Assembly: GCA_963715245.1 (NCBI GenBank) | Contig: CAVQRM010000001.1 | Coordinates: forward strand, 1,051,797-1,115,796 | Reading direction: 5' to 3' | Source of the DNA: an uncultured Chloroflexia bacterium | GTDB lineage: Bacteria > Chloroflexota > Limnocylindria > Limnocylindrales > CSP1-4 | Length of the DNA stretch: 64,000 nucleotides | Shown here: one piece after another, positions 1 to 64,000 of the stretch | Numbering within the stretch: the stretch's first letter is position 1 | Layout: every line of letters starts with the position of its first letter | The notes under the pieces: model-generated | What the model was told of the DNA's origin: nothing | Seen by the model: only the letters and a program-made list of their open reading frames with translations | Database searches by the model: none | Translations under genes and position numbers: made by a program

Positions 1-789
1 CGGGTCCGCCGCCGGTGGGTCGACCACCACGAACCCGTCGATGCCCACGTACGGATGCCCGGACGTCCCGAGCACGCGGATCGTGATCGTGTGCGGCCCG
101 CTGGAGGGCAAAGCGTGCCGGAACACGACCCGGCGGTACTGGGGGCTCGAGCGGTACAGGTCGACGATGCCGACCACCGTGCCGTCGACCGAGACCTCGG
201 CGCGGCCGCGCGTGCTCCTGCGGGTCCCGAACCAGGCAATCTGGCTTCCGGTGAAGGCGTAGGTCAGGGTGGCGCCCGCGGTCCCCGACCGCAGCTCGCG
301 GTCACCGAGGTAGCCGGTCGCCGATGTCAGCGTCCACGGCCCCGTCGTCGTCACCGCATCGTGCTGCTCGTTCACTCGGCGGACGCGGAAGGTCGCTGCC
401 GAGAGGTAGGTGCTCCGGTTGCCGGCACCATCGCGCGCCTTGACCCGGAACGCGTACTCGTGGGGCGGGCGCAGCGCCACGGAAACGCTGGTGACCCTGG
501 AGCTGGGGAGCGCCACCCGCTCCCACGAGCCGCCGTCCACCTGGCGCTGGAGGCTGTAGGCGGCAATCCCCGAGGGATCGGATGCCGACCAGGACACGGT
601 GAACGGGACCGTGGAGCGCTCGACGGTCCCGCCGAGCCTGGGCCTGGCGACCGGCGCCACCACCACGGGCGGGATGGTGTCGACGATGGCGTCCGCGGTG
701 GGTGCGATCGGGGACCCCGGCGCGGCCGACGCGACCACCATGACGACGAGCGCGGCGGCTGTGCGGCGGATCGAGCGCGGGAACTGCAC
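1..789 (-). CDS. Secreted protein with fibronectin-III-like and beta-sandwich domains; runs off the window start
   Basis: Not in the ORF track because it is open at the edge. GGAGG then GTG at 789; signal-like N-terminus (RSIRRTAAALVVMVVASAAPG); FN3-like VSWSASDPSGIAAYSLQRQVDGGSW...YAFRVKARDGAGNRS; then YAFTGSQIAW...GRAEVSVDG...GPHTITIRVLG. Confidence 0.7.
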   Translation of the reverse strand, partial: MQFPRSIRRTAAALVVMVVASAAPGSPIAPTADAIVDTIPPVVVAPVARPRLGGTVERSTVPFTVSWSASDPSGIAAYSLQRQVDGGSWERVALPSSRVTSVSVALRPPHEYAFRVKARDGAGNRSTYLSAATFRVRRVNEQHDAVTTTGPWTLTSATGYLGDRELRSGTAGATLTYAFTGSQIAWFGTRRSTRGRAEVSVDGTVVGIVDLYRSSPQYRRVVFRHALPSSGPHTITIRVLGTSGHPYVGIDGFVVVDPPAADP

Positions 790-880
790 GGCACCTCCCT
801 GGTGACGGATCAATGGTCACCCCTCGCGCCCGATCCGTCCAACCACCCGGACGGGTGGGCCGCGCCCGCCAGGAGTCCGG

Positions 881-1243
881 TCAGCGAGCCTCGACGAACA
901 GCTCGGTGAAGGACGTGCAGCGGCCGCCGCTGTCGAACTCGAGCAGGAAGACGTTGCTGTAGGCGCGAGCGCCGTCAGCGTCCCGGTAGCGGCTGGTGCC
1001 GGTGGCGACCGCGCGGGTGCCCTCGACCGCCCACGGCCGGTACTCCGCGTCATACGTGCCCGGCTCGTCCCGGTTCGCCAGCCAGTCGGCCACGATCGCA
1101 TCCCGCCCCGCCAGGGGCTCGTCCGTCGGCCGGTAGCGGTATCGGGCGTCGTCCGTGAACAGCGCGGCGATGCTGTCCGGGTCGTACGACTTCCAGGCGC
1201 CGACGTAGGCGTCGAGCCAGCGGGTGACGTCGTCGTGGGTCAT
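881..1243 (-). CDS. SnoaL-like / NTF2-family protein
   Basis: 120 aa; WLDAYVGAW...IAALFTDDARYRYRP...GRDAIVADW...YSNVFLLEFD.GRCTSFTE; GGAGG RBS. Confidence 0.85.
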   Translation of the reverse strand: MTHDDVTRWLDAYVGAWKSYDPDSIAALFTDDARYRYRPTDEPLAGRDAIVADWLANRDEPGTYDAEYRPWAVEGTRAVATGTSRYRDADGARAYSNVFLLEFDSGGRCTSFTELFVEAR

Positions 1244-1280
1244 TCGGGTGCCTCCGGGCGTGGGCGTCGTAGAACGAGTG

Positions 1281-1316
1281 GTAACCGATGATATCCTTCG
1301 AAGCGGTTACTGACAA
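1281..1316 (-). promoter_or_regulatory. Sigma70-type promoter of the SnoaL gene with an overlapping inverted repeat
   Basis: Minus strand TTGTCA-N17-TATCAT; inverted repeat GTAACCG (1281-1287) / CGGTTAC (1304-1310) brackets the -10. Confidence 0.6.
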
Positions 1317-1417
1317 GAGCCCACCCAACAGAGCCCCGCGGTGACGCCCGTGCGCCGTGGGCGACAATGCGGCCGTCGCCGCCCGTCCGCCGCCACGACC
1401 CACCCCGAGGAGTCCTG

Positions 1418-2860
1418 ATGCCCGCTCCGTCCCGAGCCCCGATTGTCGCCCCCGATGCGATCGACGCCGCCCTCGCCCGCGCCGCCGAGCTGGCGCGCGA
1501 GTACGTCGCCGGGCTACCGGAGTCTCCGGTGGGTGCCACGGCCACGGTGGCGGAGCTGCGCGAGCGGTTTGGCGGCCCGCTGCCCGAGGCAGGGGAGGAC
1601 CCGGTGGCGACGGTGGAGGCGCTTGCCGCGGCGGCCGACGGCGGGCTCATCGGCAGCGCCGGCCCGCGGTACTTCGGCTTCGTCATCGGCGGCAGCGTGC
1701 CGGCGGCCCTGGGAGCGGACTGGCTGACCAGCGCGTGGGATCAGAATGCCGGCCTGTATGTCATCGGTCCGGCGGCGGCCGTGGCCGAGGAGGTGGCCGG
1801 CAGCTGGCTGGCCGAGCTCTTCGGGCTGCCGCACGGAGTGTCAGTCGGCTTCACCACCGGGGCGACGATGGCCACCTTCACTGGTCTCGCCGCCGGCCGG
1901 CACCGGCTGCTTGAGCGGGCCGGTTGGGACGTGGAGCGCCAGGGCCTGTTCGGTGCGCCGGACCTGCCCGTTGTCGTCTCCGACGAGTCGCACGTCACGA
2001 TCTTCGCGGCGCTCCAGATGCTCGGCCTTGGACGCGAGCGGGTCATTCGCGTGCCCACGGACGGCCAGGGTGCGATGCGCGCCGACGCCCTGGCCGGGGT
2101 GCTCGCGGGGCTCGACCGCCCGGCGCTCGTGACGGCGCAGGCCGGCAACGTCAACACCGGCGCCTTCGACCCGCTGCCCGAGATCGTCGCGGCCGTTCGG
2201 GCGAACGGGGGCTGGCTCCACGTGGATGGCGCGTTCGGCCTGTGGGCGGCGGCGGACCCGGCGCGGCGCCACCACGTCGAGAGCGTGGGGCTCGCGGATT
2301 CGTGGACCACCGATGCCCACAAGTGGCTCAACGTCCCGTACGACTCCGGGCTCTCGTTCGTGGCCGATCCGGCCGCCCACCATGCGGCGATGACCCTCGG
2401 TGCCGCCTACTACGTCGAGACCACCGGCACGGAGCGCGACCCGTACAACTGGGTCGCGGAGTCCTCCCGGCGGGCACGGGGGTTCGCCGTGTGGGCCGCC
2501 GTCCGATCGCTCGGCCGACAGGGCCTCGCGGAGATGATCGGTCGAACCTCCGACCTGGCCCGGCGGTTCGCGGCCGGGCTCGAGGGGGCGCCGGACGTCC
2601 GGATCCTCAACGACGTCGTGCTCAACCAGGTCCTCGTTCGGTTCGACGACCCCTCCGGCGACGATGCTGCAGGGGATGCCCGCACGGACGCGGTGATCGC
2701 CGCCGTCCAGGCCGACGGGACGCTGTGGCTGGGTGGGACCCGCTGGCACGGCCTGCGCGCGATGCGCATCTCCGTGTCCGGCTGGGGGACCACGGAGGCG
2801 GACGTGGATGCCTCGGTGGCCGTGATCCGCCGGATCGCGGGCGAGATCCGCGGGGCGTGA
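1418..2860 (+). CDS. PLP-dependent group II amino-acid decarboxylase
   Basis: PRYFGFVIGG, AWDQNA, WLHVDGAFGLW, DSWTTDAHKWLNVPYDSG (PLP lysine); GAGGAG before ATG 1418. Confidence 0.9.
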   Translation: MPAPSRAPIVAPDAIDAALARAAELAREYVAGLPESPVGATATVAELRERFGGPLPEAGEDPVATVEALAAAADGGLIGSAGPRYFGFVIGGSVPAALGADWLTSAWDQNAGLYVIGPAAAVAEEVAGSWLAELFGLPHGVSVGFTTGATMATFTGLAAGRHRLLERAGWDVERQGLFGAPDLPVVVSDESHVTIFAALQMLGLGRERVIRVPTDGQGAMRADALAGVLAGLDRPALVTAQAGNVNTGAFDPLPEIVAAVRANGGWLHVDGAFGLWAAADPARRHHVESVGLADSWTTDAHKWLNVPYDSGLSFVADPAAHHAAMTLGAAYYVETTGTERDPYNWVAESSRRARGFAVWAAVRSLGRQGLAEMIGRTSDLARRFAAGLEGAPDVRILNDVVLNQVLVRFDDPSGDDAAGDARTDAVIAAVQADGTLWLGGTRWHGLRAMRISVSGWGTTEADVDASVAVIRRIAGEIRGA

Positions 2861-3588
2861 GCGACCCGGACTTCGCGCACCTCGCACAGCTCCACACGCT
2901 TCGCGGCATGGAGGTGCCAGGGATCGCCCGGGCGCTCGCCGGCGATGGCGAGCCCGAGCTCGTCTGGCGCAACGACCTCGGCGGGCTCACGTTTCGCATC
3001 GGTGACCGGTATCTCAAGTGGAACCCGCGGTCGACCGGGATCGACCTCGAGCGCGAGCGAGTCCGGCTGGGCTGGATCTCGAGTCGTCATCCGGCACCCC
3101 GGGTCGTGGATCACGGCAGCGATGCCGATGCGCAGTGGCTGCTGACCGAAGCACTACCCGGCGGGACGGCGGTGGGCGACACCTGGCGCGCCCGCCGGCC
3201 GGAGGCGATCCACGCGATCGCGGCGGGACTTCGTGCGATCCATGCCCTGCCGATCGCGGACGTCCCGGATCACTGGACGGCGGAGGTATGGGTTGGCCGC
3301 CGGCCGGCCTCGATCGGGACGCCGCCGCCGGTCGATGACCCCGTCGTCGTTCATGGCGACGCGTGCGCCCCGAACACGCTGATCTCGTCCGGGGGAACCT
3401 GGACCGGCAATGTCGACTTCGGCGACCTTGCGGTGGGCGACCGCTGGGCGGACCTCGCGATCGCGTCGCTCAGCCTCGACTGGAACTTCGGCGAGGGCCA
3501 CCAGCAGGAGCTGTTCGACGCGTACGGGATCGCCCACGACGCGGAGCGCATCCGCTGGTACCGGGCACTCTGGGAGCTCGAGTCCTGA
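2857..3588 (+). CDS. Aminoglycoside phosphotransferase (APH(3')-like) family kinase
   Basis: GTGA overlap with upstream gene; WRNDLGGLTF, YLKW, HGDACAPNTL, VDFGDLAVGDRWADLA motifs. Confidence 0.85.
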   Translation: MSDPDFAHLAQLHTLRGMEVPGIARALAGDGEPELVWRNDLGGLTFRIGDRYLKWNPRSTGIDLERERVRLGWISSRHPAPRVVDHGSDADAQWLLTEALPGGTAVGDTWRARRPEAIHAIAAGLRAIHALPIADVPDHWTAEVWVGRRPASIGTPPPVDDPVVVHGDACAPNTLISSGGTWTGNVDFGDLAVGDRWADLAIASLSLDWNFGEGHQQELFDAYGIAHDAERIRWYRALWELES

Positions 3589-3645
3589 TCGACCTCCGCG
3601 CGGGCGTGGCGCGGACTCGGCCGCCCGCTGATCGGGTGAGCGGAT

Positions 3646-3833
3646 GCACCGTGCACCGATCTGCCCGCCTGGCGGCACGCCTGTCGCGCACATCGGCTCA
3701 ACACGCGACCGACGTGCCGACCGGCGGGCCACAGGACGCACCGTGCGATGGTTCGCCCGCCTGGCGGCACGCGCGAGGCGGCACGCGGAAGGACGAGCGG
3801 CACGCGGAGCGACCAACGGCACGCGGAAGGACG
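3646..3833. repeat. Intergenic imperfect direct repeats (92-bp period and 19-bp period)
   Basis: GCACCGTGC at 3646 and 3738; GCCCGCCTGGCGGCACGC at 3663 and 3755; CGGCACGCGG at 3779, 3798 and 3817. Confidence 0.65.
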
Positions 3834-3969
3834 TCCGCCAGCGTGAGACACGGCCTCGACCGCGCCCGCGACGCCCGGTCGGGGGCCGCCTCGCTGTGCT
3901 GTAATGACCGCCACGCCACTCCCCGAGCACACGCGGGCGCCGGATCGGACGCCCGGAACGGAGGACCCG

Positions 3970-5307
3970 ATGGGCATCAGCGCCGCACCCGGCATGACGA
4001 CCGAGGAGATCGTCGCCCTTTCCCGGGAGCACACCCTGTTCTCCTGGTCCGTGCAGGGCGCGCTGGACCCCATCGCGGTCGACCACGCCGAGGGCGTCTA
4101 CCTCTACACCCCCGAGGGACGCCGGATCCTCGACTTCAACGCCCAGCTGATGTCGGTGAACATCGGCCACGGCGACCGGCGCGTCGTGGACGCGATCACC
4201 GAGCAGGCGACGAAGCTCCAGTACGTCCAGCCCGCGTTCGTGACGGAGATCCGCGCCCGGCTGGGCGCGAAGCTGGCCGAGATCATGCCCGGCGACATGA
4301 ACAAGGTGTTCTTCACGCATCGGCGGCGCCGAGGCGGTCGAGAACGCGATCAAGCTCGCCCGGCACCACACCGGCCGGTACAAGCTCCTCGCGCGGTACC
4401 GCAGCTACCACGGCGCGACGTTCGGCGCGATGACGCTCACCGGCGACTACCGGCGCTGGGCGAACGAGCCCGGCCTCGTGGGCGTCGTGCGCTACCCGGA
4501 CACGCACCGCTGGGGCGAGGCCGGAGCCGCGTCCGGTCGAGGAGTCCCTGAACGGGCTCGAGGACGTCATCAAGTACGAGGGCGCCCACACGATCGCGGC
4601 GGTGTTCCTCGAGACGATCGTGGGCACGAACGGCATCCTCATCCCGCCGGACGGCTACCTGAAGGGCGTCCGCGAGCTGTGCGACCGCTACGGGATCCTG
4701 ATGGTGGCCGACGAGGTGATGGCGGGCTTCGGGCGCACCGGGCGCTGGTTCGCCGTCGACCACTGGGACGTCGTGCCGGACCTGATGACGATGGCCAAGG
4801 GCCTCACCAGCAGCTATCTGCCGCTGGGAGCGGTCGCGATGCGGGACCACATCGCGGAGGGCCTCGAGCAGAAGATGTTCTACGGCGGCCTCACCTACAG
4901 CTCGCACCCGGTGAGCCTCGCAGCCGCGCTGGCCACGATCCGCGTCTACGAGGAGGACGACCTGATCGGCAACACGGCCCGCCTCGACGGCGTGATGCGC
5001 GCCCACCACGAGGCGCTCGCCGCGAAGCACCCGAGCGTGGGTGCCCACCGGAACCTCGGGCTGTTCGGGATCCTCGACCTCGTCCGGATCGCGGGACCCG
5101 TGGACCCCGATGACGCCGTTCAACGGGACCAGCGACGAGATGAAGGCGATCGGCGCGTTCTTCCGCGCCAACGGCCTGTACACGATGATCGCCAACAACT
5201 CGATCCACACGAACCCGCCGCTGTGCATCACCGAGGAGCAACTGGCCGAGGGCTTCGACGTGATCGACCGGGCGCTGGACATCGCGGACCAGGCGGTGAC
5301 CGGCTAG
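3970..5307 (+). CDS. Class III aminotransferase (beta-alanine/taurine-pyruvate type), with three frameshifts
   Basis: HTLFSWSVQ, DFNAQLMSVNIGH, ETIVGTNGILIPP, DEVMAGFGRTG, MAKGLTS, YGGLTYSSHP, NPPLCI spread over four frame segments; shifts near 4319, 4523 and 5090. Confidence 0.85.
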
Positions 5308-5338
5308 GCGCCGGGCAGCGTCCGATCGAGGTCCGCGC

Positions 5339-6294
5339 GTGACCGCCCGCTCCGGCCGCGAGGAACTCCACCTGCTCGAGCGCGAGCTCGAGCTGGAGAT
5401 GCACGCCGCCCAGCCGCGCGTCCCGCGGTTGAAGTGGCGCCGCCCCGTCGCCTTCCTGATCGTGATCGCGGGGATGCTGGTGCTGTGGGAGGGCGTCAAG
5501 TTCCTCGGGGGCCCGCCGTGGCGGCTGCCCGGGCAGGGCCCCGGCGACCCGATCATCTGGAACCCGCCGTTCCGCTGGCCGTTCGCGAGCGACCTCAACC
5601 TGCCGCACGTCTGGAACATCTTCTACGCGTTCGGGCAGCCGTTCCAGCGCGGTGCCGACGAGACGCTGCTGCAGTACCTCGTGGGCGCGGCGTTCTACAC
5701 CTGGCGGGAGGCGATCCTCGGCTTCATCCTGGGGAGCCTGCTCGGGCTCGGCCTCGCGACGGCGTTCGTCCACTCGAGGATCGCCGAGCGCGCGTTCGTC
5801 CCCTATGTCGTGGCCAGCCAGACCATCCCGATCATCGCCCTCGCGCCGCTCATCGTGTTCGCCCTCGGGCCAGGGGGTGTTCTCGGTCGTGGTCATCGCC
5901 ACCTACCTCACGTTCTTCCCGGTCACGATCGCGATGCTCCGCGGCCTGCGGTCGTTCGACCCCCGGGCGCTGGAGCTGATGCGCTCGTACGGCGCGTCGC
6001 AGGACCGCCGTCTACACGAAGCTGCGGCTGCCGGCGTCGATGCCCTACCTGTTCACCGCGCTCAAGATCGCCGCGACGGCGGCCATCGTCGGCGCGATCA
6101 TCGGCGAGGACACGGGAGCGATCCAGGAGGGCCTGGGCCGTGTCATCACCACGTTCAACCAGTACTACGCCACCGGGCCCGAGAAGCTCTGGGCCGCGAT
6201 CCTCGTCGCGGCAGCCCTTGGCATCGTGTTCTTCCTGCTCGTCCGCATCGCCGAGATCCTCGCCCTGCGCCGCCGCCCGGGGATCGACGCATGA
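5339..6294 (+). CDS. ABC transporter permease (NitT/TauT family), frameshifted
   Basis: ASQTIPIIALAPL, YLTFFPVTIAMLRGL, ALELMRSYGAS, PYLFTALK; shifts near 5872 and 6005. Confidence 0.85.
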
Positions 6295-7194
6295 CCGCAC
6301 CGAACGAAGGAGCGCCGACCAGCATGGCCGAAGCCGCCGAACCGGCCGCACCCGCCGAGACCCAGCCCGTCGTCCGCATCCGGGGCGCGGACAAGGTGTT
6401 CACCGGTCGCGACGGGGGCCAGACCGTGGCGCTCCAGGCGATCGACCTCGACATCGAGCCGGGCCAGTTCGTGTCGCTGATCGGCCCGTCCGGCTGTGGC
6501 AAGTCGACCCTCCTGCGCGTCATCGGGGACCTCGTGCAGCCGACGCGTGGCGACGTCCAGGTCAACGGCAAGACCGCCGGACAGGCCCGGCTCGACCGCG
6601 ACTACGGGATGGTCTTCCAGGCGCCCGTCCTGTTCGACTGGCGGAGCGTGGAGGACAACGTCCAGCTCCCGCTCGAGATCCTGGGCAAGCCGAAGGACTG
6701 GCGGGCGAAGCGCGCGAAGGAGATGCTCGAGCTCGTCGAGCTCGGCGACTTCACCCGGCACATGCCGTACCAGCTCTCGGGCGGGATGCAGCAGCGGGTG
6801 GCCATCGCCAGGGCGCTGTCGTTCGAGCCCCGAATCCTGCTCATGGACGAACCGTTCGGCGCGCTCGACGAGATGACCCGCGAACGCATGAACGACGAGG
6901 TGCTCCGGATCTGGGAGCAGACGGGCACCACCGTCGTGTTCGTCACCCACTCCATCCCGGAGGCCGTGTACCTCTCACTCGCGAGTCGTGGTGATGAGCG
7001 CGCGGCCGGGCAGGATCACGAAGATCGTGGACATCGACCTGCCGCGGCCGCGCAACGAGGAGACCCGCGAGAGCGAGCGCTACTTCGCGCTCATCACGGA
7101 GGTCCGGGAGGCGCTTCGCGCCGGCGGCGGGGACATCGACGATGCCGGGACCCCGTCGCCCCGCCGCACGCTGGCCGAGGGCGCGGTCGGGTGA
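6291..7194 (+). CDS. ABC transporter ATP-binding protein (NitT/TauT family), frameshifted near 6978
   Basis: GPSGCGKST, LSGGMQQRV, LLMDEPFGALDEMTRE, VFVTHSIPEAV, VMSARPGRI. Confidence 0.9.
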
Positions 7195-8045
7195 GCGCCG
7201 CCACCGGCGTCGCGGGCCAGGCGCCCCCGTCCCGGGCCGCGCCCGGACCGGGCGCGCGCGCGACGCGCGCTCTCCGGGACTATGCGCCGGCGATCCTGGT
7301 CGCCGTGGGGGGCCTGGTCCTGTGGGAGGTGCTGATCCGCGGGCTGAGCCTGAGCACGTTCATCCTGCCGGCACCGTCCGCGATCCTGGCCGCCCTCGTC
7401 GAGAACTGGAACGGGGAGCGGTTCCCGCTGTTCGAGTCCGCCAAGAACACGATCGTCGAGGCGGTCGGCGGCTTCGTCATCGGCACGACGACGGGCGTGG
7501 TGTTCGCCTTTGCAGCGGCCCGGTGGTCCTCCATGCGGGCGCTCCTGCTCCCGCTCGCGGTCGCCGCGAACGCCATCCCGATCATCGCCTTCGCCCCGCT
7601 GTTCAACACCTGGTTCGGGCTGCTCAACCCGCTGTCCAAGATGATGATGGCGGCGGTCCTCTCCTTCTTCCCGGTCATGGCCAACGTGACCAGGGGCCTG
7701 TCCGGCGTCGACCCCGCGGCGCTGGAGCTGATGCGCTCCTACGCCGCCACGGACGGGGAGATCCTGCGCAAGCTCCGCGTGCCGAACGCGCTCCCGTACT
7801 TCTTCACGGCCCTCAAGCTCGCCTCCACCCTGAGCCTCATCGGGGCCATCGTCGCGGAGTACTTCGGCGGGCAGGGGAGCGTGCTCGGTCGGATGATCGT
7901 GCAGAGTGCGAGCGCGCTGCGCTTCGACATCACGTGGGCCGCGGTGACGCTCGCCGCGATCGCCGGGATCACGTTCTACCTCGCCATCGCGCTGGTGGAG
8001 CGGATCGTCATCCCGTGGCACGCGTCGTCGCGCAACGAGGGCTGA
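7191..8045 (+). CDS. ABC transporter permease (NitT/TauT family)
   Basis: GTGA overlap; FILPAPSAI, NAIPIIAFAPL, ELMRSYAA, LRVPNALPYFF. Confidence 0.9.
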   Translation: MSAATGVAGQAPPSRAAPGPGARATRALRDYAPAILVAVGGLVLWEVLIRGLSLSTFILPAPSAILAALVENWNGERFPLFESAKNTIVEAVGGFVIGTTTGVVFAFAAARWSSMRALLLPLAVAANAIPIIAFAPLFNTWFGLLNPLSKMMMAAVLSFFPVMANVTRGLSGVDPAALELMRSYAATDGEILRKLRVPNALPYFFTALKLASTLSLIGAIVAEYFGGQGSVLGRMIVQSASALRFDITWAAVTLAAIAGITFYLAIALVERIVIPWHASSRNEG

Positions 8046-8197
8046 GCGCGATCCTCCGCCGCATCCAGGGTGAAACGCGCCGGGCGGTTCCCAGCGCAAG
8101 CCGGATTCGGTATCGTTCCGCCGAACCGCGGCGGTGCGCCGCACGAGGAGGAACGGACGTCCCCAACCCGAGCGGGGCGCCGAAGTAGAGGAGAGGC

Positions 8198-9394
8198 ATG
8201 AGGAAGCAGACACGCGTCCTCGGGCTGGCCACGGCGGCAACGATGCTGTTCGCCGCGTGTGGTGGCTCGGCCGCGACCCAGGCTCCCGCGACCGCGGCGC
8301 CGGCCACCGCGGCCCCCGCCTCGCAGGCAGCGAGCGAGGCACCTGCCAGTCCGGGGGGCGAGGCGGCGACGGTCCGGCTCCAGCTCCAGTGGGTGCCCCA
8401 GGCGCAGTTCGCGGGCTACTTCGCCGCGGACAAGCAGGGCTACTACGAGGCCGAGAACCTCACCGTCGAGATCCTCGACGGTGGCCCGACGATCGTTCCC
8501 CAGCAGGTCGGCTCGGCGCCGGACGGCCCCGAGTTCACGATCTCCTGGGTGCCCAAGGTCCTCGAGGCGCGCGAGCAGGGCTCCGACCTCGTGGACATCG
8601 CCCAGATCTTCCAGCGCTCGGGCACCCTGAGCGTCGCCTGGAAGGACAGCGGCATCACCGACCCGTGCGGCGCTGCCGGCAAGAAGGTCGGCGTCTGGGA
8701 CTTCGGCAACGAGTTCGAGGTCACCGCTGGTCTTTCGCTCAACTGCGCCCTGACGCCGGGCCTCGAGAACGGTGGCGATCCGGCCACGCAGTACCAGAAG
8801 GTCATCCAGGCCTTCGACATGGTCGCCTTCCTCAACCGGGAGATCGACCTCGCCGAGGCCATGATCTACAACGAGTACGCGCAGGTGCTCGAGGCCACGA
8901 ACCCGACCAATGGCGAGCTGTACAAGCCCGAGGACCTCGTCGTCTTCGACTGGAACGACTACCGGTCGGCGATGCTCCAGGACGCGCTGTTCGCCCGGGA
9001 GGCTTGGCTCAAGGAGGGCAACAACCGCGACGTGGCCGTGCGCTTCGTCCGGGCGTCACTCAAGGGCTGGATGTACTGCCGCGACAACCCGGCCGAGTGC
9101 GTCCAGTACACGACCGACGCCGGCTCGCAGCTCGGCACCGGCCACCAGAACTGGATGATGAACGAGGTCAACGCGCTCGTCTGGCCGTCGCCGGACGGCG
9201 TGGGGATGCTCGACCCGATCAGCTGGAACCAGACCGTCCAGGTCGCGAAGGGCCAGGGGATCATCAAGCAGGATCCGTCAACCACGGCCTACGACACATC
9301 GATCGTCACCGACGCGTGGGTGGGCATCGAGGGCGACCCCAAGGGCGAGTCGTTCACCAAGGGCACCGTCGAGGTCACGCCCGGCGGCAACTGA
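8198..9394 (+). CDS. ABC substrate-binding lipoprotein, NMT1/THI5-like (pyrimidine/nucleoside-type)
   Basis: Lipobox FAACG; LQLQWVPQAQFAGYFAA, AQIFQRSG, AMIYNEYAQVLE, AMLQDA. Confidence 0.88.
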   Translation: MRKQTRVLGLATAATMLFAACGGSAATQAPATAAPATAAPASQAASEAPASPGGEAATVRLQLQWVPQAQFAGYFAADKQGYYEAENLTVEILDGGPTIVPQQVGSAPDGPEFTISWVPKVLEAREQGSDLVDIAQIFQRSGTLSVAWKDSGITDPCGAAGKKVGVWDFGNEFEVTAGLSLNCALTPGLENGGDPATQYQKVIQAFDMVAFLNREIDLAEAMIYNEYAQVLEATNPTNGELYKPEDLVVFDWNDYRSAMLQDALFAREAWLKEGNNRDVAVRFVRASLKGWMYCRDNPAECVQYTTDAGSQLGTGHQNWMMNEVNALVWPSPDGVGMLDPISWNQTVQVAKGQGIIKQDPSTTAYDTSIVTDAWVGIEGDPKGESFTKGTVEVTPGGN

Positions 9395-9416
9395 GCCCGG
9401 TTCGCACCGGACAGAC

Positions 9417-9446
9417 GAACGGCCGGCCCGAGAGGGCCGGCCGTTC
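9417..9446. terminator. Stem-loop between convergent genes, probable bidirectional terminator
   Basis: GAACGGCCGGCCC-GAGA-GGGCCGGCCGTTC: perfect 13-bp stem with a GNRA loop. Confidence 0.75.
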
Positions 9447-9467
9447 CATGTTGGTCGGCGAACGCCG

Positions 9468-9890
9468 TCAGCGGAGCTGGCCGCGGAGCGCCCCCCCGGG
9501 GTACGTGGCGTTGTGGACGTTCACGTAGTAGGAGGCGGGGTCGCGGATCAGGTCCAGCGCGATATCGCGGGTCACGGTCGTGCAGCCCGAGGTCGGCGAG
9601 AGCGGCACGAGGACGCCACCCGGGACGCCGGCCGCGCCGGTGTGGATGTGCGCGGCGACGATCGCATCCACCCCCGTCACCTCGATCCACCAGCAGACCG
9701 TGCGGGTGCCCGCGTTCACGGTGACCACGGCGGTGCCCGAGCCGTCGGGGTCGCCTGCCATCGGCACCTCGTTCGCGCCGAGGAGCTCCACGTGGAACGG
9801 CCGCCCGCCCGCGGCCGTGGCCGATCCTGCCCCGACGGCGAGGACGAGTGTCGCGGCGGCAAGGACGCGGATTGCGTGTCGGGTGCGCAT
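9468..9890 (-). CDS. Secreted CHRD-domain protein
   Basis: Signal peptide; LLGANEVP..GDPDGSGTA, AAHIHTGAAGVPG, YYVNVHNATYPGGALRGQL; GGAGGAG RBS. Confidence 0.9.
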   Translation of the reverse strand: MRTRHAIRVLAAATLVLAVGAGSATAAGGRPFHVELLGANEVPMAGDPDGSGTAVVTVNAGTRTVCWWIEVTGVDAIVAAHIHTGAAGVPGGVLVPLSPTSGCTTVTRDIALDLIRDPASYYVNVHNATYPGGALRGQLR

Positions 9891-10113
9891 GTGGCTCCTC
9901 CGTAGCTGCCGGGTGCGGACTGTGGCACCCGGGTTCGCGATCAGATACGCACGGATCCCCTGCCCGGATCGCGCCGTCCCGGTTTGCGCCACGAGACTGG
10001 TGCGGACCGCGGGTCTCGTGTCGCGTGTCCGACATGCCGGCCCGCACGGGGCGTCCTACACTCCGGGCGCCGGGGAACGGCGAGGTCGCCGGCAGCCGAG
10101 GAGGAGACGAGCA

Positions 10114-11910
10114 ATGGGCGCCCTGAACGCCTACCGCGGTGTGCTCACCAACAGCGCGCTCGTGCGGCTGCTTTCGGGCGAGTTCGTCTCCGGAATCGGC
10201 GACTGGCTCTACCTCGTCGCCCTGCTCGTCGTCGTCTACCAGGAGAGCAACGACCCGCTCCTGCTGGGGATCGTCGGAGCCGCCCGGATCGTTCCGTACG
10301 TCCTGCTGTCCGTCCCGGCCGGGATCATCGTGGACCGGTACGACCGGCGGCTCGTCCTGCTCGTCACCGACGTCGCCCGCGGCCTGATCATGGTCGCGCT
10401 CACGGTGATCGTCGCCACGGACGGCCCGCTGCTGGCGGTGGTCGCGCTCGCGGTCCTCGCGACCTGCTTCTCGTGCTTCTTCAGCCCGGCGATCGGGGCG
10501 TACCTGCCCACGATGGTCCGTGACGAGCGCGAGCTGGGCCCGGCGAACAGCCTGTTCGCCACGCTGAACGAGCTGTCGTTCATCCTCGGTCCGGCGCTGG
10601 CCGGCATCATCATCGCCACCGCCGACCTGACGCTCGCATTCGCGCTCAACGCGGTGACGTTCGCCGTGGTCGCGGTGTCGCTCGCCACGCTGCCGTCATC
10701 GAACCCGCGCAGGGAGAAGGCCGCCGCCGAGGCTGCCGCCGCCGAGGCCGCCGAGGCCGCCGCGGCCGCCGCGGCCGCTGCCGCCGCGGACACGGACGCG
10801 GGCACGCGCGCGAGCTCGGACACCGGCACGGGCGAGGCAGCCGCGACCAGCGCCACACCTCGCGGCGCAACCGCCGACGCGCCTGCCGCCGCCGCCGACG
10901 CGGGCGCCACCGCCAGGCTGATGGCGATCCGACGACCCCTGTTCGGGATGCTGTTCCTCGATTCGGCCGCCGGGTTCATGTTCGGTGGCCTGAGCATCAT
11001 CACGGTCATGATCGCGGTCGATCAGCTCGGCGTTGGTGAGGCGGGGACCGGTTACCTGAACGCTGCCGTTGGCATCGGAGGTGTCCTGGGGGCGATCGGC
11101 TCGGGTGCGATCGTCGCGCGCCCGAACCTCGCGCCGGCGTGGATCGCGGGCGTGGTGGGCCTCGTCGTCGGCTTCGTCCTGCTCGGGTTCTCGACGGCCC
11201 TCGCCCCCGCGCTGCTCGCCATGGGGATCATCGCCGCGGGCTCGCTCGTCGCCGACATCGTGAGCACGACGATCTTCCAGCGCATCGTCCCCGACGAGCT
11301 TCGAGGCCGCGTCCTCGGCGGGATGCAGATGCTCCAGACGGGCACCTACGCCGCGGGCTCGCTCGTGATGCCGATCGCGTTCGCCGCGTTCGGGCCGCAG
11401 GTGATCCTGCCGCTGGGTGCCGTGATCCTGCTCGGCGCCGCGCTCGTCTCGCTCAGCATCCTGCGCCCCTACTTCCGCCGCGGTTCCGATGCCGCGACCG
11501 AGCTCCTCGTCCGGGTCAGCCGCCTGCCGATCCTCACGGGCGTCCCCGGGCCGGCCCTCGAGGCGGCTGCCCAGCGGCTGGTCGCCGTCCCGGTCACCGC
11601 CGGCGAGGTGGTGATCCGGCAGGGCGATCCCGCGGACCGGTTCTACGTCATCGAATCGGGGCAGTTCCGCGTGGACCAGACGGACGCCGCGGGCGCGACC
11701 CGCCACCTCCGTGTCATGGGTCCCGACGAGGTCTTCGGTGAGCTCGGCCTGATGCACAAGACGCCGCGCACCGCGACCGTCACGGCCGAGACGGACGGCC
11801 AGCTCCTGGCCCTCGCCGGGCCTGACTTCCTCGAGCTCGTCAACGCCGCAGCCGAGCTGTCGAACCGGTTCAGCGAGCGCTACCGGGGCGCGGGCACGGC
11901 CGCCTCCTAG
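10114..11910 (+). CDS. MFS transporter fused to a C-terminal cyclic-nucleotide-binding domain
   Basis: MFS motif A (GIIVDRYDRR), about 12 TM segments, VPDELRGRV; CNB domain VIRQGDPADRFYVIESG...FGELGLMHKTPRTATV. Confidence 0.9.
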   Translation: MGALNAYRGVLTNSALVRLLSGEFVSGIGDWLYLVALLVVVYQESNDPLLLGIVGAARIVPYVLLSVPAGIIVDRYDRRLVLLVTDVARGLIMVALTVIVATDGPLLAVVALAVLATCFSCFFSPAIGAYLPTMVRDERELGPANSLFATLNELSFILGPALAGIIIATADLTLAFALNAVTFAVVAVSLATLPSSNPRREKAAAEAAAAEAAEAAAAAAAAAAADTDAGTRASSDTGTGEAAATSATPRGATADAPAAAADAGATARLMAIRRPLFGMLFLDSAAGFMFGGLSIITVMIAVDQLGVGEAGTGYLNAAVGIGGVLGAIGSGAIVARPNLAPAWIAGVVGLVVGFVLLGFSTALAPALLAMGIIAAGSLVADIVSTTIFQRIVPDELRGRVLGGMQMLQTGTYAAGSLVMPIAFAAFGPQVILPLGAVILLGAALVSLSILRPYFRRGSDAATELLVRVSRLPILTGVPGPALEAAAQRLVAVPVTAGEVVIRQGDPADRFYVIESGQFRVDQTDAAGATRHLRVMGPDEVFGELGLMHKTPRTATVTAETDGQLLALAGPDFLELVNAAAELSNRFSERYRGAGTAAS

Positions 11911-11919
11911 CCGGCCCGG

Positions 11920-14886
11920 TCACGCCCCCGGGTGCCCGGCCCCGGCGCTCGACGGCTGGTTCGCCCGCAGCGTCGCCACCCACGCTGCGACCTCCGTGCG
12001 CCGCCCGACACCCAGCTTGGCGAGGATGTGCTCGACGTGCGCGCTGACGGTCTTCGGCGACACGCCCAGCTGCCTCGCGATCTCGCCGTTGGTGAGCCCA
12101 TCGGCCAGCAGCGTGGCAACCTCGAGCTCGCGCCCGGTCAGCGGGCTCCACGGGGTCTCGTCCGAGGTGCCGCCGGTTCGCCCGCGGGCGGCCCGCGCCG
12201 CCCCGGCCAGCGGCTCGCTGCCCATCTCGGCGGCGCGGGCCTCGACCTCCGCGACGAGCCGCAGGCCGTCGGCCCGCCGGTTCGAGCGCACGAACGTGCG
12301 TGCGAGATCGAGACGCGCCCAGCCCGCCTCCCACGCCCGCCGCCTCCCGTCCCACGCGTCCGCGGCCCGCTCCAGGTTGCGCCTGGCCTCGCCCGTCTGC
12401 CCGGCGGCAAGCGCGAGCAGCCCGCGCGCGTGGTCGATCGCCGGCAGCGTCCCGGGGATCGAGCGGAGTCGGAGCTCCTCCTCGACCGCGGCCGTGAACC
12501 GCGCCGCACCGGCGGGGTCCCGTGCCAGCAGGCGGGCCCGCGTCCCGGTCACCGCGAACGGATAGAGGTACGCGGCGTCGCGGACCTCCGACGAGGCGGC
12601 CAGGCCGGCGTCGCTCCACCGGACGGCGGCCGCGGTGTCGCCCTGCAGGAGGGCGGCCTCCGCCAGGCCCCACAGGGCGGGCGAGAGCCGCTGCAGCTCG
12701 CCCATCCGCTCGCCCTCCACGCGTGCCTCCTCGAGCGCCGCCGTCGCGGCTGCCCACTCGCCGCGTCCGAGCGCGACGTAGCCGGCCACGTGGAGCGCCG
12801 TGATCCGGGTCGTGATCCCGCCGCGACCGTCCTGGAGCGCCTGCTCGGCGACCGAGCGGGCCTCGGCCCAGCGCCCCGTCGCCCACAGGACATGCCCCAG
12901 GTGGGCGGCCATGTAGTGCCGGTCGTTCCAGCGCTCCGTGCGCTCCGCGTAGTCGATGCCCTCGCGCAGATAGCGCTCGCCACGCTCGTACTCGACGGTC
13001 ACCGAGGCGCACGAGCCGAGCATCCGATAGCCGCGGGACGCCTCTGCCTCGGCGTGTGCGGCGCGCGCCTGGCCGATGGTGGCCTCGAGCATCGAGAAAC
13101 CCTCGTCCACGCGACCGGCGAACGGCAGGCACGCGGCGAGCGTCACCGTCGCGTTGTGCGCGGTTGCGTCGTCGCCAGCCGACGCCGCGAGCCGGCGCGC
13201 CTCGCCGGCGTGCGCGATGGCCTCGTCGAGATGGCGGTTGAGCATGTACGCCGCCGCGAGGCCGGCCTCGATCCGGGCGGTCGTGCGGGCGACCTCGTCC
13301 GGATCCTGTGCCTCCTCGGTCGCCCCTGCCGCCAGCCGGACCTCATCCAGCGTCGCGTCCAGCCTGCCCGCTCTCGCGGGGAGATCGTCGCCGAGCAGGT
13401 GTCGGGCCGCGACGAGCGGGACGACGACCGCGGCGGCGTCGAGGTCCCGGCCCGCGGCGAGATACAGCCGGCGGGCCTCCTCGAACGCCGCGGCAGCCGT
13501 CGCGTTGTCATCCACGGCGGCGGCGGCGCCCCCGTACTCCTCCTGGAGGTCGCCCATCGCGCCCGGTTCGAGCTCCGGCGGCACGTTGCGCATCGCGCGC
13601 AGGCACAGGTCGAACGCCTCGCGATGGGCGGAGATCGCCGCCGCCGCCCGCGAGGCCCGCAACGCGGTCTCGAACGCCTCTGTGCGCTGTCCGGCCCGCT
13701 CGTACTGCGAAGAGAGGAACGCATCCGAGAAGTCGCCGCGTGCAGCCGCGACCGATGCGACGCGCGCATGGAGGCGCTGCCGCTCCGCGTCCGGGATCCG
13801 GCCGTAGATGGCGTCGCAGATGAGCGCGTGCCGGAACCCGTAGCGACCGGACGCCGGCGCCGCGGCGAGCAGGAAGTGGTCAGCCAGCTCCGCGAGCGGC
13901 GTCGCGAGGGCGTCCGGGTCATCGCCGACCACATCGGCGAGGAGGCTGAACTCGAACGAGCGCCCGATGACGGACCCGATCCGCGCGACCGTGCGCGCCT
14001 GATCCGAGCGCAGCCCCACACGGCCGAGGATGGCCGACTCCAGGGTGTCCGGGACCCCGACGCCCGGGACGCCCGCCGGTCCGGGTTCCGGCAACCGGTC
14101 CACCGGCGTGCCTGATGCGCCAATGAGCGCGATGAGCTCCTCGACGTGGAGCGGGATGCCGTCCGTGCGGTCGTGGATCGCGGCGACGATGTCCCGTGCC
14201 GCCGGGTGCCCTTCAGCGAGGATGAGCGACACCATCGTCGCGGTCTCGTCCTCGGTCAGACGCCGCAGGCGGGCCTCCTCCGCCTGGCGCTGACCGAGGA
14301 GCCGGCTGCGCCACTCCCGCATCGGGACGCGCGGGTAGAGCTCATCGCTGCGGTAGGTTCCCACGATGACGAGCGGGAGCTCCGCTGCGCGGCGCGCGAT
14401 CGTCGCGATCACCTCCAGCGTCAGGTCGTCGGCCTGGTGGAGGTCCTCGAGCGCGAGCAGCGTCGGCCCGCCGGAGGCCGCCGTCGCGAGGTCGTCCGCG
14501 ATGTCGAGGGTGAGGAGCCGTCGGCGGCGATGGGCGTCGCCGCCCTCGCGTACCCGATCGAGCGCCGCCAGCCGATCGGCGATCCGGGCGCCGGCGTCCT
14601 CGAGCGCCGCCGTCCGCTGCATCGCCCGGGCGAGCTCCAGGAAGACGGCACCCGGCACCTCGAGGTCACCCGGGTACGTGCCACCCCGCGCGACGCGGAT
14701 GCCCATGCCCTCGGCGCGACGTTCGATCGAGCCCAGGAGCCTGGTCTTGCCGATGCCGGCCTCGCCCGCGAGGAACAGCACGTGGCCCTGTCCGCCGGTG
14801 GCCGCCTCGAGGCGGCGGCCCGCGAGCGCGAGCAGGTCGTCCCGACCCACGAGGACGGGGCAGACCAGCGGACCGACGACGTTCAT
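11920..14886 (-). CDS. Large ATP-binding LuxR regulator (AAA_16/STAND ATPase, TPR-like region, LuxR HTH)
   Basis: LVGRDD, GEAGIGKTRL, LEDLHQAD, RTDGIPLHVEEL, FRHALI; C-terminal LTGRELEVATLLADGLTNGEIARQLGVSPKTVSAHVEHILAKLG. Confidence 0.92.
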   Translation of the reverse strand: MNVVGPLVCPVLVGRDDLLALAGRRLEAATGGQGHVLFLAGEAGIGKTRLLGSIERRAEGMGIRVARGGTYPGDLEVPGAVFLELARAMQRTAALEDAGARIADRLAALDRVREGGDAHRRRRLLTLDIADDLATAASGGPTLLALEDLHQADDLTLEVIATIARRAAELPLVIVGTYRSDELYPRVPMREWRSRLLGQRQAEEARLRRLTEDETATMVSLILAEGHPAARDIVAAIHDRTDGIPLHVEELIALIGASGTPVDRLPEPGPAGVPGVGVPDTLESAILGRVGLRSDQARTVARIGSVIGRSFEFSLLADVVGDDPDALATPLAELADHFLLAAAPASGRYGFRHALICDAIYGRIPDAERQRLHARVASVAAARGDFSDAFLSSQYERAGQRTEAFETALRASRAAAAISAHREAFDLCLRAMRNVPPELEPGAMGDLQEEYGGAAAAVDDNATAAAAFEEARRLYLAAGRDLDAAAVVVPLVAARHLLGDDLPARAGRLDATLDEVRLAAGATEEAQDPDEVARTTARIEAGLAAAYMLNRHLDEAIAHAGEARRLAASAGDDATAHNATVTLAACLPFAGRVDEGFSMLEATIGQARAAHAEAEASRGYRMLGSCASVTVEYERGERYLREGIDYAERTERWNDRHYMAAHLGHVLWATGRWAEARSVAEQALQDGRGGITTRITALHVAGYVALGRGEWAAATAALEEARVEGERMGELQRLSPALWGLAEAALLQGDTAAAVRWSDAGLAASSEVRDAAYLYPFAVTGTRARLLARDPAGAARFTAAVEEELRLRSIPGTLPAIDHARGLLALAAGQTGEARRNLERAADAWDGRRRAWEAGWARLDLARTFVRSNRRADGLRLVAEVEARAAEMGSEPLAGAARAARGRTGGTSDETPWSPLTGRELEVATLLADGLTNGEIARQLGVSPKTVSAHVEHILAKLGVGRRTEVAAWVATLRANQPSSAGAGHPGA

Positions 14887-14893
14887 CGAACGG

Positions 14894-14936
14894 ATCGTAG
14901 GGGTTCCCCACGATCCCGCATCGGTCGAACGACCGA
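14894..14936 (-). promoter_or_regulatory. -10 element and two inverted repeats upstream of the LuxR regulator
   Basis: TACGAT 7 nt before ATG; imperfect ATCGTAGGGGTTCCCCACGAT; perfect 7-2-7 TCGGTCG-AA-CGACCGA at 14921-14936. Confidence 0.5.
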
Positions 14937-15024
14937 CATCGCACAACCCGGTTCAGGGTCGACGTCGACCGTCGGCGCCCTCGTCAGAGCTGTCGGGCGC
15001 GCCCCCGCACGCGGATGGCGGACG

Positions 15025-15285
15025 TCAGTCGCCGAAGGTGAAGCTCTTCATGAGCTGCCTGATCACGATCGCGATGAAGGCCGCGAACAGGGCCGAGATC
15101 CAGATGCTCGAGACCGAGTCCCAACCGAGCACCGACGTGAACAGCCAGCCGGTGATGACGGCCGCGACCAGGCCGATGACCAGGCTGGGCATCCAGCCGC
15201 GCGCGGTTCGCCCTCCCGAGATGACACCCGACACGAGGCCCGCGATGAGCCCGACGACGATCCAGCCAACGAATGTAAGGTCCAT
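15025..15285 (-). CDS. GlsB/YeaQ/YmgE (transglycosylase-associated) small membrane protein
   Basis: 86 aa, three TM segments, WIVVGLIAGLVSGVISGG..GW..SLVIGLV. Confidence 0.75.
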   Translation of the reverse strand: MDLTFVGWIVVGLIAGLVSGVISGGRTARGWMPSLVIGLVAAVITGWLFTSVLGWDSVSSIWISALFAAFIAIVIRQLMKSFTFGD

Positions 15286-15354
15286 GGCCCGCAGTATTGG
15301 GGGTGCCGTCAAGCGGTCAATCCCCCAATCGGGATGACCCACGCCGCACGGCGG

Positions 15355-17307
15355 CTACCAGATCGTCGCGCGCTGCGCGGCCGGCCTCGCCATGGGTGCG
15401 CCCGCGGGAACCCCGAACGCCGCCGCGAACGGCGGGAAGTTGGACAGCGGGCCGTTCGCCCGATACGCCGATGGCGCGTGCGGATCGGTGTTCACCAGCA
15501 GCCGAGCGATCTCCTCGGTGTAGTTCATGCGCCAGATCGTCGCGTAGGCCATGAAGAAGCGCTGGGCGGGGGTCAGGCCGTCCAGCTCGGGCGCGTCCGG
15601 CCCGACCGCCTCCTGCATCGCCGCGAACGCGACGGCGACGCCGCCGAGGTCCGCGATGTTCTCGCCCAGCGTCAGGCGCCCGTTGACCTGCGCGTCACCC
15701 GCCACGACGTAGCCGTTGAACTGCTCGACGAGCACCTCGGCGCGCCGCTCGAACTCGGCCCGGTCCGCCTCGGTCCACCAGTCGCGCAGCGCGCCGGAGG
15801 CGTCGAACCGCGAGCCGCTGTCGTCGAAGCCGTGCGTGATCTCGTGGCCGATCACCGTCCCGATCCCGCCGTAGTTCACCGCGTCGTCGGCATCTGCGTG
15901 GAAGAACGGCGGCTGCAGGATCCCGGCCGGGAACACGATCTCGTTGAGCAGCGGATGGTAGTAGGCGTTGACCATGTGCGGCGGAAGCCCCCACTCGGCG
16001 CGATCCACCGGCTCCTCGAGGCGCCCGACCTGCCGGGCGTACTCGAAGCGCGCGACGCGGAGCCGGTTCTCGACGAACGAGCTGCGAACGAGGTCCAGCC
16101 CGGTGTAGTCCTTCCACCGGTCGGGGTACCCGATCTTGAAGCCGAACCCGCGGAGCTTCGTCAGCGCCTGCTCCCGGGTCTCGTCGGTCATCCAGTCGTT
16201 GGCCCGGATCGCACTGCCCATCGCCGCCAGCAGGTGCTCCACGAGATGCTCGCAACGCGTCTTCGCCGCGGGGGGAAACGCCTCTTCGACATACAGCTGG
16301 GACACCAGCTCGCCGATGTCGGCGGTCGCCGCGTCGAGGATCCGCTTCCAGCGCGGCTTCGGCTCCTGCTGCCCGCCGAGGGTCCGGTTGTAGAACGCGA
16401 ACGCCTCTTCCTCGAACGCCCGCGGCAGCGCGGAGGCGTAGCTCCGGACCACGTGCCAGCGCAGGTAGTGGCGTAGCGTCTCGACCGGCGTCTCGGCGAT
16501 GGCCGCATCGAGCGCGGTGAGGAACCCGTCGCTCTCGACGCACACGGTGGGCTGGGTGCCGCCGAGGTCCCGGACGTAGCCGGCCAGGCCGAAGCGGGGC
16601 ATGAGCTCGTCGAGGCGGTCCACGTCGCGCCGGTTGAGCGTGAGCCTCGGGTCTCGCTGCTGCTCGCGCGACAGCGACGCGTCCGCGAGGCGACGCTCGA
16701 AGGCGAGGATCGCCTCGGCCGCGGCGGCGGCATCATCGGCCCCGTAGCCCAGGTTCACGAGCTGCGCGGCGACATGTGCCGTGTAGGCCTCCCGCAGCGC
16801 GACCGACCGCTCGTCGTCGCGCAGGTAGTAGTCGCGCTCGGGGAGCCCGACGCCCCCCTGCCCGAAGTACAGCAGGTAGTGCTCCGCGTCCTCGAAGTCG
16901 GGCAGGACCCCGAGCCCATGGAACGCGGAGACGTTGTCGCGCTGGAGGACCGGCGCCAGCCGCCGCACGTCCTCGGCCGACGCCAGCGCGTCGATCGCGT
17001 CAAGGAGATGGCGCAGCGGCTCGACGCCGGCGGCCTCGATGGCCGCCTCGTCCATGCCCGCCGCGAAGTAGTCGCCGACCTCGTGGCGGACGGTCCCCTC
17101 GTGGTCGCGGGTGTCGGCTGCGTCCCGCATGAGGCGGTGGAGGAGCTCCTGGTTGCGCTCGTTGACCTCGTGGAAGGCCCCGTACGACCCGTACTCGGGT
17201 GGAACCGGGTGGCTGTCGAGCCACCCTCCGTTGACGTGGCGGTAGAAGTCGTCGGCTGGCGACACGCCCTCGTCGAAGAGCGCGCGGTCGATCGGCTGGC
17301 TGGTCAT
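15355..17307 (-). CDS. pepO: M13 family zinc metallopeptidase (PepO/Zmp1-like)
   Basis: DDFYRHVNGGW, VNAYY, FPAGILQPPFF, GHEITHGFD, GENIADLGG, DPHAP. Confidence 0.95.
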   Translation of the reverse strand: MTSQPIDRALFDEGVSPADDFYRHVNGGWLDSHPVPPEYGSYGAFHEVNERNQELLHRLMRDAADTRDHEGTVRHEVGDYFAAGMDEAAIEAAGVEPLRHLLDAIDALASAEDVRRLAPVLQRDNVSAFHGLGVLPDFEDAEHYLLYFGQGGVGLPERDYYLRDDERSVALREAYTAHVAAQLVNLGYGADDAAAAAEAILAFERRLADASLSREQQRDPRLTLNRRDVDRLDELMPRFGLAGYVRDLGGTQPTVCVESDGFLTALDAAIAETPVETLRHYLRWHVVRSYASALPRAFEEEAFAFYNRTLGGQQEPKPRWKRILDAATADIGELVSQLYVEEAFPPAAKTRCEHLVEHLLAAMGSAIRANDWMTDETREQALTKLRGFGFKIGYPDRWKDYTGLDLVRSSFVENRLRVARFEYARQVGRLEEPVDRAEWGLPPHMVNAYYHPLLNEIVFPAGILQPPFFHADADDAVNYGGIGTVIGHEITHGFDDSGSRFDASGALRDWWTEADRAEFERRAEVLVEQFNGYVVAGDAQVNGRLTLGENIADLGGVAVAFAAMQEAVGPDAPELDGLTPAQRFFMAYATIWRMNYTEEIARLLVNTDPHAPSAYRANGPLSNFPPFAAAFGVPAGAPMARPAAQRATIW

Positions 17308-17402
17308 GCGGGCGGCTTCCCCTGTACGAGCGGCGGGCAGCGGGCGGCGGGCGGGCCCGACGCGGCTGCCCATGGTACGTCTGCGTCCCGGCCTCGCCAC
17401 GG

Positions 17403-18533
17403 TCAGCCCCCGAGCAGCCGCACCTGCACGCCCGGCAGCTGCTTGCGCCACCAGTGCCCGTAGCGGCCGTAGACCCGCGGGTCACGATCGGCGAGGAACG
17501 CCACCAGCGATCGCGCCTCGGTCGCGAGCCCGTCCCACGTTTCCTCCGTCAGCGCGTGGAACGCCGTCGCCTCGATGCCCTGCTCGACCGGGCGCCACAC
17601 GCCCGCCACATGGCCATCCACGAGGAGCGTCGGCAGCACGTCGCCGTTCTGCCGGGTGACGGTGCGCCGGTAGGCCGGCGGGATCACGCGGCCGTGGTCC
17701 GCGTAGGCCAGCAGCGTGCTGTCCCACATCGGCAGCAGCCTCGGCGGGGCGGGGGTCGCCTCGTCCGGGAGCGCCATCCCCGCGACGTCGTACAGCGGGC
17801 CGTCGGGTCCGTCCAGCTCGACCAGGTCGTCGCCGATGGCGAGCATCGCCTCGCGCGCGACGGCGCGGGTGAGCAGGGTGAACCGGGCGAGGTCCTGCGG
17901 CGTGGCCGGCCCGAACCCCTCGAGGTATCGGCGTGCGAGCCACCGCAGGGACTCGTCGCGAGCGTCCGGCGGCAGGGTCACGGGTGCCGCAACGAACGCC
18001 GCGCGCGGCCCGAACGACCACGGCCCGCCGCTCGGGGCGTGGTGGAAGGGCGCGAAGGTCCGCATCGCCCACCACACGGGCTGCGCGGCGGCGTCGAGCG
18101 TGGTGCGCAGGTGGGCCTCCATGTCGAGCCGGGTTCGAGGCTCCGTCGCGAACGCGAGGACGCCGGGCAGGAGCGCGTCGGCCTCGGCGATGGTCAGCCC
18201 GCCCGCGGTGAAGCGCGGGTCGCCGAGGCGCGAGGCTCGCAGGCTCCGGACCATCGCGGCGTGGAACGGCGGGTAGTCCTCGGCGTGGACGGCGTGGAGG
18301 GTGATGCGCATCAGCGACGCCTTGACGACCGCCCGGCCGACGAACGCCGCGTCGAGGTCTGCCGGATCGAAGGCGGCGACCCGATTCCACAGGGCGACAT
18401 ACGGCGACGCCGGCTCCTGTGCCTGGAGCGCGACGACCCGCCGGACCGCGTCGGCGACGCCCACGGGCTCGCGACGGAGGAGCAGCTGTCGGGCGAGCGT
18501 GGCGCGGTTGAGCCCGCGGGCGGTGAGGCGCAT
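17403..18533 (-). CDS. AlkZ/YcaQ (HTH_42) family DNA glycosylase-like winged-helix protein
   Basis: LNRATLARQLLL, ALQAQEP (QxQ motif), LMRITLH, RYLEGFGPAT, RLLPMWDSTLLAY, LVDGHVAGVW. Confidence 0.88.
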   Translation of the reverse strand: MRLTARGLNRATLARQLLLRREPVGVADAVRRVVALQAQEPASPYVALWNRVAAFDPADLDAAFVGRAVVKASLMRITLHAVHAEDYPPFHAAMVRSLRASRLGDPRFTAGGLTIAEADALLPGVLAFATEPRTRLDMEAHLRTTLDAAAQPVWWAMRTFAPFHHAPSGGPWSFGPRAAFVAAPVTLPPDARDESLRWLARRYLEGFGPATPQDLARFTLLTRAVAREAMLAIGDDLVELDGPDGPLYDVAGMALPDEATPAPPRLLPMWDSTLLAYADHGRVIPPAYRRTVTRQNGDVLPTLLVDGHVAGVWRPVEQGIEATAFHALTEETWDGLATEARSLVAFLADRDPRVYGRYGHWWRKQLPGVQVRLLGG

Positions 18534-18577
18534 CGCGGCGATTGTGCCCGAGGGTCGGTCGCGGGCGTTCGGGGCCG

Positions 18578-19232
18578 TCAGCCGTCCGCGCCGAGCGCCT
18601 CGACGCCACGGGGCGATAGCTGGTAGACGCCCCGATCGACGCGCTCGAACCAGCCGTAGACGTTGTCCCGGGCGATGCGGCCCGCGTTGGGCACGTCGGC
18701 GGCCGCACGCATCGCCCGCAGCGGCAGGGGGCCGTCGGCGAGCACGGACGCGCAGCGGAGCGCCTCCTGCCGGTAGGCCGTCATGATCGGACGCCTCGTG
18801 GAGCCACCCGCGGTCGGATCGCCGATCCGGCGGCGATGCTCGCCGAGCAGCGCCGCGGCCCGGCGCCGGTCCCGCCTCGGGCGGTAGGGGAGGGGATCCA
18901 GGACGACCTCCGCCCGCCCGCGGGTCACCACGATCAGCCCCAGGCCAAGCCGCCGGCACAGGCGCCGCGTCTCGCGCTGCCGCGTTGGGCCACGCGCCGA
19001 CCGCGACGTACACGGCGTCGGTCATCGCGAGGCGGTCGATACCCTGGAGCACGAGCCCGAGGCCGAACGTCCGCTTGAGCTCCACCACGACCGGCGGCTC
19101 GTCACCGCGGACGGCGACCACGTCACAGCCGCGGATCTCGCCCTTGACGCTGTAGCCCTGCGCCTCGAGCAGGGCCTTGACCGGTGCGTAGAGCTCGGTC
19201 TCGGGCGGAGGGGCGACGCGGGAGCGGACCAC
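18578..19232 (-). CDS. DUF2161 family putative PD-(D/E)XK protein, frameshifted near 18975
   Basis: ETELYAPVK..LEAQGYSVKGEIRGCDVVAVRG, VVVELK, LVLQGIDR; after the shift GGSTRRPIMTAYRQEAL, DNVYGWFERVDRGVY. Confidence 0.85.
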
Positions 19233-19359
19233 GAGCCGCATCGTAGCCCGCGTCGGCGCGCGGCAGGTGGCGCGCCGTCGGCCGGACGCCCGCACGGGCG
19301 AGCCTGCACACTTGTCGTTCCTGCGGGCATGCGACCCGCACGGGGTGTCGAGGGTGACC

Positions 19360-19965
19360 ATGGACGGACAGATCGAGATCGAGCTGGGAGGTCCGGCCGC
19401 AGCGGATGAGCCAGTCCGGCGGCTCCTGGAGCGCATCGCGGCGCCCGCGGCGGGCGCCGTCCCAGACCTGCCCGCGATCGGCGCCGCGCTTGCCGACCTC
19501 GCGCTGGACGTCGAGTACGTGTCCCGCTGGGTCGCCCGTCTCGGCGACCGGGGTGGCGCCCTCCGCATCCACGCCCCCGAGCGCGGCCCGCGCCTGGCCA
19601 TCGTCCACCGCGAGGAAGGGACCATGAGCGCGGTCCACGACCATGGGACCTGGGTCGCCGCGTGCCCGATCAGCGGTCTCGAGACGCATCGGCGCTACCG
19701 GCGGCCGGGTGGCGGCGCGAGCTATCTGGAGATCGCCGAGGTGGAGGCGCTTGGACCGGCGCAGGCTGCGACCCTCCTGCCTCCCGACGATATCCACGAC
19801 CACGGGCACCTCGCGGGGCACGGGGCGCCCGCCTATGTGCTGATCCTGACCGGCGACGACCAGACGCGGTTCGAGCGCAACGAGTGGGACGCGGTCACCG
19901 GGCGCCACCGCGTTCTGCGGCCCGGCGACGGCGGGCGGTTCCTGGCCACCGACCCCTGGCCCTGA
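19360..19965 (+). CDS. Cupin, cysteine-dioxygenase-like protein
   Basis: SAVHDHGTW...GLETHRRY...LLPPDDIHDH (three-His cupin pattern). Confidence 0.7.
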   Translation: MDGQIEIELGGPAAADEPVRRLLERIAAPAAGAVPDLPAIGAALADLALDVEYVSRWVARLGDRGGALRIHAPERGPRLAIVHREEGTMSAVHDHGTWVAACPISGLETHRRYRRPGGGASYLEIAEVEALGPAQAATLLPPDDIHDHGHLAGHGAPAYVLILTGDDQTRFERNEWDAVTGRHRVLRPGDGGRFLATDPWP

Positions 19966-20018
19966 GGCGCGCAGCGGGCACGAGCCCCGGCCGCAGCCGG
20001 CTGCTATCGTCGACAGTG

Positions 20019-21035
20019 ATGGGACTCGGTTTCGGACTCCTCAGCGCGCAGCTCCGGCCCGGCGAGACCGACTGGACGCGTGCCTACGACGAGACGGTCG
20101 CGCTCGCCGTCGAGGCCGAGCGGCTCGGCTTCACGTCCGTCTGGACCACCGAGCACCACTTCGTCGACGACGGGTACATGCCCTCGCTGCTCGTCGTCGG
20201 CGCGGCGCTCGCGCAGGCGACCTCGCGGATCGAGCTGGGCACGGGGGTCATCCTCGCACCGATGCACCATCCCCTCCGCCTGGCGGAGGACGCGGCGACC
20301 GTCCAGCTCCTGAGCCACGGCCGGCTGCTCCTTGGCCTGGGCCTCGGCTGGTCCGAGGTCGAGTACCAGGGGCTCGGCGCCGACGCGCGACGCCGCGGAG
20401 CGGCGATGGACGAGATCCTCCGGATCCTGCCGCAGGCCTGGAGCGGCGAGCCGTTCACCCACGAGGGCCCGATCTACGACCTTCCGACGCTCGGCGTCCG
20501 GCCGGCACCGCCGACGCGGATCCCGATCCTGGTCGGCGGCGGCGCGGAGCCCGCGATCCGCCGGGCAACCCGCCTCGCCGACGGAATCTTCGCGAACGCC
20601 CCGGTGGCGAGGTTCGTCGAACAGGTGGGCTGGGTGCTCGACGAGTGCGAGCGCATCGGCCGCGACCCGGCGACGTTCCGGTTCATCCACTACTCCGTGC
20701 TCCTGCCCGGCCCGTCGCGCGACGAGGCGCTGTCCCGCTATCGCGACGTCCTGTGGGCGATGCAGTGGAAGTACTCGGACATGGAGGCGTCGGCGAGCCG
20801 ACCGCTCCCGGCGGCGTCACCGCCGGCGTTCACCGGCTCAGGCGAGGACCTCGTGAAGGGTCGGGCGACCTTCGCCGGCACGGCGGACGAGCTCGTCGAG
20901 GCGCTGCTCGACATTCGCGAGCAGGCGGGCGTGCCCGTCGAGTTCGTGGCCCGGAGCCACTTCCCGCTCCTTGAGCTCGGCGCCCAGGTCGACCTGATGG
21001 CGCAGCTCGCCGAGGGTGTCGCCCCACGCGTGTGA
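20019..21035 (+). CDS. LLM-class flavin-dependent oxidoreductase
   Basis: AERLGFTSVWTTEHHFVDDGYMPS, ATSRIELGTGV, HPLRLAEDAA, GRLLLGLGLGW. Confidence 0.9.
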   Translation: MGLGFGLLSAQLRPGETDWTRAYDETVALAVEAERLGFTSVWTTEHHFVDDGYMPSLLVVGAALAQATSRIELGTGVILAPMHHPLRLAEDAATVQLLSHGRLLLGLGLGWSEVEYQGLGADARRRGAAMDEILRILPQAWSGEPFTHEGPIYDLPTLGVRPAPPTRIPILVGGGAEPAIRRATRLADGIFANAPVARFVEQVGWVLDECERIGRDPATFRFIHYSVLLPGPSRDEALSRYRDVLWAMQWKYSDMEASASRPLPAASPPAFTGSGEDLVKGRATFAGTADELVEALLDIREQAGVPVEFVARSHFPLLELGAQVDLMAQLAEGVAPRV

Positions 21036-21110
21036 GACGACGTCGCTCGCCGCTGCCGTGGTACTGCGAGTCGGGCAGATCGCTGCCAGGTCCCGGTACG
21101 GGTCCCCGAC

Positions 21111-24100
21111 TCAGTCGCCCCGCCCGGCCGAGAGCCTGGCGGCGTTGACCGTCACGGTCACCCGGCGGTACGTGCCACGACGGCCGGCGATGGCGGCAGT
21201 TGCCTCGCGGCTCAGCTCCATCCCGTCCACGATCTCGACTCCACCGTCCGAGTGATCGAGGCGGATCGACGGGTGGTCGCCAAGCTGGTAGCACACCGGC
21301 ACCTGGCAGCAGGTGAAGGCCAGGCTGGCCGCCGGCAGCTCCCAGGTGTCAAACGTCCCGTCGAGGCCCAGGCTCGTGAAGCGGTAGGGGATGTCGAGGA
21401 ACTCGTCACGGTGGAGCAGCCTCGGATCGAAGCGGAGCCGGCCGTCCCGTGCCTCGACGCCCAACTCGCCGAAGCGGATGAGGATGTCCTCCTTCGCCTG
21501 GCCGGTCATGCCGGGCTGCTGCGCGCCGCGGTGGCGCGGCGAGTGGGAGTGCGGATCCACGGGGAAGGCGCCGAACACCTCCGGCGTCTTGCGTGAGCCA
21601 AGACCCTCCCTCGCCTCGTCGTAGAAGCGGGCGAGGTCGGCGGCGATCTCCGGATCCCGGGCACGCAGACAGGATGCCTGCACCGTCAGCAGGAACTTCG
21701 AGCTCATGTGCCAGAACACGCTGCCGAGCCCTTCGAACATGAAGAAGCGGTCGCTCCGACCCGTGAACTCGTGGTGGGCGAACGTCGTCCGCCAGAGGTC
21801 CAGCACGGCATCGCGGGTCGCCGCGTCGACGCCGATGCGCTTGAGCTGGGCCTCCACGTCCCCACGCGTGCTCAGGTCGGCGTCAAAGTGCCAGCGGCCG
21901 TGCCGGTCCAACACGAACAACCGCTCGCTGCCGGCGGGCGGCGCGCCGTCGAGCGTGTTCCGCTCGAGGAATGGCGTGAGCTCCCGGTCCGGGTAGAGCA
22001 GGAACGTGCGCAGGTCGTCTCGCCACAGGTCGCTCTGGCGCAGCGCGCGCAGGAGGCCGAGTGCTTCGTCGTCGTCAAGAATGCCCGATTCCAGCACCGA
22101 CACCTGGCCTTCCAGCATGGGGCTCAGCCGGTCGATGGCTGCCCGGCTGTCCTCCACGCGCAGCACGTTGTAGCTGTGGTACAGCCCGTCCGGGCGGCGG
22201 TTCGCGCGGATCGTGCGATCCACGACCGGGCCTGCGGCCTCGAGCAGGGCGCGCGCGGTGGAGAGCGGCATCGAGACGAGGTCGCCGAGGTCCCCCGCAT
22301 GGACGGCCGATCGATGCTCCTCGCCGGCCTCCCCGAGCGCGGACATGAGGGCGAGCCGACGCGCATCGTCGATCTCGCCGGGAACCTCGCGGAGGATCGC
22401 CGTCACGCGCTCCACCAGGCGCACCACGGACGCCGAAACCGGCGCGGCGCCGGCGGTGGGGACCACGTCCGACAGCAGCTGCAGGTAGCGACGCATCGCC
22501 GCCACGGTCACCACGGACAGGCCCCAGCCGGCGAGGGCGTTGTTCGCGTCGTTCCACTCCGGGCGCTGGGTGTTGAGCCAGATGCCGCCATCGGGAACGA
22601 GGTTGGTGAGCTTCGTCAGCAGGGGGACGAGCAGCTTCTCGCACAGCGAGACGAGCCGGACCTCGCCCTGGTCGTCCGCCAGGAGCTTGCCGTCCGCGCC
22701 CAGGTCGCGGGCGCGGCCCACGAGCGCCCGGTGCAGGGACTTGTCGAACGCGATCGACTCGCGCGGGTCGTCGAGCAGCTCCCGGAAGCCGTCGATCCGG
22801 TACGGGACCCGGGTGTAGGCATACCCGAGCTCACCAAGCCCGGCGGCGAGGTGCCCGGGCTGCCAGCGCTCGAGGCTCTCGAGGAGCCGGTTCAGGTAGA
22901 CAACCTGGTGATCGCCCCAGTACCCGATGTGGCTCCATGGGTCACGCTCGTCGGGCACCTCCCAGTCGCCGCCGTCGCGCGTGATTCGATAGGGGTTGTA
23001 GCCGTCTGCGGTGCTGGCGTCCAGGAACACGGCAATGAACTGCGGCAGATAGCCGGGGTAGCTCCGGCCCAGCGCCTCCCAGTTCTGGAAGATGTCCCGC
23101 CAGTTGCCCTCGTAGCCGAACGCCGGTCGTCCGAGCTCGTCCTTGAGCCGGATGTTGAAGCGATTCCACGGCCGGCTCGGGTCCCCGTGCCGGCGGCTGA
23201 AGGTGAGCGGCAGGTACGTACGCAGCAGCCTCGAGAGCTGCGCATCGTCACGGTCGGCGGCCGCGCGCTGCAGCTCGTCGATCGGGACGGACGTCGGGAG
23301 CCCGGCAAGCCAGTCCGCATGGCGCTTGTAGACGGTGCGGTTGTGGCGCCGGAGGTGGTCGGCGACGTCTGCGACGGGCGCATCGTACGTGCCGTCGAAG
23401 GTCCCGCCCCGCATCGCGTTGTACAGGACGCTCGCGACGTGATGGGCGGTGGCAGCCTCGTCGGCCGTCTGCTGGAGGGCGTCGCCGCTGGCGACGCGCC
23501 GGAGGATCCCGGCCCGGCTCTCGTCGAGCGCGGCCCGCAGGTCGCGGGCAAGCTCGTCGGGGGCGTCGAAGCGGTCGCGAAGGTCCACCAGCGCTGCGTG
23601 GTCGAGGCCGGTGTCCGCGACGGTCGACCAGCCGATCCGTGAGCCGCCGTCGAGGTGGGCCTGATCCGCCACCAGGTAGGCGCCCAGCTCGCCGCGAACC
23701 TCGGCCTCGGGCCGGACAGGGGCGCCGCTGCGGAACGCGTCCGCCTGGCGGTCGCTCAGCAGGATGACCGGGTCCGCGTGGCCGACCGTCCAGGCGGCCG
23801 CGGCGCGGAGCGACTCGGAGGGCTCCGGACGATCCGAGATCGCCGCGTTGAGGGTGAAGATCCCGAGCGGCGTCCCCGGGACCAGCTCGTGGCGCATGTA
23901 GGCCGCGGCGAGGTAGCTGAGACGCGCGTAGACCTCCTGGGACACGCCAGGCGGGATCAGGTGGTGCCACCCGTCGAGATAGCGGATCTCGGCGGGCGCG
24001 TCCCGCAGGTTCTCGAGCTCGACATCGCGCACGAGACCGAAGCGATCACAGGCAGCGAGGGTCGCCCGGAACCGCAGGCCAAGGTCGTGGTTGATCTCCT

Positions 24101-24512
24101 CATACACGAGGCTCGTCCCGAGGATGCTCTTGTACAGGTTGCGGGTCACCGCGTACGCCCGGTCGCCGTCCCCCCACGGCTGCCAGAGCGAGGTGATCCC
24201 GTCGCGGGTCACCAGCAGGATCGTGCGTGCCCCGCTCGTGTCGGCGTGCTCGAGGATCTTGTCCACCGTCTGGTACGGGAACATCGCCAGGTCGGCGTTC
24301 CTGCGACCTGCGGTGAACGGCCCGTTCGAGCCCGCAAACAGCCACAGGTCGCCATCGCTGACCACGTTCATCAGGAACGGCGCCATGCCGTCCACGTTGA
24401 GGATGCGGGCGCAGCGCTCGCCGCCGATCGTCGCGAACCCGCCCTCGACGGCTTCGTCGACCGCGTGGAGAACGGCATCCCCGAGGTGGATCTCGGGGTC
24501 GGTGATGATCAC
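21111..24512 (-). CDS. GH149-family beta-1,3-glucan phosphorylase
   Basis: 1133 aa; motifs I recognise as GH149: YLPLTFSRRHGDPSRPWNRF, YEGNWRDIFQNWEAL, TADGYNPYRI, IGYWGDHQ, GIWLNTQRPEWNDANNAL, EGLGS..WHM, GAQQPGMTGQ; lies next to two GH16 genes. Confidence 0.82.
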   Translation of the reverse strand: MIITDPEIHLGDAVLHAVDEAVEGGFATIGGERCARILNVDGMAPFLMNVVSDGDLWLFAGSNGPFTAGRRNADLAMFPYQTVDKILEHADTSGARTILLVTRDGITSLWQPWGDGDRAYAVTRNLYKSILGTSLVYEEINHDLGLRFRATLAACDRFGLVRDVELENLRDAPAEIRYLDGWHHLIPPGVSQEVYARLSYLAAAYMRHELVPGTPLGIFTLNAAISDRPEPSESLRAAAAWTVGHADPVILLSDRQADAFRSGAPVRPEAEVRGELGAYLVADQAHLDGGSRIGWSTVADTGLDHAALVDLRDRFDAPDELARDLRAALDESRAGILRRVASGDALQQTADEAATAHHVASVLYNAMRGGTFDGTYDAPVADVADHLRRHNRTVYKRHADWLAGLPTSVPIDELQRAAADRDDAQLSRLLRTYLPLTFSRRHGDPSRPWNRFNIRLKDELGRPAFGYEGNWRDIFQNWEALGRSYPGYLPQFIAVFLDASTADGYNPYRITRDGGDWEVPDERDPWSHIGYWGDHQVVYLNRLLESLERWQPGHLAAGLGELGYAYTRVPYRIDGFRELLDDPRESIAFDKSLHRALVGRARDLGADGKLLADDQGEVRLVSLCEKLLVPLLTKLTNLVPDGGIWLNTQRPEWNDANNALAGWGLSVVTVAAMRRYLQLLSDVVPTAGAAPVSASVVRLVERVTAILREVPGEIDDARRLALMSALGEAGEEHRSAVHAGDLGDLVSMPLSTARALLEAAGPVVDRTIRANRRPDGLYHSYNVLRVEDSRAAIDRLSPMLEGQVSVLESGILDDDEALGLLRALRQSDLWRDDLRTFLLYPDRELTPFLERNTLDGAPPAGSERLFVLDRHGRWHFDADLSTRGDVEAQLKRIGVDAATRDAVLDLWRTTFAHHEFTGRSDRFFMFEGLGSVFWHMSSKFLLTVQASCLRARDPEIAADLARFYDEAREGLGSRKTPEVFGAFPVDPHSHSPRHRGAQQPGMTGQAKEDILIRFGELGVEARDGRLRFDPRLLHRDEFLDIPYRFTSLGLDGTFDTWELPAASLAFTCCQVPVCYQLGDHPSIRLDHSDGGVEIVDGMELSREATAAIAGRRGTYRRVTVTVNAARLSAGRGD

Positions 24513-24572
24513 GCGTCCAACTCCTGGTGCTGTCTCCCGTCGTCGACGCCGGCGGGCTGCACCGCCAGCGAG

Positions 24573-24609
24573 ACCCGCGAGTGGTCCGGACGGGCGGCCA
24601 CTCGCGGGT
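24573..24609. terminator. Intergenic stem-loop between the large GH16 gene and GH149
   Basis: ACCCGCGAGTGG...CCACTCGCGGGT, 12-bp inverted repeat. Confidence 0.55.
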
Positions 24610-24668
24610 TTCCGGTCGTCTACGGCGCCTCGTCGGCGTCGTCGGCCGGCTTGCGACCGAACGTGTGG

Positions 24669-27600
24669 TCAGCCGCCCCCGAACGCCACGTCGTCGAAGT
24701 AGTAGGTCTTGGCGCCCGCGGTGGCCCCGGTCACCCCGAAGTTGAAGAAGATCGACGCCTTGTTGTAGGTGTAGGCCAGGTTGAGCGCGGCGGTGCCGGC
24801 GGCCTGGTTGGCGAAGTTGAAGGTCAGCGTCTGCCAGCCGGCAGCCGTGGTCACCGTGGCCTCGGTCTCGACCGACTTGGTCGGGTCCGCGGCGTCCTCC
24901 ACCTTGAGCCGGACCTGGATGCCCGCGTCGGGCGACCAGACCCGCACCGTCATCGTCGTCGCCGACGCGGTGAACGGGATCGCGGGGACCGAGAAGTTCG
25001 GGCCGGTGGACACCGTGGTCCCGGCCCACAGCTCGGCCGTGGCCGACTTGAGGACCCTCGCGACCTTGTTGGCGGCATTGGTGGGATCGGCCACGACGGT
25101 CGAGTCGTCGGCCCCGCCGAAGCCGGTCAGGGTGTACGTGACCGCGGCATCGTCGAAGGTGATCGTGTCCCAGCCGGTCGGCGGCGGGGGCGGGGCGCCG
25201 CCCCCGAACGCCACGTCGTCGAAGTAGTAGGTCTTGGCGCCCGCGGTGGCCCCGGTCACCCCGAAGTTGAAGAAGATCGACGCCTTGTTGTAGGTGTAGG
25301 CCAGGTTGAGCGCGGCGGTGCCGGCGGCCTGGTTGGCGAAGTTGAAGGTCAGCGTCTGCCAGCCGGCAGCCGTGGTCACCGTGGCCTCGGTCTCGACCGA
25401 CTTGGTCGGGTCCGCGGCGTCCTCCACCTTGAGCCGGACCTGGATGCCCGCGTCGGGCGACCAGACCCGCACCGTCATCGTCGTCGCCGACGCGGTGAAC
25501 GGGATCGCGGGGACCGAGAAGTTCGGGCCGGTGGACACCGTGGTCCCGGCCCACAGCTCGGCCGTGGCCGACTTGAGGACCCTCGCGACCTTGTTGGCGG
25601 CATTGGTGGGATCGGCCACGACGGTCGAGTCGTCGGCCCCGCCGAAGCCGGTCAGGGTGTACGTGACCGCGGCATCGTCGAAGGTGATCGTGTCCCAGCC
25701 GGTCGGCGGCGGGGGCGGGGTGCCGCCCCCGAACGCCACGTCGTCGAAGTAGTAGGTCTTGGCGCCCGCGGTGGCCCCGGTCACCCCGAAGTTGAAGAAG
25801 ATCGACGCCTTGTTGTAGGTGTAGGCCAGGTTGAGCGCGGCGGTGCCGGCGGCCTGGTTGGCGAAGTTGAAGGTCAGCGTCTGCCAGCCGGCAGCCGTGG
25901 TCACCGTGGCCTCGGTCTCGACCGACTTGGTCGGGTCCGCGGCGTCCTCCACCTTGAGCCGGACCTGGATGCCCGCGTCGGGCGACCAGACCCGCACCGT
26001 CATCGTCGTCGCCGACGCGGTGAACGGGATCGCGGGGACCGAGAAGTTCGGGCCGGTGGACACCGTGGTCCCGGCCCACAGCTCGGCCGTGGCCGACTTG
26101 AGGACCCTCGCGACCTTGTTGGCGGCATTGGTGGGATCGGCCACGACGGTCGAGTCGTCGGCCCCGCCGAAGCCGGTCAGGGTGTACGTGACCGCGGCAT
26201 CGTCGAAGGTGATCGTGTCCCAGCCGGTCGGCGGCGGGGGCGGGCGCGCCCTCAAGGCGGACCTGGTCGAGCAGGACCGGGCCACGGGCGCCCTTCGGCA
26301 CCTCGAAGCCCAGGCTTCGAACGGCGGTGAGATCCGGCGACGCTCCCGTCGCCCCCTCGAAGGCCGACAGCGGGATGGTGATCTTCTGCCAGCCCGTGAA
26401 GGAGTCGGTGAACGTCGCGCTGAACGTGGCCGGGCTCGGTGCAGGCTGGTACAGGCGGACGTAGTCGACCAGGGTCTGGTTCGGGAAGGCCGTCGCAGGA
26501 TCGACGGTGCCGCCGAAGTTGCCGCCGACGGCCACGTTGAGCAGCAGGTAGAAGGGGTGGTTGAAGACCCACTCCTTGCCCTGCAGGAAGGCATCCGAGG
26601 GAGTGGCGGTGAAGTACGGGACGTTGTCGAGATACCAGACGATCCGGTCCGGCTGCCACTCGACTGCGTAGGTGTGGTAGGTGTCGGCGACCGGCCGGCC
26701 CAGGTCGACGACCTTGCCGTAGCTCGCCCCGCCGGAGTACCCGGGGCCATGCAGGGTGCCGAACACCTGGTCGGGCGCTCGCCCCACGTGCTCCATGACG
26801 TCGATCTCGCCCGTCTGCGGCCAGCCGACCCGGTCGATGTCGGTGCCGAGCATCCAGAACGCGGGCCACAGGCCGGCGCCCGTCGGCACCTTGACGCGGG
26901 CCTCGACCCGGCCGTAGGCCACCTCGAACCGGTCCTTGGTCACCAACCGCGCCGAGGTGTACTTGCACGGGCCGTAGGAGCATTGCAGCGATCCGTCGGC
27001 GGCCTTGGTGGTGATCACCAGGTTGCCCTTGCCGTCGGTGGCGGCGTTGGTGCCGCCCTCGGTGTAGTACTGAAGCTCGTCGTTGCCCCAGCCCGGGATG
27101 CCGTAGGCGGTGCCGTCGCCGACCTGGTTGGCCCAGCTGCTCGTGTCCGGTGCCGCGCCACGCTTGGTGTCGAACTCGTCGCTCCACGCCAGCTGCCATT
27201 GCGCGGCCGGGATGCCGGACCCGGCTTCGTCGTTGGCGAGGTTCACGGTGATGTCCGTGCCCTCGTTCCGGCCGTAGTACCAGAAGCTCAGATCGGTGGG
27301 GTTGCTCCAGTCCTGTGCGATCGGGAAGGTGCGGTCGAACGAGTAGGGGCCCTTCTTCGTCGTCTGATCGCCGACCTGCAGGACGTGCTCCCAGTCGCCC
27401 TGGCCGGGCAGGGCCATGGCGCTGCCGGACGCGAACTCGGGGTTGGCCAGCTTCGTCTTGTTGCCGGCCCCCCAGAGGTAGGGGAATGTCTCGAAGTCGT
27501 CGAGCAGGGTTGCGTCGTACAGCTCGTCGTCGAGGATGTTGACGCGCGCGATCGGCGGCAGCCCCATCGCCGCGCCGCCGGTCGGGTTGGACAGCTCGAC

Positions 27601-28551
27601 GAGCACACTGCGCTCACCCTGGTGCTTGCCGTCGTCGATCGTCTGCACGGTGAACGACTGCTGGGTGACGTTGGACGGGAAGGTCAGGGTGCCCGAGATC
27701 GGTTCCACGTAGTCACGGTTCGCGGTCGCGGTCCCGATCGTGGACGCGTACTCGACCGTCACAGGGCTGCTCGAGGGCTTGCTGAGCTTGGCGGTCATCG
27801 TTGCGATGGCGCCCTCGGTCACGTTGTAGTTGAGCGTGCTGAAGCCGACGGTCAGGGGCCTGACCGGGGCCACACCGTAGACCGCCGCGTCATCGACGTA
27901 GTAGGTCTGCGGGGCAGGCGTCGTGATCGTGCCCAGGGCCCAGCCGTGCACCTCGGTCAGGCCGAAGCCGTCGTTGGGCGCGCCGTTGCCGATCTCCTTG
28001 CGGGACAGGCTCGCGAACGGGATCTCGATCTTCTGCCAGCCGCTGAAGTTGTCCGGGAAGCTGGTCGACCAGCGCTCGGCGTCGTCCTTGATCGAGCCGG
28101 GGTTGCGGTTGTCGAGCACGTCCACGAACAGGGTCGTGCCGCTGTTGTTGCCATGCAGCCAGAAGGAGATCCCCGCGTAGGCGCTCCAGTCCTGGGTGAC
28201 CCACGCGTTGACCGCGCCGTTCTCGAAGGCGTGGGCGAAGCCCGCGAAGGAGATGACGTTGAGATCCAGCTTGAGCACGTTGTTGCCGCTCGAGGCGCCG
28301 GGCCGGGAGTCGGCCGGGGCGCCCGATGTCGTTGCGATGGCGACGCTGGTGGCCGGGTTCGGGTCCTCGAACGTGTTGAACCCGATCGCGACCCCGTTGG
28401 GGTCGACGCCGGCCGGGAGCCCGGCCTCGAAGTCGTCGACGATCGGGAGCGTCGCCGCGAGCACCGGGCTCGCGGGTGGGACGAGACCCGCACCGATCAC
28501 GACGGCCGCCAGGCCTGCGACCAATAGGGATCTGATCGTGCGCGGTGTCAT
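24669..28551 (-). CDS. Secreted multimodular GH16 endo-beta-1,3-glucanase (CBM11-like, Calx-beta, GH16 inside a split CBM11-like module, 3x CBM-like repeat); one frameshift near 26245
   Basis: GAGGAGG RBS; signal peptide MTPRTIRSLLVAG; GH16 WSDEF, WGNDELQYY, GLWPAFWMLG, WPQTGEIDVMEHVG; removing one base near 26245 restores the GGCGCCCCGCCC linker seen between the repeats. Confidence 0.88.
24672..26244. repeat. Three tandem 525-bp repeats (175 aa each), essentially identical
   Basis: Units start at 24672, 25197 and 25722; the only internal difference I found is C25196 vs T25721 in the Pro-rich linker. Confidence 0.95.
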
Positions 28552-28583
28552 CCGGACCTCCTCGAGTGGGTGGCTTCCTCGGG

Positions 28584-29574
28584 TCATGGCGCGGTCGCCT
28601 TGTACAGGCGCACGTAGTCGACCGCCATCGGGTTCGGGAATTCCCTGTCGCCTCGGACCGGACCGCCCAGGTTCCCACCGACCGCGACGTTGAGGATCAT
28701 GAAGAACGGCTGGTCGAAGACCCAGTCGTTCGGGGCGACGTCGGCCGGCGTGGCCTCGTGGTACTTCACGCCGTCGAGGTACCAGGCGATGCGGCCGGGA
28801 CTCCAGTCGATGGCGAAGACATGGAAGTCGTCCGCCACCGGCGTGCCGAGATCGACGCTGACCCCGAAGCTGCTGCTGCCCGAGTACCCGGGACCGTGGA
28901 TCGTGCCCGTGATCTCGGTCGGGCGTCGGCCCACGAACTCCATCACGTCGATCTCGCCGCAGGCCGGCCAGGGCGTGGCATCGATGTTCGTGCCGAGCAG
29001 CCAGAAGGCCGGCCACAGCCCGAAGTCGCCGGGCACCCTGATGCGCGCCTCGAGGCGCCCGTACTCGATCTCGAACCGGCCCTTCGTCTGGATCCGTGCG
29101 GACGTGTGCTCGCACGGGCCGTACCAGCAGGTCTGGGATCCGTCGCCGGGGCGAACAGTGATCAGCAGGTTGCCCTCGCCGTCGGTGGCAACGTTCTCCG
29201 GCCGGTCCGTGTAGGACTGGCGCTCCTGGTTGCCCCAGCCCTGGAGCCCCACCGCACTGCCGTCGCCGACGTCGTATCCCCACGTTGCCGGATCGGGCGG
29301 AGACCCCGCCGGCCCGTCGAACTCGTCACTCCAGGCGAGCTCCCACGCCGCCGGGTCGATGCTCGCCGGGGCGGTCGGGAGCACGCTCGGGACCTGCGTC
29401 GGCGAGGCCGATGCCGAGGGCAGGGCGGTCTGATCGGACACGCTGGGCGACAGCGCCGCCTGCGTCCGTCGCGGCCGGCAGGGGATCGGGGGTGCCGGAT
29501 GAACCACAGGCGCTCACGAGGCCCACCACGAGTGCGGCCAGGATGAGCCGGGTGCCCACGGACGGTTCACGCAC
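28584..29574 (-). CDS. GH16 beta-1,3-glucanase lipoprotein, frameshifted near 29470
   Basis: Lipobox LVSAC in the 29326..29574 frame; Ser/Pro linker; WSDEF, GLWPAFWLLG, WPACGEIDVMEFVG, ILNVAVGG. Confidence 0.88.
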
Positions 29575-31883
29575 GGGTGCCCCGCAACGCGTGCTCGATG
29601 GCCCAGATCGCCAGCGGCCGCAGGTACATCGTGGCGCGGAAGTTCCCGTCCACGTCGTACGCCTCGGGCGTCCGGAAGCGGTACCCGCGCCGCTCGATGA
29701 TGCGCTCCACGCCTTCCGCCGTCTGCCACGCCTCCGCGGTCAGGCCACGACCCATCATGAAGGCCGCGAGCGCCCAGGTGGTCCCGACCCACACCTCCTG
29801 CGACTGCTCGCTGGAGGTGTCGACGCCACCGTCCGGCCGCGCGCCGTTGACCGCCCCCATCCAGCCGTCACCAAAGCCGCGGACGTTCCGCTCGAAGACG
29901 GTCCGGAGCGCCGTGTCCACGTGCTCGGCCGGGACGAGCTCGCCCAGGCCCGTGGCGTCCGCCCACCACTGGCCGGCCAGCTGGTCCGCCATGATCGAAT
30001 CGGCGGACGGCCCGCCGCCGGCGTCGTACCGGTACGTGTCGCCGCCCCACAGTCGTGCCTCGAACGCCGGCCGGGCTCGCTCCATGGTGTCGCGCAGCCA
30101 CGCGACCGTCGCGTCGTCCCCCATCCGCTCGCCCATCGCGATCGCGGCCCTGAGCGCCGCCAGCCAGAGCGATCCGCCATACGCGCTCGGCCCGAGCATC
30201 GGCCACGTGTCGTATGTCTGGTCCGGGACGCCGTCATGCTCGGGCAGGCCGTCGCCGTCACGGTCGAACGCGGCGACGTAGTGCATCGCTCGCACCACGG
30301 CCGGCCACGCCTCGGCCACCAGCCCCTCGTCACCGAGGAGCTCGACCGTCTGCCACACGAGCAGGACGAACTTCGGGTTGAGATCCTTCCAGCCGTTCAC
30401 GTCCTGCAGGTGGTACGTGTTGAGCGTGACGAACGGGTCCTCCGCCGGCCCGCCGACGTCGTGCGGTAGGGCGCCCGCGACCTTGCGCACCGCGTGGCCC
30501 CCGGTCGCCCACACGGGCACCACCTCCGGGTCGTCCACGTCCACCGTGGCCACGAAGTCGCGGATCACCCGCTTCGCCAGCTCGGGCCACAGCTGGACGA
30601 GCGCGAACGACGCGTAGAAGTAGACGTCGAGCGTGTTGTAGAACGGGTAGTCGAAGCACTCGAGCAGGGCGAACGGGCCCGAACCGTCCCGCCGCACGCC
30701 ATCAGCGTCGTGGTCCGCCCAGATGGTGCCGCCGTCCACGAGGTAGTAGAGCTCGTTGCACAGCGCGGCCCGGTACCAGTCCGGGCGACCCGGGGCCTCG
30801 AGCACGCCGCCATGCCAGGCGTCGACCTCGTCCTGCCACGCCACGCGGTGGGCGAGCCCCTCGGCCGCGATGGCAAGTGCCTCGGTGCCCGTGGTGCCGA
30901 AGTAGCGCGTGTGGCGGCGGTGCCAGCGGCGGCCGGCGTCGAACGCCATGACCGGGAAGTCCCAGGCGAGCGAGAACGCGACGGTGCGCGTCTCTCCCGG
31001 CGCGAGGACGAACGTGGCCGCGAGGGCAGCACCGATCGTTTCGCCGGGTCGGCTGGGCGTCGGGTCGTCGACATCGTCGAGGCATCCGTCCGCCGAGAAG
31101 TCGGCCCAGACGTCGGCGCCGTCGTCCGGGTCGAACCGGCTGCGGGTGCTCAGGCGGACGCCCGCGGCGGCTTCTGCCGCGATCGCGAACGTGCCCGCCC
31201 ATGCCTCGTCGGCGGCCTCGGCCGGCCCGGCCAGCACGACGCCGGTCAGCTCGTCCCTTCGGACGGTTCGGTTGTGATGGCCTCCCGCCCGGTCGCGGCC
31301 TGCCCAGTGCCCCACGAGGTTCTGCCAGGTGAACATGAGGCCAACGGTGAGCGTTTCAGGCCCCGGATTCTCGGCGGTCCACTCGAGCACGCCGACGGGG
31401 TAGCTGCTCTCGCGGTCGTTGCCGGGGATGACCGGCGACAGCTGGCGCTGGCGCAGGCGGACCGGCAGCGCCGGCCAGTCGTACGCGAACCAGGCGTTCG
31501 GGAACAGCGCGTGATACGTGCCGGCCCCGGGCGGCAGGTCCCAGCTCCATGACCTGAGCGTCTCCGGACGGATCGTGCTGAGCACGTGGGCCGCGGATCG
31601 ACCGGCGCCTGACGTGTACACCGAGAACTGGCAGGCCGGGATGGACTCGAAGTGATGACGGCCCGCATCGATGTGCCAGCGGGCGAAGTCGCCCCGCGGC
31701 GTCCGGCCGATGCTTCCCGACCCCAGCCCGCCCATCGGCACGCCGCCCCACGGGCCGTCATCGATGATGCGTCTCGTGGGTCACGTGCGAGCGCCCGGGG
31801 TCCGCGGCGCCGACGCCGATCCCGCGGCGCCAGGCGACCTGCGGAATGCCGTGGGCGGCAGGGGCACGCTCCACGCTGGTCAC
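29567..31883 (-). CDS. GH116 beta-glucosidase (GBA2-like), frameshifted near 31765
   Basis: DDGPWGGVPMGGLGSGSIGR, SSYPVG, NELYYLVDGGT, LECFDYPFYNTLDV, WKDLNPKF, PDQTYDTW, IMADQLAGQW, FRTPEA, MYLRPLAIWA; GTG overlaps the LacI stop. Confidence 0.92.
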
Positions 31884-32928
31884 GCGGCGCGACTCGACTC
31901 GCGGACGACGAGCTCCGTCGCGAACACGACCCGGCTCGTCGCATCGCCCGGGTTGTCGATCCGGTGGAGAAGCAGACGTGCCATCTCGCGGCCCATGGCC
32001 TCGATCGGCTGGCGCACGGTCGACAGCTCCGGCCGGGTCGTCAGGGCCAGCGGGCGAGTCGTCGAAGCCAACCACGGCCACGTCGTCGGGAATGCGGCGC
32101 CCACTCTCCTGGATGACCCGCATCACGGTCGCCGCCATCGAGTCCGAGGCGGCAAACACCGCGTCGAGCCCGGGCCGACGCTCGAGCAGCTCGCGCATGG
32201 CATCGGCCGCGCTCACCAGGTGGTAGTTGCCCGCGGCCTCGAGACCCGCGTCGAGCGGTCAGTCCCGCCTCCCGCAGGGCGTCGCGGTACCCCTCGAGCC
32301 GATCGATGCCCGACGACATGTCCAGGGTCCCGTGGATGGTCGCCACCGAGCGCCGCCCGGTGGCGAGCAGGTGCGCGACCGCCATCCGGGCCCCGCCACG
32401 GTTGTCGCTGTCCACGTGACTGACGCTTCCCTCGCCCAGCTGCCGCCCGGACAGGACGATCGGCACGCCGATGCTGTCGAGGTGGGCCGGAAGCGGGTCG
32501 TTGCCGTGCGGGCCGACGAGGATCGCGCCGTCAACGTGACCCGCTTCGAGGTACCGCTCCACGCGCGCCTCCTCGCGCGCCGTCTGGGCCATCAGGAGCA
32601 CGAGCTGGATGTCGCGAGCGGCGAGCCCCTCGCTGATCCCGTCGAGCAGGCGCCCGAAGAACGGGTCAGCGAACAGGATGCCCGCCGGCTCCATGATCAC
32701 GACCCCGATGGAGTCGCTCCGGCGCGTCATCAGGCTCCGGGCTGCCCGGTTGGGGACGTACCCCAGGAGCCTGACTGCGGCCGCCACGGACGCCCGCGCT
32801 TCCGGGCTGACGCGCTCGCTGTCGTTGACCACGCGGGACGCCGTGGCGCGCGAGACGCCCGCAGCCCGCGCGACGTCGTCGATCGTGACGCTCCGCCGCC
32901 CTCGTGGGTGAGCCCTCGGCGCAGCCAT
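31880..32928 (-). CDS. LacI-family regulator (CelR/CebR-like), frameshifts near 32265 and 32050
   Basis: TIDDVARAAGVSRATASRVVN, LGYVPNRAARSL, FADPFF, DAVFAASD, IPDDVAVVGFDD, LSTVRQP. Confidence 0.9.
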
Positions 32929-33811
32929 CAGCCCTTGACTGCGCCGGCGGTGACGCCGCCGATGATCCAGCGCTGGGCGATCACGAAGAAGATGATCATC
33001 GGCAGCGTCATCATGAGCACGGCGGCCGCCAGGAGCGGCCAGTCGTTGCCGTAGACGCCGTTGAACACGATGAGCCCTCGGGTGATCGGGTAGAAGTCCT
33101 CGGTCGTCAGGTAGATCGTCGCAAGCACGAGCTCGTTCCACACGCCGATGGCGTGCAGCACGGCCACGGTGGCGATCGCCGGTGCTGCCAGGGGAAGCAC
33201 GATCGTCAGCACGTAGCGCAGGTAGCCGCAGCCCTCGATCGCGGCCGCCTCGTCGAGCTCGATCGGAATGGTGCGGATGTAGTTGACCAGGATCACGATC
33301 CCGATCGGGTTCACCACGAACAGCATGATGTAGCCGATCGGATTGTTGTACAGGCCGAGCCGCAGGATCAGCTGGAACTGCGGGATCAGGGCGGCCGGCA
33401 GGAACAGCGCGATGAGGAACAGGGTGAACAGCGGCCCTGCCCCGCGGACGAAGCGCCGCGCGATGGCGAGGGCGAGGAACGTGCCCGTCACCACGAACAC
33501 GACCGTCGACACGACCGTGTAGATCACGGTGTTGAGCATGTACCGCGGGAAGTTCGCCTTGTCCCAGGCCTCGAAGAAGTTGTCGAGGCTGAACGACGTG
33601 GGCAGTGATGTCGCGTCCTTTGTGAACTCGGGCAGGGTCTTGAACGCCGTCATGAACAGCATCACCAAGGGCCCGATGTAGAAGACCATCAGCAGGATGA
33701 GGAACGCGTAGGCGACGAGTCGGCCCGGATCGGGACGCCCGAACCGGCGACGTGCCGGCTGCGGGTGACTCGAGGTCGTCGATCGAACGTGATCACCGCC
33801 ATGTCGTTCAT
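32928..33811 (-). CDS. Carbohydrate ABC transporter permease (CUT1); probable N-terminal frameshift near 33790
   Basis: IPIELDEAAAIEG EAA loop, VWNEL, YGNDWPLLAA, GGVTAGAVKG; no in-frame start upstream of the TM region. Confidence 0.88.
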
Positions 33812-33813
33812 CG

Positions 33814-34740
33814 TCATCCCAGCAACCGGGCCTCTCTACGCCGCAGCAGGTACTGCGCGGTCAATCCGATGATGAGGACGACGATGAACAGGACGATCGA
33901 GGCCGCAGCGGCATAGCCCTGGCGCAGCGACACCACGGTGCTGCCGCCGGTCGCCCCGAACCCCGTCGCGTAGACGAGGTACCCGAGGACGGTCGTCGTC
34001 GGCCGGTAGCCGGTCAGCACGAGGAACAGCTGCCACGCCTGGAGCGACCCGATGATCGTGAGCACGAGGTTGGTGTTGACCGCCGGGGTCAGGAGCGGCC
34101 AGGTGACCTCACGGAACACCTGCCATCGGCCGGCCCCATCGATCCTGGCAGCCTCGTAGACCTCCGTGGGGATCGTGGCAAGCCCCGCGAGGAAGATCAG
34201 CATCGTGATGCCGAGGTTCGACCAGATCTGCACCGCGGCGACCCAGAAGAAGGGCTCCATGGTTGCGCCGCCGAGGAACTCCGGCTGCACGCCGAAGATC
34301 TCGAACAGGTTGGCCATCGGCCCGCCGAGCGGGTACAGGAACAGCGTCCAGATGAGGCCCTGGATCGTCACGCCCAGGATCACCGGCAGGAAGATGATCG
34401 TTCGGAAGAACTTCGTCCCGCGCAGCTTCTGGTTCAGGAGGACCGCTACCAGCAGCCCGAGGAAGAACTGGGGGACCGTGACGGCGATCGAGAACAGGAA
34501 CGTCCGGAGGATCGTCTCCCAGTTCTCTCGCGAGGCCGCGCCGAGGAAGAGGAACTCGTGGTAGTTCTCGAGACCGATCCAGTTGACCGGCAGGCCAGGC
34601 AGGCCGGACGCGTCCGTGAGCGAGTACACGGCCGTCGCCAGCGAGGGTCCTAGTGCGAAGACGATGTAGAGGAGGAGCGCCGGCAGCAGGAGCAGGTAGG
34701 GTGCCGCTCTGGATCTGCCGCTCCCGAAGTGATACTCCAT
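33814..34740 (-). CDS. Carbohydrate ABC transporter permease (CUT1)
   Basis: WIGLENY, FFRTIIFLP, LAGLATIPTEVYEAARIDGA, GYAAAASIVLF. Confidence 0.92.
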   Translation of the reverse strand: MEYHFGSGRSRAAPYLLLLPALLLYIVFALGPSLATAVYSLTDASGLPGLPVNWIGLENYHEFLFLGAASRENWETILRTFLFSIAVTVPQFFLGLLVAVLLNQKLRGTKFFRTIIFLPVILGVTIQGLIWTLFLYPLGGPMANLFEIFGVQPEFLGGATMEPFFWVAAVQIWSNLGITMLIFLAGLATIPTEVYEAARIDGAGRWQVFREVTWPLLTPAVNTNLVLTIIGSLQAWQLFLVLTGYRPTTTVLGYLVYATGFGATGGSTVVSLRQGYAAAASIVLFIVVLIIGLTAQYLLRRREARLLG

Positions 34741-34780
34741 GGACCTGCGCCCTCCTCTGTCCGAGCGAGTCGGGTGACGT

Positions 34781-34808
34781 GGAGCCCGACCCGTCCGGGT
34801 CAGGCTCC
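34781..34808 (-). terminator. Stem-loop downstream of the solute-binding protein gene (mRNA-stabilising or partial terminator)
   Basis: Minus strand GGAGCCTGACCC-GGAC-GGGTCGGGCTCC. Confidence 0.55.
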
Positions 34809-34836
34809 ACGGCCGCGAGTAGATCGATGGGCGGGA

Positions 34837-36207
34837 CTAGTTGGCCTGGAGTCCCGAGTCCAGGTCGGCCTGGGCCTGGGTGGCCGCCGCCTGTGGATCG
34901 TCGAATTCGCCGAATGGCTTGAACAGGTTGTTGGGGAGGATCGGCCCGGCCGCGTACACGCCCGCGCCCTTCGGCCCGATCCAGTACTGCTCGAACCCGA
35001 CCTTGAAGTCCCCGAGGTAGGGGGCCAGCTCCTGGCCGATCTTCGCGTTGAGGGTTGCACCCGACTGCGTCGGGATGAACTGGACGGCGTCCACGAAGGC
35101 CTGGTAGTTGGCCGGCTCCGAGAAGTCCGCCAGCCAGGCGAGGGCGGCGTCCTTGTTCGGCGCGTTGCCGGCAACCGAGAAGACCATGTCGTACTTGCCG
35201 AACATGTACTTGTTGTTGGCAGCGTCGTCGCTGCCGGGGAACGGGACATAGCCCCACTCGAAGGCCGGCTCGGCCGCCTCGATGGCCGCCGCGTACCAGC
35301 TGCCACCCGTGAACATCGCGACCTCGCCGGAGGCGAAGCGGCCGGGGGCGGCGTCGCCGGCGATGCCGCTGGCGCCCTGCTCCATCAGGTCGCGGTTATA
35401 GGTCTGGTACTTCTCGAACAGAGGCAGCATGTCCGGGTTGGTCCACTTGACCGACCCGTCCCAGAGGCCCTGCGCGAGCCCGGCCTGGTCCGGGAAGTTG
35501 GCGCCCGCGAGGCCGTACCCCCCGACGAAGATCGGCCAGCCGTCCTTGCCGCCGGCGGTCATGCACGGGATGCTGGCGGCCTTGAGCGTGTCGCACGCCG
35601 CCACCAGCTCACCGAACGTGGTCGGCAGCGCGATGTTGTTGGCGGCCAGCAGGTCCTTGTTGAAGTAGATGCCGCTGTACACGACACGACCCAGGCCCAC
35701 GCCGTAGACCTTGCCGTTGTACGTGGTCGCGTCGGCGATCGCCACATCGTCGTAGTTCTTGACGAATGCCTGGTCCGTGATGTCGGCCAGGAGCGTCGCG
35801 TCGATCAGCTGCTGCCAGGAAGGCGGATCCACGTTCGTCATGTACGGCTGGACCGCGTTCGAGAAGCCGGTCAGCGTGGGGACCACGACGTCGACGTCGC
35901 CCGCGGTGAGGCGGGTCTGCACGGCCGTCGGGAGATCGTTGGCGTTGACGACGGCCATATCGACCGTGACGCCGGGGTGAGCCGCCTCGAAGGTCTTGTT
36001 GAACTCCGTGAGGAAGTCAACGAGGGGCGGGTTCTGGTGGATCAGGATTCGGACGTTGCCCGAAAGCTGCGGGGCCTCGCTCGCAGCGGCGCTCTCGCCG
36101 GGTGCGGCCGTCGGCCCCGCCGTTGCGGGCGCCGTCGTCGCCGTCGAGCCGCCGCAGGCTGCGACCGCGAGCGCGGCCACCGCCGAGATGGCAAGCAGTC
36201 TTCGCAT
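34837..36207 (-). CDS. Oligosaccharide ABC substrate-binding lipoprotein (SBP_bac_1/8)
   Basis: Lipobox AVAACGG; FEAAHPGVTV, GKVYGV, IYFNKDL, PTTFGELVAAC, FASGEVAM. Confidence 0.9.
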   Translation of the reverse strand: MRRLLAISAVAALAVAACGGSTATTAPATAGPTAAPGESAAASEAPQLSGNVRILIHQNPPLVDFLTEFNKTFEAAHPGVTVDMAVVNANDLPTAVQTRLTAGDVDVVVPTLTGFSNAVQPYMTNVDPPSWQQLIDATLLADITDQAFVKNYDDVAIADATTYNGKVYGVGLGRVVYSGIYFNKDLLAANNIALPTTFGELVAACDTLKAASIPCMTAGGKDGWPIFVGGYGLAGANFPDQAGLAQGLWDGSVKWTNPDMLPLFEKYQTYNRDLMEQGASGIAGDAAPGRFASGEVAMFTGGSWYAAAIEAAEPAFEWGYVPFPGSDDAANNKYMFGKYDMVFSVAGNAPNKDAALAWLADFSEPANYQAFVDAVQFIPTQSGATLNAKIGQELAPYLGDFKVGFEQYWIGPKGAGVYAAGPILPNNLFKPFGEFDDPQAAATQAQADLDSGLQAN

Positions 36208-36370
36208 GGTCGTGATCTGGTGCCTCCTCCAGGGAGTGGGTCGCCCACTCCGGTCTGCGCCGGCATCACGGCCGGCTTGATGGCCACGGATCTGTCCCGC
36301 GACGGACCCGGGCACCGATGCTCGGGTGTCGGCACTGGCGGGGCCCACGCGGTCCGTTGATCCGAGTCCA

Positions 36371-36384
36371 TGAGAGCGCTCTCA
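36371..36384. promoter_or_regulatory. LacI operator 1 (CelR/CebR-like)
   Basis: Perfect palindrome TGAGAGCGCTCTCA, similar to the actinobacterial CelR/CebR box TGGGAGCGCTCCCA. Confidence 0.8.
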
Positions 36385-36484
36385 CGCTCGTGAGCGTACG
36401 ATACAATGGCTGTCAATAGGCACACAAGGCCGGTATTTTCGCGTCCGGACGGCTGCCGGATCCGATCGCTAGCGGTGTAGTGCA

Positions 36485-36498
36485 TGGGAGCGCTTTCA
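36485..36498. promoter_or_regulatory. LacI operator 2 (CelR/CebR-like)
   Basis: TGGGAGCGCTTTCA in the same divergent intergenic region. Confidence 0.7.
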
Positions 36499-36598
36499 CA
36501 CATCATGAGCAGAACCGAACCACCTGGCTCCCGGGACCGGACGGCCGGTCCTCGGAGCTCACGATCGACTGCACCGACGGAGCGAGGTCGCCAGCTGC

Positions 36599-37516
36599 AT
36601 GCGCACATCCACTGACTCGCTCCCGGGACATGTGCTCGTGACCGGCGCTGCCGGCCTCCTCGGCCGGGTGGTCGTCGACCAGCTGCGCGGCATCGGGGTC
36701 GGCGTGACGGCGATGCTCCAGTATCCGGGCGATTTCGACGCAGATCGTGTGGTCGTCGGCGACATGACCGACGCGGCGTTCGTCCGCGATGCCGTGAGCG
36801 GGGCGGACGCTGTCATCCACTGCGCCGCCCTCAAGGCGCCGATGATGGGCACGGCCGAGGCCGTGTTCTGTGGCAACGTGACCGGCACGTTCACGGTGCT
36901 CGAGCAGGCGGGCCTGGCCGGTATCCGCCGCGCGGTCGTCTCCAGCAGCTACTCGGTCCTTGGCCTGACGTTCGCGCCGACGATGCGTCATCCCGCCTAC
37001 CTGCCGATCGACGAGCAGGTCCCGCTCCAGGTCGAGGACCCGTATGCCCACTCCAAGCAGGTTGACGAGCTGAGCTCGGACCTGATGTGGAAGCGCTACG
37101 GCATGACGGTGGTGGCGCTCCGGTTCCCATTCCTCGGGGGCCTCGACAACACCATCCCGGACCGAGCCGCCCGGGTCGCCATCGATCCCGGGTTCGGTAC
37201 CGCCGCCAGGGAGTTCTGGACCTACCTCGAGACGCGGGACGCCGCGAGGGCGTGCGTGCTGGCGCTGACCGAGCCGCCCGCCGGCTGCCACGTCGTCTCG
37301 GTTGCCGCGCCGAACACCCTCGCGCCCTATCCGACCGAGCAGCTCCTGGCGGCCTATCACCCCGATGTGCCCCGTCGGCGCCCATTCCCGGGCCGGACCG
37401 CCCCGCTCGACCTGGCCAGGGCGCGTGACCTGCTCCATTTCAGTGCCGAGCTGCTGTGGGAGACCGAGCTGCGCGACTTCGATCCCGACGCGGTTCGCGA
37501 GAGCTCCCATGCCTGA
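36599..37516 (+). CDS. Extended SDR (NAD-dependent epimerase/dehydratase fold), possible sugar dehydrogenase
   Basis: VLVTGAAGLLG, DAVIHCAA, NVTGTFTVLE, SSSYS, YAHSK (YxxxK). Confidence 0.8.
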   Translation: MRTSTDSLPGHVLVTGAAGLLGRVVVDQLRGIGVGVTAMLQYPGDFDADRVVVGDMTDAAFVRDAVSGADAVIHCAALKAPMMGTAEAVFCGNVTGTFTVLEQAGLAGIRRAVVSSSYSVLGLTFAPTMRHPAYLPIDEQVPLQVEDPYAHSKQVDELSSDLMWKRYGMTVVALRFPFLGGLDNTIPDRAARVAIDPGFGTAAREFWTYLETRDAARACVLALTEPPAGCHVVSVAAPNTLAPYPTEQLLAAYHPDVPRRRPFPGRTAPLDLARARDLLHFSAELLWETELRDFDPDAVRESSHA

Positions 37517-37552
37517 CCGGACCGGCACCCGGATCGGGCAGTAGCGTCGGCC

Positions 37553-38441
37553 GTGCACCGCACCCTCGATGCGAGCCTGCTCGTGGACGCCCGAGCGGCG
37601 CTGGGCGAGGCGCCGCTCTGGGATGCGGACGACGCCAGCCTCGTGTGGGTCGACATCCTTTCCGGCCTCGTCTCCGTCACGTCCGCATCCGGTGAGCAGC
37701 GCGCCTCGTACGAGCTGGGCCATGCCGTCGGATCCGCGATGCCCGCCGCCGGGGGCGGCTGGCTGCGTTGCCGATGCGCTGGGCTTCACCTCGCTCCGGC
37801 GTGACGGCACCACGTCGATGCTCCTCGACGTCCTCGCGGACCGACCGGGCCTCCGTTTCAACGACGCCAAGTGCGACCCGATGGGGCGAGCGTGGGCCGG
37901 CACGATCGAGGCGGCCATGACCCCGGGGACCGGCACCCTGTACCGGCTCGATCCCGGGCCGGTCGCGACGCCCGTCCTCGGCGGCCTGACGGTCTCCAAC
38001 GGGCTGGGCTGGAGCCCGGACGCCCGCACGATGTGGTTCGCCGACTCGGCTGACCGCTTCATCCGCGGGTTCGACTATGAGCCGGAGCTGGGCCGACTTG
38101 GCGCCGGCCACCTGGCCATCGAGCTGCAGGCCACGGCGGGCAAGGCGGACGGCCTGTGTGTCGATGACGACGGGTATGTCTGGGTGGGCCTCTGGGGTGG
38201 GTCTGCCGTCCATCGCTACGCGCCGGACGGTCGGCTCGACACGATCGTGCGGGTGCCGGCGGCGCAGGTCACGAGCTGTGCCTTCGGCGGGTCCGACGGA
38301 TCGACCCTGTTCATCACGACCGCTCGTGTCGGCCTGTCGGCGGAGGCGCTGCAGCTGGAGCCGTATGCAGGCGGGCTGTTCGTGGTCGAGCCCGGCGTCA
38401 CCGGCCCGCCGGCCACGCCGTGGCGGCTCGACCCGGGCTGA
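37553..38441 (+). CDS. SMP-30/gluconolactonase family protein, frameshifted near 37770
   Basis: LGEAPLWD, LVWVDI, RFNDAKCDPMGRAWAGT, VSNGLGWSPD, ADGLCVDDDG, VTSCAFGG. Confidence 0.9.
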
Positions 38442-38496
38442 TCGCCATCAGCCGGCTGCCGCGGCACCCGGCCCAACAAACGGAGAGGATCGCACC

Positions 38497-39811
38497 ATGG
38501 CAGAGCAGGGACCGGACGACGCGGGATCAGGCGCAATCGCACCCTGGGAGCCGTGTGCCAGCCTGCCGCCGGTGACGATCACCGACGTCAGGGCGATCTG
38601 CACCGCGCCGGACGGCATCAGGCTCGTGATCGTGAAGGTCGAGACGAGCGACGCAGGGCTGTGGGGCGTCGGATGCGCGACGTTCACGCAGCGCCCCTGG
38701 CGGTCGTGGCCGCGATCGAGCAGTACCTCAAGCCGTTCCTCGTGGGCCGGGACCCCGACGACATCGAGGACATCTGGCAGGCGTCGTTCGTCAGCTCCTA
38801 CTGGCGTGGCGGACCCGTCCTCAACAACGCGATGTCGGGCGTCGACGAGGCCCTCTGGGACATCAAGGGCAAGCGGGCCGGGATGCCGGTGTACCAGCTG
38901 CTCGGCGGCCGTGTGCGTCGCGCCGCGGATGTCTACGTGCACGCCAACGGTCGGGACGTGGACGAGCTCGAGGACCGCGTGCGCGAGTTCCAGGAGCTGG
39001 GCTTCCGCCACGTCCGGTGCCAGATGGAGGTACCGGGCTACGCCACCTACGGACGCGGCAGCGCCGACCCGACCCCGGCGGCCGGGGGGACTGCGGCGCT
39101 CGGGCGGCTCGACCGGCGCCAGGATCCCTGGGAGCCGGGGCCGTACTGCCGCCTCGTGTCCGCGGATGTTCGAGATCGCTCAGGGCCCGCCTCGGCGAGA
39201 ACGTCGAGCTGCTCCACGACGTGCACGAGCGCGTGCCTCCGATCCAGGCCATCCAGCTGGCCAAGGACCTGGAGCCCTACCGGCTGTTCTTCCTCGAGGA
39301 CGTGTTCGCGCCCGAGGATCAGGAATACTTCCGCCTGCTTCGCCCCCAGACGAGCACGCCCCTGGCGATGGGCGAGCTGCACGTCAGCCAGGCCGAGTAC
39401 GTGCCGCTCATCAGGGACCGCCTGATCGACTTCATCCGCGTCCACATCTCGGACATCGGCGGGATCACGCCGGCTCGCAAGCTGGGCGTCCTCGCGGAGC
39501 ACTTCGGTGTCCGGACGGCCTGGCACGGTCCGGGCGACGTCTCGCCTGTCGGGCACGCCGCCAACCTCCACCTCGACGTCGCCTCGACCAACTTCGGGAT
39601 CCAGGAGGCGTACCTGTTCCCGGAGCGAACACGGGAGGTCTTCCCGGGCTGTCCCGAGATCCGTGATGGCGCGATGTGGACGAACGACCGGCCGGGCCTC
39701 GGCATCGACATCGATGAGTCGCTGGCGGCCCGGTACCCGTTTCCTGAGCACGTCTACAACGGCGCCTGGCCCGAGATCCGGCGCGCAGACGGGACCGTCA
39801 TCCGACCCTGA
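38497..39811 (+). CDS. Enolase-superfamily acid-sugar dehydratase (ManD/RspA-like), frameshifts near 38695 and 39165
   Basis: GVGCATFTQR, SYWRGGPVLNNA, DEALWDIKGK, LLHDVHER, FFLED, MGE, TAWHGPGDVSPVGHAANLHLD. Confidence 0.88.
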
Positions 39812-39911
39812 CCAGTTCAGGAGGCGGCGAGTGGTCCCTCGGCAACCGGGAGCGTGGATCGGGGCACGGCCGACGGCCGCCGGGGGTCGCGCTCCCGCCT
39901 GGCGATCGAGA

Positions 39912-40839
39912 CTACGACGCTGACGACACCCGTTCCCGCAGCCACGCGTGCGCTCGCTCGACGTGCGCGCGGGCGAGGACGGTGTCCGGCGCCCAGACCT
40001 CGAAGCCGTGCGGCGCGCCCTCGACGACGTCCTCCTCCACCGCGACCCCGGCGGCCCGGAGGCGGTCCGCGTACGCGGCGTCCTCGTCGTGGAACAGCTC
40101 GATCGCGCCGTAGCCGATCCAGGCCGGCGGGAGTCCCGGAGCAGTCGTCGCGGCGCGCGGGCACGGCGTAGTCGGGCGGCCTCGCGGTGCCGGGCTCGTG
40201 CCCCAGGTACGACCGCCAGCCGAACCGGTTCCTGGCGTTGTTCCAGACGAAGTGGTCGACGACGTCGAGGTCGCGGCGTGCCGCGGTCCGGTCGTCCAGC
40301 ATCGGACAGAACAGGAGCTGGCCGGCGGGCTGGATACCCCCCTCGTCGTGCAGCCGCTGGGCGAGCGCGGCCGCGATGCCGCCGCCCGCGCTCTCGCCGC
40401 CGACGACGATGCGGGCCCGATCGACGCCGAGCGACGGGGCGTCGCGCAGGAGCGCGGCCCACGCCTGGTGGACGTCGTCGAGCGCGGCCGGATACGGGTG
40501 CTCGGGTGCCTTCCGGTACTCGGGTGACACGACGACGATGCCGACCTCGCGCGCGATCTCGGCGCACATCCGGTCGTTGACGATCGGACGCCCGATGACG
40601 AGCCCGCCGCCGTGGACGAACAGGAGGGCGCCGTCCGACCGGCGCGTCGCCGGCCGGTAGACGCGGAGCCCGCGCGCCAGGTCGGGCCGGTCCTCGACCG
40701 TGACCCCCTCGACCTTCGCCCCGGGCATGACCGCCATGAGCCCCGCGATCGCTCGCCGCCCGAGCGCTCGCTCGATCCCGATCGGCTTCGCCCAGCGCAG
40801 GCGCCCGCGCAGCTGTGGGGCGACGCGTTCGATGTCCAC
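39912..40839 (-). CDS. Alpha/beta hydrolase (GDXG/HSL-like esterase), frameshifted near 40138
   Basis: HGGG, YRKAPEHPYPAALDD, GESAGGG, PMLDDR, LPPAWIG..ELFHDE, GAPHGF. Confidence 0.9.
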
Positions 40840-41088
40840 CGGCCCTCCCGTCCGTCGCATCCGGCCGGGACGTTCGACCAGGCCCGGTGCCATGAGGGTA
40901 GCCCGACACGCTGCCGAGCCACCGCGCGCTCGCTGCCTCGGGACCCCCGGCTGCCGCGGCGCCCGTAACTGCGGGCCACCCGACCCCGGCCAACGGGATG
41001 AATGTCACGTCCGCGGACGGCCGTTGCCCGGCAGGCTGGACTCGATCTTCCGTGCCACCGGCGACACGGATGGCAGGAGACCCGGCCA

Positions 41089-41541
41089 GTGCACGTCCCG
41101 ACCCTCCCCAAGAACCAGCTCGTGCTCCTTGCGGGCATCGTCTGGTGCGTCGCGGGCACGATGGTGTGCATGGTCGGGCTGCCGCTCCAGCTCACGCTCG
41201 CGCAGCAGCACATGATCCTCGTCCCGCTCGCCGTGTCCGTGTTCGTCGTGTTCTACCGGTTCGTCTTCTCGCGACTCGTCGTCAAGCACACGAGCCGGAT
41301 CCGCGCCAGCACCGAGGAACGGCTGCCGTGGTGGCAGTTCTTCAGCGGCTCCTCGTGGGTCGTGATGGGCGTGATGATGGGCGGCGGCCTCGTGCTCCGC
41401 CACAGCCGCGTGATGCCCGACTGGATGATCGCCTTCTTCTACACCGGGCTCGGTCTGGCGCTCCTGCTGTGCGGCATCCGCTTCCTGCGCGTGTTCGCGC
41501 GCAGGGACGTGCTCGCCGTCGCGTCCGGCGTGGATGCCTGA
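41089..41541 (+). CDS. Hypothetical four-TM membrane protein
   Basis: AGGAGA RBS then GTG; four hydrophobic segments; FFSGSSW..MGVMMGGGLVLR, FYTGLGLAL. Confidence 0.7.
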   Translation: MHVPTLPKNQLVLLAGIVWCVAGTMVCMVGLPLQLTLAQQHMILVPLAVSVFVVFYRFVFSRLVVKHTSRIRASTEERLPWWQFFSGSSWVVMGVMMGGGLVLRHSRVMPDWMIAFFYTGLGLALLLCGIRFLRVFARRDVLAVASGVDA

Positions 41542-41553
41542 CGGCCGAACCGC

Positions 41554-41625
41554 TCAGTCCAGCGGCTCGAACTCGCCCGGTCGCCAGTTCCCGTCGAACC
41601 AGGGCTCAAGGGGCCCGCAGGAACG
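41554..41625 (-). pseudogene. Possible C-terminal remnant of a DUF1214/DUF1254 gene
   Basis: Reads GPLEPWFDGNWRPGEFEPLD-stop, resembling the RLYGPLEPWFDKTWRPGE end I recall for DUF1214 proteins; no matching upstream coding sequence. Confidence 0.4.
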
Positions 41626-41847
41626 TGGGACGTCCCGCCGCGCATCGCGGCGGCCACGGGGCTGGTCTGGCTCGAGGACCGCGATCGATCCTTGCTGACA
41701 GCCGGTCGCCCGGCATCGTGCGGATCGGGTGACCTGCTGTCGCCGCCGAGACTACGATGCGGACGAGCATCTCCGGAGGCATGGCAGACGGGAGCCCAGC
41801 TGCGCGAGATCCCCAGGACACGATCGGACACCGATTGGAGACCGGCC

Positions 41848-42316
41848 ATGAGCGACACGAAGACCCCGGCCGAAGCGGACCGGCAAGGCATCCGAGGCGT
41901 TCTCGGACGACGAGCGAGCCGCGATGCAGGAGCACGTCAAGGAGCAGAAGGCCGCCTCGAAGCGCGGCCCCGCCTCGGCGCGGGAGGACGGAGAGCGCGA
42001 CGTGCAGGCCAAGATCGCGGAGATGCCGGACGCGGACCGCGTGCTCGCCGAGCGGATCCACGCGATCGTCACCGAGACGGCCCCGGACCTCGTGCCGCGG
42101 ACCTGGTACGGGATGCCCGCCTACTCGAAGGACGGCAAGGTCGTCTGCTTCTTCAAGGCCGCCGCCAAGTTCAAGTCGCGCTACGCGACGTTCGGCTTCG
42201 AGGAGGCGGCGAACATCGACGAGGGCACGATGTGGCCGACGTCCTACGGCCTGACCGAGCTGACTCCCGCCGACGAGGCCCGCATCGCCGAGCTCGTGCA
42301 GCAGGCGGTGCGCTGA
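41848..42316 (+). CDS. DUF1801 / YdhG-like protein, N-terminal frameshift near 41885
   Basis: GGAGA RBS + MSDTK; FSDDERAAMQE, AERIHAIV, PRTWYGMPAY, VVCFF, RYATFGF, MWPTSY. Confidence 0.85.
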
Positions 42317-42361
42317 GGGTCGCGCTCGTGACGCGCCGTCAACGCCTGAGAGACCAGGGCC

Positions 42362-43006
42362 TCAGCCCGAGTGGCCGGTCCCGAACTGGCGGTCGCCCGC
42401 GTCGCCGAGCCCCGGCATGATGTAGCCCTTGTCGTTGAGCTGCCGATCCAGCGAGGCCGTGTAGATCTCGACGTCCGGGTGCGCCCGGCTGACCGCCTCG
42501 ACCCCCTCGGGGGCCGCGATCAGGTTCACGAGCTTGATCCGCACCGCGCCCCAGCGCTTGAGCACCTCGATCGCCGCGGTGGCCGAGCCGCCGGTCGCGA
42601 GCATCGGGTCAAGGATCAGGCACAGGTCCACCGTCGCGCTGTCGGGGAGCTTGTTGTAGTACTCGACCGGGCGGAGCGTTCGCTCGTCGCGGAACAGCCC
42701 CAGGTGCCAGACCTGGGCCGTCGGCATCAGCTCCAGCATCGCGTCCACCATGCCCAGGCCGGCGCGCAGGATCGGGATCAGGCCGATGCGGTCCGCGAGC
42801 TCCTCGCCGGGCATGAGCTCCAGCGGCGTCTGGACGTCGAGCGCACGCATTCGCGCGTCCGCGAGGGCCTCGTAGCCCAGCAGCCAGGACAGCTCGCGCA
42901 CGACCTCCCGGAACTTCTTGGGCTCGGTCTCCTGGTCGCGCAGGATGCCGAGCTTGTGGCGCACCGCGGGGTGCTGCGACACGTGCAGGTTGGGCCAGGC
43001 TGCCAC
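42362..43006 (-). CDS. upp: Uracil phosphoribosyltransferase
   Basis: HPAVRHKL, PILRAGLGM, LILDPMLATGGS, YIMPGLGDAGDRQFGT. Confidence 0.97.
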   Translation of the reverse strand: MAAWPNLHVSQHPAVRHKLGILRDQETEPKKFREVVRELSWLLGYEALADARMRALDVQTPLELMPGEELADRIGLIPILRAGLGMVDAMLELMPTAQVWHLGLFRDERTLRPVEYYNKLPDSATVDLCLILDPMLATGGSATAAIEVLKRWGAVRIKLVNLIAAPEGVEAVSRAHPDVEIYTASLDRQLNDKGYIMPGLGDAGDRQFGTGHSG

Positions 43007-43127
43007 GGGTGTCCTCGCTGAGCGGATCGGGCGGGCGGGAAGCCCGCCGTGGGACGGCGGGCGCCGTCCGGGTCGCCCGAATCCTAGCGCGGGGCGATCG
43101 TTGCGGCGACGGGTATATGCTCGGCCG

Positions 43128-44276
43128 ATGGCCGTCCGATCCACGACCCGAGCGACCCGCGGCGCCGGCACCCGCGGCGCCGCCGCCCGCGCCCCGAAGT
43201 GGACCGTCCCGCCCGTGCTCGTGCGCCAGGTTCGCAATGGCGTCGTCGAGGCCGTCCACCGCGGGGACATCGTCGAGGTGGACCCGACGGGCCGGATGCT
43301 CCACGTCCTGGGCGACCCGGAACGCGTCGTCAACCTCCGCTCGACGGTCAAGCCCTTCGGGGCCGTCGCGCTCCTCCGCGCGGGCGGCCGGGCGGAGTTC
43401 GACCTGACCGCCGAGGAGCTCGCGGTCATGGCGTCGAGCCACTCCGGCGAGGACGTGCACGTCCGGACGATCCAGGCGCTGTACCGCCGCGTCGGCATCC
43501 CGCAGTCGGTCCTGGCGTGCGGGACCGAGGGGAGCCCGATCGACGCGCTCACGGCCGCCCGTCTGGCACGCGACGGGGAGCGGCCGAGCCCGCTGCGTCA
43601 CATGTGCTCCGGCAACCACACGGTCCTCGTGCTGCTCGCGAAGCTCGGGGACTGGCCGCTCGAGACGTACTGGCACGAAGACCACCCGGCTCACGTCGCG
43701 TTCTCGGAGGCGGTCGCAGCGGTGTTCGACGTGCGCCCGGACGGCCTCGTGACCGGGATCGACGGGTGCGGGATCCTCACCTATGCGTTCCCGCTGCGCG
43801 AGGTTGCGCGCGCGTTCGCGATCCTCGCGGACCCGGCGGCGATCCCGGCCGACGACCCGCGCGTCGCGCTGGCGCCATCCCTGCTCCAGGTGCGTGACGC
43901 GATGCGAGCGCACCCGGAGCTCGTCGCGGGCACGCGGGACCGGCTCGATACCTCGCTGATGAAGGCGCTTGACGGAAACCTCGTGTGCAAGAGCGGCATG
44001 GAGGGCCTGCGCGGCATCGGGATCCTGCCTGGTGCACGGGGCGCCGGATCGACGGCATCCGGGATGGCCATCAAGATCGAAGATGGAAGCGCGGAGGAGC
44101 GCGGCACGTGGGCCGCGACGATCGAGGCGCTCCGGCAGGCAGGCGTCGTCGAGGGACAGGCGCTGCGCGCCCTCGCCCGCTATCACCGGCCGATCGACGT
44201 CGACCCGCACGGGCGGACAGGCGCCGAGGCGGTCGCGGACTTCGAGCTCGCACCCGTGGGCGAGCTGATCGGCTGA
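43128..44276 (+). CDS. Class 3 (Rhizobium etli-type, Asparaginase_II) L-asparaginase-like protein
   Basis: VEAVHRG, RSTVKPF, SSHSGE, HMCSGNH, IDGCG, HPELVAG, KSGMEG, AIKIEDG. Confidence 0.85.
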   Translation: MAVRSTTRATRGAGTRGAAARAPKWTVPPVLVRQVRNGVVEAVHRGDIVEVDPTGRMLHVLGDPERVVNLRSTVKPFGAVALLRAGGRAEFDLTAEELAVMASSHSGEDVHVRTIQALYRRVGIPQSVLACGTEGSPIDALTAARLARDGERPSPLRHMCSGNHTVLVLLAKLGDWPLETYWHEDHPAHVAFSEAVAAVFDVRPDGLVTGIDGCGILTYAFPLREVARAFAILADPAAIPADDPRVALAPSLLQVRDAMRAHPELVAGTRDRLDTSLMKALDGNLVCKSGMEGLRGIGILPGARGAGSTASGMAIKIEDGSAEERGTWAATIEALRQAGVVEGQALRALARYHRPIDVDPHGRTGAEAVADFELAPVGELIG

Positions 44277-44322
44277 CGGACCTGGCGGCTGGGGGCCGCG
44301 ACACGGAAGAGGCAGGCGTCCC

Positions 44323-45744
44323 ATGTCGTTCCAGGGAGACCCGTACCGGACCCTCGGCGTGGGTCCCGGCGCGTCCCTGAACGAGATCAAGTCCGCGTAC
44401 CGGCGGCTCGTCAAGCAGTACCACCCCGACGCGGCGGGTGAGCGGGCGCTTCCCCGGTTCCTCGCGATCCAGGCGGCCTACGAGCGCCTGGTCGATGGCG
44501 AGGGACACCTGCGCCCGGTGATGGGCCCCGCACGCCGCCCGGCACCGGCTCCCGAGGAACCCTGGCGCGCCGATCCGGGTCGGGCTCGGGCGTCGCGGGA
44601 CGCGTGGCGCGCGCGGCGGGCAGGCGGGCAGACGCAGGCGAGCGCCGGCGGCGGTACCAGGGGCCCCGGTCGGAGCCGGTCGACCTCCGGGGCAGGCACG
44701 ACCGGCGGGTTCGGCTGGGCGAAGCCCGGGGCGGGCGCACGCCGCGGGCCGCGCAAGGCGACCCCTGGCTCGACGACCTACGACGAGGCCGCGGAGCTGC
44801 CGCTCGACCCGGAGTGGGACGGCGGCGCCTGGTACGGCCCGTCGAGCGGCACGTACTGGACGCTGAACCCGCGCGAGTATGCCGATCCCCGCAAGCACGG
44901 TCCCGAGTACCAGGCCCGGGCACGCCGTGCCGCGCAGGCGCAGCGGTCAGGGCTCGCCGAGGATCCGGCGGACGGGGGCGGCGATGCGGCCGCGGGGCAG
45001 ACGCCGGGTGCGGACACAGCCCCCGACGGCGAGCACGGCCCGGGTCCGGCGCCGACCACGGAGAGCGCTGGCGAGGCGCCGCGCTGGGGCTGGACGGGCG
45101 GCGGCGGGACGACGACGGACGGGGGAACGGAGTGGGGGACCGGCCAGTGGCACTACGACGATGCCGCCGCGCAGCCCGCGCCCGGCGAGCGCCGGCGCGA
45201 CGGGCCGCAGCCCGCCGGGGCGGAGGCGGCGGACGCATCCCGCGATGGGGCTCGTGACTGGGGGGCGGACGATGCCGCGCCAGACCTGGAGTCACTCGCC
45301 CGGCGGCTCTCCCCGCGCAGCCTGCTCCGGCTCGCGCGCCGCCCGGATCGCCGGTGGCGGCTCCTGCTGGCGCTCGCGGGCTGGCCGCCGATCGGCTGGG
45401 CGGTCGGGACGCTCACGGCGCAGGCGACGGCCTGTGCCCCGGCGGCGCCGGGCTGCATCGAGTCGCTCCAGGTGCTGCCGGTGCTGTTCCAGCCGCTCGT
45501 GATCGCGGGCCTGTTCCTCGTCCCGCCGGCCGCCGCCGTCGCCGCGTTCGCGGGCCTCGTGACGGTCGCGGTGGCCCTGCCCGCTGCCGCGATCCTGTCG
45601 CTCGTCGGCGCGGCCGACGGCAGCTCCACCTCACCTGTGCTGGGCGTGCTCGCGGCCGTGGCCTACGGAGCCGCGCTCGTGACAGGCGCGAGCCTGCTCT
45701 GGCGGGCCCCGGATGGCGTCGGGATGGGTCGGCCGGAGACGTAG
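44323..45744 (+). CDS. J-domain protein with a long disordered middle and C-terminal TM helices
   Basis: DPYRTLGV...EIKSAYRRLVKQYHPD...FLAIQAAYERL; about four TM segments at the C-terminus. Confidence 0.8.
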   Translation: MSFQGDPYRTLGVGPGASLNEIKSAYRRLVKQYHPDAAGERALPRFLAIQAAYERLVDGEGHLRPVMGPARRPAPAPEEPWRADPGRARASRDAWRARRAGGQTQASAGGGTRGPGRSRSTSGAGTTGGFGWAKPGAGARRGPRKATPGSTTYDEAAELPLDPEWDGGAWYGPSSGTYWTLNPREYADPRKHGPEYQARARRAAQAQRSGLAEDPADGGGDAAAGQTPGADTAPDGEHGPGPAPTTESAGEAPRWGWTGGGGTTTDGGTEWGTGQWHYDDAAAQPAPGERRRDGPQPAGAEAADASRDGARDWGADDAAPDLESLARRLSPRSLLRLARRPDRRWRLLLALAGWPPIGWAVGTLTAQATACAPAAPGCIESLQVLPVLFQPLVIAGLFLVPPAAAVAAFAGLVTVAVALPAAAILSLVGAADGSSTSPVLGVLAAVAYGAALVTGASLLWRAPDGVGMGRPET

Positions 45745-45753
45745 ACTGGTGCG

Positions 45754-46482
45754 ATGCAGCGCCGCAACGAGTCCGACATCTCCGCGGCGGCCCAGGAGTA
45801 CCTCCTCGCGCTCCGGGTGATGGGGTCCGAGGGCCGCGCGACGACAACCGCCCAGCTCGGCCGGCACGTCGGCGTGACGACCCAGGCCGCGAGTGAGATG
45901 TGCCGGCGGCTGACGGCCGACGGCCTGCTCGAGCCGTCGGCCGGACGCGGGCTCGTGCTGACCGATGCGGGCAGGACCGCGGCCGACGCGATCTTCCGAC
46001 GGCACGCGCTGCTCGAGTGGCTGCTGACGTCCGTCGTCGGCCTGTCATGGGCCGAGAGCGACGTCGAGGCGATGCGGCTCCAGGGAGCCCTGTCCCCACG
46101 CGTCGAAGCGAAGCTGGACGAGCTCCTCGGACACCCCTCGACCTGCCCGCACGGGAACCCGATCGACCTCGAGACCGCCCGCCGCCGGCCGTCCGGGATC
46201 CCGCTCTCGGAGCTCGAATCCGGGTCGAAGGCGACGGTCCTCCGGATCACGGAGGAGGCCGAGGAGGACGCCGGGCTCCTCTCCTATCTCGAGGCGCGCG
46301 CCCTCACGCCCGGAGCGCACGTCATCGTTCTCGCCCGATCCGAGAGCCTCGACTCGCTCACGCTCGACGGTCCGCGCGGCCGGGCCACCCTGGGGCTGCG
46401 TCCCGCGGCCCTGATCAGGGTCATCCCCGGCGAGGCCGACCCAGGCCTGTTCCACAAGGTCCCGGCGCCACTGGCCGAGTAG
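45754..46482 (+). CDS. DtxR/MntR metal-dependent regulator with a FeoA-like C-terminal domain
   Basis: QEYLLAL, RRHALLEWLL, LGHPSTCPHGNPI, LLSYLEARALTPG. Confidence 0.9.
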   Translation: MQRRNESDISAAAQEYLLALRVMGSEGRATTTAQLGRHVGVTTQAASEMCRRLTADGLLEPSAGRGLVLTDAGRTAADAIFRRHALLEWLLTSVVGLSWAESDVEAMRLQGALSPRVEAKLDELLGHPSTCPHGNPIDLETARRRPSGIPLSELESGSKATVLRITEEAEEDAGLLSYLEARALTPGAHVIVLARSESLDSLTLDGPRGRATLGLRPAALIRVIPGEADPGLFHKVPAPLAE

Positions 46483-46556
46483 GCGAGGGTCGGCGATGGG
46501 CGCGAGCCCGTGCACCGGCACGCCGGTCCGCGACGGCTCGCACCTACAATCGGTTC

Positions 46557-48053
46557 ATGCCATCCGACATCCGCGTTCGCATCGCGCCCAGCCCGACCGG
46601 ACCCCTCCACCTCGGCACCGCGCGGACCGCGCTGTTCAACTACCTGTACGCGCGCCACACGGGGGGCACCTTCATCCTGCGGCTCGAGGACACGGACGTC
46701 GCCCGCAGCACGGCCGCCTTCGAAAAGGACATCCTCGACGGCCTGCACTGGCTGGGCATCTCCTGGGACGAGGGCCCCGGCGTCGCGGGGCTCGAGGAGG
46801 CGGGACCGTACGCCCCGTACCGCCAGATGGCCCGCCTCCCCGAGTACGCGGCCGCGGCCGAGCGGCTCCTCGCCGTGGATCGCGCCTATCCCTGCTACTG
46901 CTCGCCCGACGAGCTGGACGCGGACCGCAAGGCCCAGGAGGCCGCAAAGCAGCCGCCTCGCTACGTCGGGCGGTGCGCGACGCTCACGCCCGGCGACCGC
47001 GCCGCACGCGAGGCCGAGGGGCGCCGCGGCGCGCTGCGCTTCCGCGTGCCGGAGGGCGTCGTCGGGTGGAACGACATCATCCGCGACCGGGTGGAGATCG
47101 ACACCTCGAACCTCGGCGGCGACTTCGTGATCGTGCGGGCGGACGGGACGCCGCTCTACCACTTCACCGTCGTCGTGGACGACATGGCGATGCGCATCAG
47201 CCACGTCATCCGGGGCGAGGACCACGTGAGCAACACGCCCAAGCACATCCTCCTGTTCGACGCGCTGGGCTATCCGCGCCCGGTCTTCGGCCACCTGCCG
47301 CTCATCCTCAACCCCGACGGGACGAAGATGAGCAAGCGCAAGAGCCAGACCGCGGTGGCGGACTACATCGCGCAGGGCTTCACCCGCGAGGCGCTCGTGA
47401 ACTACTTCGCGTTCCTCGGCTGGTCGCCCGGGACCGAGGAGGAGGTGTTCACGCTCGACGAGCTCGCCGATCGGTTCGAGCTGGAGAAGGTCCAGAAGGG
47501 TGGCGCCCGGTTCGACCGCGAGCGGCTCGAATGGCTCAACGGCCAGTGGATCCGGCGCCTGGCTGATGACGACCTCATCGAGCGCCTCGTCCCGTTCCTC
47601 GAGGCGGCCCGGATCGCCGGCCAGATCGACCGCACCCCGGGCGAGGGCGAGCTCCGGGCGCTGCTGCCGATCGTCCGCGAGCGGATCCCGACCCTGGCCT
47701 CGATCGTTGACGTCGCGGGCTTCCTGTGGGTCGACGACCTGCAGGTGGAGCCGGCGGCCATCGTCCCGAAGCGCTGGGATGCCGCGACGACCCGCGAGGG
47801 CCTCGTCGCCGCGCGCGCGGTCATCGCCGCCCACGACGCGGTCACCTGGGAGGCGGACGAGCTGGAGCCGCCGCTCCGGGCGCTCGTGGAGGCCCGCGGC
47901 TGGAAGGCCGGGGACCTGTTCATGGCGATCCGCGTGGCGACCACCGGGATGACCGCCACGCCGCCGCTGTTCGACACGCTCGTCGCGCTCGGACGGGAGC
48001 GGACGCTGGCCCGCCTGGACACCGCGATCGCGGCCTTCGAGGCCGAGGCCTGA
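46557..48053 (+). CDS. gltX: Glutamate--tRNA ligase
   Basis: RIAPSPTGPLHLGTARTAL, LRLEDTD, SHVIRGEDH, KMSKR. Confidence 0.97.
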   Translation: MPSDIRVRIAPSPTGPLHLGTARTALFNYLYARHTGGTFILRLEDTDVARSTAAFEKDILDGLHWLGISWDEGPGVAGLEEAGPYAPYRQMARLPEYAAAAERLLAVDRAYPCYCSPDELDADRKAQEAAKQPPRYVGRCATLTPGDRAAREAEGRRGALRFRVPEGVVGWNDIIRDRVEIDTSNLGGDFVIVRADGTPLYHFTVVVDDMAMRISHVIRGEDHVSNTPKHILLFDALGYPRPVFGHLPLILNPDGTKMSKRKSQTAVADYIAQGFTREALVNYFAFLGWSPGTEEEVFTLDELADRFELEKVQKGGARFDRERLEWLNGQWIRRLADDDLIERLVPFLEAARIAGQIDRTPGEGELRALLPIVRERIPTLASIVDVAGFLWVDDLQVEPAAIVPKRWDAATTREGLVAARAVIAAHDAVTWEADELEPPLRALVEARGWKAGDLFMAIRVATTGMTATPPLFDTLVALGRERTLARLDTAIAAFEAEA

Positions 48054-48073
48054 TCGCCCGTGTCCAGCGGTAC

Positions 48074-48117
48074 GTGAACACGCCTTGAACACGCCTTGAA
48101 CACGGCGTTAACACGAT
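48074..48117 (+). promoter_or_regulatory. Pho-box-like array of four 11-bp direct repeats
   Basis: GTGAACACGCC TTGAACACGCC TTGAACACGGC GTTAACACGAT directly upstream of the OmpR-family regulator; the reverse strand reads GTTCA/GTTAA at an 11-bp period. Confidence 0.75.
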
Positions 48118-48137
48118 CACCCGACGATCACGGGCGC

Positions 48138-48848
48138 ATGGCCCGCACGATCCTCGTCGTGGACGACGAGACCACGCTCCGGGAAACCCTCGTCGAGGCG
48201 CTCGAGATGGAGGGGTATCGTGCGATCCCCGCCGCGGACGGACGGACCGCGATCGAGCGCTTCCGCACCGAGCGCCCGGACCTCGTCCTGCTCGACCTGA
48301 TGCTCCCCGAGCTCTCGGGCGTCGAGGTGTGCCGGATCCTGCGGGCCGAGTCCGCGGTGCCGATCATCATGCTCACCGCGAAGGACTCCGAGGTCGACAA
48401 GGTCGTGGGGCTCGAGCTGGGCGCGGACGACTACGTGACCAAGCCGTTCTCGCTGCGGGAGCTCACGGCGCGCATCCGTGCGATCTTCCGGCGCGCGGAC
48501 CAGGCCGCGAAGGCGGCCGCAGCAGCGGCCTCCGAGGCGCCGCCGCTGGTCGCCCTCGGCAAGGTCCAGGTCGACCTCGCGGGCCACCGCCTCCTGCGCG
48601 ACGGCGATCCCGTCCCGCTCAAGCCGAAGGCGTTCGAGCTGCTCGCGTTCCTGCTCCGTCACCAGGGGCAGGTGTTCACCCGGGACCAGCTGCTCGAGCG
48701 TGTCTGGGGCTACGACTACGCGGGTGAATCGCGCACCGTGGACGTCCACGTCCACTGGCTCCGGAGCGAGCTCGAGGACGATCCCGCCACGCCGGTGTAC
48801 CTCCAGACCGTGCGCGGCGTCGGCTACGTGCTGCGAAAGCCCGCCTGA
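48138..48848 (+). CDS. OmpR-family response regulator (PhoB/PhoP/RegX3-like)
   Basis: ILVVDDE, LLDLMLP, GADDYVTKPF, VWGYDYAGESRTVDVHVHWLR, TVRGVGY. Confidence 0.92.
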   Translation: MARTILVVDDETTLRETLVEALEMEGYRAIPAADGRTAIERFRTERPDLVLLDLMLPELSGVEVCRILRAESAVPIIMLTAKDSEVDKVVGLELGADDYVTKPFSLRELTARIRAIFRRADQAAKAAAAAASEAPPLVALGKVQVDLAGHRLLRDGDPVPLKPKAFELLAFLLRHQGQVFTRDQLLERVWGYDYAGESRTVDVHVHWLRSELEDDPATPVYLQTVRGVGYVLRKPA

Positions 48849-48917
48849 CGGCGCGGGCGCTTCACCCCCTGCGGTCACGGCCCGTCGGGCGCGACCGGAG
48901 GCCCCCGCGTCGCAGGG

Positions 48918-49532
48918 TCAGATCTTGGTCAGGATCCGCTCGATGACCTCGGCCGCGTCCTCGGCGGCGTCGATCGTCTGCTCGAGCGACAGGTAGAGGT
49001 CGCGCATCTTGATCACCTCGAGGGGGTCGGTGCCGCCCCGGAACAGGCGCCCGATCGCCGCGCGCGACAGGGCGTCCGCCTTGTGCTCCAGCTCGTGGAC
49101 GACCATGAGATGCGGGTGGACCTCCTTCTTTCGGTGCTCGAGCTTCATGAGGGCCTCGAGCAGCTGGACGGCCTGGCCCGAGAGGATCCCGGCGAGCTGC
49201 TTGACGTCCTCGTCCGGCGCGGTGATGCCGTAGATGAGGAACGTCTCGGCCGTCGCCTGGATGCCGTCAACAACGTCGTCGAGCAGGACGACAAGCGCGT
49301 GGATGTCCTCCCGGTCGAACGGGGTGATGAAGCTCTTCTCGAGCCGGACCGCGACCTCGGCGTCGATCTGGTCGCCGCGCTTCTCGAGCACCTGGATCTC
49401 GGCGACGCGCTCCTCCAGCCGGTCGTAGCTGTTGACCATCGCCTCGAGCTTGCGCGCCGCCTCGAGCAGGTTCTCCCCGTCCTGGACGAACAGGCCGTAG
49501 AACTTCTCGTCCTTGGGGATCAGGCGGACCAT
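48918..49532 (-). CDS. DUF47 / PhoU-like phosphate transport regulator
   Basis: LIPKDEKFY, LEKRGD, SFITPFDREDI, LEHKAD, ID.AEDAA; coupled to pit. Confidence 0.92.
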   Translation of the reverse strand: MVRLIPKDEKFYGLFVQDGENLLEAARKLEAMVNSYDRLEERVAEIQVLEKRGDQIDAEVAVRLEKSFITPFDREDIHALVVLLDDVVDGIQATAETFLIYGITAPDEDVKQLAGILSGQAVQLLEALMKLEHRKKEVHPHLMVVHELEHKADALSRAAIGRLFRGGTDPLEVIKMRDLYLSLEQTIDAAEDAAEVIERILTKI

Positions 49533-49587
49533 CGGGAGCCTCCGGAGTGTTGCGATCGGCGGGTGGGAGTCGGAGCGGGGAAGGCCG

Positions 49588-50610
49588 TCATGAGAGGCCC
49601 AGCAGGAAGAAGCCGTACCACGCGAGGCCGCCCATGATGCCTGCCATCGGGATCGTGAGCACCCATGCGACGAGGATGCGGCGGGCGACGCCCCACTTGA
49701 CGCCCCGGATGCCGCGGCTCGTGCCGACGCCCATGATCGCGCTCGAGATGACGTGGGTGGTCGAGACCGGCATGCCGAAGTGCGCCGCGCCGTAGATGAT
49801 CGTCGCGGCCGTGGTCTCCGCGGCGAACCCGTGGATCGGCTCGAGGTCCACGACGCGGTGCCCCATCGTCTGCATGATCCGCCAGCCGCCGACCGCGGTG
49901 CCCAGCGAGAGCGCGGTGGCCGACACCACGATCACCCAGAACGGAACCTCGATGCTGGAGATGACGCCGGCCGAGAACAGGGCGAGGGTGATGATCCCCA
50001 TCGTCTTCTGGGCGTCGTTGGAGCCGTGGGCGAAGGCCATGAACCCGGCGGAGAAGATCTGCATCCGTCGGAAGACGTTCGACATGCGCCGTCGATCCGG
50101 CCCCTGGCGTCGCCCGGCGAGGACCCAGACCAGCCAGCTCAGCATGACCATCAGCAGCAGCGCGGCGAAGAACCCGATGAGCGGCGAGCTCACGAGCGGG
50201 ACCAGGACCTTGTCGAACACGCCCTGGAGGTTGACGGCCCCGATCCCGACGGCGGCGATCGTCGCGCCGAGGAGCCCGCCGATCAGCGCGTGGCTGCTGG
50301 AGCTCGGCAGCCCCAGCCACCACGTGATGAGGTTCCAGGTGATCGCGCCGATCAGGGACGCCGCGACGATCGCCTGGGTCGTCGTCTGCTCGTCGACGAG
50401 CCCGGCCCCGATGGTCTTGGCGACGGCGGTGCCCGCGAACGCGCCGACGAAGTTGAAGAACGCCGCCATCAGCAGCGCGTACTGCGGACGGAGGGCTCTC
50501 GTTGCCACGGAGGTCGCGATGGCGTTGGCGGTGTCGTGGAAGCCGTTGATGTAGTCGAACGCGACCGCGAGCGCGACCACGAAGACGAGCATCAGCGTGA
50601 CGCCTTCGAT
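49588..50610 (-). CDS. pit: Inorganic phosphate transporter (PiT family); start uncertain (ATC 50610 or ATG 50592)
   Basis: NGFHDTANAIAT, GLPSSSSHAL, HGSNDAQKTMG, GMPVSTTH. Confidence 0.95.
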   Translation of the reverse strand: MEGVTLMLVFVVALAVAFDYINGFHDTANAIATSVATRALRPQYALLMAAFFNFVGAFAGTAVAKTIGAGLVDEQTTTQAIVAASLIGAITWNLITWWLGLPSSSSHALIGGLLGATIAAVGIGAVNLQGVFDKVLVPLVSSPLIGFFAALLLMVMLSWLVWVLAGRRQGPDRRRMSNVFRRMQIFSAGFMAFAHGSNDAQKTMGIITLALFSAGVISSIEVPFWVIVVSATALSLGTAVGGWRIMQTMGHRVVDLEPIHGFAAETTAATIIYGAAHFGMPVSTTHVISSAIMGVGTSRGIRGVKWGVARRILVAWVLTIPMAGIMGGLAWYGFFLLGLS

Positions 50611-50886
50611 GAGGGACCTCCTCGCGTTGGGTATGGCCGTGACGGGCACCGGGACGCGCGTCCTCAGGATAGCCAATTGTTAACGTGGTGATGGTCAGGC
50701 GTTGACCGGATCGCCCGAAGGTGGCGGCAAGCCCGCCGGCGTCCCGGCCCGCGACCTCCTCCGGGCTCGGCGACGACCACGGGCGCGCCACCCAGGACCC
50801 GCCCTCGTCCGCGCTGCTCCTCCGTGCGGACGAGGGCGTCCGGTCCTGGGGCCGGGCCGGCGCCTGCGCCCGGTATCCTTCGCGCC

Positions 50887-52599
50887 ATGCGCCTGAGCCA
50901 CCTGTTCTTCACCACGCTCCGCGACGATCCCTCCGAGGCGGAGATGCCGTCCCATCGCCTGCTGCTGCGAGCGGGCTACGTGCGCCAGCTTGGGGCCGGC
51001 ATCTACTCGCTGCTGCCGCTCGGGTTCCGCGTGAACCAGCGCGTCGAGCAGGTCATCCGCGAGGAGCTCAACGCGATCGGCGGCCAGGAGATGGAGATGC
51101 CGGTCGTGCACCCGGCGGACCTGTGGCGCGAATCCGGTCGCTACGACGCGATCGGCCCCGAGATGGCCCGGTTCAAGGATCGATCGGACCGCGACATGGT
51201 GCTCGCGATGACCCACGAGGAGGTCGTCGCCGACCTCCTGCGCGACATCGTCCGGAGCTACCGCCAGCTGCCGTTCATCGTCTACCACTTCCAGACGAAG
51301 TTCCGCGACGAGCCGCGGTCGCGCGGCGGCCTGATCCGGGTGCGCGAGTTCGTCATGAAGGACAGCTACACGTGTGACCGGGACGAGGCCGGCCTCGACG
51401 TCGCGTACTGGGCCCACCACCGCGCCTACACCCGGATCTTCGAGCGCCTCGGCCTCAAGGCGATCGCCGTCAGTTCGGACGTGGGGATGATGGGCGGGTC
51501 GCTCGCCCACGAGTTCATGGTCCTCAACCCGGCCGGCGAGGACGTGCTCGTCATCTGCGAGGCGTGCGGGTACGCGGCCAACCGCCAGGTCGCGCCGACC
51601 GTCGCCACGGAGCCCGTCGCGGAGGAGGCCCTCCCCGTCGAGGAGGTCGAGACGCCGGACACCACGACGATCGACGCGCTCGCGGCCTTCCTCGACATCC
51701 CGACCAGCCGGACCGCCAAGGCGGCGTTCTTCGTGACCGGTGAGGGCCGGTTCGTCGTGGCCATCGTGCGCGGCGACTACGACGTGAACGAGACCAAGCT
51801 TGTCAACGCGATCAAGGCCGTCGGCGGCCTCCGCCCGGCGCAGGTCGAGGAGATCAAGGCGCGTGGCATGGAGGCCGGGTACGGCTCGCCGATCGGGGCG
51901 CGCGACGCGGTCGTCGTCGTGGACGCCCTGGCCGCGAAGAGCCCCAATCTCGTAGCCGGGGCGAACCGGCCCGGGTGGCACCTGCGCAACGTCAACGTGC
52001 CCCGTGACTACACGCCGGACGTCGTCACCGACATCGCCAACGTCCGCGAGGGCGACGCCTGTCCGGACTGCGGCGGACCCGTGATCCTGCGCAACGGCAT
52101 CGAGGTCGGCAACATCTTCAAGCTCGGGACGAAATACTCCAAGGCCCTCGGCGCCGAGTACCTGGGCGAGGACGGCGAGCGCCACCCGATCGTCATGGGC
52201 TCGTACGGGATCGGGCTCGGGCGGAACGTCGCCTGCATCGTCGAGGCGCACCACGACGAGAAGGGGATCGCCTGGCCCGAGGAGGTCGCGCCGTATGCGG
52301 CGCACCTCGTGGCGATCGGCGCGAACAAGGACCCACAGGTGCTCGAGACCGCCGAGCGACTGCACGACCTGGCGGCCGCCGCCGGGCGCGAGATCCTGTT
52401 CGACGACCGCGAGGAGTCACCGGGCGTCAAGTTCACCGACGCGGAGCTGCTCGGCATGCCGTGGATCATCACCGTGAGCCCGCGGTCCCTTGCCGCCGGC
52501 GGCGCCGAGGTGACCAACCGGGCAACGGGTGAGCGCATGGTCCGCTCGCTCGACGACGTCACCGCCTTCCTCGAGGGGCGGGCGCCGGCCCACGGCTAG
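50887..52599 (+). CDS. proS: Proline--tRNA ligase (bacterial type, with editing insertion)
   Basis: SHRLLLRAG, THEEV, KFRDEPRSRGGLIRVREFVMKDSY, GIEVGNIFKLG, MGSYGIG. Confidence 0.97.
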   Translation: MRLSHLFFTTLRDDPSEAEMPSHRLLLRAGYVRQLGAGIYSLLPLGFRVNQRVEQVIREELNAIGGQEMEMPVVHPADLWRESGRYDAIGPEMARFKDRSDRDMVLAMTHEEVVADLLRDIVRSYRQLPFIVYHFQTKFRDEPRSRGGLIRVREFVMKDSYTCDRDEAGLDVAYWAHHRAYTRIFERLGLKAIAVSSDVGMMGGSLAHEFMVLNPAGEDVLVICEACGYAANRQVAPTVATEPVAEEALPVEEVETPDTTTIDALAAFLDIPTSRTAKAAFFVTGEGRFVVAIVRGDYDVNETKLVNAIKAVGGLRPAQVEEIKARGMEAGYGSPIGARDAVVVVDALAAKSPNLVAGANRPGWHLRNVNVPRDYTPDVVTDIANVREGDACPDCGGPVILRNGIEVGNIFKLGTKYSKALGAEYLGEDGERHPIVMGSYGIGLGRNVACIVEAHHDEKGIAWPEEVAPYAAHLVAIGANKDPQVLETAERLHDLAAAAGREILFDDREESPGVKFTDAELLGMPWIITVSPRSLAAGGAEVTNRATGERMVRSLDDVTAFLEGRAPAHG

Positions 52600-52618
52600 G
52601 CCCGGCCGGGAACCTCTC

Positions 52619-53734
52619 ATGCCCGGCGGCCTCCTGCCCGACGACGATCTCTACGCGCGCCTCGAGCTGGGCGTCGACGCCTCCCCCGAGGCGATCGAGG
52701 TCGCCTGGCGGGCGCTGCTCAAGCGCCACCATCCGGATGTCGCCGGCAGCGGTGACGCTGCGCTGGCGCGCGCCAAGCGGATCAACGTGGCCCACGACTG
52801 GCTGAGCGACCCGTCGCTCCGCGCCCGCTACGACGAGGAGCGACTTGGGCTCGCGCCGGTTGCCCGAGGCGGGGCGCGGGGGCCCGGCTACCGCCCTCGT
52901 GTCGCCCATCAGCCGTGGGCCCGCCAGCACGGATCGAGGGCCGCGGCCCCGCGCCCCTCGACGCGCCCGGATCTCGTCCGTGGCGACCCGGCGGAGCGGC
53001 TCGCGCGGTTTCTGGCCCGAGTCGAACGGCTGACCCCGGACGAGCTCGACCGCCTCGCCGCGGCCGAGCCGCCGCCGATCGCGTTCCTGGCGACGGTCCG
53101 ACGCTTCCTCCCGCCCGATGCCATGGCCTCGTTCTCGGACGTGGAGGCGGCGCTCGTCGCCCGCGTGCCGCCGGAGCGATGGACGGAGGTCGGCCTGCGG
53201 GAGGGGCTGCTGGGCGTCGCGGCGGAGCTCGTGCTCGCCCCGTTCCTCGACGACCTCCTCGCCGAGCCGTTCCGGGGTCGGGCGCGCGATCGCCTGCTGC
53301 GCGCCTGGGAGGCGAGCCTCGACCAGCCGCGCTATGGCCCCAACGGCGACGGTGTCACGGCCCTGCGGGACCGGATGTCCTCGCTGACCCGCGAAGAGCT
53401 CGCGGCGTTCATCCGCGGCTCGCAGGGGATCGACGGTGCAGACCGTCCGTGGCCCCCCTCCCTCGACCGCGACGAGGACGAGGCCCTCCGCATCTCGGCC
53501 CTGCTCGCCGCGCGCGACGTCGCGGCAGCGACACCCGTGGACCACCTGGCGCCCGCCGTCGCGACCCGCGCCCACCGGCTCGCATCCCGCCTGGGCCACG
53601 TCACCGCGCTCCGCCACGCGTTCCCAGCCGCCGTCTTCGACGGCCTCGCGGCCCCGTTCGCGGCAGCGACGGGGAGCCGCCGGACGTCCGCTGGCCCGGG
53701 TGGCGAGGGCCCCGACGTGCGGCGAGCACGGTGA
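52619..53734 (+). CDS. J-domain protein with an unknown helical C-terminal region
   Basis: DLYARLEL...IEVAWRALLKRHHPD...INVAHDWLSDPSLRARYD. Confidence 0.8.
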   Translation: MPGGLLPDDDLYARLELGVDASPEAIEVAWRALLKRHHPDVAGSGDAALARAKRINVAHDWLSDPSLRARYDEERLGLAPVARGGARGPGYRPRVAHQPWARQHGSRAAAPRPSTRPDLVRGDPAERLARFLARVERLTPDELDRLAAAEPPPIAFLATVRRFLPPDAMASFSDVEAALVARVPPERWTEVGLREGLLGVAAELVLAPFLDDLLAEPFRGRARDRLLRAWEASLDQPRYGPNGDGVTALRDRMSSLTREELAAFIRGSQGIDGADRPWPPSLDRDEDEALRISALLAARDVAAATPVDHLAPAVATRAHRLASRLGHVTALRHAFPAAVFDGLAAPFAAATGSRRTSAGPGGEGPDVRRAR

Positions 53735-53803
53735 GGCAGGCAGCCCGTGGCACGGTGAGGCCGGGATCCCCTCCCGTTTACCTGGGTGTGCGATCCTCGG
53801 GGC

Positions 53804-55030
53804 ATGGATAGCGCCGTCGCCATCGCGCTCGTCGGGCTCGTCGGGGCGCTCCTCGCGGCGCTCTACGTCATGCGCCGCCGGGCCGACGAGCTGGACCGGT
53901 TGCTGGCGTCGGCCCGGGCCTCGGCGACGCCCCCCGGGGCCGAGGCGGGGCCGGACCCTGCGGCGGCCTCGTCGGCCGGCGCGCTCGAGGATCTCCTGCC
54001 CGTCGGCATCCTGCGGCTCGACGACCTGATGCACATCCGGGAGGCAAACCCCAGGGCGCACACGCTGCTCGGGGTCGCCCCGGGACGGCTCGCCGGCCGC
54101 TCCGTGATGGAGGCGTTCCTCGATACCCGCGTCGAGGACGTGCTCACCGGTGTCGCCCCCAGCGGCACCGCCACGACCGAGATCCGGACCGGCGAGGGTG
54201 AGCCGCGCGTGATCCTGCTCCGGGCCTCCCACCCGCCCGGCGACGGGGTCGTGGTGGTGATGGAGGACGTCACCGAGCTGCGTCGGCTCCAGCAGATCCG
54301 GAGCGAGTTCATCGACAACCTGAGCCACGAGCTCCGGACGCCGCTCTCGACGGTCAGCCTGCTCGCCGAGACGCTCGCCCGTGACGCGGAGCGGGCCGAC
54401 GTTCCCCCGCGCATGAAGGAGCGGATCCAGAAGGTGGAGGTGGAGACCGGCCACCTCGTGCAGATGGTCAGCGAGCTCCTCGACCTCGCGCGGATCGAGG
54501 GCGGGAGCCAGCTCCAGGTCGAGGACGACGTGGACCTGGGCCGGCTCGCCGAGGCCTCCGCGGAACGGCTGCGGCTGTTCGCGGAGCGGCAGGGTGTCAC
54601 GCTGGTCGTGGACGTGGAGCCCGCGATGCCCGCGATCCGCGGCGACGAGGCCCGTCTCGGGCAGGTCTTCGTCAACCTCGTCCACAACGCCGTGAAGTTC
54701 AGCCCGGACGGCGGCGAGGTGCGCATCGCCGTCCGCCACGACGGCGAAGAGGCCGTCGCCTCGGTGCAGGACCACGGGATCGGGATCGCCAAGGCCGACC
54801 GCACGCGCGTGTTCGAGCGCTTCTACAAGGCTGACCGCGCCCGCGTCCGTGGCGGTGGCACGGGTCTCGGCCTGTCGATCGCACGCCATGTCGTCGCGGC
54901 ACACGGGGGCCGGATCTGGGTGGATTCGGAGGAGGGCCGGGGGTCCACCTTCTCGTTCGCGATCCCGCTCGCCGCGGCGTTCGCCGGGACCGCCTCGGCA
55001 GCCACCGGCGCCCAGCCGCCCAGCCCCTGA
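53804..55030 (+). CDS. Sensor histidine kinase (PhoR/SenX3-like)
   Basis: One N-terminal TM, PAS-like region, EFIDNLSHELRTPL, NLVHNAVKFS, DHGIGI, FERFYKADRAR, GTGLGLSI. Confidence 0.92.
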   Translation: MDSAVAIALVGLVGALLAALYVMRRRADELDRLLASARASATPPGAEAGPDPAAASSAGALEDLLPVGILRLDDLMHIREANPRAHTLLGVAPGRLAGRSVMEAFLDTRVEDVLTGVAPSGTATTEIRTGEGEPRVILLRASHPPGDGVVVVMEDVTELRRLQQIRSEFIDNLSHELRTPLSTVSLLAETLARDAERADVPPRMKERIQKVEVETGHLVQMVSELLDLARIEGGSQLQVEDDVDLGRLAEASAERLRLFAERQGVTLVVDVEPAMPAIRGDEARLGQVFVNLVHNAVKFSPDGGEVRIAVRHDGEEAVASVQDHGIGIAKADRTRVFERFYKADRARVRGGGTGLGLSIARHVVAAHGGRIWVDSEEGRGSTFSFAIPLAAAFAGTASAATGAQPPSP

Positions 55031-55045
55031 CCGGAGGCCGATCGC

Positions 55046-55795
55046 GTGGACCACCTGCTCGTCGCGACGCTCAACATCCTCAACCTCGCGGATCGGTGGG
55101 AAGAGCGCCTGCCGCTCCTGCTCTCGGACATGGCCGCGCTGCAGCCGGATCTCATCGGGCTCCAGGAGGTCGTCTACCCGATGCAGCAGGACCGCCTGCT
55201 CGGCGCCGCGGGCGAGGGACGCTACGAGGCGATACGGGGATGGGCCGGCCGACCCGAGTACGGCAACAGCCTGCTCGTCAAGGCGCCGCTCGTCGCCGGC
55301 GAGTGCGACCGGCTCGACCTCGGCGCGAAGCGTGCCGCCCATCGCGTGCGCGTGACGCTGCCCGGCGGTGCGCGCCTGGTGTTCGCGGTCACCCACCTCC
55401 ACCACCTGCCCCCCGACGCTGCGATCCGCCTCGCCCAGGTGGAGCAGCTCCTCCCGTGGCTCGACGCGGCCCCGGAGCACGACGCGCTCGTCGTCGTCGG
55501 TGACTTCAACGCGGCTCCCGGCGAGGCAGCCGCCTCCCGGATGCGCGAGGCGGGCTTCCGGTCCGCGTTTGCCGAGGCGAACGGCGCGGACCCGGCCGTG
55601 ACCTGGCCCTCGGGCCTGCAGGCGCCCGCGATGGACACCGATGGCGTGCCCGCGTGCCTCGACTACATCTGGGTGCGGGGCATGGTCCAGGTGGACGAGG
55701 CGCGGCTGTTCGCGGACCGGCCGGCCGCGGGCGACCCGACGCTGTACCCGTCCGACCACCTCGGGATCGCGGCGCGCCTGGCGGTCGTGGAGTGA
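55046..55795 (+). CDS. Endonuclease/exonuclease/phosphatase (EEP) family protein
   Basis: ATLNI, DLIGLQEV, VTHLH, GDFNA, LDYIW, PSDH. Confidence 0.9.
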   Translation: MDHLLVATLNILNLADRWEERLPLLLSDMAALQPDLIGLQEVVYPMQQDRLLGAAGEGRYEAIRGWAGRPEYGNSLLVKAPLVAGECDRLDLGAKRAAHRVRVTLPGGARLVFAVTHLHHLPPDAAIRLAQVEQLLPWLDAAPEHDALVVVGDFNAAPGEAAASRMREAGFRSAFAEANGADPAVTWPSGLQAPAMDTDGVPACLDYIWVRGMVQVDEARLFADRPAAGDPTLYPSDHLGIAARLAVVE

Positions 55796-56493
55796 CGGAC
55801 GGCGCGGCTCCATCCCGGCCGGCGCCCGGCACGCGCGCGCTCCGTCTCGCGCACCGTGGCGACTGGCGGCGGGCGCCCGAGAACAGCCTCGCCGCCCTCG
55901 TGGCGGCCATCGCCGTGCCGGGCTGCGATGGGGTCGAGTTCGACGTCCGCCTGAGTCACGACGGCGTGCCCGTGCTCCTCCACGACGAGACCCTGGCCCG
56001 GGTCCAGGGGCGGCCGCAGCGAGTCGACGCGCTGACCGGGGTGGAGGCCGCCGAGTTCGGGATCCCGAGCCTCGTGGACGTGCTCGCGGCGCTCCCGGCC
56101 GACGCGTTCCTGGACATCGAGCTCAAGGGCGATGATCACGGCGCGACGACGGCGGAGGTCCTGCGGGCCGGCCGCGGCGTCGCCCCGTCCCGCGCACTGC
56201 TCTCGTCGTTCGAGCCCTCGACGCTCGCCGCGATGGCCGATCGCCTCCCGGGCTGGCGCCGGTGGCTGAACACCGAGGATCTCGCGCCGCAGACGCTGTC
56301 GCTCGCAAGGGGCCTCGGTTGCGCGGGTGTCTCGGTCCTCTGGGGCTCCATCACGCCCCGTGCGGTGCGCGAAGCGGGCGACATCGGTCTCGAGGTGGCG
56401 GCGTGGACGGTCAGGCGCGTCGCGACGCGCGAGCGTCTCGCGCGCCTTGGGGTCGTGGCCTGCTGCGTCGAGGGTGCCGCCCTCGAGGGCTGA
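55792..56493 (+). CDS. Glycerophosphodiester phosphodiesterase
   Basis: AHRG, PENSL, VEFDVRLSHDGVPVLLHDETL, DIELK, LSSF, AAWTV; GTGA overlap. Confidence 0.9.
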   Translation: MTDGAAPSRPAPGTRALRLAHRGDWRRAPENSLAALVAAIAVPGCDGVEFDVRLSHDGVPVLLHDETLARVQGRPQRVDALTGVEAAEFGIPSLVDVLAALPADAFLDIELKGDDHGATTAEVLRAGRGVAPSRALLSSFEPSTLAAMADRLPGWRRWLNTEDLAPQTLSLARGLGCAGVSVLWGSITPRAVREAGDIGLEVAAWTVRRVATRERLARLGVVACCVEGAALEG

Positions 56494-56500
56494 CCCGGCG

Positions 56501-57622
56501 TCAGGTCGAGCCGGTGGCCGCCGTTCGTGATCCCGATCGCTTCGAGGCGGGCGGGCGCGTGGCATTCACGGCGACCGGGCCGTCGTCGGTGCCGGCGCCA
56601 TCCGGCAGCGGCGCGCTGTCGCCGGGGATGAGCTCCACGGGCAGTTGGATCGCGTGCGGTCCGTATGCTCCGGGCTCCGCGTCGAGGGCCTTGACGAGCT
56701 CGTGGACCGCGAGCTTGCCGAGCTCGTTGAGCGGCTGGCGGATGGTCGTGAGCGAGGGCGTGAACTGCGCGGCCTCCGGCCACCCGTCGAACCCGACGAC
56801 CGCGAGCTGGTCCGGGATCCGGATCCCGCGGGCGTTCGCGACGTGGAGCGCCCCGAGCGCGATCTGGTCGCTCGCGGCGAAGACGCCGTCGATGGTGGGA
56901 TCCTCGTCGAGGACCTGGGCGAAAGCGCTCGCCCCGCCGGCGGAGGACCAGCTCGCAACCGCCATCGGGCCGGGCTCCAGCCCCGCATCCTCGAGCGCGG
57001 CGAGCCAGCCGTCACGGCGATCGCGCGCCTCGCGCCACTCCAGCGGACCGGCGACATGGGCGATCCGCCGCCGGCCCAGGGCGAGCAGGTGCTCCGTCGC
57101 GAGCCGGGCCGCGGCGACGTTGTCGATCCCGATCGTCGTGTAGTCGCCGTTCGGCTCCGCCTTGAGAAACACCACCGGCGGCCCACCGGGCGGCAGCTGC
57201 TCCATGACGTGGCGGATGTTCGCCCCCAGCTGCGGCGGGGCGAAGATGATCCCCTCCACGCGGTGGGCGAGCAGGAAGTCGAGCACGGGCACGATGTCCG
57301 GCACGTCGAAGCTCGCGAGCTCCTTGAGGATGATCGAGTAGCCCGAGGCTTCGGCCTCCTCGGTCACGCCGTTGAGCGTCTGGGCCACGCCGAAGTACTT
57401 CAGGCCGGCGGCGATGACGCCGATCATCTGCGACCGGCGCTGCACCAGGCTCCGGGCGACGGCGCTGGGCTGGAACCCGTGCTTCGCGATCGCGGCCTCG
57501 ACCGCGACGCGCGTCTCGGGCGACACGTCCGGTCGCTTGTTGATCACGCGCGAGACGGTCTGCACGGAGACCCCGGTCATCCGGGCGATCTCCTTGATCG
57601 TCACCCTGTGCTGGCGTGCCAC
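56501..57622 (-). CDS. LacI-family regulator of the arabinose locus
   Basis: TIKEIARMTGVSVQTVSRVIN, AVARSL, GVFAASDQIALG, VVGFDG, PSLTTIRQP; divergent from araD/araA. Confidence 0.92.
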   Translation of the reverse strand: MARQHRVTIKEIARMTGVSVQTVSRVINKRPDVSPETRVAVEAAIAKHGFQPSAVARSLVQRRSQMIGVIAAGLKYFGVAQTLNGVTEEAEASGYSIILKELASFDVPDIVPVLDFLLAHRVEGIIFAPPQLGANIRHVMEQLPPGGPPVVFLKAEPNGDYTTIGIDNVAAARLATEHLLALGRRRIAHVAGPLEWREARDRRDGWLAALEDAGLEPGPMAVASWSSAGGASAFAQVLDEDPTIDGVFAASDQIALGALHVANARGIRIPDQLAVVGFDGWPEAAQFTPSLTTIRQPLNELGKLAVHELVKALDAEPGAYGPHAIQLPVELIPGDSAPLPDGAGTDDGPVAVNATRPPASKRSGSRTAATGST

Positions 57623-57695
57623 GGCGGGAGTGCGGTACCTCGGTGCTCGGCGTTGCCTGGGTGGGGGGTTCGCAGACGAGTATCGGTATGGTAGC

Positions 57696-57722
57696 GTGAA
57701 CGGTAACGGGAACGATAACGGC
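57696..57722. promoter_or_regulatory. Putative operator of the arabinose LacI (site 1)
   Basis: GTGAAC GGTAAC GGGAAC GATAAC hexamer run; ACGGGAACGATAACGGC (57706-57722) recurs exactly at 60223-60239. Confidence 0.7.
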
Positions 57723-57831
57723 CCCGCATCCCGTTGTCACCATTCGTCCTCACTCGCGACGGGCCCGTTCCGCCCCAAGCGCGATGCATCCAGGCCTGGC
57801 GCCGCGCCCGCCAACCGGCAGGAGACGAGCC

Positions 57832-57930
57832 TTGAGCAGGTACCCGACCGGCGACGACCCCGACGGCGCGTCCGAGCGCGCCGCCGGCCGTCGCAGGTGG
57901 CGCCCAGGATCGATGAGGGAGGCGCGCTGA
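57832..57930 (+). other. 32-codon ORF in the araB position (vestigial araB or leader ORF)
   Basis: AGGAGA RBS, TTG start, MSRYPTGDDPDGASERAAGRRRWRPGSMREAR; its stop overlaps the araD start (TGATG). Confidence 0.45.
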
Positions 57931-58577
57931 TGCTGCTCCAGGGGATCCGCGAGCAACTGGTCGAGCTGCATGCGCTCCTGCCGAAGTACGAGCTCGTCGT
58001 CTGGACGGGCGGCAACGTCAGCGCGCGCGATCCGGAGACCGGGCTGGTGGCCATCAAGCCGTCGGGCGTCTCCTACGAGGACCTCACGGCAGCGTCGATG
58101 GTCGTGCTGGACCCCGAGGGGACGGTCGTCGAGGGCGACTACGCCCCCAGCTCTGACACCTTCAGCCACCTCTACATCTACCGCCATCGCCCGGACGTCA
58201 ACGGCGTCGTCCATACGCACTCGCGCTACGCGACCGCCTTCGCGGCCGTCGGCCGCTCCATCCCCGTGTACCTCACGGCGCAGGCGGACGAGTTCGGGGG
58301 CGAGATCCCGTGTGCCGGGTTCTCGCTCATCGGCGACGACTCGATCGGGAGGCTGGTGGTGGAGGGGATCGGCACGTCGCCCGCGATCCTGCTCAAGAAC
58401 CACGGCGTGTTCACCGTGGGCGCCACGGCCAGAGCGGCGGTCAAGGCGGCCGTGATGACCGAGGACGTGGCGGCGACGGTGTTCATGGCCCTCCAGCTCG
58501 GCACGCCGGACGAGATCCCGGTGGACGCCGTCACGAAGCTCCACGACCGCTATATGAACGTCTACGGCCAGCGCTGA
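57930..58577 (+). CDS. araD: L-ribulose-5-phosphate 4-epimerase
   Basis: [55 protein letters not shown]. Confidence 0.93.
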
Positions 58578-58606
58578 GCGCGGGCCACCCCCAGGGAGAG
58601 TTCCTC

Positions 58607-60112
58607 GTGTTGAACCTTGCGGCGTCGGAGGTCTGGTTCGTCACCGGCAGCCAGCACCTCTACGGCCCCGAGACCCTCGCCACCGTGGCCGAGCACTCGA
58701 CCGCGATCGCGGCGGCGCTCGACGCCGCGCCGTCGATCCCGGTGCGGGTGGTGCCGAAGCCCGTGCTGACGGGCTCGGCGGAGATCCTCGCCCTCGTCCA
58801 GGCCGCCAACGCGGACCCGGCGTGCGTCGGGCTGGTCACCTGGATGCACACGTTCAGCCCGGCCAAGATGTGGATCGCCGGCCTCGAGGCGCTGCAGAAG
58901 CCGTTCCTCCACCTGCACACGCAGTACAACCGCGAGATCCCCTGGGCCGACATCGACATGGACTTCATGAACCTGAACCAGGCCGCCCACGGCGACCGGG
59001 AGTTCGGGTTCATCGCCGCCCGCCTCCGCCTCGAGCGCAAGGTGGTCACGGGGCACTGGGGCGATGCGACGGTCCAGGAGCAGGTCGGGACCTGGTCGCG
59101 GGCCGCGTGCGCCAAGGCCGACTGGACCCACGGCAGGATCGCCCGCTTCGGCGACAACATGCGCGAGGTCGCGGTCACCGAGGGCGACAAGGTCGAGGCG
59201 CAGCGCCGGCTCGGGTTCAGCGTCAACACGTGGGGGGTCGGCGACCTCGTCAAGGTCGTTGACGAGGCGACGGACGAGGAGGTCGACCTGCTCGTCGCCC
59301 AGTACCTCGACGAGTACGACGTCGCGGCCGAGCTCCGGCCGGGCGGCGACCGCGCGACGAGCCTCCGCGACGGCGCCCGGATCGAGCTGGGCCTGCGCCG
59401 CTTCCTCGAGGACGGCGGGTTCATGGCCTTCACGGACACGTTCGAGGACCTGCACGGCCTCCGGCAGCTCCCGGGCCTCGCGGTCCAGCGACTCATGGCC
59501 GACGGCTACGGCTTCGGCGGAGAAGGGGACTGGAAGACCGCGGCGATGGTTCGCGCGATGAAGGTCATGTCCGCGGGACTGCCTGGCGGGACGTCCTTCA
59601 TGGAGGACTACACGTACCACCTCACGGGCTCCGACGACCTGATCCTCGGCGCCCACATGCTCGAGGTCTGCCCGTCCATCTCCGGCGAGCGCCCCCGCCT
59701 GGAGGTCCATCCCCTGTCCATCGGCGGCAAGGAGGACCCGGTCCGGCTCGTGTTCGACGCCCACCCCGGTCCGGCAATCGCCGCCTGCATCACCGACATG
59801 GGGCAGCGCTTCCGCATGGTCGCGACCGTCGTCGACGTCGTGCCTGCGAAGCAGCCCCTCCCGAAGCTCCCGGTCGCCCGCGCCGTCTGGCGCCCACGAC
59901 CCGACCTTCGGACGAGCGCCGCGGCGTGGATCTACGCGGGCGGCTCGCACCACACGAGCCTCGGTTTCAGCGTGAACAGCGAACACCTGCGAGACTTCGC
60001 GGCGATGTCCGGGATCGAGATCCTGGTCATCGACGAGCGCACGACGCTCGACGCGTTTCGTGACCAGCTCCGGTGGAACGATCTCTACTGGCTGTTGGCA
60101 AAGGGACTCTGA
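58607..60112 (+). CDS. araA: L-arabinose isomerase
   Basis: [75 protein letters not shown]. Confidence 0.97.
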
Positions 60113-60175
60113 GGAGTGCCGTTCGTCACCCGTGCGGCCTCAAATTGGCACCAGTTCGAGGCTTGTCGGATCGGC

Positions 60176-60239
60176 TTGACGCGAGCCGCGTCAGGCGCTT
60201 AGGATGCGGAGCGTTATCGTTCACGGGAACGATAACGGC
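60176..60239 (+). promoter_or_regulatory. Promoter and operator (site 2) of the chvE-mmsAB operon
   Basis: TTGACG-N18-TAGGAT followed by the perfect inverted repeat CGTTATCGTTC-ACGG-GAACGATAACG (60212-60237). Confidence 0.75.
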
Positions 60240-60376
60240 ATGCGTCTACCCGCGATCGACCTTGGGATCACGATGGTCCCGCAGCGGACCCGGCGCGCGG
60301 CGCCGTGGCCACTGAGGCGATCCAGGACGCTATCAGGTGGGGCACCTGCCCCACACAGGAGGAGCGCAGCGCACCG

Positions 60377-61519
60377 ATGAAGAAGTTCCTGACAGTGGCC
60401 CTCGCGGCCGGCGCCCTTGTCGTCGCTGCGTGCGGCGGCGGCGGTGCCACCACGGCCCCGGCGACCGCGGCTCCGGCCGAGTCGACGCCCGCCGAGTCCA
60501 TGCCCGCGGAGTCGTCCGAGGCCGGCAGCGGCCTCGTCGGCATCGCGATGCCGACCAAGTCGTCCGCCCGCTGGATCGCCGACGGCGACAACCTCGTCAA
60601 GGCGCTGTCGGCCCTCGGCTACGAGACCGACCTCCAGTACGCCGAGGACGACATCCCGACCCAGGTCTCCCAGGTCGAGAACATGATCACCAAGGGCGCC
60701 AAGGTCCTCGTGATCGCCGCCATCGACGGCACCACCCTTGCCGACACCCTCCAGAAGGCCGCCGACGCGGGCATCAAGGTGTTTGCGTACGATCGCCTGA
60801 TCCGCGAGTCGCCGAACGTCGACTACTACGCCGCGTTCGACAACTTCGACGTGGGCGTGGCCCAGGCCGGCTCGATCGTCGACAGCCTCGACCTCAACAA
60901 CGCCGCAGGCCCGTTCAACATCGAGCTCTTCGCCGGTTCGCCGGACGACAACAACGCCGGGTTCTTCTTCAACGGTGCCATGTCGATCCTGCAGCCCTTC
61001 ATCGACAGCGGCAAGCTCGTCGTGAAGTCGGGCGAGACCGAGTTCCCGGCCCAGGTCGGGACGCTCCGCTGGGACGGCGCGACCGCCCAGGCCCGCATGG
61101 ACAACATCCTCTCGACGCACTACGCCGACACGAAGGTCGACGCGGTCCTCTCGCCGTACGACGGCATCAGCCGCGGCATCATCGCGTCGCTCAAGCAGGT
61201 TGGCTACTACACCCCCGAGCAGCCCGGTCCGGTCGTCACCGGCCAGGACGCGGAGCTCCCGTCCGTCAAGTCGATCCTCGCCGGCGAGCAGACGAGCACG
61301 GTGTTCAAGGACACCCGGCTGCTGGCCGCCAAGGTCGCGGAGATGGTCAACCAGTTCCTCGCCGGCCAGACGGTCGACGTCAACAACACCGATACCTATG
61401 ACAACGGCGTCAAGGTCGTCCCGTCCTACCTCCTCCCCGTCACCTCGGTGACGAAGGACAACGTGACGCAGGAGCTCGTTGACACCGGCTACTACACGGC
61501 CGAGGAAGTCGCGAACTAG
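60377..61519 (+). CDS. chvE: Multiple-monosaccharide ABC substrate-binding lipoprotein (ChvE/SbpA)
   Basis: Lipobox VAACGG; [67 protein letters not shown]. Confidence 0.93.
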
Positions 61520-61534
61520 ACTTCGGTCACAATG

Positions 61535-61570
61535 GCGGGTGTGCGACGGCCTTGCGCCTCGCACACCCGC
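61535..61570 (+). terminator. Stem-loop after chvE (partial terminator or stabiliser)
   Basis: GCGGGTGTGCGA...TCGCACACCCGC followed by ATTTCATT. Confidence 0.6.
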
Positions 61571-61611
61571 ATTTCATTCCAGGCAGCAGAGGGCGAGAGG
61601 GCGGCGGTGCG

Positions 61612-63165
61612 GTGAGCGACGTTCTGCTCGAGATGCGCGGCATCACGAAGGAGTTCCCGGGCGTCAAGGCGCTGAAGGACGTCACCTTCTCCGTCAAACC
61701 GGGCGAGATCCACGCCCTGGTCGGCGAGAACGGGGCCGGCAAATCGACCCTCATGAAGGTCGTCTCGGGCGTGTACCCGCACGGCACCTACACAGGCTCG
61801 TTCTACTTCAAGGGCGAGGAGTGCCGCTTCCGCAACATCCGTGAGAGCGAGCACAAGGGCATCGTCATCATCCACCAGGAGCTGGCGCTCGTCCCCCACC
61901 TGTCCATCACCGAGAACATCTTCCTCGCCAACGAGCAGGCCACCCGTGGCGTCATCAACTGGAGCAAGTCGCACGCCAAGGCGATCGAGCTGCTCAAGAA
62001 GGTCGGCCTCGACGAGACGCCCGACACGAAGATCTCGCACCTCGGCGTGGGCAAGCAGCAGCTGGTCGAGATCGCCAAGGCGCTGTCCAAGGACGTCGAG
62101 CTGCTGATCCTCGACGAGCCCACCTCGTCGCTCAACGAGAACGACTCGCAGGCCCTCCTCCAGCTCCTGCGCGAGTTCCGCGAGCACGGCATCGCGTGCG
62201 TGCTGATCTCCCACAAGCTCAATGAGGTGGAGTCGGTCGCCGACACGATCACCGTCCTTCGCGACGGCGCCGTCATCGAGTCGCTCGACGCCACCGGCGG
62301 CGACGTCACCGAGGACAGGATCATCCGCGGCATGGTCGGCCGCGACATGACCCACCGGTTCCCGCCGCGCGAGGCGCAGATCGGCGAGGTCCTCCTCGAG
62401 GTCAGGAACTGGAAGGTCCGCCACCCGGTCTATGACGACCGCATGGTCATCAACGACGTCAGCATGAACGTCCGCGCCGGTGAGGTCGTCGGGATCGCCG
62501 GCCTCATGGGGGCGGGCCGGACCGAGTTCGCGATGAGCCTGTTCGGCCGGTCATACGGGCACTACCTCAGCGGCAAGGTCCTCAAGCACGGCCAGGAGGT
62601 CGACGTCAGCACCATCCCGAAGGCGGTCGCCAACGGGATCGCCTACGCCACGGAGGACCGGAAGACCTACGGCCTCGTGCTGATGAACGACGTCAAGACG
62701 AACATCACGATGGCCAACCTCGAGGGCGTGTCGAACCGCGGCGTGCTGATCCCGCCCAAGGAGATCACGGTCGCCAACGAGTTCCGCGACGCGCTCAACA
62801 TCAAGACCCCGAGCGTGAAGCAGATCACGGTCAACCTGTCCGGCGGGAACCAGCAGAAGGTCGTCCTGTCCAAGTGGCTGTTCGCCAACCCGGACGTGCT
62901 CATCCTCGACGAGCCCACGCGCGGCATCGACGTCGGTGCCAAGTACGAGATCTACACGATCATCAACCGTCTGGCGGCCGAGGGGAAGGCGATCATCATC
63001 ATCTCGTCCGAGCTCCCGGAGGTCCTGGGCGTGTCGGACCGGATCTACGTGATGGCCGCCGGACAGATCGCCGCCGAGATGCCCGCCGCGGAGGCGACCC
63101 AGGAATCGATCATGAAGGCCATCATGCAGATGGCGCGAGCCGGAGCTGAGGAAGTCCTGCTGTGA
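61612..63165 (+). CDS. mmsA: Monosaccharide ABC ATP-binding protein (MmsA/GguA)
   Basis: [54 protein letters not shown]. Confidence 0.93.
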
Positions 63166-64000
63166 GCACTCCCACCGAACCCACACCGGCGACGACCACG
63201 GTGGACGAGCAGGAGCAGTCCGCGGCGCTGCTCACCCGGATCCGCAAGGCGATGGGCCAGTCGGGGATGCTCGTCGCCCTCCTGCTCGCGGTCCTGTTCT
63301 TCCAGATCACGACCTCTGGCGTCATGCTCAAGTCGCTCAACGTGACCAACATCTTCCTCCAGAACGGCTACATCCTCGTGATGGCCCTGGGGATGCTGCT
63401 GATCATCGTCATCGGCCACATCGACCTGTCGGTCGGCTCGGTGGCCGGCTTCCTGGGTGCCGTCGCCGCGGTGCTCATGGTGACCTACGGCATCGACCCA
63501 CTCCTGGGCGTCGCCCTGACGCTCATCGCCGGCGGGCTGATCGGGATGTGGCAGGGCTTCTGGGTGGCCTACCTCCGGGTCCCCTCGTTCATCGTCACCC
63601 TCGCCGGCATGCTCCTGTTCCGCGGCCTGACGCTGTGGATGCTGGGCGGGCAGCCGGTCGGACCATTCGTGGAGAGCTTCCGCGCGATCTCGTCGGGGTT
63701 CGTCCCCGAGCTCATCGGCACCTTCGGGGATCCGTTCGGCGGCGCTGACATCGCGCTGTTCAGCGTCGGCTCGTGGACGCTCGTGCTGCCGATCGGCGGC
63801 GGCCCGCTCAACCTCACGACGCTCCTCCTGGGGGCGATCGTGAGCGCCGTCCTGGTCTGGTTCGCCTGGCGCGCACGCAAGGAGCAGATCAAGTACGGGT
63901 TCAGCGTCCCGTCGATGGGCAACTTCTGGCTGCGCAACGCCCTGCTGATCATCGGCGTGATGTTCATCGCCTACCGGCTGGCCGGCTACAAGGGCCTGCC
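63162..64000 (+). CDS. mmsB: Monosaccharide ABC permease (MmsB/GguB), truncated by the window end
   Basis: GTGA overlap; [57 protein letters not shown]. Confidence 0.92.

Follow-up and report, generated by a model that had tools for sequence, protein, structure and literature searches.

A putative operon for beta-1,3-glucan use that joins a CUT1 importer to a GH149 phosphorylase

We identified a gene cluster for the digestion, import and breakdown of beta-1,3-glucan that is really there in the window (the whole 64-kb stretch of DNA analysed), as a minus-strand run at 21111-36348 (Table 1). We put at roughly 70% the probability that it is a beta-1,3-glucan utilisation operon (laminarin, curdlan, callose or fungal wall glucan) of a bacterium with high G+C content, a relative of a Chloroflexia-labelled MAG; an operon for such use is plausible, as is a monoderm host. 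All eight gene types are present in the order given by a sequence-only reading (a lipoprotein CUT1 binding protein, two permeases, LacI, GH116, a lipoprotein GH16, a large secreted GH16, and GH149), and Pfam and NCBIfam domain assignments bear out both the run and its order. The overlapping start and stop codons noted in that reading are found at four junctions: permease 1/permease 2, permease 2/LacI, LacI/GH116, and small GH16/large GH16. The same reading had called the locus complete, which does not hold for the sequence as read, since it carries six frameshifts; the functional logic it proposed (endoglucanases outside the cell, an ABC importer, then GH149 and GH116, with a shared ATPase) is consistent with every family assignment, and agrees also with the catalytic residues kept and with the laminarin-binding-type module on the large GH16. 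We established directly which gene families are present and in what order, their catalytic motifs and signal sequences, the operators, and the conservation of the locus in relatives; the substrates and the inducer we infer.

Table 1. Features of the locus, with positions in the window
Feature	Position	Strand	Basis
GH149 beta-1,3-glucan phosphorylase, predicted cytoplasmic, intact	21111-24512	-	NCBIfam and PDB match
Large secreted GH16	24669..28551	-	Pfam domains
Three tandem 525-nt repeats, one beta-sandwich module each	24672..26246	-	Repeat comparison
Small GH16 endo-beta-1,3-glucanase	28584..29559	-	Pfam GH16 (PF00722)
GH116 beta-glucosidase, predicted cytoplasmic	29567..31883	-	Pfam Glyco_hydr_116N and DUF608 (PF12215, PF04685)
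LacI-family repressor, three frames as sequenced	31880..32928	-	Pfam
ABC permease 2 (MalG-like), frameshifted start	32928..33817	-	Pfam BPD_transp_1 and L002 alignment
ABC permease 1 (MalF/UgpA-like), intact	33814..34740	-	Pfam BPD_transp_1
96-nt gap between binding-protein and permease 1 genes	34741..34836	-	Direct sequence reading
CUT1 solute-binding protein, lipoprotein signal MRRLLAISAVAALAVAAC	34837..36207	-	Pfam SBP_bac_8
Predicted operator O2, perfect palindrome TGAGAGCGCTCTCA	36371..36384	.	Motif scan
Predicted operator O1, 14-bp imperfect palindrome TGGGAGCGCTTTCA (+ strand)	36485..36498	.	Motif scan

Enzymes and importer

The 1133-aa protein is, by its sequence, a GH149 phosphorylase, as had been proposed: it scores 1248.1 bits against the NCBIfam equivalog NF058639.1 (cut-off 1150), covering profile positions 3-1134 of 1134, and has a full-length match to Pro_7066 (6HQ6_A; E 5.1e-270, query residues 16-1122, chain residues 33-1169). 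The active-site residues of Pro_7066, namely the RD pair (R470, D471), the WND motif with catalytic D653 (W651-N652-D653), E951 and H959 (PMC6771811), are all kept, and align with R472-D473, W653-N654-D655, E927 and H935. Among characterised relatives, EgP1 is active solely on beta-1,3 oligosaccharides, and Pro_7066 uses Glc to G6 equally well (PMC5827456).

For both GH16 domains (PF00722) the closest solved relatives are laminarinases or beta-1,3-glucanases, and GEIDVME, with the E-x-D-x-x-E catalytic motif, is found in both translations. The small enzyme has its best PDB matches in the beta-1,3-glucanases 3ATG, 2HYK and 3AZX (E 1.8e-77), while the catalytic part of the large one matches the 3AZX laminarinase (E 1.2e-73). 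The large enzyme likely starts at the ATG at 28551, after GAGGAGG, and consists of a signal peptide, CBM11-like modules, Calx-beta, GH16 and three tandem 175-aa modules, encoded by repeats identical at 523-524 of 525 bases. The tandem module resembles the laminarin-binding CBM X584 (8QX6), with a phmmer E of 1.4e-4 over 100 residues; a model built from 7 sequences (pLDDT 80.8) also places 8QX6 first in Foldseek (E 3.5e-7, TM 0.65/0.69, 28% identity). As for export, lipoboxes are predicted for the binding protein and for the small GH16, and the predicted signal of the large GH16 is of the Sec type.

The GH116 protein matches TxGH116 (5BVU; E 3e-214), which hydrolyses both laminaribiose and cellobiose (PMC10167657), and keeps both catalytic residues: E361 (LLECFDY) and D511 (QTYDTW) align with E441 and D593, the TxGH116 nucleophile and acid/base residues (PMC10167657). 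The GTG that starts its gene shares bases with the stop codon of LacI (GTGA).

The importer belongs to CUT1, with an SBP_bac_8 binding protein, two BPD_transp_1 permeases and NCBIfam MalG/UgpA-like matches. The binding-protein gene starts at the ATG at 36207, with GGAGGAGG ahead of it as a ribosome-binding site; its product has no close solved or characterised relative (best PDB E 2.6e-16), and shares 85% identity with its counterpart in L002, a MAG locus that is the closest relative of this one, whereas permease 1 shares 93%. The gap between these two genes contains a G+C-rich inverted repeat, GTGGAGCC...GGCTCCAC. As had been noted, the locus has no ABC ATPase gene according to the domain scan. 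Neither the 64 window fragments scanned, in which ABC_tran matches belong only to other systems (about 6.4-6.9 kb and 61.5-63.2 kb), nor 67 ORFs scanned from 7 related loci yielded an ATPase of the MalK/MsiK type. The CUT1 importer CebEFG of Streptomyces is served by the ATPase MsiK, from a gene elsewhere; we infer that here, too, the ATPase is encoded elsewhere and shared with other systems.

We propose a route in four steps. Outside the cell, the large secreted GH16 endo-beta-1,3-glucanase, with its CBM11-like modules and three laminarin-binding-type modules, and the small lipid-anchored GH16 would cut the polymer into laminari-oligosaccharides. The lipid-anchored CUT1 binding protein would then pass these to the two permeases, energised by the ATPase encoded elsewhere. 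Inside the cell, GH149 would take off glucose units as glucose-1-phosphate, and GH116 would hydrolyse the leftover short beta-glucosides to glucose. Finally, a LacI repressor resembling CebR would occupy the two 14-bp promoter palindromes and hold the operon silent as long as no oligosaccharide inducer is present.

Operators and substrate

The regulator has the make-up of a LacI/CebR-type repressor as judged from its sequence, with HTH_LacI, a sugar-binding domain, and palindromic operators at a putative promoter. Two LacI operators had been placed at the head of the run, and we found two predicted 14-bp palindromes there, the sole matches to TGRRAGCGCTYYCA in the 64-kb window (0.17 expected by chance; 2 of 100 shuffles gave two). 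O1 falls in the intergenic region that separates the divergently oriented binding-protein and epimerase genes; counted from the final base of a TTGACA hexamer (36413-36418), the first base of O2 comes 29 nt later. A consensus scan gave no canonical sigma-70 promoter. In L002, an O1-like site lies upstream of the binding-protein gene, and the O2 sequence is identical, with CCTATTGACA context. The motif stands beside binding-protein or GH149 genes in 4 of 79 fetched GH149 loci (L002, L012, L028 and L049). It nearly matches the CebR box TGGGAGCGCTCCCA of Streptomyces, where a LacI-family repressor likewise uses a 14-bp palindrome of this type (PMC4358012). The CebR/CebEFG-MsiK system differs in sensing cello-oligosaccharides, and in having neither phosphorylase nor GH16.

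Mixed-linkage or beta-1,4 oligosaccharides would also be compatible with three features: the CBM11 modules, the CebR-like operator, and the cellobiose activity of GH116. Beta-1,3-glucan could then be a side substrate of an operon whose true target is cello-oligosaccharides or mixed-linkage beta-1,3-1,4-glucan (lichenan, cereal glucan): solved CBM11 entries are complexes with mixed-linkage tetrasaccharides, the CebR box is cellobiose-responsive (PMC4358012), TxGH116 slightly favours cellobiose over laminaribiose (PMC10167657), and a Blautia producta locus of GH16, ABC transporter and phosphorylase acts on mixed-linkage glucan (PMC10318527). We hold this to be very unlikely, given that the GH149 enzymes characterised so far, as covered in the cited part of PMC5827456, are beta-1,3-only, that both GH16 domains are nearest to laminarinases and not lichenases, and that the triplicated module, as modelled, resembles a laminarin-binding CBM.

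Frameshifts in the locus

Of the nine genes, five carry single-base frameshifts, six in all, of which five are single extra bases; LacI has two, and permease 2, GH116, the small GH16 and the large GH16 have one each. The permease 2 ATG shares bases with the permease 1 stop (ATGA) yet is out of frame with what follows. The shift falls in roughly the first 8 codons, 32928-33689 is the longest in-frame ORF, the open reading frame list has no in-frame start upstream of 33689, and the intact L002 permease 2 (295 aa) aligns from its residue 7 at 33794 in a single frame. LacI is shifted near 32250 and 32055, with one extra base at each relative to L002, where the gene is a single 349-aa ORF; its HTH and Peripla_BP_1 match (32176-32907) and Peripla_BP_3 positions 60-115 (31953-32258) and 115-167 (31883-32122) are thus spread over three frames. 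An additional base at 31769, as compared with L002, puts residues 1-38 of GH116 (31883-31770) out of frame. In the small GH16, the lipoprotein signal GTRLILAALVVGLVSAC (GTG at 29559) and the catalytic domain (ORF 28584-29507) are read in different frames. A further shift at about 26228-26243 separates the large GH16 from the three modules at its C-terminus; the homologue of the large GH16 in another fetched locus (L007) is one 1239-aa ORF.

We read these shifts as assembly or sequencing errors, which they probably are, because L002 has its own, different ones in the same operon (GH116, GH149 and small GH16). If they were real lesions, the operon would be decaying or partly disabled: without a repressor, with permease 2 truncated, GH116 lacking its N-terminus, the small GH16 lacking its export signal, and the large GH16 detached from its binding modules, there would be little or no import. 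Besides the number of shifts and of genes hit, such decay would be in keeping with their distribution, as they concentrate in accessory sugar and transport genes; gltX and proS, which are housekeeping genes, and the rest of 41-64 kb showed none. At least six further shifts lie elsewhere in the window, and all those detected are confined to 3.8-7.2 kb and 26.2-40.2 kb, with none seen in 7.2-26.2 kb or 41-64 kb, an unevenness that uniform random error does not predict. We nevertheless think real decay improbable: no nonsense codons were seen, and larger deletions are absent; codon-position G+C and the equally high identity to L002 are unchanged past each shift; most shifts are single extra bases; and three genes (GH149, binding protein, permease 1) have come through unbroken.

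Relatives and known systems

The L002 locus, in a MAG whose own record is labelled Chloroflexia, is syntenic across the whole locus except the large GH16, which it lacks, at 76-93% amino-acid identity (85% for GH149). Going by this label, the host is probably not an actinobacterium. In 8 of the 79 loci a homologous CUT1 transporter adjoins GH149 and the fetched stretch also includes a GH16 gene; these come from Anaerolineae, Acidimicrobiia, a Treponemataceae MAG and other hosts. The locus type is common in public genomes, and the unusual composition claimed for it stands only in part: what is particular here is GH116, found in one of the 79 loci, and the near-perfect triplicated laminarin-binding-type module. 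The locus is probably of a kind not yet bench-studied.

It had also been suggested that GH149 is mostly described from SusCD/TonB-type loci, but the founding paper (Kuhaudomlarp et al. 2018) already describes Type I clusters, in Proteobacteria such as Vibrio, with an ABC cassette and LacI or AraC regulators (PMC5827456). In these clusters, as here, GH149 has an ABC importer and a regulator of the LacI or AraC type as neighbours, and cytoplasmic phosphorolysis of imported laminari-oligosaccharides is proposed (PMC5827456). Their cassette, however, is of the Opp/Dpp type (a COG0747 binding protein, two permeases and two ATPases), with no extracellular laminarinase in the clusters as described in the cited part of that paper (PMC5827456), whereas ours has a CUT1 transporter (SBP_bac_8, MalFG-like permeases), no ATPase gene, two exported GH16 genes and GH116; we therefore rejected membership of Type I.

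Marine Bacteroidota laminarin PULs combine SusCD with GH16_3 and GH17/GH30/GH3, often with GH149 and CBM X584-type modules. They share with our locus laminarinase-type GH16 enzymes (GH16_3 in the PULs), GH149 and repeated modules, which in the PULs are of the 8QX6 type and sometimes fused to GH16_3 (PMC5827456; bioRxiv 10.1101/2023.09.07.556657) and which here resemble 8QX6. In place of SusC/SusD or a TonB-dependent receptor, our locus has a lipoprotein binding protein with an ABC importer, LacI and a GH116 exo-glucosidase; no SusC/SusD or TonB-dependent receptor Pfam family was found among the 64 window fragments scanned, and a Bacteroidota-type PUL or TonB-dependent Type II cluster was rejected on this ground. 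The Blautia producta locus follows the same logic in a Gram-positive, with a cell-anchored multimodular GH16 outside, binding-protein/ABC import, and intracellular phosphorolysis and beta-glucosidase (PMC10318527). It differs in having a GH94 phosphorylase where ours has GH149, a mixed-linkage and not a beta-1,3 target, an AraC-type regulator, and CBM4 modules on GH16 (PMC10318527).

Taken jointly, the chances seem about even that these loci form a recurrent, undescribed class of non-PUL beta-1,3-glucan loci, in which orthologous CUT1 transporters with exported GH16 and GH149 occur in SusCD-less Chloroflexota, Acidimicrobiia, a spirochaete MAG and others; a CebR-like operator is common to the Chloroflexia and Acidimicrobiia loci; different glucosidases can fill the same slot (GH116 here, GH3 or GH1 elsewhere); the transporter and unrelated GH149 lineages have come together several times; and a recent event in this strain has tripled the laminarin-binding-type module. 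If this is true, Chloroflexia would be consumers of fungal, algal or bacterial beta-1,3-glucan, saving ATP by phosphorolysis.

Gene content and enzyme assignments

We find a real and coherent operon, whose function is most likely the one proposed in the sequence-only reading, ABC-based utilisation of beta-1,3-glucan. All gene-sized, codon-biased frames across the locus lie on the minus strand (the whole window is ~71% G+C), and Pfam and NCBIfam searches upheld each assignment in the run (see the table). The overlapping start and stop codons described earlier are present at four gene junctions; as had been reported, no ABC ATPase gene is found in the locus by Pfam, and the ABC_tran domains in the window are confined to two unrelated transport systems. 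The word "complete" should be dropped until the frameshifts are settled, because the frames are broken as read, with six single-base frameshifts in five of the nine genes.

The 1133-aa protein, previously called GH149, scored 1248 bits (NCBIfam equivalog cut-off, 1150), and the characterised GH149 enzyme Pro_7066 (6HQ6) aligns over its full length (E 5e-270); Pfam gave no GH149 family match and nothing at cut-off, only a sub-threshold HTH_23. Its RD motif (R472-D473), WND catalytic loop (W653-N654-D655), and E927 and H935 align with R470-D471, W651-N652-D653, and E951 and H959 of Pro_7066 (positions counted by hand on the 6HQ6 alignment; residue list from PMC6771811). No signal peptide is present on this protein. 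GH116 matches the characterised TxGH116 (E 3e-214); in the alignment, its E361 and D511 take the places of the nucleophile E441 and acid/base D593 of that enzyme, for which PMC10167657 gives kcat/Km of 178 (cellobiose) and 113 (laminaribiose) mM-1 s-1. Both GH16 domains contain the motif GEIDVME, and their best solved relatives are beta-1,3-glucanases/laminarinases (3ATG, 2HYK, 3AZX). The binding protein has a lipobox; no close solved relative of it was found (best PDB E 2.6e-16).

The C-terminus of the large GH16 protein is encoded by three 525-nt tandem copies (523-524 of 525 bases identical), whose sole differences fall in the final two bases of each unit; their length exceeds the 500 period limit of Tandem Repeats Finder, and they were found by a repeat search and a script. 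A structure model of the module (pLDDT 80.8, built from a 7-sequence alignment) had 8QX6, "Novel laminarin-binding CBM X584", as its first Foldseek match (E 3.5e-7; TM 0.65/0.69; 28% identity), and the match by sequence alone is weak (E 1.4e-4). Judging from the model, each copy probably encodes one CBM X584-like module. The near-identical triplication suggests that the repeat was amplified very recently, underwent gene conversion or reflects an assembly effect. According to a preprint (10.1101/2023.09.07.556657), laminarin-binding "CBMxx" repeats often accompany GH16_3 and come chiefly from Bacteroidota, seldom from Actinobacteriota; the link between CBMxx and the 8QX6 module rests on the title of the PDB entry.

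Features of the locus, the rest of the window and related loci (window positions unless a locus handle is given)
Feature	Position	Strand	Basis or remark
Operon	21111-36348	minus	
Binding protein		minus	Pfam SBP_bac_8
Two permeases		minus	Pfam BPD_transp_1
LacI repressor, domains	31883-32907	minus	Pfam
LacI frame 1	32176-32907	minus	Pfam; HTH and first half of sugar-binding domain
LacI frame 2	31953-32258	minus	Pfam; Peripla_BP_3 positions 60-115
LacI frame 3	31883-32122	minus	Pfam; Peripla_BP_3 positions 115-167
GH116		minus	Pfam Glyco_hydr_116N and DUF608
Small GH16, 307 aa		minus	Pfam GH16
Large GH16 protein		minus	CBM11-like modules, Calx-beta, GH16
Three 525-nt tandem copies	24672-26246		
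GH149, 1133 aa		minus	NCBIfam equivalog "GH149_beta_1_3"
Operator O1	36485-36498		
Operator O2	36371-36384		Perfect palindrome
96-nt gap with inverted repeat	34741-34836		3' of binding-protein gene
Inverted repeat in 156-nt gap	~24560-24610		Between large GH16 and GH149
Aminotran_3	3847-5207		Pfam; at least two frameshifts, three frames
Permease outside locus	5300-6291		Pfam; frameshifted
SGL gluconolactonase	37517-38438	plus	Pfam; frameshifted
MR_MLE enolase-family enzyme	38568-39808	plus	Pfam; frameshifted
Abhydrolase_3 esterase	39915-40923	minus	Pfam; frameshifted
Region divergent from operon	36599-40923		
L-arabinose cluster	56504-64000		
MFS transporter fusion	10012-11907		
AAA_16/LuxR-type regulator	11923-14952	minus	1010 aa
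L002 frameshifted genes	L002 6558-13403		GH149 shift near 10566-10825; small GH16 shift just past lipobox cysteine
L002 epimerase and SGL gluconolactonase	L002 1-1760		
Operator motif clusters of two or three	L012 6809-6822 and 8112-8125; L028 1150-1258; L049 9740-9846		

Frameshifts in the locus and the window

Five of the six locus shifts are one extra base, and none of the six lies at a long homopolymer. LacI is spread over three frames, with shifts near 32055 and 32250. Residues 1-38 of GH116 (GTG start at 31883) are out of frame with the remainder, with one extra base at 31769 relative to L002, the closest relative among 79 fetched loci carrying GH149 relatives. The ATG of permease 2 overlaps the permease 1 stop and is out of frame with the gene body (shift at ~33800); in the small GH16 protein, the lipoprotein signal (GTG at 29559, ...LVSAC) and the catalytic domain are read in different frames (shift at ~29450); and the large GH16 gene shifts out of frame within a G+C run (~26228-26243) just ahead of the three C-terminal modules, its homologue in another fetched locus (L007) being a single 1239-aa ORF that includes one such module. 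Quadruplet or programmed frameshifting was rejected, because no common motif surrounds the extra bases (ACGC, ACCG, CCCG/GCTG). We also rejected a small GH16 shift common to the window and L002, since its distances from the lipobox cysteine differ; the linker DNA of the two aligns too poorly for more detail.

We consider the locus frameshifts to be assembly (consensus) errors, with a probability of about 0.8. In L002, LacI and permease 2 are intact, and GH116 (at least two shifts), GH149 and the small GH16 gene carry frameshifts of their own, placed elsewhere than those of the window. Identity to L002 is equally high before and after each window shift (for the LacI pieces 80%, 88% and about 79%, the last counted by hand over the homologous stretch of the alignment), third-position G+C remains close to 0.9, and no nonsense codons or larger deletions were seen. 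If the shifts were instead true lesions, two lineages would have broken the same well-conserved operon independently, by indels only and at different points, which is much less likely than consensus errors in two draft assemblies, and we favour assembly errors for this reason. The main argument for true lesions is the uneven distribution of frameshifts along the window: Pfam domains split between frames reveal at least six more outside the locus (a lower bound, from 55 of 80 fragments), and among the fragments scanned none was seen at 7.2-26.2 kb (19 kb) or 41-64 kb (23 kb). We cannot explain this clustering. The lesson is one of data quality: a reading of the window as intact genes conceals at least 12 frameshifts.

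Operators and neighbouring genes

The two operators claimed at the operon head correspond to two 14-bp palindromes (O1 and O2), the sole matches to TGRRAGCGCTYYCA in 64 kb (chance expectation 0.17; two matches reached in 2 of 100 shuffles). O2 (TGAGAGCGCTCTCA) begins 29 nt past a TTGACA hexamer; L002 conserves O2 and the hexamer and also has an O1-like site. The motif occurs in four of the 79 loci, L002 and three from Acidimicrobiia (L012, L028, L049), where it adjoins binding-protein or GH149 genes; the Acidimicrobiia LacI is only ~38% identical to that of the window. The motif is also a near-match to the Streptomyces CebR box TGGGAGCGCTCCCA (PMC4358012). LacI would repress the operon at these predicted operators, and imported oligosaccharide would relieve the repression. 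A sigma-70 consensus scan found no promoter, and a terminator scan gave terminator-like matches not above chance. Two gaps of the operon contain G+C-rich inverted repeats, which could stabilise the RNA, act in attenuation, or form a terminator that lacks a T-run.

Divergent from the operon, genes for a NAD-dependent epimerase, an SGL gluconolactonase and an MR_MLE dehydratase-like enzyme lie on the plus strand, with the esterase on the minus strand within the same region. The epimerase side shares the O1 intergenic region with the operon, and the epimerase and gluconolactonase are syntenic in L002 (80-82% identity); the divergent genes might belong to one sugar-acid pathway, controlled by the repressor of the operon. 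A separate L-arabinose cluster, intact as read, contains a LacI-family regulator (minus strand), a class II aldolase (AraD-like), L-arabinose isomerase, and a CUT2 binding protein, double ABC ATPase and permease. The window also encodes a fusion of an MFS transporter with a cyclic-nucleotide-binding domain, and a large AAA_16/LuxR-type regulator.

Related loci and known GH149 contexts

A genome scan gave 597 GH149 relatives, from which 79 loci were kept. By tblastn of the window proteins (E at most 1e-10), the full transporter trio is present at 36-93% identity in eight (L002, L012, L015, L022, L039, L049, L053, L071), GH16 in at least 34 and GH116 in at least one (L002); these counts are lower bounds, since contig ends cut many loci. 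The only close, syntenic relative is L002, a 1.4-Mb contig from a MAG that bears the label "uncultured Chloroflexia bacterium"; an actinobacterial origin of the window, which its ~71% G+C had suggested, was rejected on this ground. L002 lacks the large GH16 gene, and its small GH16 gene is followed directly by the spacer and GH149. We ran Pfam on 67 of 118 ORFs from seven loci, and none of the 67 has an ABC ATPase domain. The order binding protein-permease 1-permease 2-GH16-GH149 recurs in Anaerolineae (L015, L022) and L053; the Acidimicrobiia loci L012 and L049 also encode a large CBM11-GH16 protein, LacI and GH3; L007 contains GH149, LacI, a large GH16 and GH1; and L071 (Treponemataceae) has the transporter, then GH149 and a ROK protein.

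A FastTree tree of GH149 had 75 rows; of the five loci left out, two were short and in three the match was interrupted by stops. On this tree the window and L002 share a group with two further Chloroflexota, beside Verrucomicrobiota and Planctomycetota, and the clades of Anaerolineae and Acidimicrobiia lie far away. Loci with the cassette (CUT1 transporter genes adjoining GH149) are scattered on the tree, which suggests that transporter and GH149 came together repeatedly; this agrees with the independent joining of GH149 genes to clusters described in PMC5827456. A single origin of the cassette was rejected: the nine cassette-bearing rows require at least 7 changes, where shuffling gives a mean of 8.6, a count weakened by truncated contigs.

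In PMC5827456, GH149 is described from Type I clusters (Opp-type ABC cassette, two ATPases, LacI or AraC, without laminarinase; Proteobacteria), Type II clusters (TonB-dependent receptor, GH16, GH17) and, as a third context, Bacteroidetes PULs. The window locus fits none of these three definitions. It resembles Type I in that ABC import leads to phosphorolysis. Among the systems worked out in Gram-positive cells, the mixed-linkage glucan locus of B. producta comes closest; it pairs an ABC transporter and a GH94 phosphorylase with a multimodular, anchored GH16 (PMC10318527). Work on GH149 phosphorylases has dealt with the enzymes themselves and with marine Proteobacteria and Bacteroidota. The GH149 reads in PMC11919646 were assigned to Proteobacteria and Bacteroidota. 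Our full-text search, with subscription-only papers and supplements outside it, returned no description of a CUT1, GH16 and GH149 locus or of a GH149-GH116 pairing, and the literature searched held none of GH149 use by bacteria without outer-membrane SusCD. A beetle-gut survey reportedly mentions GH149 together with GH116.

The operon is not without precedent, and public genomes commonly hold loci of its type. Particular to the window locus are the GH116 partner, the additional large GH16, the near-perfect triplication of a module whose model resembles a laminarin-binding CBM, and the operator common to Chloroflexia and Acidimicrobiia loci. The locus and its relatives offer testable parts: a candidate laminari-oligosaccharide binding protein, none of whose close relatives is characterised, a LacI repressor for which a predicted operator is defined, and the GH116 partner enzyme. 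Together, they suggest that Chloroflexota and Acidimicrobiia participate in beta-1,3-glucan turnover.

Follow-up and report, generated by a model that had tools for sequence, protein, structure and literature searches.

On its minus strand, the window (the whole stretch of 64,000 nucleotides analysed here) carries a modular gene whose parts are given in Table 1. Its start codon is confirmed by the ortholog P0003, which is 82% identical and begins with the same first Met, and by a GAGGAGG sequence 7 nt upstream of the ATG. The intact CBM11-like module 1 matched Pfam CBM_11 with E 8.1e-16 (59 bits, cutoff 27) and, in a phmmer search of the PDB, chain residues 44-126 of 1v0a/2lro with E 0.02. Downstream of the second module, an apparent frameshift parts the frame of the nested GH16 from three tandem repeats, and in the ortholog P0003 the frame continues here without a break. 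Neighbouring repeat copies differ by 1 and 3 mismatches, match Pfam CBM_35_2 in three stretches (E 2.5e-7, 31.2 bits, cutoff 23) and are probably the true C-terminus of the nested-GH16 protein. Among the contigs assembled from public runs, the run of identical sequence (X1) had no contig over 26072-26362. A relative's contig (X4, record 23), with 10 other letters different, spans the junction, and two 1-nt insertions restore the frame there; this contig carries no information on the frameshift of the window genome.

Table 1. Parts of the nested-GH16 gene and of the sequence downstream of it (window numbering; aa, residues of P0001)
Feature	Position (nt)	Strand	Basis
In-frame gene part P0001, 768 aa; order: signal peptide, CBM11-like module 1, Calx-beta, split CBM11-like module 2 enclosing GH16	26248..28551	-	Translation from ATG 28551
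Probable Sec signal peptide, aa 1-33, ends ...SPVLAA	28453..28551	-	Inferred by eye from sequence
Intact CBM11-like module 1, aa 35-233	27853..28449	-	Pfam CBM_11
Calx-beta domain, aa 234-343	27523..27852	-	Pfam PF03160, E 3.7e-13, 50 bits, cutoff 27
N-half of split CBM11-like module 2, aa 347-442, about 8 beta-strands	27226..27513	-	Pfam CBM_11, hhalign, model, pairing with C-half
N-side connector AGSGIPA, aa 443-449	27205..27225	-	Least confident model block, pLDDT 77
GH16 beta-jelly-roll catalytic domain, complete, inserted, aa 450-703 (254 aa)	26443..27204	-	Pfam PF00722, PDB
Catalytic motif EIDVME (E-x-D-x-x-E), aa 582-587	26791..26808	-	
C-side connector, aa 704-705	26437..26442	-	
C-half of split CBM11-like module 2, aa 706-768, 4 beta-strands	26248..26436	-	Pfam CBM_11, C-half profile vs PDB
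Apparent 1-nt frameshift, extra base about 26245	26240..26250	-	DNA comparison with two internal repeat linkers
Three tandem 525-bp repeats in the other frame, each a 175-aa CBM35_2-like module	24669..26237	-	

The catalytic domain is a predicted endo-beta-1,3-glucanase of the laminarinase type. It matched Pfam PF00722 over aa 504-676 (91.2 bits, cutoff 22), and its nearest solved GH16 chains are laminarinases, one of them titled CapGH16_3; 3azx matched with E 2.1e-73. The GH16 part of the model superposed on 2hyk with Z 37.0 and rmsd 1.1 over 235 of 237 residues, and on 3azy with Z 36.4. In GH16 enzymes, the motif E-x-D-x-x-E supplies the nucleophile, a helper Asp and the acid/base; its E240, D242 and E245 (segment numbering) are invariant across the 69-sequence alignment A2. 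The domain thus resembles the laminarinases Nocardiopsis BglF (2hyk, 52% identity over the structural alignment), the Thermotoga maritima Lam16A catalytic domain (3azx) and the Cellulosimicrobium enzyme (3atg) in fold and motif, whereas in these solved chains the catalytic domain stands alone or is fused at a terminus, and the window GH16 is nested. Many solved GH16 chains in the PDB are single-domain, and the guest type itself also exists alone: a neighbouring stand-alone GH16 of 307 aa (28584-29507) is 58% identical and belongs to the same clade.

The nested enzyme probably acts in a beta-1,3-glucan utilisation cluster. Encoded there are an ABC sugar transporter (solute-binding protein and two permeases), a GH116 beta-glucosidase, the second, stand-alone GH16 and a GH149 beta-1,3-oligosaccharide phosphorylase, the latter matching 6hq6 with E 5e-270.

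Sequence and fold of the split module

The first-pass annotation had read the N-terminal CBM11-like module as continuous and a second copy as split by the whole GH16 domain. All the peptide strings it quoted recur when the minus strand is translated from ATG 28551, and its approximate boundaries (27510-27230, 27200-26445 and 26430-26250) lie within about 10 nt of those of the N-half, GH16 and C-half in Table 1. Searched alone, the N-half matched positions 14-104 of the 182-position Pfam CBM_11 profile (E 0.0072, 16.8 bits) and the C-half positions 114-179 (E 1.8e-5, 25.3 bits), i.e., the two ranges are complementary, with just one loop lying between positions 104 and 114. The same annotation had expected HMM scans to miss the split module, which proved only partly right: hmmscan on the whole protein does report CBM_11, in three stretches, and each half is found alone too, but both halves stay below the gathering score of 27 bits for CBM_11 (PF03425). 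Annotation at the curated Pfam cutoff would therefore drop the split module.

When GH16 was excised and the halves were joined by script, the product aligned with module 1 across the junction in blastp (30 of 77 residues identical, E 5e-14) and, profile against profile, in hhalign (99.95%, E 8.9e-38, 160 columns). Both alignments are gap-free at the junction, and that of hhalign has neither an overlap nor an absent strand relative to module 1. The loop that received the enzyme lies between the strand ending in ITVNLAN and the strand beginning with FSATF; its counterpart in module 1 reads NRNPGSIKDDAERW, and it corresponds to about residues 92-103 of CtCBM11, the module from Clostridium thermocellum Lic26A-Cel5E (PDB 1v0a, 2lro, 6r3m). 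Single-sequence phmmer searches of each half against the PDB returned nothing up to E 10, so a profile was needed for the C-half; built from 21 C-halves of genome loci, it had 1v0a/2lro residues 112-167 as its top PDB match (E 7e-8). Contiguous copies of the N+C module also occur in the protein set of the relatives, e.g., P0127, P0144 and P0156. In silico, the flanking pieces are shown to be two halves of one CBM11-like module.

The proposal that the halves would form one beta-sandwich was borne out by two AlphaFold2 models. The first had a mean pLDDT of 69.4, with the flanks mostly at 80-95 and the lowest blocks at 64-67, and matched 1v0a with Z 14.8 and rmsd 3.3 over 147 of 170 residues (model range 3..426). 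The second was predicted with pLDDT 94.4 and pTM 0.89, and its match to 1v0a was nearly the same (Z 14.6, rmsd 3.4, 149 of 170, range 3..426), the identity of 1v0a to the superposed flanks being 22-23%. In this second model, the strands of the N-half occupy residues 7-99, and only 4 non-strand residues separate the last GH16 strand from the first strand of the C-half. Other beta-sandwiches match the flanks comparably, namely 2q1f (Z 14.7), 8qpg (Z 14.4) and the laminarin-binding CBM 8qx6 (Z 14.1, rmsd 2.9, 150 of 164), so the fold alone cannot single out CBM11. As to the whole unit, the matches listed for the second model comprised only GH16 chains, and a wider comparison reached the flanks; Foldseek against the PDB gave no chain that spans both domains (best query-normalised TM-score 0.56), and the ESM Atlas held generic GH16 clusters only, with no model of the window protein.

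Given to the predictor as two separate chains, the halves paired with a score of 0.64 (best of three controls, 0.00), a score which may mirror likeness to CBM11, since CBM11 is a solved single-chain fold. Of 157 solved complexes, 116 came up to this mark, as did 2 of 215 mismatched pairs; the counts are only rough because a self-made alignment was used. The separate-chain runs had at least 92% of contacts in common and a partner pLDDT of at least 77, with the strand at 78-82 pairing with 381-386 and that at 92-95 with 370-372 and 406-408. In these predictions, both halves are shown in silico to fold into one sandwich.

Taken with the collinearity with module 1, the complementary HMM ranges, the co-folding, the pairing of the halves and the contiguous copies in relatives bear out the claim of a true GH16 insertion in a CBM loop. 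The gene very probably encodes a secreted enzyme, predicted to be an endo-beta-1,3-glucanase, whose complete GH16 domain interrupts a single surface loop of a CBM11-fold sandwich.

Conservation and origin of the nested arrangement

Coverage of the 426-aa unit is 95-100% in each of the best 120 database matches. Of the 269 retrieved proteins, 153 have N-half, GH16 and C-half in this order, as do 34 of 150 representatives of 50% identity clusters, and both flanks were covered in 23 of 79 genome loci, belonging to Chloroflexota, Vicinamibacteria, Trueperaceae and Actinomycetota, including Agromyces bracchium. Carriers of the nested unit span at least four phyla and include many soil and sediment bacteria. 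Closer to the window genome, the window query did not find the nested gene in 18 genomes of the same genus and 12 of the same order, many of which are incomplete (completeness 62-94%); the same-genus search gave the GH16 core only in one genome and a weak partial match (E 1.3e-5) in another.

The joints between host and guest hardly vary. Among 114 proteins, the N-side spacing from FW..G to W.DEF is 32 in 94 and stays within 31-35 in 113, and the C-side spacing from DYVR.Y to F.GW is 22 in 113. The nested arrangement is thus shown in silico to be old and conserved, and since connector lengths are almost unchanged across at least four phyla, we argue that selection has acted on the geometry itself.

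Two other accounts of the split have to be weighed against an insertion. One holds that the flanks are unrelated short extensions of GH16, or that the split arose as a chimera in the assembly of this genome; each half is indeed below threshold in Pfam and blank in the PDB by single sequence, and the assembly, of 7 contigs, has an apparent frameshift close by. Yet the same order of parts recurs in over half of the retrieved database proteins and at the 23 loci, in four phyla, and the profile and fold evidence both indicate a single CBM11-type sandwich, which makes this account hardly credible. The other dispenses with the insertion: in an ancestral CBM11-GH16-CBM11 protein, the first CBM would have lost its C-terminal strands and the second its N-terminal ones, leaving remnants that complement each other. 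The final topology would be the same, and a GH16 with a CBM on each side has a precedent in Thermotoga maritima Lam16A, which reportedly carries two CBM4 modules. However, two independent losses would need precise complementarity, and the halves abut exactly, with no overlap, lost strand or gap at the junction, at profile positions that flank one loop. Moreover, no GH16 flanked by two full CBM11 modules turned up among the 269 proteins, a set not searched specifically for one. Reciprocal deletion is accordingly an improbable origin, although less so than a chimera, and insertion into the loop of a CBM11-like module is the reading retained below.

Role of the host sandwich

CtCBM11 has its jelly-roll beta-sandwich fold and its Pfam family in common with module 2 of the window protein; however, it is an unbroken module attached to catalytic domains, whereas module 2 is interrupted by a 254-aa enzyme. 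The ligand cleft of CtCBM11 is formed by residues which we take to be Y22, Y53, D99, R126, D128, Y129, D146, S147 and Y152, and these are mostly not kept in module 2. D99 presumably falls in the very loop used as the GH16 insertion site. The identities of the six residues assigned to the C-terminal part fit, at their CtCBM11 chain positions, the C-half profile alignment; in the window C-half, R126 lines up with A, D128 with G, Y129 with a deletion, D146 with R, S147 with S and Y152 with V, so that one of the six is kept. The CtCBM11-type binding site is thus not conserved in the window protein. The window C-half also lacks the DTAERF and GAPNDG loops, which are common to module 1 and other split modules.

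These losses favour a reading in which the host sandwich is a structural pedestal only, a CBM11 fold devoid of glycan binding that displays GH16 sideways from a rigid stalk and leaves binding to module 1 and the C-terminal CBM35-like modules. The pattern of conservation points the same way, as the conserved flank residues belong mostly to core motifs that module 1 has as well (QDWS, FW.YG, F.D.F.GW, IP.F and LDQ). Against it, module 1 is likewise without most of the presumed CtCBM11 cleft residues, so the clade may bind via other residues; the flanks match the fold of the laminarin-binding CBM 8qx6 over most of its length; and the flanks are strongly conserved across 32 sequences, with many invariant aromatic residues, which is compatible with a binding surface. 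We regard a pedestal without binding as a serious contender, a little short of an even chance.

The preferred reading retains a mechanical role for the host and adds a possible second one. GH16 would branch off sideways, in one fixed pose, from a string of beta-sandwich modules that would comprise CBM11, Calx-beta, the CBM11 host and the C-terminal CBM35-like modules. The pose is likely to be fixed because GH16 begins and ends in neighbouring strands and is joined to the host by short connectors whose lengths hardly vary, and the host sandwich may then offer the enzyme a rigid platform at its side. The first-pass annotation had supposed that the insertion locks the binding and catalytic sites in place with respect to one another. 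Rigid coupling of host and GH16 is suggested by the pTM of the second model and by the near-invariant connector lengths, but a glycan site on the host is left unsupported by the cleft comparison. Our best guess, with the chances about evenly balanced, has the platform touching the glucan chain as well; otherwise its role would be purely structural.

Nesting among carbohydrate-active enzymes

Domain insertion as such is widespread, being found in 20% of multidomain proteins according to a 2026 survey (PMC13114784). Nesting of CBMs and glycoside hydrolases is also on record, in the opposite sense. EngU, the founding GH148 member, has a CBM4 inserted in its catalytic barrel (PMC5725463), and GH10 xylanases are reported to be interrupted by CBM4 (PMC7848910). 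Both are natural CBM/GH nestings conserved across homologs, as in the window protein, but there the enzyme hosts the CBM, whereas here it is the guest in a CBM. In the literature searched, in which subscription journals are thinly covered, GH16 or any other catalytic domain nested in CBM11 was not described.

The GH16 jelly-roll is known to accept new chain connections, as seen in GluXyn-1 (1axk) and in circularly permuted GH16 lichenases (1cpn, 1cpm, 1ajk), a tolerance that follows from the adjacency of its termini. GluXyn-1 is said to be an engineered bifunctional Bacillus enzyme with GH16 as the host. These proteins are man-made, in contrast to the natural case in the window, where GH16 is the guest. 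On the host side, CtCBM11 is described as a type B module with a single ligand cleft and two sheets of six strands each (PMC5686792). The laminarin-binding CBM 'X584' (8qx6) resembles the reassembled flanks in fold and presumably shares their substrate class; it is, however, contiguous and only 11% identical to the flanks, so the likeness is at fold level.

Both parts of the window protein are textbook CAZyme modules, and what sets it apart is the order of enzyme inside CBM, the described CAZyme cases found being of a CBM inside an enzyme. More tentatively, and with more doubt than confidence, the nested unit might be a distinct and widespread composite enzyme class in which the CBM11-fold host has been remodelled as a rigid extension of the GH16 cleft, so that glucan would be bound and cleaved on one continuous surface. 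It would then be the first natural GH guest inside a CBM, one that annotation at curated thresholds would systematically mislabel as plain 'CBM11 + GH16'. Threshold-based annotation misses the split module and miscounts the CBMs in nested proteins. If the proposal is true, the continuous surface would alter the action on insoluble or triple-helical beta-1,3-glucan, e.g., by extra subsites or processivity. If the host aids substrate handling, the nested unit would be a natural model for the rigid coupling of binding and catalysis that is the goal of engineered CBM fusions.

Gene model and the split CBM11-like module

The nested-GH16 gene and its neighbours are listed in the table below. The window has a G+C content of about 70%, and the gene opens at an ATG preceded, 7 nt upstream, by GAGGAGG; the start Met of its product, P0001, is also that of the 82%-identical ortholog P0003. 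By inspection, the N-terminus of P0001 looks like a Sec signal peptide. Every peptide string reported by the first-pass annotation was present in the P0001 translation, and its coordinates for the parts of the split module agreed within about 10 nt. The nested GH16 domain is complete and keeps EIDVME, in which the E, D and E are the same throughout an alignment of 69 sequences.

Features of the nested-GH16 gene, its product P0001 and the surrounding cluster
Feature	Location	Strand	Remarks
Solute-binding protein	34837-36378	minus	first in cluster order
Two ABC permeases	32928-34833	minus	
GH116 beta-glucosidase	29567-31741	minus	
Stand-alone GH16	28584-29507	minus	307 aa; immediately upstream of nested gene
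Nested-GH16 gene	28551-26248	minus	in-frame part, first 768 residues (P0001); ORF from ATG 28551
CBM_11	P0001, 3 stretches		Pfam whole-protein scan, E 8.8e-25
Calx-beta	P0001 aa 234-343		Pfam, E 3.7e-13
Glyco_hydro_16	P0001		Pfam, E 7e-26, 91.2 bits vs cutoff 22
SKN1/KRE6	P0001, same region as GH16		Pfam, weaker match
Apparent 1-nt frameshift, C-half/repeat junction	26240-26250	minus	one extra base at about 26245 relative to both internal linkers
Three tandem 525-bp repeats	24669-26237	minus	1 and 3 mismatches between neighbours
GH149 beta-1,3-oligosaccharide phosphorylase match	21111-24512	minus	1133 aa; 6hq6, E 5e-270

The two flanks of GH16 and the intact CBM11-like module 1 (aa 35-233) were scanned one by one against Pfam CBM_11. 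The N-half, before GH16, matched profile positions 14-104 of 182 (E 0.0072, 16.8 bits), the C-half, after GH16, positions 114-179 of 182 (E 1.8e-5, 25.3 bits), and module 1 positions 14-138 (E 8.1e-16, 59 bits). The flanks are thus complementary parts of one profile, with about ten of its positions replaced by GH16. When joined in a script, they aligned with module 1 across the junction (30 of 77 residues identical, E 5e-14). An hhalign comparison of the joined-flank profile (67 homologs) with a module-1 profile (61 first modules) gave 99.95% probability and an E value of 8.9e-38 over 160 aligned columns, with a gap-free junction. In this alignment, the strand ...ITVNLAN of the split module pairs with ...FVDVLDN of module 1 and FSATF with RWSTSF, which places the insertion site at the module-1 loop NRNPGSIKDDAE, corresponding approximately to residues 92-103 of 1v0a in the alignment of module 1 with CtCBM11, the family 11 module of Clostridium thermocellum Lic26A-Cel5E. 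As an independent check, 21 C-halves taken from genome loci were made into a profile; of all PDB sequences, CtCBM11 (1v0a, 2lro) was its top match (E 7e-8), at chain residues 112-167, the last third of that module.

Predicted structure of the nested unit

The first AlphaFold model of the 426-aa unit (N-half, GH16 and C-half; aa 343-768 of P0001), built with 32 close homologs, was of only middling overall quality (pLDDT 69.4, pTM 0.56), most 10-residue blocks of the flanks lying at 80-95 and the lowest at 64-67. It was matched by 1v0a with Z 14.8 (rmsd 3.3, 147 of 170 residues, model residues 3..426) and by 6r3m, also CtCBM11, with Z 14.7; since an alignment running from residue 3 to 426 covers only about 150 residues, the match uses the flanks and not GH16. 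A second model, for which a more diverse set of 69 sequences was used, had a pLDDT of 94.4 and a pTM of 0.89, and all five models were at 93.4-94.4. It was searched against a representative-wide set of solved structures, in which the flank matches, all spanning 1..426, included 1v0a (Z 14.6, rmsd 3.4, 149 of 170 residues, 23% identity), the N-terminal domain of 2q1f (Z 14.7), 8qpg (Z 14.4) and the laminarin-binding CBM 8qx6 (Z 14.1, 150 of 164 residues). These Z values are tied; the predicted fold of the reassembled flanks is that of a common CBM-type sandwich, and the assignment to CBM11 comes from the sequence profiles. The GH16 part matched laminarinases with Z up to 37.0 (2hyk, rmsd 1.1, 235 of 237 residues). 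A Foldseek search of the PDB returned no solved chain spanning both GH16 and its host, the best query-normalised TM-score being 0.56.

In a complex prediction that omitted GH16, the halves were also entered as two chains. They scored 0.64 (runs 0.64, 0.65, 0.64; best of three controls 0.00), a value that may reflect their likeness to CBM11, which is a solved single-chain fold. Of 157 solved complexes, 116 attain the pairing mark, as do 2 among 215 mismatched pairs; both counts apply only roughly here because a custom alignment was supplied. Contact agreement between runs was at least 92% and partner pLDDT at least 77. The closest contacts were strand pairings (78-82 with 381-386; 92-95 with 370-372 and 406-408), and the C-half strands slotted in between those of the N-half. 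In the predicted structures, the host sandwich is complete once its halves are combined, and the flanks superpose on 1v0a in both models (Z 14.6-14.8). The principal claim of the first-pass annotation, that GH16 is inserted in a CBM11-like module, is supported by the complementary Pfam ranges, hhalign, the C-half profile and the predicted AlphaFold co-folding, and the insertion is judged real.

Distribution and conservation of the nested arrangement

Of 8000 candidates scored in a word-indexed search, 3359 proteins had E ≤ 0.001. The best 120 of these all span 95-100% of the 426-aa unit, with identities of 63-82%, and are mostly about 1120 aa long, the few named ones belonging to Anaerolineae or Roseiflexaceae. 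An exhaustive search of 50%-identity representatives returned 22,810 proteins at the same threshold, mostly plain GH16. Domain order was scored by phmmer with the window's three parts against all 269 retrieved proteins; the order N-half, GH16, C-half occurred in 153, including 34 of 150 representatives, and several, e.g., P0127, P0144 and P0156, also carried contiguous copies of the N+C module. With one genome per species, both flanks were matched in 23 of 79 returned loci (GH16 only in the other 56), spread over Chloroflexota, Vicinamibacteria, Trueperaceae and Actinomycetota; Agromyces bracchium JCM 11433, a cultured strain, is among them, as are Cellulomonas and Microbacterium strains. The nested arrangement is therefore widespread in sequence databases and not peculiar to this genome.

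The spacing of the parts was counted in the 114 of 270 proteins bearing all four anchor motifs. From DYVR.Y at the end of GH16 to F.GW in the C-half it was 22 in 113 of 114; from FW..G in the N-half to W.DEF at the start of GH16 it was 32 in 94, 31-35 in 113 and 64 in one. The connectors, about 7 and 2-4 residues, almost never vary in length.

On a FastTree phylogeny of 145 GH16 cores, the nested and plain states required 8 changes, compared with a mean of 43.5 after shuffling of the 'plain' label (0 of 500 shuffles as low). The nested state is strongly clustered, and the count shows clustering only, labels being common to related sequences. The smallest well-supported clade with the window's GH16 had 41 rows, of which 23 were nested and 6 plain (the stand-alone neighbour among these), while in 12 only a single flank was detected. 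The query used did not recover the nested gene from the 18 same-genus genomes searched, many of them incomplete, one of which had a plain GH16 match, and its best relatives were in other phyla. This patchy distribution is compatible with lateral transfer.

Most of the approximately 1120-aa homologs (P0004-P0122) had a C-terminal right-handed beta-helix region, with PF13229 in some, as opposed to the CBM35-like repeats of the present gene; the nested unit is thus joined to different C-terminal modules.

Host module, C-terminal repeats and genomic context

For a model of two domains, a pTM of 0.89 speaks for a defined pose of GH16 relative to its host, and the host probably holds the catalytic domain rigidly. 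Since further modules follow the host in the chain, GH16 would be a side-branch on a beta-sandwich stalk and not a bead on a string. Cleft residues of CtCBM11 are R126, D128, Y129, D146, S147 and Y152, and the alignment of CtCBM11 with the C-half profile confirmed the residue types at these chain numbers. One description places 'Y151' in the cleft (PMC5686792). At the six positions, the window's C-half has A, G, a deletion, R, S and V (two alignments combined), and module 1 also lacks most of these residues. The split-module C-halves themselves were of two types. In the first, the DTAERF and GAPNDG-like loops, which hardly vary in module 1, are present; the second, to which the window's copy and the approximately 1120-aa Chloroflexota proteins belong, is trimmed and has neither. 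The alignment of C-halves set loci L008-L013, L016, L019 and L020 against L001-L006, L014 and the window. Given the two types and a cleft mostly not kept, the chances are about even that the host is a putative auxiliary binding platform or a purely structural pedestal.

Past ...LLDQVRLEG, the GH16 frame as assembled encodes nonsense to 24100, overlapping the start of the next gene, while three CBM35_2-like modules of 175 aa, ending at 24669, are encoded in another frame; their CBM_35_2 match is weak (31.2 bits vs cutoff 23). Both internal repeat linkers read GGCG-CCCCGCCCCCG, and the additional base at the C-half junction may be a real mutation or an assembly error. P0003 stays in frame across the junction and has the module only once, so the three copies either arose by recent triplication or reflect the assembly, which has 7 contigs and an estimated completeness of 87%.

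The order on one strand is solute-binding protein, two permeases, GH116, stand-alone GH16, nested gene and GH149-like gene. The two GH16 domains are 58% identical and fall, together with nested forms, in one well-supported clade. The 6hq6 match covers nearly the entire length of the 1133-aa protein, which had no Pfam match at E ≤ 0.001. Judged from these annotations, the transport, GH116, GH16 and GH149 genes form a coherent beta-1,3-glucan utilisation cluster.

GH16 has reportedly been circularly permuted (1cpn) and built into an engineered nested hybrid (1axk). Insertion of a CBM into a catalytic domain is documented: a CBM4 lies between the catalytic residues of the GH148 enzyme EngU (PMC5725463), and there are GH10 enzymes with an inserted CBM4 (PMC7848910). 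Domain insertion as such is common (PMC13114784). In the full texts searched, few of them from subscription journals, neither this GH16 architecture nor any catalytic domain inside a CBM11 was described, and the arrangement is accordingly to be called not found rather than unpublished. The topology is unusual in that GH16 and CBM11, both known, are here nested.
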